From NCBI GenBank assembly GCA_038131935.1, contig JAYPQH010000036.1, positions 1-30,489 on the forward strand: a stretch of 30,489 nt of DNA, in the 5' to 3' direction. The stretch comes from Alphaproteobacteria bacterium (GTDB taxonomy: Bacteria; Pseudomonadota; Alphaproteobacteria; UBA8317). The position numbers and the translations under genes are program-made. The notes below the pieces were generated by a model. That model saw only the letters and a list, made by a program, of their open reading frames with translations, did no database searches and was not told the origin of the DNA. How positions within the stretch are numbered: position 1 is the first letter of the stretch; every line of letters begins with the position of its first letter. Shown piece after piece: positions 1-30,489 of the stretch.

Positions 1-138
1 AAATGGTATATTCATATGGCTCAAAACTTGGACCACTACAGAAGAAAATCCACATTGCGGAAATACAGGTGTTCCCTTCATGAATAGAACCACATCATTG
101 GTTTTGACCGTGTCTTCAATCTGTTGGTGAATATTCAT
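1..138 (-). CDS. grxD: Monothiol glutaredoxin Grx4 family (5' part; runs off window start)
   Basis: Manual translation MNIHQQIEDTVKTNDVVLFMKGTPVFPQCGFSSVVVQVLSHMNIPF has the LFMKG and CGFS motifs; AAGGAG SD upstream; follows bolA. Confidence 0.93.
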   Translation of the reverse strand, partial: MNIHQQIEDTVKTNDVVLFMKGTPVFPQCGFSSVVVQVLSHMNIPF

Positions 139-172
139 GGTCTTTCATCTCCTTACCAAAAATTCTTTCTCT

Positions 173-411
173 TCATGTGTCCTTTGGAACTGCTGTTTGC
201 AAGGCCAAGGCATGCAAACACCACCCATTCTGCCTTGAAGTGCGTCATAGACAATCTTATGCTGTTGAACCCTATTTTTACCAACAAAGGCTGAACTCAC
301 AACTTTGGCTGCGTAATGGTCTCCATCGCCAGCCAAATCCTCAATTGTGACTTCCGCATCAGGCAAAGCATCAAGGATAAGTTTTTTAATATCTGCAGCA
401 TCCATCGCCAT
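173..411 (-). CDS. bolA: BolA family protein (1-nt frameshift near 217)
   Basis: DLAGDGDHY...[12 protein letters not shown] motifs. Adding one T in a T-run restores the conserved [11 protein letters not shown] end, with TGA at 173-175. Confidence 0.92.
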
Positions 412-417
412 ATCACA

Positions 418-2597
418 TTACCCCGTCACATTGTGAAGACCCCGTTCATGGGCTTCCCTCAAAGGCTAACAGAAATAGGCCCATGGCCTGACAATGTAAA
501 ATTATCATGGCCCATTGTCCCTATATCTTCGAACGGAATATGCTGTTCTTTTGCCATTTTGTCTAGTTTGCAAATGTTTTCTTCATCAATAATAAGAACA
601 TATCGAGCTTGGTCTTCACCAAACAATGCTGCCGCATTCGAGCCAATATTGGCTTGGAGTCCCACATTGTTGGCAAGAGAGAGTTCTGCAAGGCAAATAG
701 CCAGTCCGCCGTCAGAAACATCATGACATGCCAATACAAGCTGGTTTCTTATAGCTTGACGCACAAATTCACCATGACGCCTCTCATCATCAAAATTGAT
801 ACGAGGGGAGGGCCCATCATTTTTGTCCTTGAATATCTGTGACAAACATACTGCCACCAAGGTGCTGGCCGCGACCACCAATCAAAATAATGTGCGCATT
901 CTTCACGTCCTTGGATGCCGTTAAGCCCACTGCATCTTGTAAATGTTCCAATAACCCAACCCCACCAATGGTTGGTGTAGGTGGAATGCTCTTTTCGTCA
1001 GTTTCATTGTAAAGTGATACATTCCCCGAAACCACAGGATATTCTAAGGCGCGACATGCTGCATCAATACCTTTGATGGCTTCCACGAATTGAGCCATGA
1101 TTTCAGGTCGTTGTGGATTGCCAAAATTCAGATTGTCTGTGACGGCAAGTGGTTTCGCGCCAACCGCAGAAATATTTCGATAGGTTTCCACCACCGCTTG
1201 CATAGCACCCAGTCTTGGGTTCAAAGCACAGTAGCGTGGTGTTACGTCAGTGGAGATGGCAAGCCCTTTGGTTGTGCCTTCAAGTCCTACAAGGGCTGCA
1301 TCTGCTTGGCCAGGACGCAATATTGTTTGCCCACCTACCAAATGATCATATTGTGTATAGATGGGGCGACGGCTTGCTAGATTGGGATGCGACAACATCT
1401 TCAAAAGGACGTCTGACAGATCATCAATTTTAGGGTCGCTGTTGTAATCAGGATAAGATGGAGGTTGTGAATAAGGCCTGTCATATTCCGGAGCCTCATC
1501 ACCTAATTCTTTGATCGGAAGATCGGCTACCATCTCGCCATGATGAAATAGTTCAAATCGTTTCTCAGCTATTGTTTCGCCAACAATTGCAAAATCAAGT
1601 TCCCACTTTTGGAGAATTTTACGTGCATGCTCCTCTTTTCCTGGCGTCATAATGAGCAGCATACGCTCTTGGCTCTCGGACAGCATCATCTCATAAGCTG
1701 ACATATTGGGCTCTCTTTGTGGAACTTGATCAAGTTGCAAGCGTACGCCCATATTGCCTTTTGCACCCATTTCAACAGCCGAACATGTCAAGCCTGCCGC
1801 GCCCATGTCCTGAATGGCTTCGACACAGCCGGCCTGCATCAATTCTAAAGTCGCCTCCAAAAGCCGTTTTTCGCAGAAAGGGTCTCCAACTTGTACTGTT
1901 GGACGCAGTTCGGCAGCATCTTCACCAAATGAGGCTGATGCCATTGTCGCCCCGTGGATGCCATCCCTTCCTGTTTTTGCGCCAATATAGACAACTTGTC
2001 GTCCTATTTCAGATGCAGCGGCGTAAAAAATATTCTGTTTTTCTACAATGCCAACCGCCATGGCATTAACCAAAATATTGTTGTTATAGCCTTCATTGAA
2101 GGTGACAGAACCACCAACAGTTGGTACGCCAAATGCATTCCCATAGCCTCCAATGCCTGCGACCACACCACGCAATAATTTGGGGGTGAGATGGTGATCA
2201 GTGGAGCCAAAAATAATGCATTGAGGCTTGCTACTGGACGAGCACCCATCGTGAAAATATCACGTAATATTCCACCGACACCTGTTGCAGCACCCTGGTA
2301 AGGTTCGATGAATGAAGGATGATTGTGGCTTTCCATTTTAAAAACAACAGCCAATCCCTCACCAATATCAATAATACCTGCATTTTCGCCGGGGCCACAG
2401 ATAACATGTTCGCCTTCAGTGTGGAGGGTTTTTAGCCAAAGTTTTGATGACTTGTAAGAGCAGTGCTCATTCCACATTGCTGAGAATATTCCCAGTTCAA
2501 CGATATTTGGGTCACGTGCGATGAGCTTGCAAATTTTGTCATATTCATCCTGGCTTAGGCCATGTTGTGCAATGATGTCGTTGCTTATCTTGGTCAT
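418..2597 (-). CDS. purL: Phosphoribosylformylglycinamidine synthase subunit PurL (frameshifts near 2210, 822 and 462)
   Basis: [43 protein letters not shown] and HDVSDGG motifs across ORFs 2043-2597, 817-2175 and 459-881. Single-base homopolymer corrections join them; TAA at 418-420. Confidence 0.96.
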
Positions 2598-2599
2598 TA

Positions 2600-3268
2600 T
2601 TATCCCCGGAACATATTCGCAAAAGCCTCAAAAATCATGATGCCATCAGTGTTACCTTGTTTGGGTAATACATGGTCTTCGGGGTGAGGCATCATGCCAA
2701 GAATGCGCCCATTCTCACTACAAATACCAGCAATATCCTCGATAGACCCGTTAGGGTTTAAGCCTTCATAACGAAAGACTATTCTCCCTTGGTCATGGAG
2801 TTTCTGAAGGCCTATATGGTCGATGTCAAAGCAACCATCATGATGGGCAACTGGAACAGAGAGAATGGAGCTGTTTGGAATATTTTGAGTCAATACGCAG
2901 CAGCTGTTCTCTGTGCGTAAGGTAACATTCTGACACACAAAGCGACCATGATGATTTCGTCTCAAGGAGCCCGGAAGAAGACCTGTCTCCAGCAAAATTT
3001 GAAATCCATTACATACCCCAAACACAGGCATGCCCTCTCGGGCTTTGCTTATGGCATCACGCATAATGGCTGAATGTGCTGCCATGGCTCCAGGACGTAA
3101 ATAATCCCCATGAGCGAAGCCACCAGGCAAAACCAAGATATCCGTTTTTTGAGGTATATTGGTCTCTTGATGCCATACCAAGTCAACAGAAAACCCAGCT
3201 TGTGTGAGAGCCACACTCATGTCGCGTTCACGGTTGGTGCCAGGGAACACCACAACAGAAGCCTTCAC
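2600..3268 (-). CDS. purQ: FGAM synthase glutaminase subunit PurQ
   Basis: [23 protein letters not shown] and GMMPHPE motifs; GTG start at 3268 overlaps the purS stop (GTGA). Confidence 0.96.
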
Positions 3269-3510
3269 GAGATCACCTGCAATACAAACCGTTCCAGAAC
3301 AGTGTTGGCGAGGAGCTCTTTGCACATTGTTTCAGCCTGCGAGAGAGCTTCTTCTTCATTATTGCTGTCTATTTCTAGAATCATATGTTTTCCCATCACC
3401 AAGTTCTTTAACTGAGAAAAACCCATGTCATGTAAAGCCGAGCTCACAGCTTCTGCCTGAGGGTCGTGAACACCTGGCTTAAGGGTGATGCTTACCTGGA
3501 CTTTGATCAT
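3265..3510 (-). CDS. purS: FGAM synthase subunit PurS
   Basis: LKPGVHDPQ and [12 protein letters not shown] motifs; lies between purC and purQ. Confidence 0.95.
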
Positions 3511-4262
3511 GATTCTTCACTTTCATTTTTTGAGGTGCCGGCAGGAAAAATACCTAATCGCGTCGCTACTTCGTGATAGGCTTCTGTAACCCCACCGAGT
3601 CCTTCACGAAATCTATCTTTGTCAAGTTTGTTCCCAGTTTTAGCGTCCCATAAGCGACAATTGTCTGGACTTATTTCATCAGCAAGGATGATGCGAAACC
3701 CATCTGAATGGTAATGTCGACCAAATTCTAACTTGAAATCAACCAAACGGATGCCAATAGCTAAGAATAATCCAGACAGGAAATCATTTACCCTTGTTGC
3801 CATTCCAACGATGTCATCCATTTCTTGGGGTGTGGCCCAGCCAAAGGCTGTTATATGATCTTCACTGATCATAGGGTCTCCTAAGGCGTCGTCTTTATAG
3901 TAAAATTCGATGAGGGGTCTGGGTATCTTTTCTCCTTCATTCAATCCTAGTCGTTTGGCCAAGCTGCCCGCAATCACGTTGCGAACAACAACTTCAACAG
4001 GAATGATTTCTACTTGATACACCAATTGCTCTCGCATATTCAGCCGACGGATAAAATGAGTGGGGATACCGATTTCACCCAAGCCCGTCATAATGTTCTC
4101 GCTAATACGATTGTTGAGAACGCCTTTCCCATCAAGAATCTCATGCTTGACTTTGTTAAAAGCGGTCGTGTCATCTTTAAAATATTGGATCAGTGTTCCT
4201 GGCTCAGGTCCCTCGTAAAGCGTTTTGGCTTTCCCATCGTAAATCACGCGTCGTCTGCTCAT
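3507..4262 (-). CDS. purC: SAICAR synthase
   Basis: [33 protein letters not shown] and LDKDRFR motifs. Confidence 0.97.
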
Positions 4263-4374
4263 GATATATCCTTCATGCTACTCTCTTGTCGGAAATTCGA
4301 TCCCGTTGTTACATCACCTGTAAGCCAGCTCTTTCATGTAAAGCAATGAATTTCGAGAAAAGGATAGTGCAACC

Positions 4375-4695
4375 ATGGTCGATCAATTTCAACAGCGTTC
4401 AGCAGCTGCACAAGCCGCAATGTCCAGGCAACAAATACGTGAGTTTCGTATTCAGGTTGCAAGGGTTCGTTCATTTGCACAGTTACTCGATGAGGAAACT
4501 CAGTTGTCCTGCGCTGCCTTCGGGGAAATATGGGCAGATGATGTCATTATGCATGGGCTTCAAGAGGACTTTGTATCAAAAGCTCATCAACTGCTTATGG
4601 AGCATAATGCATTGATATCAGTATCCCGGCTGCATGAATTATGGGGCCAATCCCTGATGATAGCGCGCAATACAGAATTAGGTGAGCCAACGTGA
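4375..4695 (+). CDS. Divergent DUF1476 / ATP synthase zeta-subunit-like protein
   Basis: 106 aa, divergent from purC (the usual DUF1476 position in Alphaproteobacteria). N-terminal F-x2-R...F-x5-R-x-R spacing matches zeta (FDDRE...FKAEARRNR). Confidence 0.55.
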   Translation: MVDQFQQRSAAAQAAMSRQQIREFRIQVARVRSFAQLLDEETQLSCAAFGEIWADDVIMHGLQEDFVSKAHQLLMEHNALISVSRLHELWGQSLMIARNTELGEPT

Positions 4696-6199
4696 ATATT
4701 GTTCAATTGTTGCATAAATCTGCCAGGTCATATCCCGAAAAATGGGCTTTATGTTTGGGGCTGGAAAAATATGCTCGTTATGGCGAATTCGCTGAAAAAG
4801 TCATGTCAATCGGTTTTTATCTAAGAGAAAAAAAGGGGATAAAGGTTGGTGATCGGGTCGCAATGGCACTGCCTAATAGTCCATTTTTTTATGAATTTTT
4901 GTTTGCAGTATGGCATATAGGTGGGGTGATTGTGCCTATGAATGCCAAATTACATCTGCGAGAATGGGATTATATAGCCACCCATAGTGAAGCAAATTAC
5001 CTTCTTCTTAGTGAAGACAATATTGAGCCATTCCAACGTCAACAAACCTCCGCCTGCGTCGTTGAAACGCCATCGATCATCATGGGCAGTGCTCTAGAGA
5101 AGGAACCGTATCCAGCTGCTTTACGTTGTCCAGAAGATCCTGCTTGGATATTTTACACAAGTGGCACAACGGGGAGGCCTAAGGGCGCTGTGTTGACCCA
5201 TCGTAACTTACTGGTCATGACCTTGAGTTATTTTGCAGATATCGACCAGATAAAACCTGAGCAGACGATTATTCATGCCGCGCCTATGTCTCACGGTTCT
5301 GGTTTGTATGGTCTGCCTCACATTGCAAAAGCGGCCATGCATGTCATTCCGCAAAGTGGTGGATTTCAATCAGATGAATTTTTCCAGCTACTGGCAAATT
5401 ATCCTGAAGTTACCATCTTTGCCGCCCCCACCATGGTGGTGCGTATGATGCGCTCAATGAATGATGAGACTGATATCTCAAACTTGCGGCTCATTTGCTA
5501 TGGGGTGGGCCCATGTATGTTGAGGACACCCGTCGGGCTTTGCAAGTTTTTGGTCCAAAACTTGTCCAAATTTACGGTCAAGGGGAAGCGCCCATGACCA
5601 TTGCCGCCCTTCCTCGAGCTGCACATCTCAAACGTGAAGATGATGAGGATTGGCTATCTCGACTGGCATCCGTTGGCGTGGCGAGGACAGATGTTGAAAT
5701 TGGTATTTTTGACCAAAATGGTAAAGAGTTAGGACCGCTATCAATTGGTGAGGTGGCTGTGCGCGGTGACATAGTTATGTCAGGTTATTGGAATGATCCA
5801 GCTGCTACAAATGCTGCAATTCGAAATGGTTGGCTTTTTACCGGTGATATGGGTTTTTTGGATAACAAAGGTTTTTTGTTTCTGAAAGACCGTTCCAAAG
5901 ATTTGATCATAAGTGGCGGAACAAATATTTATCCACGTGAAGTTGAAGAAATCCTACTTCGCCATGAAGCTATATGGGAGGTGGCTGTCATTGGGGAACC
6001 TGATGAGGAGTGGGGCGAAAACGTCGTTGCTTTCTACGCCGTTCGTGATGGCTACCATGTGACTACAGAGGATTTGGATGCACATTGTCTTGGCCAACTT
6101 GCACGTTTTAAAAGGCCAAAAAAATATATTCGCCTAGATGATCTTCCCAAAAATCATTATGGGAAGATCTTGAAACGTTCGTTGCGTGAGCAATTGTGA
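4692..6199 (+). CDS. AMP-binding acyl-CoA synthetase (long-chain fatty acid-CoA ligase family); frameshift near 5503
   Basis: YTSGTTGRPKG, QIYGQGE, TGDMG, DRSKDLIISGGTNIYP and GKILKR motifs. One G added in a G-run restores YGGGPM and joins ORFs 4692-5597 and 5495-6199. Confidence 0.92.
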
Positions 6200-6211
6200 C
6201 AACATCATCTG

Positions 6212-7510
6212 TCAAGTTGACTGAAATACCCGCTGAAAAATTGTGTCAACATGCTTGGTATGATGATCAAGGTCAAAAAGTGACTCAAGTTGTTCTTTGT
6301 TCAAATATTGCTGAAGTTGATCATGTGAACTTAGACGTCCTAATAGATCTCCATTGCCGCGCCAAACTTCCATAGCTTCAGTTTGCACCAACCTATACGC
6401 TTCTTCACGTGACATCCCCGCTTGCGTGAGGGCAAGCATGACGCGCTGGGAATGAACAAGCCCTCCGAGCCGATCTAAATTTTTTTGCATGTTTTCAGGA
6501 TAAACAACCAATCTCTCAAGCAAACCAGCTAGCCTATGTAAGGCGAAGTCCAATGTAACTGTTGCATCAGGCGCAATGTTTCGTTCCACTGATGAATGCG
6601 AAATATCGCGCTCGTGCCACAAGGCAACATTCTCCAATGCGGGGATAACATAGCCGCGGACGAGCCTGGCCAGCCCAGTGAGGTTTTCAGATAAAACTGG
6701 GTTGCGTTTATGTGGCATGGCAGAAGAACCCTTTTGCCCTGGAGAAAAATACTCCTCCGCTTCTAAAACCTCAGTACGTTGTAAGTGTCTAACTTCTACA
6801 GAAATTTGCTCTATGACACTGGCTATGACTGCTAATGTTGAAAAATAATGCGCATGTCTATCGCGTGGGATAACTTGTGTGGATATTGGCTCAATCCTCA
6901 TGTCCATAGCATTGGCAACATATTCCTCAACAGCAGGATCAACATTGGCAAATGTGCCCACAGCACCTGAAATGGCCACGGTTGATATGTCTTCAATTGC
7001 TGCATGAAGCCTCTGCTTGCATCGATCCATAGCAGCGTAAAAGCCAGCGAGTTTCAGACCAAAAGTTGTTGGTTCAGCATGAATGCCATGGGATCTTCCT
7101 ACCGTTGGGGTATAACGATGTTCCTCGGCTCTTGTACGCAGTGCATTCAAAACCCTCTCAACGCCCTCAAGCAACAAAAGTCCAGCGCGTCGCAGTTGTA
7201 CGTTTAGGCAACTGTCAAGAATATCCGATGATGTCATGCCTTGATGTAAAAACCTTGCTTCTGGCCCGACATGCTCACTGACTGAGGTCAAAAAAGCAAT
7301 AACATCGTGTTTTACCTCAGCTTCTATCTCGTCGATGCGATCGATATCAAACTTGGCTTTCTCTCGGAGAATGATGACATCTTCTTTTGGTATCGTGCCC
7401 ATATTTGCCATGGCTTCCGCGGCGTGCAATTCAAGTTCAAGCCAAATCGCATATTTTGTTTCTTGTGACCAAATTGCTGTCATTTCCGGTCGGCTGTAAC
7501 GAGGAATCAT
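6212..7510 (-). CDS. purB: Adenylosuccinate lyase
   Basis: MIPRYSRPEM start (ATG 7510); GRSHGIHAEP and GSSAMPHKRNP signatures. Confidence 0.97.
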   Translation of the reverse strand: MIPRYSRPEMTAIWSQETKYAIWLELELHAAEAMANMGTIPKEDVIILREKAKFDIDRIDEIEAEVKHDVIAFLTSVSEHVGPEARFLHQGMTSSDILDSCLNVQLRRAGLLLLEGVERVLNALRTRAEEHRYTPTVGRSHGIHAEPTTFGLKLAGFYAAMDRCKQRLHAAIEDISTVAISGAVGTFANVDPAVEEYVANAMDMRIEPISTQVIPRDRHAHYFSTLAVIASVIEQISVEVRHLQRTEVLEAEEYFSPGQKGSSAMPHKRNPVLSENLTGLARLVRGYVIPALENVALWHERDISHSSVERNIAPDATVTLDFALHRLAGLLERLVVYPENMQKNLDRLGGLVHSQRVMLALTQAGMSREEAYRLVQTEAMEVWRGNGDLLGRLSSHDQLQQYLNKEQLESLFDLDHHTKHVDTIFQRVFQST

Positions 7511-7554
7511 GTGCTTCTCCAAGTGTGAATATAATCGTGGTAAAGATATGGCGG

Positions 7555-8424
7555 TTAAGTCGCCATGTTGTAAGGTGGATGGTCCCAACCTTTAAGCGAG
7601 TGGGTGAATATTTCAAAACCATCTGCGGTGACGCCGATAGAATGTTCAAATTGCGCTGATAGCGAGCGATCACGTGTCACAGCTGTCCAGCCATCTGAGA
7701 GAATTTTTACCTCAGGTCGACCAAGATTGATCATGGGTTCAACAGTAAAAAACATACCTTCCATGAGTGTGACGCCTTCCCCAGCTTTCCCAAAATGTAA
7801 AATATTGGGTGCGTCATGGAATATAGTTCCCAGGCCATGTCCGCAAAAATCTCTTACAACGGAACATCTCTCTGCTTCGGCAAATTTTTGAATGGCATAA
7901 CCTATATCGCCTGTCGTTGCGCCTGGTTTGACCGTATTGATGCCCGCCATCATTGCGTCATAGGTAATTTGTATGAGGCGCTTTGCTTTTACGCTCACGT
8001 CGCCCACAAAGAACATCCGGCTGGTATCGCCATGCCAACCATCTCGGATGACGGTTACGTCGATATTTAGAATATCGCCATCTTTCAGAACCTTAGGCCC
8101 TGGGATGCCGTGGCATACAACATGGTTGAGGCTGGTACAGATTGATTTAGGAAAACCTCGGTAATTCAGAGGGGCGGGGATCGCCTTTTGGTCCATGATA
8201 TATTCATGGCAGATTTGATCTAACTTCTCTGTTGTAACACCGGGCACAACGTATGGGGTTATCATATCAAGCGTTTCAGCTGCGAGTTTTCCTGCCTCTC
8301 GCATGGCTGTGAAGGCATCTGCGCCGTGTAACTTGATGGGGCCCATCGCTGTTTGCACAATTTTTACAATTGACTGGTTTGGCATAAAGCTCTCTTCTCC
8401 GTTGTCATTTTTAGGATTGCTCAA
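7555..8424 (-). CDS. map: Methionine aminopeptidase type I
   Basis: CTSLNHVVCHGIP, DVTVIRDGWHGD, GHGLG, TVEPMIN and AQFEHS motifs; start is TTG 8424 or ATG 8385. Confidence 0.97.
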   Translation of the reverse strand: MSNPKNDNGEESFMPNQSIVKIVQTAMGPIKLHGADAFTAMREAGKLAAETLDMITPYVVPGVTTEKLDQICHEYIMDQKAIPAPLNYRGFPKSICTSLNHVVCHGIPGPKVLKDGDILNIDVTVIRDGWHGDTSRMFFVGDVSVKAKRLIQITYDAMMAGINTVKPGATTGDIGYAIQKFAEAERCSVVRDFCGHGLGTIFHDAPNILHFGKAGEGVTLMEGMFFTVEPMINLGRPEVKILSDGWTAVTRDRSLSAQFEHSIGVTADGFEIFTHSLKGWDHPPYNMAT

Positions 8425-8425
8425 G

Positions 8426-9136
8426 TCAATCTAATCCCAAAATGGGTATATGTCTCGACAGCGATATCGTTCGCGTAGAAACATGGCAATCCACCGCGTG
8501 AAATTGTACACCTGCTAAAGCTGCTTGGCGCGCTGCAACAGCGTAAGCAGGATCGATATCATCAGCAAACCTCATGGCTTCGCAATCGCCGCGCTGAATG
8601 ACATAGACCATGGCGCAAGGATAGCCAGTTTTGGATAAATTTTCCAATATATTGAGATGCTTCCTACCTCGGTCAGTTTTGCTATCAGGAAATTCAGCCA
8701 AACCTTTGGTGCGCACGAGATGCACATTTTTAACTTCCATAAAACCTTCATGGGGTTGATAATTGACGGCGAAATCAAGCCGTGTTCCAGCTTCTATTTT
8801 TACCTCAGGTTTTATAAGGCTGATATGTTGAAGACCAGGGATGGACTTATGTTCAAGAGCCTCTGAAATAATCTTGTTCGGCATTTGCGTGTTGATCCCA
8901 ACCAGGCCCTGAGGGCCTAAGCATGTGAGGGTCCATGAATAAGGCAATTTGGCTGTTTTTGATGTTGCTGCTGATACATAGATGCGCATTCCTGGTTCTG
9001 CCAAGCCAGTCATCGCGCCAGGATTGGGGCAGTGTATGGTGATTTCCTGTTGCAGGTTGTTTTCAAGACGGATATCGGCGAGGAAACGTTTGTAACGTCT
9101 TACAAGCTGAGCGGGGTAAAGGGGAGGAAAGTCCAT
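8426..9136 (-). CDS. sfsA: SfsA family DNA/RNA nuclease (sugar fermentation stimulation protein)
   Basis: RYKRFLAD, HCPNPGAM, EVKNV, FPDSKTDRGRKHL and IDPAYA motifs. Confidence 0.95.
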   Translation of the reverse strand: MDFPPLYPAQLVRRYKRFLADIRLENNLQQEITIHCPNPGAMTGLAEPGMRIYVSAATSKTAKLPYSWTLTCLGPQGLVGINTQMPNKIISEALEHKSIPGLQHISLIKPEVKIEAGTRLDFAVNYQPHEGFMEVKNVHLVRTKGLAEFPDSKTDRGRKHLNILENLSKTGYPCAMVYVIQRGDCEAMRFADDIDPAYAVAARQAALAGVQFHAVDCHVSTRTISLSRHIPILGLD

Positions 9137-9881
9137 GGTTCAAAAATTTTCAAAAGTAGCGATGTTGGTGATAGGTGATGAGATTTTGTCAGGTCGTACA
9201 AGAGATGCCAATATCAATACTGTGGCTTTGTGGCTATCCGATTTAGGTATTGAGCTTGCTGAGGCACGAATAATTGCTGACGTTCACGATGAGATTGTCG
9301 CTACCATTCAGGAGCTTTCTCGCAAATATGATGCGGTATTTACCTCTGGTGGTATAGGCCCCACCCATGATGACATCACTGCTGATGCTGTTGCTGCCGC
9401 ATTTGGCTTGAAGATAGATCATGATCCACGCGCTGTGGCGTTGCTTGAAGATTATTACCCACCTGAAATGCGCAATGAGGCACGCATGCGGATGGCACGC
9501 CTTCCAGATAACGCAAGATTGATAGATAACCCTGTAAGTGTCGCTCCAGGCTTTGTTGTTGAAAATGTCTATGTCATGGCAGGTGTCCCCAAAATTTTTG
9601 CTGGTATGTTGGAAGGCTTGGTTCCAGAATTTTCAGGCGGAACGCCTCTTCTGTCAGAAACGTTGAGGGTAGAAGTGGGTGAAGGGCAAATTGCCGCTGT
9701 TCTGGGGGCGTTACAAGCCGAACAGTCTGACGTCAAACTCGGATGTTATCCTTACGGACATGATGGGAAATATGCGGCAAGGGTGGTAGCAAGGGGACGA
9801 GACCGTGGGCGTTTGCGGTCTGTTCTAGATATCTTGCAACAAAAATTGGTTGATATGGATATAACATCAAATTTTGAATAG
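9135..9881 (+). CDS. CinA N-terminal-like molybdopterin-binding domain protein
   Basis: VIGDEILSGRTRDAN, SGGIGPTHDDIT and MAGVP motifs; GGAGG SD at 9123-9127. Confidence 0.92.
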   Translation: MVQKFSKVAMLVIGDEILSGRTRDANINTVALWLSDLGIELAEARIIADVHDEIVATIQELSRKYDAVFTSGGIGPTHDDITADAVAAAFGLKIDHDPRAVALLEDYYPPEMRNEARMRMARLPDNARLIDNPVSVAPGFVVENVYVMAGVPKIFAGMLEGLVPEFSGGTPLLSETLRVEVGEGQIAAVLGALQAEQSDVKLGCYPYGHDGKYAARVVARGRDRGRLRSVLDILQQKLVDMDITSNFE

Positions 9882-9894
9882 TTTACATTTTGTA

Positions 9895-9946
9895 TTGACA
9901 GGTATCGCAAGGGCCATGACCATGCTTTAGCGATATGAGAGAGGAG
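9895..9946 (+). promoter_or_regulatory. Putative sigma70 promoter, palindrome and RBS for the aldolase operon
   Basis: Perfect TTGACA at 9895-9900; imperfect palindrome TATCGC...GCGATA at 9903-9935; GAGGAG at 9941-9946. The -10 element is non-consensus. Confidence 0.4.
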
Positions 9947-9953
9947 ACCCAAT

Positions 9954-10721
9954 ATGTACGCAGATCTTAATATAAAAAGTGTTCAAGAAGAAGTAAGCGC
10001 TGAGGAATGGCAATTACGTGTCGAACTCGCCGCTTGCTACCGTTTGGTTGCATTACATGGTTGGGATGATCTGATTTTTACTCATATTTCTGTGCGGGTG
10101 CCGGGGCCAGAGCATCATTTTCTGATCAACCCATATGGAATGCAATTTGAAGAAATTACGGCTTCGAGCCTCGTTAAAATTGATTGTGAAGGCGAGATTG
10201 TTGCTAATGCGGGTCCCTTTTCCTTCAATAAGGCTGGTTTCGTGATCCATTCAGCCATCCATATGGCACGCGATGATGCCCAATGCGTGATTCATTTACA
10301 TACCCCTGATGGCGTTGCCGTCTCGGCACAGAAAGATGGTTTGCTGGGCATTTCTCAACATGCGCTCTTGCTCCAGCCACATATAGCTTATCATCATTAC
10401 GAAGGTGTGGCTTTTGATACAGATGAACGCTCACGTTTGGTGAAAGATCTTGGGGATAAGAGGCTTTTTATGCTTCGAAATCATGGGACATTGGCGGTTG
10501 GTCGCACATGTGCTGAAGCATTCATGGGCATTTTCTTCCTGGAAAAAGCATGTTCTGTTCAAGTTAGAGCGTTGACAGGTGAGATTAATTGGCCTGACGA
10601 AGCTGCAAAAAATACCACTTGGAAACAAGGACAAGATATGTTTGATCGTTCCGTCCCTGACCTTGCTTGGTCGGCGCTTATGCGTAAGCTAGATCGGATA
10701 GATCCAAGTTTTAAACAATAA
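9954..10721 (+). CDS. Class II aldolase/adducin family protein
   Basis: HISVRVPG, FLINPYG, AGFVIHSAIH, HLHT and LRNHG metal-binding motifs. Confidence 0.93.
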   Translation: MYADLNIKSVQEEVSAEEWQLRVELAACYRLVALHGWDDLIFTHISVRVPGPEHHFLINPYGMQFEEITASSLVKIDCEGEIVANAGPFSFNKAGFVIHSAIHMARDDAQCVIHLHTPDGVAVSAQKDGLLGISQHALLLQPHIAYHHYEGVAFDTDERSRLVKDLGDKRLFMLRNHGTLAVGRTCAEAFMGIFFLEKACSVQVRALTGEINWPDEAAKNTTWKQGQDMFDRSVPDLAWSALMRKLDRIDPSFKQ

Positions 10722-10745
10722 AATTTGAAGTGGTTGAAAAATAAA

Positions 10746-11861
10746 ATGAAGCCACTTGCTTATGGCTGTCACGAAGAAGGTATTCGATCCAGATTCGTAC
10801 CCAACAACAATGGATTGCTTGTTCATGTCCTGGAGGCTGGGCCAGGATGTGACAAAGCACCCGTTGTGCTACTTTTACATGGCTTCCCTGAGCTTGCTTA
10901 TAGTTGGCGTCATATCATGAGAACTTTGGCACAACAGGGGTTTCATGTGCTGGCTCCAGATCAACGTGGGTATGGACGTACAGAAGGATGGGATCCAAGA
11001 TTTGAAGCTGACTTATCTCAATACTCAGCTTTAAACCTAGTTCATGACATTTTAGGAATGTTGGACCATTTGAATATTTCCCATTTGCGGGCGGTTATAG
11101 GCCATGATTTTGGTGCAATGGTAGCAGGTTGGTTTGCGCTTCTGCGACCAGATATGTGTGACGCGGCAATGGTTCTGAGTGCGCCATTCACTGGGGCGCC
11201 GCGGCGTCCATCAGCAGATCTTGATCAGGCTTTAGAGGATTTGGCCAATCTCGAACGTCCGCGTAAGCACTATCAATGGTATTATGCCACGGCTCGTGCC
11301 AACCGTGATATGTCATCTCCTCCCCAGGGTTTAGGCGCGTTTTTGAGAGCGTATTACCACCATAAAAGCGCTGATTGGGTTCAGAATAAGCCTCATCCTC
11401 TAAGATCTTGGTCTGCCCAAGAACTTGAAAAATTACCCACCTACTATGTGATGGATCTCCATGAAACCATGCCGGAAACTGTGGCGTGGGAGATGCCAAA
11501 TGAAGATGAAATTAAGAAACAAGCTTGGTTTGATGAAACTGTTCTTCAGGTATATGTTGGGGAATACCGACGGAATGGTTTCCAAGGTGGTTTGCATTGG
11601 TATGGCGCAAGGATTCATGGTTCTGCACGTAAAGATTTGCAAGTTTTTTATGGACATAAAATTACCATACCTTTCACATTTCTGGCAGGGGCATCCGATT
11701 GGGGATATCAGCAAATTCCAGGTGGCTTAGAAGCAATGCAGTCGTTATGCACAAAGTTTCGTGGCATAAAGTTAATTGAAGGAGCTGGTCATTGGGTACA
11801 ACAAGAAAAGCCAAATGAGGTTGGGCAACATATTCTTGAAATGCTTGCCGAATGTACCTAA
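10746..11861 (+). CDS. Alpha/beta hydrolase, soluble epoxide hydrolase family
   Basis: HGFPELAYSWRH, PDQRGYG, GHDFG (Asp nucleophile) and GAGHWVQQE motifs; alternative TTG start at 10725. Confidence 0.9.
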   Translation: MKPLAYGCHEEGIRSRFVPNNNGLLVHVLEAGPGCDKAPVVLLLHGFPELAYSWRHIMRTLAQQGFHVLAPDQRGYGRTEGWDPRFEADLSQYSALNLVHDILGMLDHLNISHLRAVIGHDFGAMVAGWFALLRPDMCDAAMVLSAPFTGAPRRPSADLDQALEDLANLERPRKHYQWYYATARANRDMSSPPQGLGAFLRAYYHHKSADWVQNKPHPLRSWSAQELEKLPTYYVMDLHETMPETVAWEMPNEDEIKKQAWFDETVLQVYVGEYRRNGFQGGLHWYGARIHGSARKDLQVFYGHKITIPFTFLAGASDWGYQQIPGGLEAMQSLCTKFRGIKLIEGAGHWVQQEKPNEVGQHILEMLAECT

Positions 11862-11920
11862 GACATGACAAGTTTTGTTTCGCAAACTTTTAATTTTTGG
11901 CTTCAGGAGGCTGATAAGTA

Positions 11921-12448
11921 ATGAATGTGCAGAAAACCGTCGATGAAAAACGCATGCCTTACCAGTTACCGTTTCCTCCAGATGCATTACCAGAAATCAT
12001 AGTAAATGATGCTATTCCTGAAGACGAGCGTATTTGGGTGCCACAGGCAGAAAATGTTTCTTTTCGTCCTTTATGTCTGAACCGCTCCCAAGGATATTGG
12101 ATGAATCTTCTGCGGGTGAGAAAGTCAGGTGTGCTCTCTAGGCACCGACATCCACAGGCAGTACATGGATTTGTGTTAAAGGGTCGTTGGCATTACTTGG
12201 AGCATGATTGGGAGGCAAAGCCAGGTGGCTATGTCTACGAATCTCCCGGTGAAACCCATACGCTTGTTGTTCCGGAAGATGTTGAGGAAATGATCACATT
12301 TTTCCAAGTAAATGGCGTTATGATTTATGTCGACCCTTACGGCAATGTCACCGGTTATGAGGACGTTTTCAGCAAAATTGACATGTGCCGTGCACATTAC
12401 GAGCAGGTTGGATTGGGTGCTGATTACGTAGATCAATTCATTCGTTGA
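11921..12448 (+). CDS. 2,4'-dihydroxyacetophenone dioxygenase (DAD) family cupin
   Basis: HRHPQAVHGFVLKGRWHYLEHDW...YVYESPGETHTL cupin motif; AGGAGG SD upstream. Confidence 0.85.
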   Translation: MNVQKTVDEKRMPYQLPFPPDALPEIIVNDAIPEDERIWVPQAENVSFRPLCLNRSQGYWMNLLRVRKSGVLSRHRHPQAVHGFVLKGRWHYLEHDWEAKPGGYVYESPGETHTLVVPEDVEEMITFFQVNGVMIYVDPYGNVTGYEDVFSKIDMCRAHYEQVGLGADYVDQFIR

Positions 12449-12500
12449 GCCCGACCAAAACACGAACAAGGTCTGAGACGGGCTCGAAAACCAAATACAA

Positions 12501-13311
12501 TCATACGAATGAAACATTTGCCCCTGGCAGACCCAGGCCTGAGATTGTCGTGTGCCAGCTTTGTCCTGCTCTTACACCAAATGCATCTGTGAGTGTACCT
12601 GTCGTAACCACCGAACCATTCCCCAAGGGAGCGCGTAATTCTGCTGGTTGACTTTCTAATACCTGGAGGAGGTAGCGCAAGGCGTGAATGGGGCCTTCAC
12701 CAACAATATTACAAGCTGCCCTCAGCACGGGTACCATCAGATCCTTCCAAGGTAATTGTAAAATTCTTTAGCTCTTTAGCCAGATTGTGTATTTTGCGGG
12801 CATCAATTTCTTGCCATTCCCCTAAGATGAGGCGGCCATGTAGGCCTCCTGCAGCAACAGCCTCAGGAAGGGTGAACTGCCAGCCTGTAAAGGGTGACTG
12901 CACAATTTCAAAGCCATGTGCATAATGAGAAATACACTGTAGCATTTCCTCATCATCCATTGAGGACAACGGGCATTCTCTCAACATAAACATGATTTCA
13001 GGTTCAATCCTAGGTTCGCTAAGTCCATCAAGGTTCACAGCGTCCCCTGAGGGTAAAATCGTGCCATCATACATGCGTCCCCACATGGGTGCATCCACGC
13101 CATATAATGGCCAGATTGCAGTATTGGTAAAGCCTATTTTGATGCCTGTAATTTGCTCACCTCTTGTAACGCGGATTTGAGCAACCTCAGCAGCTGTTTC
13201 ATAGCCCTCTTGCATGGCGAATTCGCCAAATTGTCCTTTTGTCCATTGTGCTGAAGTATCCCATGAAGAGAGCATCGCTTGGGTAAGGTTTTGTGCCATT
13301 TGTTCGGTCAT
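12501..13311 (-). CDS. 2-keto-4-pentenoate hydratase / FAH superfamily protein; frameshift near 12720
   Basis: GIKIGFTN, EPRIEPEI, GFEIVQS and VTTGTLTDAF motifs; ORFs 12709-13362 and 12501-12737 join; AGGAG SD before ATG 13311. Confidence 0.85.
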
Positions 13312-13384
13312 ATGTTTTCTCCTGAAAGATATGTTTGATGGGCCTGCAAAATTGCTTTTCAACAGAACTTCCTTGGAAAAATAT

Positions 13385-14266
13385 TCATGTCAAAAGCAGA
13401 ACAATGATGCCTAATGTTACCAAAATAATTCCTATAACTTCTCTTTTATGTGTTTGCTCATGGAAGAACAATATCGATGCAATGAATGTAAAAAGCAGTT
13501 CAATTTGTCCCAAGGCTCTTACATACGCGACGTTTTGTATGGTCATCGCCGTAAACCATCCAGCCGATGCCAAAGCACCAGATGCACCCACCAATGAGGC
13601 AATTTTCCATGATGCAAATGTGCGTTTGATTTGCTCTGGCTCCCGCCATATCAAAAAGATGAGCATCGCAATGGTTTGCATGCACAACACAATGACCAAG
13701 GTGGTTGCCGCCTGGATGATAAATGATTCATGAATGAGGCTAGTTGACGCGGCACGATAAGCGACGGCTGATAAGCCGAAAAGCCCCCCAGATGCCAATC
13801 CATAGATCATGGTTGGGATGGCCGATCGCTCCAACGTAGGTGGCTTTCCTAATAGAATGACCCCTACCAAACTCATCCCAATGCCCATTATGGCTCCGGT
13901 AGATAGTTGATCATTGAGCATGATAAATCCAAACAATGCCGCTTGCACCGTTTCTGTTTTGGACAACGCTGTTCCTACAGCAAAATTTCGAAAGCTGAAA
14001 ATATGCAGCAAACATGCCGTTGCAACTATTTGTGCAGCACCACCTATCGCCGCCCAGATCAAGAATGTTTGATGAAGGGATGGGAGGGAGCTGTTGGTAT
14101 ACAAAAGAATGAAGAGCAAATAAGCCGTGGCGAAGGGAAGTCCAAAGCCGAACCTTACGAATGTTGCTGCGGTGTTTGATAATTTGGCCTTAAGATGTTT
14201 TTGGAGTGCTGACCTAATGTTTTGTGAAAAAGCGGCCATGATCGTGATGGGAATCCATAAATCCAC
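13385..14266 (-). CDS. DMT/EamA family transporter
   Basis: About 10 hydrophobic segments; RSALQKHL, RNFAVGTALSKTE and AYVRALGQIEL motifs. Confidence 0.9.
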   Translation of the reverse strand: MDLWIPITIMAAFSQNIRSALQKHLKAKLSNTAATFVRFGFGLPFATAYLLFILLYTNSSLPSLHQTFLIWAAIGGAAQIVATACLLHIFSFRNFAVGTALSKTETVQAALFGFIMLNDQLSTGAIMGIGMSLVGVILLGKPPTLERSAIPTMIYGLASGGLFGLSAVAYRAASTSLIHESFIIQAATTLVIVLCMQTIAMLIFLIWREPEQIKRTFASWKIASLVGASGALASAGWFTAMTIQNVAYVRALGQIELLFTFIASILFFHEQTHKREVIGIILVTLGIIVLLLT

Positions 14267-14364
14267 AGAACGTCTCCAAAATGAGTTGATGAAGAAAAAA
14301 AGGCTTGCAGAGTGTGAGTTTGGCGTTAATTACTTCAGCTGTCTATGCAAATGAGGGGAATACC

Positions 14365-16692
14365 ATGAATATCCAAATATCACAGCGGAATAGTTCGGAA
14401 ATTCGTAAAGAGGATGACCGATTGCTCCGTGGGGTAGGTAAGTTTTCAGGTGATTATCAATATGAAGGTCAGCTTTATGCAGTGGTCATACGCTCAACCG
14501 TGGCGCATGCGCGTATTGTGCATATGGACCTTGACGCTGTGCGTGATGCACAGGGCGTGCAGATTGTATGGACCCATGAGGACATTACCGCACGTGGGGC
14601 GGGAGATATGCCCAATATCGTAAGCTTTAAGGATGTGAATGGTGAAGAGCAGCGTGTGAATGAACAGCCTGTTCTCGCGCGGGATAAAGTTTTTTACGTA
14701 GGTCAGCCTGTTGCCGTGGTCATTGCATCAACAAGGCAGCAAGCGTCAGATGCGGCGGAGCTAGCTTTCATTGAATATGAAGAATTTGATGCTGTGGTCG
14801 ATGTTTTAAAAGCGGGGGATGCCTTATCTGTTCAGTTGCATGACAATGCCCCAAATAATCTTTCATTACATTTTAGTTCCGGTGATGAGCAAAAAGTGTC
14901 TGAAGCATTTGACCAGGCACGTTATGTAAGCAAATTGGTCGTAAATTCTCAACGTTTGATGGGTGTGCCAATGGAGCCCCGGACAGTGGTTGCCCGACAT
15001 GATTTAGAAACAGGGATATCCACATTGCATGCCCCGAATCAAGGATTGCAGGCATCCAAAGCCAATTTGGCGAAGATTTCGGGTGTTCCTATCGAACAAT
15101 TGCATGTTGAATGTAACGATGTAGGTGGTTCTTTTGGGATCCGCAGCTCTTTGTATCCAGAGCATATCATATGCCTTCTTGCTGCTAGGGAGTTAAATTT
15201 GCCTGTCCGTTGGGTAGGGTCCCGGTCAGAAAGTTTTATGAGCGATGTACATGGGCGTGGCATTGTTCTTGAGGGGAATGTGGCCATTGATGAAAACGGA
15301 AAAATTCTTGCGATACGCTTTTCTAACACAGTAGATATCGGTGCATTCAACTATGCCATGAGCACACATATCGGTGCACGGAATTTGTCTTTAACCTTTG
15401 GGGGGGTTTATCAAGTTCCGCATCTTTTTATGGAGTCGCGCCTTTATTACACAAATATGACGCCGATGTCTCCTTATAGAGGTGCTGGGCGTCCAGATAT
15501 TGCTTATGCCATCGAGCGGTTGATAGACCATACCTGTCGTGAACATGGGTTTGATCCAGTAGCGTTCCGAAGAAACAATTTTATCCCAACAGATGCATTT
15601 CCCTATACCACGGCAAATGGAACAATTTACGACTTATGCCGTAGTGAAGAGTTGATGAACAGAGCCCTGGAACTTGGACAGTGGGAAGGGTTTGAAACCC
15701 GGAGAGCCGAAGCGCGTAGGCGTGGTAAATTACGAGGACTTGGATTTTCGACTTTTCTGGAGGCGTCAGGACCCGGTGGGGCACCTTGTGATCAAGTTTT
15801 GGGATATTTTTCACATGGTCGTCTGCAATTGCGTGGTGTTACAGGACCATCTGGTCAGGGACACGAAACAACATATGCGTTGGTTGTTGAGCAAGAATTA
15901 GGCATACCGGCATCGATTGTTGACTATCAGCCAGGTAACCCACCTGTTGCATTGACTGGGAATGCTACGGGTGGATCACGGTCTGCATATGGTCTTGGTA
16001 GTGCCATTAAAGATCTCGCGCAGCGTATGATGGATGATGCATGCCCTTTTGCAGCCGACCTTCTTGGCGTGTCTGTTCAAGATGTGCGCGCAGAGGGCGG
16101 TGTCTTTTTTGATATGTCCGGAGACGGTACAAGTCGGGTAACCTTGCATGATATCGTTGAACGATTTGGACGCGATCAAGAAGACTTTCTGAAACAGGTT
16201 GGGGAAGCATCGTCCTTTGCAACCTTTCCGAATGGATGCCATATTGCTGAGCTTGAGATTGATCCAGAAACAGGCATCACAGAGGTGATTGCTTACCATG
16301 CTGTTGACGACATAGGTCGGGTCATTTCTCCAGTTATGGTTCGTGGTCAGGTTCATGGAGGCGTTCTTCAAGGGTGGGGGCAAGCTTTCTGCGAACAAGT
16401 GGTTTATGATGATCATGGCCAGCTGTTGACAGGTTCATTTATGGATTATGCCATGCCAAGAGCGGATGCCATGGTCGAGCCTCTAAATGTAACTGTAGAA
16501 GTGGTAACCGAGCTTAATAAACTTGGCTCAAAAGGAATTGGGGAATCTGGTTGTACGGGGTCCCTTCCGGCATTTGCCAATGCAATGATTGATGCCCTTA
16601 GCCCCTTTGGTGTGCGGGCCCTGGATATGCCCTTTACCCCTCAAAAGGTTTGGCAAACTATCCAGGACCATGCTGGTAACAATGCTAACTAA
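14365..16692 (+). CDS. Xanthine dehydrogenase family molybdopterin-binding subunit (CoxL form II-like)
   Basis: RKEDDRLLRG, MEPR, VGGSFG, PYRGAGRP, GQGHET, GQVHGG, SFMDYAMPRA and KGIGESG motifs. Confidence 0.92.
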   Translation: MNIQISQRNSSEIRKEDDRLLRGVGKFSGDYQYEGQLYAVVIRSTVAHARIVHMDLDAVRDAQGVQIVWTHEDITARGAGDMPNIVSFKDVNGEEQRVNEQPVLARDKVFYVGQPVAVVIASTRQQASDAAELAFIEYEEFDAVVDVLKAGDALSVQLHDNAPNNLSLHFSSGDEQKVSEAFDQARYVSKLVVNSQRLMGVPMEPRTVVARHDLETGISTLHAPNQGLQASKANLAKISGVPIEQLHVECNDVGGSFGIRSSLYPEHIICLLAARELNLPVRWVGSRSESFMSDVHGRGIVLEGNVAIDENGKILAIRFSNTVDIGAFNYAMSTHIGARNLSLTFGGVYQVPHLFMESRLYYTNMTPMSPYRGAGRPDIAYAIERLIDHTCREHGFDPVAFRRNNFIPTDAFPYTTANGTIYDLCRSEELMNRALELGQWEGFETRRAEARRRGKLRGLGFSTFLEASGPGGAPCDQVLGYFSHGRLQLRGVTGPSGQGHETTYALVVEQELGIPASIVDYQPGNPPVALTGNATGGSRSAYGLGSAIKDLAQRMMDDACPFAADLLGVSVQDVRAEGGVFFDMSGDGTSRVTLHDIVERFGRDQEDFLKQVGEASSFATFPNGCHIAELEIDPETGITEVIAYHAVDDIGRVISPVMVRGQVHGGVLQGWGQAFCEQVVYDDHGQLLTGSFMDYAMPRADAMVEPLNVTVEVVTELNKLGSKGIGESGCTGSLPAFANAMIDALSPFGVRALDMPFTPQKVWQTIQDHAGNNAN

Positions 16693-16704
16693 ACCAGCGC
16701 GGGC

Positions 16705-17626
16705 TTAAAATTGTGCTTCCCGCGCCCTAACAACTGCGCATAACGCGTCGCTGTAGGGTGTGGGTATGCCATGCTGGCGTCCTAGGTAAGGTATCATGCC
16801 GTTAATGGCATCAATTTCTGAGGGGCGTCTGGCCAAATGGTCAAGTCTCATGCTTGGATTTGCGTTGGGCATTGTTTCAGCGAAAGCTGTTACGTAGGCA
16901 ACAGCATCATCAAAGGAAAAATTAACACCCAATTTTTTACCTATAGCAAAGCCTTCCAGCATACCTCCAACAGCAACATTCCAGCGTTCTTCATTATTTC
17001 TAAGCTCCCCCTGTGTTGCATTCAAAGACGGTACAAGGCGCACTTAATGTGCAATTGCAAAGGAATTTTTCCCAAATTAATTGTTCGATGTCATCAAATG
17101 CTTTGGCTTTGAAACCCGCTGATGCCCAAGCTTTTTCAAGTGCTTGCAGACGTGGTGTCATCCCACTGGTGATCTCGCCAATACGAATTTGTCTCATGGC
17201 ATTATGATGTGCATGACCTGGTCCTTTCAAAGAAGCACCAAATCCCTCAGCTACACCGAGAAGAACATTGCTGGTATCCATATGCTGAGCAATGCGGTCA
17301 GCAGCGCCCAGCCCGTTTTGAATGGTGAGCACCAAACCTTCACTCCCCATGACTTCTGAGATGTTTTTGGCTGCAGGGCCAACACCAGATGCTTTGGTTG
17401 CCAAAACATAGAGGTCACATTGTCCTACATCTGCAATATCTGTTGTCGCACGGATGCCTGAGACAACACGATCACCGCTGGCCCCTTCCAACGTAAGCCC
17501 TTTTTGGTTGATTGCATCGACATGGTCTTTCCAAATGTCAACAGCCCACACCTCGTGACCTGCTTCAGCAAAAAGTGCTGCATAGACACATCCCATAGCC
17601 CCCGTTCCCACAATAGCGATTTTCAT
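16705..17626 (-). CDS. Ketopantoate reductase (PanE/ApbA) family protein; frameshift near 17008
   Basis: GTGAMG, IQNGLG, IWEKF, SMRLD and SEIDAING motifs. Removing one G from GGGGG joins ORFs 17000-17626 and 16705-17043. Confidence 0.88.
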
Positions 17627-17764
17627 GGATATTCCCCTCTGACAAAATAGTGATGAAGCATGGAAGGCAAAAATACCCAGCTTGTCAAATAAGTATCTTC
17701 ACAGCAGGCGGATAATGGTAAAATATAAAACGAACAGCAATTCACCTTGTTATTGGGTTACGGC

Positions 17765-20170
17765 ATGAGAAAAACAATAGAACAATCAGAATATTTAAAG
17801 GATGTGGAGCAGCGGCTTTTGTGGTTGTCACACTGGATGATACATCATGCCAATCACATTCGGCCCAAGAAAGATGATATTAAGGTAGGAGGGCATCAAG
17901 CCTCCTCTGCATCCATGGTCTCCATTATGACAGCGCTTTATTTCTCGGTGCTACGGCCTGAAGATCGTGTGGCTGTTAAGCCGCATGCCTCACCTATTTT
18001 CCATGCTATGCAATATCTTATGGGCCGAATTAATGTCGAAAAATTATTGAATTTTCGCGGATATGGCGGTGTGCAATCTTACCCATCTCGGACCAAAGAT
18101 GTCGATGATGTGGATTTTTCAACAGGTTCTGTAGGCCTTGGTGTCGCTGTGACCTGCTTTGCGTCTATCATGCAAGATTATATTCATGCCCGAGCAGGAA
18201 AAAATGGCTGGTCAGACGATATGAAAATTGGTCGGATGATAGCATTGATGGGAGATGCGGAGCTTGACGAAGGAAATGTCTACGAAGCGCTTCAAGAGGG
18301 TTGGAAACACAATTTACGTAACTGTTGGTGGGTTATTGATTACAATCGGCAATCCTTAGATGGAATTGTACATGAGGGGTTATGGGAGCGAGCAGAGGGT
18401 GTTTTTGAAGCATTTGGTTGGCGTGTCGTCCGCATAAAATATGGGGTGCTGCAACAAGCTGCATTTTTGGAACCTGGTGGTGATAAATTACGTCAGTGGA
18501 TCGATAATTGTCCTAATGAGGATTACTCGGCTCTTACCTTCATGGGAGGAGCTGTATGGCGCGAGCGGCTTTTAGATGACTTAGGGGATCAATCAGATTA
18601 TTCAGCTTTGTTGGCGCGCCGAAGTGATCAAGAACTTGCCAATTTGATGGAAAATCTTGGTGGCAATTGTGTTGCAACTCTGGCAGAACAATTTGCTCAA
18701 ATTGAAGGTGAACAGCCTGTATGTTTTCTTGCTTATACTGTTAAGGGATGGGGAACGCCTATCGCTGGACATAAAGATAACCATGGCGGCCTCATGACAA
18801 CCCAACAGATGCAGTCATGGCAGAAACATATGAATGTTCCTAGCGGACAGGAATGGGATCGGTTCGCAACAATAAAAGACGTACCATCATTTGCATCCTA
18901 TCTAGAAAATATTCCTTTTTTTCAGGATAAAGAGCGAAGACGCCAGGATGCAATTATCCCCGTGCCAGATATCAAGGCGCCAACAGATAGTGAAATATCT
19001 ACACAAATAGCCTTTGGAAAAATCCTCGATCAACTCGCTCGAGATGGAACGTCCATTGCTGAGCGTATTATGACGACATCACCAGATGTAACAGGCACAA
19101 CGTCATTGGGGCCGTTTGTAAACAGGCGTAGGCTTTTTGCGCGAAAGCCCAAAAAAGATTTGTTCAAGGCTCGGAATATCCCTTCAACGGCAAAGTGGGA
19201 ATTCGCACCGGAAGGGCAGCATATTGAATTAGGTATTGCTGAGATGAATTTGTTTTTGCTTTTGGCTGCTGCAGGTCTTTCTCATCAATTATTCGGTCAA
19301 CGCGTGCTGCCTATTGGTACCGTCTATGATCCATTCGTGCTAAGGGGGTTAGACGCTCTAAACTATGCTTGTTATCAAGACGCACGGTTTTTGCTCGTAG
19401 GTACACCATCGGGTGTCACTCTAGCTCCCGAAGGCGGCGCCCATCAATCTATCGCCACACCTTTGGTGGGAATAAGTCAGGATGGCCTTGCAGCTTTTGA
19501 GCCGGCATTTTCTGATGAGCTAGCGATCATCATGCAATGGTCATTTGATTATATGCAACGAGATGGAGATGACGCCCTAGATCCTCGAACCTGGTTGAGG
19601 GACAAGACGGGTGGATCCGTATACCTCAGGTTGACCACAGCTCCGCTCGAACAACCTAAGAGAGAATCTGGCGCACTTTTTGCTCAAGATGTCATTGATG
19701 GTGGGTATTGGTTGCGTAAACCTGGGCCCAATTGTCCGCTGGTCATTGTTTATCAAGGCTGTATTGCTCAAGAAGCTATTGCCGCAGCTGGGCTTGCGGG
19801 TGAGTATTTCCGAGATGTTGGGGTGCTTGCGGTGACGTCAGCGGATAGATTGAATGCGGGATGGTCAGCCGCTCAAAAGGCTCGCGCGAATGGGGTGGAA
19901 CAAGTATCCTGCCATGTGGAAACTTTACTCCAAGATGTTCCCCAGCATGCAACACTCATCACAGTGATCGATGGTCATCCAGCAACGTTGGCTTGGATAG
20001 GCGGAGTGTTCGGTCATAGGGTGTTGGCACATGGGGTAGAACATTTTGGGCAGACGGGAAGTATTCAAGATCTTTACAAACATTTTGGGATAGATCGCTA
20101 CAGCTTACTTCAGTCAGCACGGGCTAGTATGCGACCACGTTCTCAAAATGTAATGTTACACTCAGCTTAA
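17765..20170 (+). CDS. AceE-like ThDP-dependent 2-oxoacid dehydrogenase E1 / transketolase-like protein
   Basis: KVGGHQASSAS, QSYPSR, FSTGSVGLG, GDAELDEG...DYNRQSLD, ELGIAEMN and EGGAHQS motifs. Confidence 0.9.
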   Translation: MRKTIEQSEYLKDVEQRLLWLSHWMIHHANHIRPKKDDIKVGGHQASSASMVSIMTALYFSVLRPEDRVAVKPHASPIFHAMQYLMGRINVEKLLNFRGYGGVQSYPSRTKDVDDVDFSTGSVGLGVAVTCFASIMQDYIHARAGKNGWSDDMKIGRMIALMGDAELDEGNVYEALQEGWKHNLRNCWWVIDYNRQSLDGIVHEGLWERAEGVFEAFGWRVVRIKYGVLQQAAFLEPGGDKLRQWIDNCPNEDYSALTFMGGAVWRERLLDDLGDQSDYSALLARRSDQELANLMENLGGNCVATLAEQFAQIEGEQPVCFLAYTVKGWGTPIAGHKDNHGGLMTTQQMQSWQKHMNVPSGQEWDRFATIKDVPSFASYLENIPFFQDKERRRQDAIIPVPDIKAPTDSEISTQIAFGKILDQLARDGTSIAERIMTTSPDVTGTTSLGPFVNRRRLFARKPKKDLFKARNIPSTAKWEFAPEGQHIELGIAEMNLFLLLAAAGLSHQLFGQRVLPIGTVYDPFVLRGLDALNYACYQDARFLLVGTPSGVTLAPEGGAHQSIATPLVGISQDGLAAFEPAFSDELAIIMQWSFDYMQRDGDDALDPRTWLRDKTGGSVYLRLTTAPLEQPKRESGALFAQDVIDGGYWLRKPGPNCPLVIVYQGCIAQEAIAAAGLAGEYFRDVGVLAVTSADRLNAGWSAAQKARANGVEQVSCHVETLLQDVPQHATLITVIDGHPATLAWIGGVFGHRVLAHGVEHFGQTGSIQDLYKHFGIDRYSLLQSARASMRPRSQNVMLHSA

Positions 20171-20256
20171 GTTGATCATTGAACGTAAAAATAACTTATA
20201 GAACCGCACAACAAGCTCCTGATTTTTAGGCGGTGCTGTTTTGTTGGTAGATACAT

Positions 20257-20357
20257 AAGGTTAATAAAGTTTATGGCTTGATGTTGGGGAGACAAATCAC
20301 TGGCATCTATGTGAGAAAGTCTCCTCGATATCCAAGCACAAGGAAAGATTGCACCTT
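20257..20357 (+). ncRNA. Candidate structured RNA: long rod-like hairpin in convergent intergenic region
   Basis: 18-bp stem 20276-20293/20319-20337, inner TCAC/GTGA stem, and outer 9-bp stem 20257-20265/20348-20357. All four non-Watson-Crick pairs are G-U on the + strand. Confidence 0.4.
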
Positions 20358-20444
20358 TAACAACCATTCCTTCAATCGCTGTAATGGTAGCGCTCAATGA
20401 TATCCCTTTAGCACATCTAGCCTTTGTTTGCTCTACCAGACTTG

Positions 20445-21256
20445 TTACTGAAACAAGGACGGGTTTTTAGACATGGCTTGCTCATACAACGCTTGAAAAT
20501 GAAGCCATCCAATATATTCTGAGCCAACATGTTCTCGACTATAACGGGCACTTTCTTCATCGACCAATTTAGGCTCTATCCCTGTTGCGTCTATCATCAA
20601 TTGTTGCTGACAGCAGCGCTCTAGAGCAATGAACCAAAAAGCCGCTGAATCGATGGAATGCCGACTTGCCGTCAACAGACCATGATTTTGGTGAATGGCT
20701 GCCTTCACACCTGTAAAGGCTTTGGCGACACGTGTTCCCGCATCTTCTTCTACGGCCACATGTCCAGCATCATCTTTGATCACAGTGTGGTCTTCGAAAA
20801 AAGCACATGCATCTTGGCTGATCGGAGGTAATGATCGTCCCAATGACGCATAGGCGCCACCATAAATTGTATGGGCGTGACACATCGCCAATATATCTGG
20901 ATGGGCTTCATGTACAGCTGCGTAGGACAAAAACCAGCACGGTTAACGGCATAATCGCCTTCCACGACTTTGCCATCATGGTTTACCAATATAAGATTTC
21001 GGAGACTTACCTGTTCAAAATGAATGGCCATGGGATTGGTCCAGTATAACTCTGGATGCTCTGGATCTCTGATCGTAAGATGACCTGCAAAGCCATAATC
21101 AAATCCATGGGTTGCAAAAGCATGGCAAGCTGCAACCAAACGACGTTTGCGATCTTCACGGGTTGCCTTTACATCATTAAATTCTGGCTCCGATGGGAAC
21201 TGAAGATTTGGCTGCTCTGGCTGATAAATAGAGGTGCGATTACCTAGGTCAATCAT
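20445..21256 (-). CDS. Class II aldolase/adducin family protein (NovR/CloR-like branch); frameshift near 20927
   Basis: AGHLTIRDP, WTNP, VNRAGF, HAHT and QNHGLLT motifs; joins ORFs 20780-21256 and 20445-20930. Confidence 0.88.
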
Positions 21257-22582
21257 GAGGATAATCCTTCATTTGATTCATGCTGGAAATGTTGTTCCAT
21301 ACGTTTTCTTGTAGATATAGCGATATTGGTAGATCCATATCTACGTCATGCCAACATATGGGCTTTCCCGCACTAATATTTGATTTTAATGTTACATGAT
21401 GCGCAAGGCCTGGGTAGGCCTCCCATCTGTAAGGATGTTTTTGCAGGATAAAGCTTCCCCCAAACGCAATGTCCTCCTTCGCCATCTAGGACATCACCTG
21501 CGGACAAGTTACGTTTCGCTGTGGCAACAACATCAGCCTGGAAATTTTTGGTTTGGCCTGTTGCACGCCCTAATAAGCCAGCAGCCAGTATGGAGATATT
21601 TAACTCAAGACCAATCAAATGAAATGGTTTGTACATAGCCGAGAAACGTCCCGTTATGTCTGTGTTCATGCCATACTGCTGGAAACAGCCAGCGGCATAA
21701 TCATTGGGCGCTTCAACAACGACATAGACTCCCCAGCGCAGATCTTTGTGAACAGCTCTACCGTCGCGTTCTAAAGAAGAAACAACCTCGACTTGCCCGG
21801 AGGTCGTCAGGCAACCACCCTTATCTTTAGGGCGAAGGATATGAGCCAAGTCATCCATTCCCGCAGCAGGAAACAAAAGTCCGTCTTCAGGAGCTCGTAA
21901 GCCTGTTGCATTGGCTATGGCCGCCATTTCGAGTGCAGATTTGGTACCATCGAGAAAACTATTGAACATTTGAGAATTCATACCCGCATTATGGGCTTGT
22001 TCAGCTGTTAGGCCATAATGTTGCCACACCGTGTCAGGTGTTGAATGATGATATTCAGGTAAATATTTTGTGCCTTTGCCAGCTGCAACCACATGAAAAC
22101 CACAACTGCGCGCCCACTCTACCAACTCAACGGTAGGGTGCAGGTTGATCACCGTAGGCCATGCTGTAGACAACCCCAGCTGACCTGGCTTCTTGTGCCA
22201 GCAACGGCCCTGCAAGAACATCTGCTTCAACATTCCCCATAACAATATGTTTGCCATATTTGATGGCCAATAAGGCATGGGTAATGCCCGCCAATGGATG
22301 CCCCGTAGCTTCAACAACAACATCAACTTCATCAGAGCGGATGAGATCTTCTGCATTGTCGGTAAATTCTGTCGCTGCGATAAGGCTTTCATCCCAACCA
22401 ACATGACCACAGGCGGTCTTGGCACGGTCTGGGTTCAGGTCAGCAATCGTCGTCACTTTAAGTGCTGGGGTTGTGGGGACCTGAGACAGGAACATGGAGC
22501 CAAATTTTCCAGCTCCAATGAGACCGACACGGACAGGTTTTTTATCCACAGCGCGCTTGAGGAGATCTCCATACAAAAACAT
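21253..22582 (-). CDS. NAD(P)-dependent oxidoreductase with C-terminal SAF domain (COG4091, homoserine dehydrogenase-like); three frameshifts
   Basis: GAGKFG, EATG, NVEAD, GDQPA, DGTKSALEM, KPFHLIGLE and LDGEGG motifs. Shifts near 22136, 21411 and 21331; the corrected stop forms an ATGA overlap with the next gene. Confidence 0.87.
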
Positions 22583-22587
22583 GTTGT

Positions 22588-23383
22588 TTACTCAGCCACA
22601 ATCTGTTGGGTGATAAGCTCTTCAAGGCAATTATCATTCAATGCCGTGATAGGTGTAAAATCACGATGGGCAATCCAGTCCGCACGGGTAAATTTGCGAA
22701 TGTGATTATCCACATGACATAAGGACAAATACACAATGGTTCGATCGAATGGTGATATGTTAGGTGGGCTTGCATGGACAAGGAGTGATGAGAACAATAA
22801 AACTGAACCTGCCGCACCAATGGGAGCCACGCATCCTCCTTGCTTTGCCAATTCAGTTACTTTGTCTCGGTCAAGTGTCCATAGTGGATAAGATGTTGTT
22901 TCAAGGTCATGACCCGCTTCTACCACACCCAATTTATGGCTTCCCGGTATGAAAAGTAGAGGCCCATTTGCTTGGGTAACATCATCTAAAAATACAGCAA
23001 TATTCATCGCTCTTGGTTCAGGCATTCCATCATCACGAAGCCATGTGCCGTAGTCTTGATGCCATTGCCATACATCACCATCAAAGGCTGCTTTGGCATT
23101 TACCTTGAATTGATGCGTAGACTTGTCCATCAAGTATCTGTGAGACAGGTTCCACCAATCTTGGATGTGAGCCCAGACGACGAAATGCTTCGTTGAAGGT
23201 ATGTGCAGCAAATGCTGTTCGTGCCACTCCAGAGCTTTCCCGCCACACTTCCTGGCGATCCATGGCGTACACGTTTGCAGCTTCCTCGCGCAGGAGTTTA
23301 GCCTCTTCAGGAGAAAACATATTCTCAAAGAAAAGGTATCCCTCTTTATCAAATTGTTCCATTTGTTGTTGACTTAACTTCAT
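22588..23383 (-). CDS. Fe(II)/2-oxoglutarate dioxygenase, PhyH family (EctD/proline hydroxylase-like); frameshift near 23117
   Basis: HQFKVNAK, WQWHQDYGTW (HxD), NGPLLFIPGSHK, LVHAS (distal His) and the 2OG-binding Arg in DRTIVY; GGAGG SD before ATG 23383. Confidence 0.9.
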
Positions 23384-23544
23384 TGATACCTCCGCTCGAC
23401 TTTGTCCAAGTCTTTTCAACGCGATTTCTGTCATAATAGCGACGTTTCACTATTTTTCATGAGACGGCTATTTAGGTCAATCACTTGTCATGCATGTATG
23501 GTTTGCGTTTTTATGAAGTCGCTATTTTTTATTGGGGATTTAAC

Positions 23545-24644
23545 ATGAGAACATATGATGTGGCAGTCTTAGCTGGAGACGGCATTGGGGTAGATGTTAC
23601 AGATGCAGCCTTTGCCATAATAGATGCGGTCACTGCGCATATAGGTGGAATATCGGTGAAACGTTGTGACATTCATGCTGGGGCAGGTTTTTACAGCCAA
23701 GAAGGTTTTGATATCGAAGATGGTGGCGAAGAACGATCAGGTCAGGCTGATGCAATTTTTGTAGGCGCCATTGGACTGCCCAGCATTCGTTGGCCTGATG
23801 GTACTGAGATCGCACCACATTTGCGGCTTCGAGAGCGTTTTCAGCTTTATGCCGGGGTGCGGCCCGTCAAGGCTTACTCAGGCACACCAGCGCGGTTATC
23901 CGATGCGCGGGCAAGTCTTATCGATTTGGTCATATTAAGGGAGTCAACGGAGGGGCTGTTTTATTCAGCGGCTGTTCACAGCAGAACCCATCTGCAATCA
24001 GATGAAGAGGTTCAAGAAATATTAAGAATAACGCGATCTACAACGGAAAAACTTCATGATTTTGCGTTTAAGTTGGCAAGAAAAAGGGCAAGGCGTGGTG
24101 GGAAAAATTTGGTAACTTGTGTGGATAAGGCCAATGTTTTTCGTTCTATGGCATTTTTAGAAATATTTTTGATGAAGTCTCAACAGGTCATCAAGATGTA
24201 AGAAAGGGTTACAATTACGTAGATGCTCAGGCGCTAGATTTGATACGACAGCCTTGGGAATTTGATGTTTTGGTTATGGAAAATATGTTCGGAGACATTC
24301 TATCTGATCTGGCGGGTGGTCTGGTAGGGGGAATGGGCATGGCTGCTTGCGCGGAAATAGGGGATAACCATGGCTTGTTCCAGCCAGCCCATGGGTCTGC
24401 ACCAGACATTATGGGTCAAGACCGTGCAAATCCATTGGCAAGCATTCTAAGTGCCGCGCTCATGCTTGATTATTTGGCCGATCGTGCGGATTGTGAAAAG
24501 ACGCGTGAGGCAGCAGAAATGATTGAAGATTTGATTGAAAAAGCATTTGATAATCGGGCCTTAAGACCTATGGAGTTTGGCGGTGATATGGGCACCAAAG
24601 CCATCACAAACACGTTGCTTGATTATGTTAAACAGGGAGGATGA
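23545..24644 (+). CDS. Isocitrate/isopropylmalate (beta-decarboxylating) dehydrogenase family protein; frameshift near 24155
   Basis: GDGIG, YAGVRP, RESTEG, VDKANV, ENMFGDILSDL and HGSAPDI motifs. One T added restores MAFFRNIFD...YVDAQALDLIRQP. Confidence 0.92.
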
Positions 24645-25012
24645 GGTTCGTGGACAATTTTTTTAATATTGACAACATGCAGCAGGGATTGACGCGCACT
24701 CTAACCGAGGGGGTCACAACAAGAATATTTCCTGGCGACCAAGCCATGATTTCAGTTGTGCGTATTGAACCTCATGCGAGAGGGCGATTGCATGCTCACC
24801 CAGAGGAGCAGTGGGGACTTATGCTGGAGGGATCTGCAGTACGCATCCAAGATGGCGTGGAGGTGCCGGTAAAAAAAGGTGATTTTTGGAGAACGCCTGG
24901 TCATATGGAACACGGTATTGTTGCGGGCCCGGAAGGTGCCGTCATTTTGGATATTTTTGCGCCCCCAAGAGAGGCTTATAAAAAGGCTGGCTCAGGTTTT
25001 GGGGACGAGTGA
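24641..25012 (+). CDS. Cupin domain protein
   Basis: HAHPEEQ...EHG...DIFAPPREAY cupin_2 motifs; ATGA overlap with the upstream gene. Confidence 0.9.
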   Translation: MRFVDNFFNIDNMQQGLTRTLTEGVTTRIFPGDQAMISVVRIEPHARGRLHAHPEEQWGLMLEGSAVRIQDGVEVPVKKGDFWRTPGHMEHGIVAGPEGAVILDIFAPPREAYKKAGSGFGDE

Positions 25013-25041
25013 TAGGGTTATAAATCTCTGTAAAACGGCTC

Positions 25042-25839
25042 TCAGGTTTTTTTCCTCATCACAACAATATCCTTATGAGGTGGCGGTGGTATGGTTATAT
25101 CAACGAAACCATGCCTTAGCAGGCGTTCACGGCATGGTATAATTGTATTCTCGCCCTGACGTTCTGCACCGGCGTCAATCCCAATTGTATTTATACGGGC
25201 GAGGGTGTTAGAGGCGCCGTCAAGAACCTCTGGTTCAGCACCTTCTGCATCCATTTTTAAATAAGCGATATCCTGGATATAAGGATGGGTAGAGATGATA
25301 TCGTCAAGTGTTGTGGCCTGTAGGGTCAACAGATGTGATGGATGTTTTGTTGATTGAAATATAGACCCATCAGCATTTTGTGCGCTGGAATAGAAAGATA
25401 CTTCTTTATTCGTATCCAGGGCGACCCTCTGTTCTAAAATCCACTTTCGTGGTCCATGATAATGTTGAGAGATATTCTTTCGTGCGCATACCGCGGCAGC
25501 TGGGTCAGGTTCTATGGATAAAACATTATATCCCTTGCGCAACATGTGTAATGCCCATTCCCCCATAAAGGCACCAACATCTATCGCCCAACTATCCTCA
25601 TGACCTTGTGGGATATCTACCAAGCCATAACGGTTGGATACATCCTGCAATCGATGGTTTAACCCTTTTCTATACATCCGCCATCGACGTGGCCCCGGTG
25701 CCCATATGATATCACTGCCAACTGTGATCTTGTAACCATCGCTGGATTGTTTTTGGGAGATTGCCTCGCTTTTACCGTTGAGCAATCTCTTCAGGTTATG
25801 GAGGGTAATCTGGAATGTTTCGGTTATATTCGTTTTCAT
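25042..25839 (-). CDS. FkbM family SAM-dependent methyltransferase
   Basis: IDVGAFMG, IEPDP, TTLDD and LKMDAEGAEPEVLDG motifs. Confidence 0.88.
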   Translation of the reverse strand: MKTNITETFQITLHNLKRLLNGKSEAISQKQSSDGYKITVGSDIIWAPGPRRWRMYRKGLNHRLQDVSNRYGLVDIPQGHEDSWAIDVGAFMGEWALHMLRKGYNVLSIEPDPAAAVCARKNISQHYHGPRKWILEQRVALDTNKEVSFYSSAQNADGSIFQSTKHPSHLLTLQATTLDDIISTHPYIQDIAYLKMDAEGAEPEVLDGASNTLARINTIGIDAGAERQGENTIIPCRERLLRHGFVDITIPPPPHKDIVVMRKKT

Positions 25840-25898
25840 CAGAATGGATCTCAGTGTTTGTTATGTTTGTGGGTTGGATCATACGTGATGGTAGATCA

Positions 25899-26318
25899 TT
25901 AATCTTGATAAAAAGGTAGGGCTGTTTCTATCGGAAGAATGGTGCCAAGGTTATGCCTGAATTGTATTCCCCAAGTGTCATTTTTTTGGACAGCAATCCA
26001 AATAGCTTGAAAAGATCTAAGTTCTCGACCGTTTTCGCCTGTCCACGTCCCTAATATTTTGTACGCCTCTGAAAGCTCTGATCGAGCCAGCAACTGCACA
26101 TTATCGAGATTGGTGGTTATCCAGCTCTGTTCCGCATCCTTAATGAGTTTCCAAGGATAGATGCTGTTATGATAATCATCCGCACTCTCCACGCGAACTG
26201 ATATTCCTGTAAAATTCTGGTAAGTGAATGGAAACACCGTTGTTTGTAAATAATTTTCCAGATGTTGTTCGTTAATAGCTTTTTGGTGTTCTGTTACAGC
26301 AATCAAGCCACTTTTCAT
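25899..26318 (-). CDS. Hypothetical protein (possibly NTF2/SnoaL-like fold)
   Basis: 139 aa ORF from ATG 26318 with an AGGAG SD (longer ORF starts at 26387); alternating beta-strand pattern ending AIWIAVQKNDTWGIQFRH. Fold is inference. Confidence 0.6.
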   Translation of the reverse strand: MKSGLIAVTEHQKAINEQHLENYLQTTVFPFTYQNFTGISVRVESADDYHNSIYPWKLIKDAEQSWITTNLDNVQLLARSELSEAYKILGTWTGENGRELRSFQAIWIAVQKNDTWGIQFRHNLGTILPIETALPFYQD

Positions 26319-26611
26319 GTTATTCTCCTGATATTTACTCACGATGGGCTTTGAAGGCGCATACTTGTTTCGAAATAGGTGCTTCATGACTTAGAAGGGC
26401 ACAACGTGGCTGTCTTATGCATAATAGCACCTTGAAATCATATGCTACATACCGAGCGCTTTGCTAAGCAAGGTAGGGCTACTAGAGCTTTTTTACGTAT
26501 TCATCTTCTATGGGCTTGTTTGGAAGATTTATCAATTGGTTTGCCATACGTTTCCTTGTGTTTTCCCAAACATAGCGGAGGACAACGTCAGATGGGAAAG
26601 TGCAGCTGGAA

Positions 26612-27301
26612 TTAACGTTTATTTGCCTCAAAAAAATCTAAGGTTAGTTTTAGTGCTTGTCTCGTGGTTTGTTCGTTATACCCATCTTTGAGACAAGATC
26701 GACAGTCCCAACTATGTCCTGCGTTAGCAAAAATATGCTTTTTAAAGTGAGCGCTTTTGTTTTCAACAATATCTAACTGTTCATATACAAAACGAGGTTT
26801 TTGGACGCTATCTTTGTCGCCGTGAATCGCCAAAAATGGATTGCTATCGTTGTCAAAATAGTTTGCTGGGAAGCCGTTCCATCCCGCTGATGCTGGCCAA
26901 CGCCAAACACCGTAGTGAGAAGCTCCAGCATTCGTATGTTTGCGAGCTGTTAGAAAACTTGCCCAGTAGCCCCCGTTTGAAAAGCCAACGGCAAAGATGT
27001 TTTTAGCATCCGCCTTGGGATCTTTTTTGATTACCTCAATCAACTCCAAAAGCTCTGCTTCTATCGCTTTTTTATATGTGGTCCAGGTCTCAAAACGGTT
27101 GGATTTTGAAATGCCATGTCGCCTAAAGAAATCTGGTGCATAAACAGCATATCCAGCGCTCTTATATTTGGACACCTGTTTTTTGACAGTTTTGAATCCA
27201 CCGCTGGTATGCAGGACGAGCACAATAGGAAATGGGCCATCCCCATCTGGGTAATCGATTTCATGATAAATAGGTTCTGCATGCGCCACAGATTGAGCCA
27301 C
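26612..27301 (-). CDS. Dienelactone hydrolase-like alpha/beta hydrolase
   Basis: GPFPIVLVLH, YAPDFF, GFSNGG nucleophile elbow, HGDKD and AGHSWD triad motifs; 5' end uncertain. Confidence 0.85.
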   Translation of the reverse strand: MAQSVAHAEPIYHEIDYPDGDGPFPIVLVLHTSGGFKTVKKQVSKYKSAGYAVYAPDFFRRHGISKSNRFETWTTYKKAIEAELLELIEVIKKDPKADAKNIFAVGFSNGGYWASFLTARKHTNAGASHYGVWRWPASAGWNGFPANYFDNDSNPFLAIHGDKDSVQKPRFVYEQLDIVENKSAHFKKHIFANAGHSWDCRSCLKDGYNEQTTRQALKLTLDFFEANKR

Positions 27302-27488
27302 TCTCTCAGCAATTTAATTTAAAAATGAATTAAAATGCTTGAGTCTCCTAATACAGGAGAGTTTATATTAGTTGATTCAGTAGTATATGGATGAAAATTG
27401 ATGGGTTAACTATGATAGAGCATTATAAAAAGTCCTGTATCTTATCTAATGAAGCGATTGCATGCTGGGTTTGATGCTATAATAAAGC

Positions 27489-27517
27489 TTGAGCTTCCCA
27501 AAAACAAGGTCTATTTT
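27489..27517 (+). promoter_or_regulatory. CueR/MerR-like promoter-operator upstream of cytochrome c-copC-copD
   Basis: TTGAGC-TTCCCAAAAACAAGGTC-TATTTT resembles E. coli PcopA (TTGACC-TTCCCCTTGCTGGAAGGTT-TAACCT) but the spacer is 17 bp. Confidence 0.5.
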
Positions 27518-27551
27518 TAGGAATTGGCACTGATGTGCCTGAGAGGTTAAA

Positions 27552-27971
27552 ATGAAGCGTTTCATGTCGATTGCGGGCTCAATAGCTGCGATTATTTTTG
27601 TATTCTGGTATTTTTACTGAAAAACAGCACAAGAGAGTTGGTATCGAATGGCGATCCTATTGTAGAAATAAATTTGCCAGACGACTTTTCGCAACGTGCT
27701 CTACGTGGAAAATCAAAGTTTCAGGCTAAATGTGCATTGTGCCATGGTCAGAATGCAGTTGGTCAGGCTGGTGTCGCACCACCTTTAGTGCATTTCATTT
27801 ATGAACCTGGGCATCACGGAGACGAGAGCTTTCAAAGAGCCGTATCGCTGGGTGTTCGAGCGCACCATTGGCCTTTGGTAATATGCCCCAATTGATGGGT
27901 TAAATAGAAACGAAGTAGCAGACATCATTGGCTATATTCGCGAACTGCAACGTGCCAATGGAATATTTTAG
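27552..27971 (+). CDS. Membrane-anchored monoheme c-type cytochrome; three 1-nt deletions
   Basis: CALCHG heme motif; APPLVHFIYEPGHHGDESFQRAV. Homopolymer corrections give an N-terminal TM segment MKRFMSIAG... and C-terminal HHWPFGNMPP...YIRELQRANGIF; GAGAGG SD. Confidence 0.82.
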
Positions 27972-27980
27972 GAGAAACTA

Positions 27981-28325
27981 ATGAAACCATTTGTAGCGAT
28001 ACTTTTTGTATCATCCCTGTTGGTATGCAATGCACTCGCACATTCGCCGCTGCAGAATGTGTTCCCCGATGATGGCGCGGAGCTAGACGCAATGCCCAAT
28101 GAAGTGAGGCTTATATTTAAGCGAAATATGCGCCTTACAAAAATTACCAGTTCACACAATGGCGGCAACCAAATGATCTTAGACCTTAATGGACAAACCA
28201 GTTTTGCAACTGAATTTCAAATCCCAATTCATGGTAATGGTAGTGGGGAGTACAGAGTACATTGGCGAGGCCTTGGTGATGACGGACATGTGCAAAAAGG
28301 AAGTTTCTTTTTTAAGGTTGATTAG
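27981..28325 (+). CDS. copC: Copper resistance protein CopC
   Basis: Signal peptide ending ALA followed by His1; P-x-DG, YRVHWRG and DDGH motifs. Confidence 0.9.
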   Translation: MKPFVAILFVSSLLVCNALAHSPLQNVFPDDGAELDAMPNEVRLIFKRNMRLTKITSSHNGGNQMILDLNGQTSFATEFQIPIHGNGSGEYRVHWRGLGDDGHVQKGSFFFKVD

Positions 28326-28327
28326 AC

Positions 28328-29140
28328 ATGTTAGAACTTTGGGAGCTAATCGCAATCCTAGTAAAGTTTGCGCTTTACCTTGGTGTTCTTGGTGCAAGTG
28401 GGGTCGTATTTTGCGCTTTGATCTTTTCCATTGAGAAATGGAGGCTACTGGCGTTCAGATTTCTACTGATTGGATTTTTCGCATCTATATTCGCCTTCTT
28501 TTTAAAGGCAGTTTCTTTGACAGGTGACTATACTGGAATAACTGATCCCGAGATGCTCTCTCTTATCTGGAGAACACAAAGTGGCACCGTCTTGTTAATC
28601 CAAATGGTAGGACTCTCTATTATAATGCTTGGTTTACTGCTTGGAGCGCACGGGAAATGGTTTGCCGCTACAGGTGGGGCCATAGCAATATATTCATTTG
28701 TTACTATTGGCCATATTGCCGATCAAGACAATTGGTTCTTTACGATAATTCTATTTTTGCATTTGTTGGTTGCCGCATTGTGGATTGGTATTCTAACACC
28801 ACTCCAACGCTTAGCTTCTGAGGAAAATTCTCTTGACGCCGCCGCACAATTAGGAGAGCGGTTTGGTGCTTTTGCTACTGTAATCGTTCCTGTTCTTATA
28901 ATCGTCGGTATGATTATGACATGGCGATTGGTTGGATCTCTGAATGCTTTGGTCCACACCACCTATGGGTTGGCCTTGCTTTCAAAATTTGCAGTTGTTG
29001 CCATCCTGCTGAGCCTAGCTGCATTCAATAAATTGAGGTTAGTTCCCGCTATGTTAAATGGAGATTTTAAAGCTAGCCAGCGTTTATCCCGAAGCATTCA
29101 GTTAGAGTGGATTGCAGTTCTTCTCCTATTCTATTGGTGA
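28328..29140 (+). CDS. copD: Copper resistance protein CopD (C-terminus probably extends to ~29180 after an indel)
   Basis: Polytopic membrane protein with IGHIA, LHLLVAALWIG, TTYGLALLSK and LAAFNKLRLVP motifs; directly after copC. Confidence 0.9.
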   Translation: MLELWELIAILVKFALYLGVLGASGVVFCALIFSIEKWRLLAFRFLLIGFFASIFAFFLKAVSLTGDYTGITDPEMLSLIWRTQSGTVLLIQMVGLSIIMLGLLLGAHGKWFAATGGAIAIYSFVTIGHIADQDNWFFTIILFLHLLVAALWIGILTPLQRLASEENSLDAAAQLGERFGAFATVIVPVLIIVGMIMTWRLVGSLNALVHTTYGLALLSKFAVVAILLSLAAFNKLRLVPAMLNGDFKASQRLSRSIQLEWIAVLLLFYW

Positions 29141-29582
29141 TCGCTATTCTGACCTCAACTTCAAAGCGCTTCCAATGTGATTGGTGGGATCGACCCAGAT
29201 GTTCACATCCAGAAAATATGAGTGCAATTCCCGTGGTGGAAACCTATACTAGTGTTCAGTTAATCGCATTATGATTATTTATAGGAACATTACAACTTAG
29301 ATAACTAATACCATATTGCATTGTTTCTGCTCTGTATCAGTCTTCTGCTGAACAGTTTGATCTGTCCCATGGCAGTTTGATGACATTTCGTGCCGGTTTA
29401 TGCACAAGACATCAGTAAGTTTGGAAAATAAACTCTGTTGGCAAAGGGAGAGACATCAGCCTAAATGCGCCCCAGTTTCAGGTATCAAAGCTGCTTGCGG
29501 TGATCAGTGAGCCAAGGCGATGTTTTGTTTATTTTCAATGCTGATGATTCAGCATCGTAATAGAGCGGTGAACGTTTTGGTG

Positions 29583-30308
29583 TTAATGGGTGCCGCTGAT
29601 GAAAGGGCGAGCCCATGAGCCGATGACCTCATCCTCATACGGTTTAGCATCGGATGGCTGTTCAGGGCCTTGAAAGCCATTAGCCAACGAAAAGGGATTA
29701 GCCAGAATTTTAATAAGGCCTGGGTTGGTTTTAAGTGCAGCCATCGTAGCGCCTAGTGACGCTGCGGTACCGCCGGAGAACTCACCGTTCATAGCACGAA
29801 CCCGACCGCGTACCCGGGGCATGGCCTTACCCGTTTGATCTATAGCTGCCTTCTGAAGAAAGTAGACGCCCAGATCAAAGGGGATGGAGTCAAAACCACA
29901 GCTGTGAACAATGCGTGCGCCAGAGGCTTCTGCGGCAGCCTGATGCGATGTGATCATCTCGTGCATCCAGCCGGGTTCTCCTGAGAGGTCGACGTAGTGT
30001 GTCCCCTCTTCAGCACAGAGCTTAACCAGTTCGGATCCATAAAGCTGGTAGGGGCCAACGGTTGTGCAGATACACTGCGCTCGCTTCACCATTGCACGCA
30101 GTGAGTCAGAATCGCTGGCATCGGCAGTCACGAGTGGAGTTGTGCTGGGTGCGCCTACTAAGTCTCTTACTTCGGCCAGCTTCGCTTCATTTCTGCCTGC
30201 CATGGCCCAGTTGGCACTGTCGCCATAGGTTTTTCCCATGTACTCGGCCACAAGGCGGCCAGTAAAGCCGCTTGCTCCGTAGATAATTACGTCAAATTCT
30301 CTGCTCAT
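29583..30308 (-). pseudogene. Saccharopine dehydrogenase-like / trans-acting enoyl reductase family protein, 3'-truncated
   Basis: YGASGFTG, AGRN, TVGPYQLYG, HYVDLSGE, HSCGFDSIPFDLG and SGGT motifs. Homology continues out of frame (PINTKNVHRS) to ~29562 and then stops; the family is normally ~390 aa. Confidence 0.8.
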
Positions 30309-30489
30309 ACCTGATTCCATTTCGTAAGTGTTCTTATTGTTTAGGCAGGTTGTTAAACCTACGCTCTATTGATTGCGTCGATCATTGTATGACTAAAAAT
30401 CAGTGTTAACGGATTGTTTGTGCGAGCTTATCAATTCTTCGTCCTACAGTGCGTGTTTTGACATACACCTCAGCTAGTTACGGGCACTC

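Follow-up and report, generated by a model that had tools for sequence, protein, structure and literature searches.

Hydroxylases of the PhyH family that act on free amino acids are the closest solved relatives of an enzyme encoded at the locus described here. In the griselimycin system, the PhyH-fold, Fe/2OG-dependent hydroxylase GriE (PDB 5NCH, 5NCI and 5NCJ) acts on a free amino acid and is followed by the NAD+-dependent dehydrogenase GriF, which oxidizes the GriE product with NAD+, while Arg242 of GriE forms a salt bridge with the substrate carboxylate (PMC5676206, available in part). H11 is a trans-3/4-proline hydroxylase according to the titles of its PDB entries (7DZZ, 7E00-7E09, 8H7T and others), and EctD (PDB 4Q5O and 3EMR; TIGR02408) belongs to the same PhyH-family branch.

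LeuB and the tartrate dehydrogenase TtuC are beta-decarboxylating dehydrogenases of the Iso_dh fold. Acid-sugar routes employ kinases of the DUF1537 type with class II aldolases of the OtnC type. Among NAD(P) oxidoreductases, DXR-II (DRL) of Brucella is a member of the COG4091 family, with Lys191 serving as its fosmidomycin anchor and Thr229 absolutely conserved (PMC3847144, available in part). Two sister groups, DLO1 and DLO2, are given no assigned function in the available part of that source, which lists a serine at position 229 among the residues of DLO2.

The window, i.e., the whole stretch of 30,489 nucleotides that was analyzed, carries seven enzyme genes at 16705-25012, organized into four local transcription units. 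A gene for a PanE/ApbA-like 2-hydroxyacid/2-oxoacid reductase (16705-17626, minus strand; Pfam ApbA and ApbA_C, one in each piece) is divergent from an intact gene for an AceE-like, ThDP-dependent E1/transketolase-like protein of 807 amino acids (17747-20170, plus strand; Transketolase_N and PDH_E1_M). A minus-strand operon begins with a PhyH-family Fe(II)/2-oxoglutarate hydroxylase of the free-amino-acid/ectoine hydroxylase branch (22588-23383; PhyH), continues with a DRL/COG4091-type NAD(P) oxidoreductase of the DXR-II-like “DLO” kind (21253-22582; DRL_cat, 5e-54, and NAD_binding_3), and ends with a class II aldolase/adducin-family gene of the PRK06208 subfamily (20445-21256; Aldolase_II in both pieces). 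On the plus strand, a LeuB-like gene of the isocitrate/isopropylmalate dehydrogenase family (23545-24644; Iso_dh in both pieces) precedes that of an intact Cupin_2 protein of 123 amino acids (24641-25012; Cupin_2, 2e-12). By the ORF translations, the starts of the PhyH-like and LeuB-like genes lie 161 nt apart, and no regulator gene lies within this divergent intergenic region (23384-23544). The Pfam matches bear out the seven enzyme families named in the first-pass annotation. The raw sequence likewise contains the features of spacing that it reported: a 5-nt gap between the PhyH-like stop and the DRL-like start, and ATGA overlaps at the LeuB-like/cupin junction and at the DRL-like/aldolase junction, where the aldolase ATG overlaps the DRL-like stop. 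Such tight spacing suggests that, in this organism, the aldolase and cupin genes are each expressed together with the genes beside them. We consider it probable that these four units, interrupted by assembly indels, hold one recurring PhyH-like/DRL-like cassette with a hydroxylate-oxidize logic, the LeuB-like/cupin and PanE-like/AceE-like pairs being separate.

The hydroxylase had been described as EctD-like, and H11, GriE and EctD are indeed its closest solved relatives. They were retrieved by sequence search (E values of 4e-62, 1e-51 and 1e-35, respectively) and by structure search, where GriE (Z 31.9) and H11 (Z 31.0, 42-44% identity) precede EctD (Z 28.6) and human PhyH (Z 23.2). The C-terminal part of the protein shares 87% identity with its G002 ortholog. 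The HxD...H triad and an arginine matching GriE Arg242 are present in the window and invariant across all 30 orthologs compared. For an enzyme of this type, a substrate resembling an amino acid or an osmolyte is a reasonable expectation, but, judged at the level of sequence, 42-44% identity to H11 does not fix which one.

The oxidoreductase comprises Rossmann, DRL catalytic and SAF domains, the last read from an intact ortholog, and is 68-72% identical to its G002 ortholog. Its best solved match is PDB 3UPL (E 8e-60, residues 3-410). The earlier statement that no substrate is assigned for COG4091 does not extend to the whole family, of which Brucella DXR-II is a member (PMC3847144, available in part), but it holds for the present branch, which is uncharacterized; database names are generic among the 120 relatives listed. 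Of the DXR-II lysines, Lys191 is retained and the alignment leaves Lys193 ambiguous, so a phosphorylated substrate is possible.

The two genes are often found together. Close orthologs of the DRL-like oxidoreductase define 80 loci, 79 of them assessable for PhyH; in 44 of the 79, the gene immediately upstream, on the same strand, is PhyH-like, and in 55 a PhyH-like gene is present within 10 kb. Conversely, of 30 PhyH orthologs drawn evenly from the class, 16 have a DRL-like neighbor no more than 1.5 kb away, a flank beyond which linkage would escape, as it would for the AceE-, LeuB- and aldolase-anchored loci. The PhyH-linked loci, at 60-89% identity, come from Alpha- and Gammaproteobacteria, Acidobacteriota and Actinomycetota. 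Together with the proteins of 29 loci, the window protein falls in a well-supported clade, and 25 of its 30 rows have PhyH nearby. No partner is found in the nearby range of 14 of the 30 PhyH orthologs and 24 of the 79 DRL-like orthologs, which indicates that each enzyme can function independently of the other. At least 10 of the 44 adjacent loci have a GntR/FCD regulator ahead of the pair. The other neighbors are heterogeneous (enoyl-CoA hydratase, CoA transferases, AtuA/DUF4387, Zn-ADH and polyamine genes), so CoA-linked substrates are possible. The genome-neighborhood check proposed in the first-pass annotation is borne out for the PhyH-like and COG4091 genes but not for the LeuB-like, cupin and PanE-like genes, absent from all 80 loci. 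As judged from gene neighborhoods, the sole unit that recurs across genomes is the two-gene PhyH-like/DRL-like cassette, found in several phyla, among which it has probably spread by horizontal transfer.

In the proposed mechanism, the hydroxylase would act on a small, amino-acid-like compound bearing a carboxylate and hydroxylate one of its unactivated carbons. The homoserine-dehydrogenase-like oxidoreductase would then convert the alcohol to an aldehyde or ketone, a logic that, by analogy, would be that of GriE and GriF in 4-methylproline formation. Here and in a few Paracoccaceae, the class II aldolase-family lyase or decarboxylase probably processes the oxo product; in other hosts, the enzymes downstream of the pair differ. 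Alternatively, the pair could be biosynthetic rather than catabolic and make a hydroxylated, oxo or cyclized amino acid, e.g., a compatible solute or imino acid. EctD, GriE and the proline hydroxylases, its closest characterized relatives, are biosynthetic, a LysE-type exporter adjoins the cassette in SAR116-type loci, and the PhyH gene often stands alone. We nevertheless regard this role as unlikely, as GntR/FCD regulators and uptake transporters are common near the pair, catabolic-type neighbors (enoyl-CoA hydratase, CoA transferases and aldehyde dehydrogenase) are common as well, and the window shows neither NRPS nor ectABC genes.

A hydroxylate-oxidize cassette leaves the other five genes to be placed. 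The first-pass annotation had joined all seven, from both divergons, into one hydroxylate-oxidize-decarboxylate route for a single small metabolite. In its favor, the chemistries of the enzyme types fit together, spacing is tight inside both operons, and in other metagenomes the same species keeps the region contiguous (the 70.7-kb contig of run X1 spans 16700-23083 and the contig of X10 spans 20442-25100). Such a route is nonetheless very unlikely, since none of the 80 DRL-anchored loci holds an ortholog of the LeuB-like, cupin, PanE-like or AceE-like gene; the weak Iso_dh and PDH-E1 matches there represent other subfamilies. In loci anchored on the other genes, the PanE-like gene adjoins none of 29 AceE-like orthologs, the cupin, PhyH and DRL-like genes adjoin none of 29 LeuB-like relatives, and the PhyH and DRL-like genes adjoin none of 14 aldolase relatives. 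The genes thus fail to co-cluster elsewhere, the outcome that the annotation had itself named as refuting a single pathway, and the linkage of the panE-like/aceE-like divergon with the rest finds no support in the same counts. The aldolase accompanies the pair in only 3 of the 80 DRL-anchored loci, from Paracoccaceae MAGs; it lies beside PhyH in L018, L023 and L046, in a gene order different from that of the window. AceE-like orthologs (49-71% identity) are widespread, occurring in 131 of 401 genomes of the class, a tally that counts one unpublished genome (G239), and an Lrp/AsnC regulator adjoins the gene in 10 of 29 loci. Close LeuB-like orthologs are instead preceded by a GntR regulator (L120 and L121) or followed by an SBD_N/NBD_C (DUF1537-type) kinase (L120 and L123). 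The LeuB-like/cupin and PanE-like/AceE-like pairs are most likely separate functions that are merely nearby, although a purely local pathway could exist without being conserved elsewhere.

The view that these are not housekeeping copies agrees with the NCBIfam models, by which no gene is a housekeeping equivalog. The AceE-like protein scores 176 bits against TIGR00759 aceE (cut-off 860), and the intact LeuB-like ortholog of L120 falls below every equivalog cut-off (229 against 353 for leuB and 233 against 470 for tartrate dehydrogenase). The N-terminal PanE-like piece reaches 153.4 against TIGR00745 (cut-off 141.35) and the aldolase ortholog L018:7525-8334 reaches 379.9 against NF004855 (cut-off 255), while the cupin protein has no NCBIfam match. 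The LeuB-like product is predicted from its sequence to be a beta-decarboxylating 2-hydroxyacid dehydrogenase.

In the window, just two of the seven frames are open throughout, those of the AceE-like and cupin genes. ORF translations and ortholog alignment place seven breaks in the other five, near 17007 in the PanE-like gene, 20923-20929 in the aldolase, 21334, 21410 and 22136 in the DRL-like gene, 23116 in the PhyH-like gene and 24153 in the LeuB-like gene. These broken frames are absent from the first-pass description. Metagenome contigs from four of four runs (four studies), 95-99% alike but not identical to the window, carry small indels relative to it at each break site. At 17007, one base is omitted in all four runs, and at the aldolase break a 1-base omission stands alone among the differences listed for run X6. 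Applying the eight differences of X1 yields single ORFs of normal length (PanE-like 306, aldolase 270, DRL-like 443, PhyH-like 282 and LeuB-like 386 aa) and keeps the 5-nt gap and both ATGA overlaps. As a rough proxy, same-strand ORF overlaps of at least 30 nt number 13.5 per 100 ORFs in G000 vs. 6.1 in 16 comparator loci. Because other runs carry indels at these sites, X1 restores the frames, and the essential genes dxr and purL are also split in the same genome, the seven breaks are read as probable indel errors of the draft assembly rather than gene decay. A decaying island, with genuine frameshifts that make pseudogenes of the five genes in this strain, would account for the density of breaks (seven in ~5 kb of coding sequence, more than elsewhere in the window); the strains in the other metagenomes are ~1% divergent from the window, and the region was not found in the sole same-genus genome, which is 84% complete. 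This is highly improbable, however, given that the four populations with indels are independent, housekeeping genes are split likewise, and the fragments show no in-frame stops or other decay and remain 65-87% identical to distant, intact orthologs.

That the COG4091 gene is a DXR-II (DRL) making MEP for isoprenoids, unrelated to its neighbors, is barely credible despite an identical domain set and 3UPL/3UPY as the best solved match, because the signature residues Thr229 and His250 are replaced (by Ser, and by Leu in the window or Glu in the G002 ortholog; residue roles from PMC3847144, available in part), a canonical dxr (DXR-I) already scores above the family cut-off in this genome, and linkage to the hydroxylase gene is persistent.

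Read as probable assembly-interrupted units around one proposed hydroxylate-oxidize cassette, the locus resembles several known systems in part. The LeuB-like gene shares its Iso_dh fold with LeuB and TtuC, and the DUF1537-type kinase that follows two of its orthologs recalls acid-sugar routes; the window, in contrast, lacks such a kinase, and the aldolase ortholog scores 30 bits against the OtnC model (cut-off 250). The oxidoreductase has the same three domains as Brucella DXR-II. EctD is 29-35% identical to the hydroxylase (Z 26-29), but a PhyH-like ortholog reaches only 153 bits against the TIGR02408 cut-off of 336.5. H11 is the closest solved relative (Z ~31 over ~247 residues). GriE superimposes with an rmsd of 2.2 over 251 residues at 34-36% identity and shares the iron triad and the carboxylate-binding arginine. 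Its partner GriF, however, is a Zn-dependent alcohol dehydrogenase, whereas the partner here is of the DRL/COG4091 type with a SAF domain. The present cassette stands outside an NRPS context, is often under a GntR/FCD regulator and, unlike GriE/GriF, is widespread in marine and soil bacteria.

Pfam confirms all seven enzyme families that the first-pass annotation had placed at 16705-25012. They comprise a PanE/ApbA-family protein (16705-17626, minus strand), a transketolase/PDH-E1-like protein of 807 aa, here called AceE-like (17747-20170, plus), a class II aldolase (20445-21256, minus), a COG4091-type oxidoreductase with a DRL catalytic domain, here called DRL-like (21253-22582, minus; PF21135, 5e-54), a PhyH-like hydroxylase (22588-23383, minus), an Iso_dh-family, LeuB-like protein (23545-24644, plus) and a Cupin_2 protein (24641-25012, plus). 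In the raw sequence, a gap of 5 nt separates the stop codon of PhyH from the start of the DRL-like gene, and ATGA overlaps join DRL-like to aldolase and LeuB-like to cupin. The window makes up one entire contig (C36; 30,489 bases) of the source genome (G000), a draft of 2.48 Mb in 67 contigs with an estimated completeness of 89.9%.

Two further loci lie at lower coordinates in the window. What looks like another small operon occupies 9954-12448 (plus strand): it begins with a second class II aldolase gene (PRK07044 subfamily, intact), and 3 nt further on come an alpha/beta hydrolase and then a ChrR-type cupin. The gene at 14305-16692 (plus strand) encodes a 795-aa protein of the CoxL/xanthine dehydrogenase family, a molybdopterin-binding large subunit. 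No adjoining gene for a small or medium subunit is found within the window, and the best NCBIfam models for this protein all score under their cut-offs.

The reading frame is broken in five of the seven genes of this assembly, a feature unmentioned in the first-pass annotation. An ORF listing and tblastn with intact orthologs show that the DRL-like gene is broken three times and the PanE-like, aldolase, PhyH-like and LeuB-like genes once each. Each fragment retains 65-87% identity to the ortholog of a distant high-GC genome, and internal decay is absent. The interval 16700-25100 is present, whole or in part, in 20 metagenome runs from 11 studies; in 17 runs, whose samples are marine or come from lagoons, estuaries and salt lakes, 0.69-0.78 of its sampled words are found. 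Break sites were compared with contigs from four runs of four studies, and indels relative to the window occur at these sites in all four. The metagenome contigs carry one base less at 17007 in the PanE-like gene, two more bases at 20923 and one less at 20929 in the aldolase, an additional C at 21334, an additional TA at 21410 and one base less at 22136 or 22137 in the DRL-like gene, an additional AT at 23116 in the PhyH-like gene, and an additional T at 24153 in the LeuB-like gene. At the aldolase break, run X6 has the omission at 20929 alone among the differences listed; restoration of this frame is demonstrated with the differences of run X1, and runs X3 and X10 are consistent with it. Introducing the eight X1 differences into a copy of the window yields single ORFs of 306, 270, 443, 282 and 386 aa and leaves the gap and the overlaps unchanged.

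The seven frame breaks are therefore very probably assembly indels. Since the metagenome contigs are 95-99% alike to the window and not identical to it, true frameshifts peculiar to this one strain keep a small probability. Same-strand ORF overlaps of at least 30 nt number 13.5 per 100 ORFs in G000 versus 6.1 in 16 comparator loci of similar G+C, a rough genome-wide proxy. Breaks of the same type are seen in purL (459-2597, minus strand; three overlapping ORF pieces) and in an AMP-binding ligase gene (4692-6199, plus strand; two ORF pieces). Elsewhere in G000, the canonical dxr (contig C2, 18268-19408; loci L165 and L166) lies in two frames, split near its 3′ end, and rpoB on contig C17 is whole. 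Automated annotation of G000 would turn the five enzyme genes, dxr and purL into pseudogenes or split genes despite their intact natural versions.

The seven genes had been proposed to form one catabolic route, with recurring co-occurrence in other genomes as the expected signature. Neighborhoods were collected by scanning species-representative genomes with the intact DRL-like ortholog of another genome (G002), which gave 592 confirmed stretches. Among the best 80 of these (60-100% identity, flanks of up to 10 kb), scored by tblastn with the gene pieces of the window, PhyH occurs in 55, the aldolase in 3, and the cupin and PanE-like genes in none. LeuB-like matches are present in 4 of the same 80 at an identity of only about 30-44%, and both of the two that were checked pass the tartrate dehydrogenase model. 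"AceE" matches in 5 of the 80 were rejected as ordinary PDH E1 genes (about 24% identity). Upstream sequence was sufficient to judge 79 of the DRL-like loci: PhyH is the immediate upstream gene on the same strand in 44, lies at another position within 10 kb in 11, and is absent in 24. The anticipated association of PhyH with COG4091 recurs, and its extension to orthologs of the LeuB-like, cupin, PanE-like and AceE-like genes does not.

The other anchors agree. In a sample of 401 genomes of the class, matches to PhyH are found in 79 and AceE-like orthologs (49-71% identity) in 131, both tallies including one unpublished genome (G239). Within 1.5 kb of the 30 best PhyH loci, a DRL-like gene occurs in 16 and the aldolase, LeuB-like and cupin genes in none, and no shared pattern surrounds 13 PhyH orthologs that lack a DRL-like neighbor. 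The LeuB-like anchor matches in 30 of the 401 genomes, four of them at 60-66% identity, and none of 29 loci has a cupin, PhyH or DRL-like gene near the LeuB-like relative. The aldolase anchor matches in 15 of the 401, with neither PhyH nor DRL-like genes near its relatives in 14 loci and no shared neighbor pattern around eight close orthologs. No PanE-like gene stands beside the AceE-like ortholog in 29 loci of other genomes (1.5 kb of flank each). The single seven-gene pathway fails the co-clustering test with the DRL-like, AceE-like, LeuB-like, aldolase and PhyH anchors and should no longer be treated as one unit; the test is passed by the hydroxylase-oxidoreductase pair alone. The region at 16705-25012 consists of this one conserved cassette set among an ordinary assortment of small-molecule enzymes.

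Specific identities were also sought for the individual proteins. An intact LeuB-like ortholog (L120), 66% and 72% identical to the N- and C-terminal parts of the window's gene, scores under the models for LeuB (228.9 bits against TIGR00169, cut-off 353.2) and tartrate dehydrogenase (233.2 bits against TIGR02089, cut-off 470.4). The closest LeuB-like orthologs neighbor a GntR/FCD regulator, a DUF1537-type kinase, a GFO/IDH/MocA oxidoreductase or a TRAP binding protein; the SBD_N/NBD_C (DUF1537-type) kinase follows the ortholog in L120 and L123, and the GntR/FCD regulator precedes it in L120 and L121. These surroundings (L120, L121 and L123) hint at a route for acid sugars or hydroxy acids that is separate from the PhyH cassette. 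The AceE-like protein of the window scores 176.4 bits against TIGR00759, far below the cut-off of 859.9 for pyruvate dehydrogenase E1 of the homodimeric type (AceE). It is a member of a family of proteins of about 800 aa that is well conserved (L090-L118), and an Lrp/AsnC regulator adjoins the ortholog in 10 of 29 loci. The N-terminal piece of the PanE-like protein alone passes the TIGR00745 subfamily model (153.4 bits, cut-off 141.35). Ketopantoate reductase activity is not implied, as no equivalog-level model is passed.

The aldolase has a closer tie to the pair in a few genomes. In three loci (L018, L023 and L046), a 70%-identical aldolase directly follows PhyH, and the DRL-like gene is transcribed divergently. 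L023 and L046 are two contigs of one Paracoccaceae metagenome-assembled genome, so the three genes recur, in rearranged order, in two further organisms. The L018 ortholog, about 70% identical to the aldolase pieces of the window, passes NF004855 (PRK06208 subfamily; 379.9 bits, cut-off 255) and falls under both the OtnC and FucA equivalog models.

Among the 44 loci with adjacent PhyH and DRL-like genes, no consistent third gene accompanies the pair: the most frequent neighbors are a GntR regulator (at least 10 loci) and an enoyl-CoA hydratase (8 loci), and each other neighbor is found in at most 5. ORF calling is noisy in these high-GC loci: an initial overlap filter removed 17 genes of the DRL-like type and 23 of the PhyH type, antisense ORFs were merged when no filter preceded clustering, and a GC3 filter still dropped some genes. 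For this reason, co-occurrence counts rest on tblastn and not on ORF clusters.

The DRL-like family also has a second recurring partner. In L015, L053, L056 and L057, DRL-like genes without a PhyH neighbor adjoin Iso_dh-family genes, of which those in L015 and L056 pass the TIGR02089 tartrate dehydrogenase model (561 and 601 bits, cut-off 470). An intact, 50%-identical DRL-like paralog is present in G000 itself (contig C33, 58992-60326; locus L168, 7867-9333). After it come a Cys/Met-metabolism PLP enzyme and a 3-hydroxyisobutyrate-dehydrogenase-like gene with a broken frame, and upstream of it lie a class II aldolase, a FAA hydrolase and an aldehyde dehydrogenase.

Conservation of the pair across phyla is strong, at 60-89% identity. 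A quick maximum-likelihood tree of 79 rows (77 loci, the read-through DRL-like protein of the window and, as outgroup, the paralog; three loci were left out because their DRL-like ORFs are shorter than 400 aa) mixes Alpha- and Gammaproteobacteria, Acidobacteriota and Actinomycetota. The window's protein falls in a clade with 97% SH-aLRT support, in which 25 of 30 rows (29 loci and the window's own) have PhyH nearby. This pattern is compatible with a cassette that has spread horizontally and whose linkage has been lost repeatedly. In two SAR116-type loci (L026 and L029), the order is LysE exporter, GntR/FCD regulator, PhyH, DRL-like and a second PhyH paralog of 292 aa. The cassette there adjoins polyamine genes, namely an arginine decarboxylase, a saccharopine-dehydrogenase-like gene, a second PLP-dependent decarboxylase (Orn/DAP/Arg type) and an arginase-family (agmatinase-like) gene.

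In the mechanism we propose, the hydroxylase would hydroxylate an unactivated carbon in a small, amino-acid-like compound that bears a carboxylate, and its homoserine-dehydrogenase-like DRL-like partner would then oxidize the new alcohol with NAD(P)+. The later step may vary by host: a class II aldolase-family enzyme in the window's organism and the Paracoccaceae loci, a Zn-ADH in G002, AtuA/DUF4387 in Litoricola-type loci, CoA-linked enzymes in some other loci, and the second PhyH paralog and LysE exporter in the SAR116-type loci. A GntR/FCD regulator located upstream of the pair in at least 10 of the 44 adjacent loci favors a catabolic over a biosynthetic role. We tentatively suggest that the cassette could be a horizontally mobile two-enzyme unit that hydroxylates and then oxidizes a common free amino-acid- or osmolyte-like compound in marine and soil habitats. 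If true, this would give a first biochemical function to the DXR-II-like oxidoreductases (DLO; COG4091), which have thousands of members bearing only generic names. Of 8000 scored candidates, all 8000 matched the DRL-like protein at E ≤ 1e-50, and the source names given for its relatives are generic: "NAD(P)H-dependent oxidoreductase," "Gfo/Idh/MocA family," "predicted homoserine dehydrogenase-like" and, mistakenly, "FlgA." No NCBIfam model matches the DRL-like ortholog, and the literature searched, subscription journals being outside its scope, gave no function for the cassette or for the DLO groups. The pair is a concrete, testable way into this uncharacterized branch of the DRL/COG4091 family. 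At least one named strain held in a culture collection, Thalassobaculum litoreum DSM 18839 (L084), carries it, which makes expression, assay and knockout work feasible.

Comparison with characterized hydroxylases is consistent with the first step. An AlphaFold model of the PhyH-like protein, built from an alignment of 30 of 43 eligible orthologs (mean pLDDT 79, pTM 0.83), matches GriE with Z 31.9 (rmsd 2.2 over 251 residues, 34% identity), trans-3/4-proline hydroxylase H11 entries with Z about 31 (42-44% identity), EctD with Z 26-29 and, lower, human PhyH with Z 23.2 (17% identity); sequence search agrees with these matches. An EctD identity is rejected for the intact L084 ortholog (153.1 bits against TIGR02408, cut-off 336.5), and Pfam scans of the window's ORFs contain no Ect-specific (ectABC) families. 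The HxD...H iron triad (H109, D111 and H204) is invariant in the 30 orthologs and aligns with His110, Asp112 and His210 of GriE; the window's translation contains the corresponding WHQD and LVHAS. PMC5676206 describes a salt bridge from GriE Arg242 to the substrate's carboxylate; the Arg at the aligned position (R234) is shared by 30 of 30 orthologs and also occurs in the translated gene of the window. As judged from alignment and model, the PhyH-like protein shares the iron triad and 2OG-oxygenase fold of H11/GriE-type free-amino-acid hydroxylases, its predicted function. The same source offers a precedent for the sequential scheme in GriE followed by GriF.

The DRL-like protein in turn matches Brucella DRL (3UPL) across nearly its full length (E 8e-60) and shares the DRL, Rossmann and SAF domain set of DXR-II (SAF PF08666, 9e-7 in the intact ortholog). 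According to PMC3847144, Thr229 is absolutely conserved in DXR-II and anchors fosmidomycin, His250 is conserved in nearly all DXR-II, Lys191 and Lys193 anchor the phosphonate, and Ser at position 229 is among the residues given for the DLO2 group. In the alignment to 3UPL, the DRL-like protein has Ser at position 229 in place of Thr, and Leu (window) or Glu (G002 ortholog) at position 250 in place of His. It reads GKGTK where DRL reads GKGK, so that Lys191 is kept and the Lys193 position is Thr or shifted by one residue, depending on gap placement. A DXR-II assignment is rejected: with Thr229 and His250 replaced and a canonical dxr also encoded in the genome, the DRL-like enzyme is of the DLO kind.
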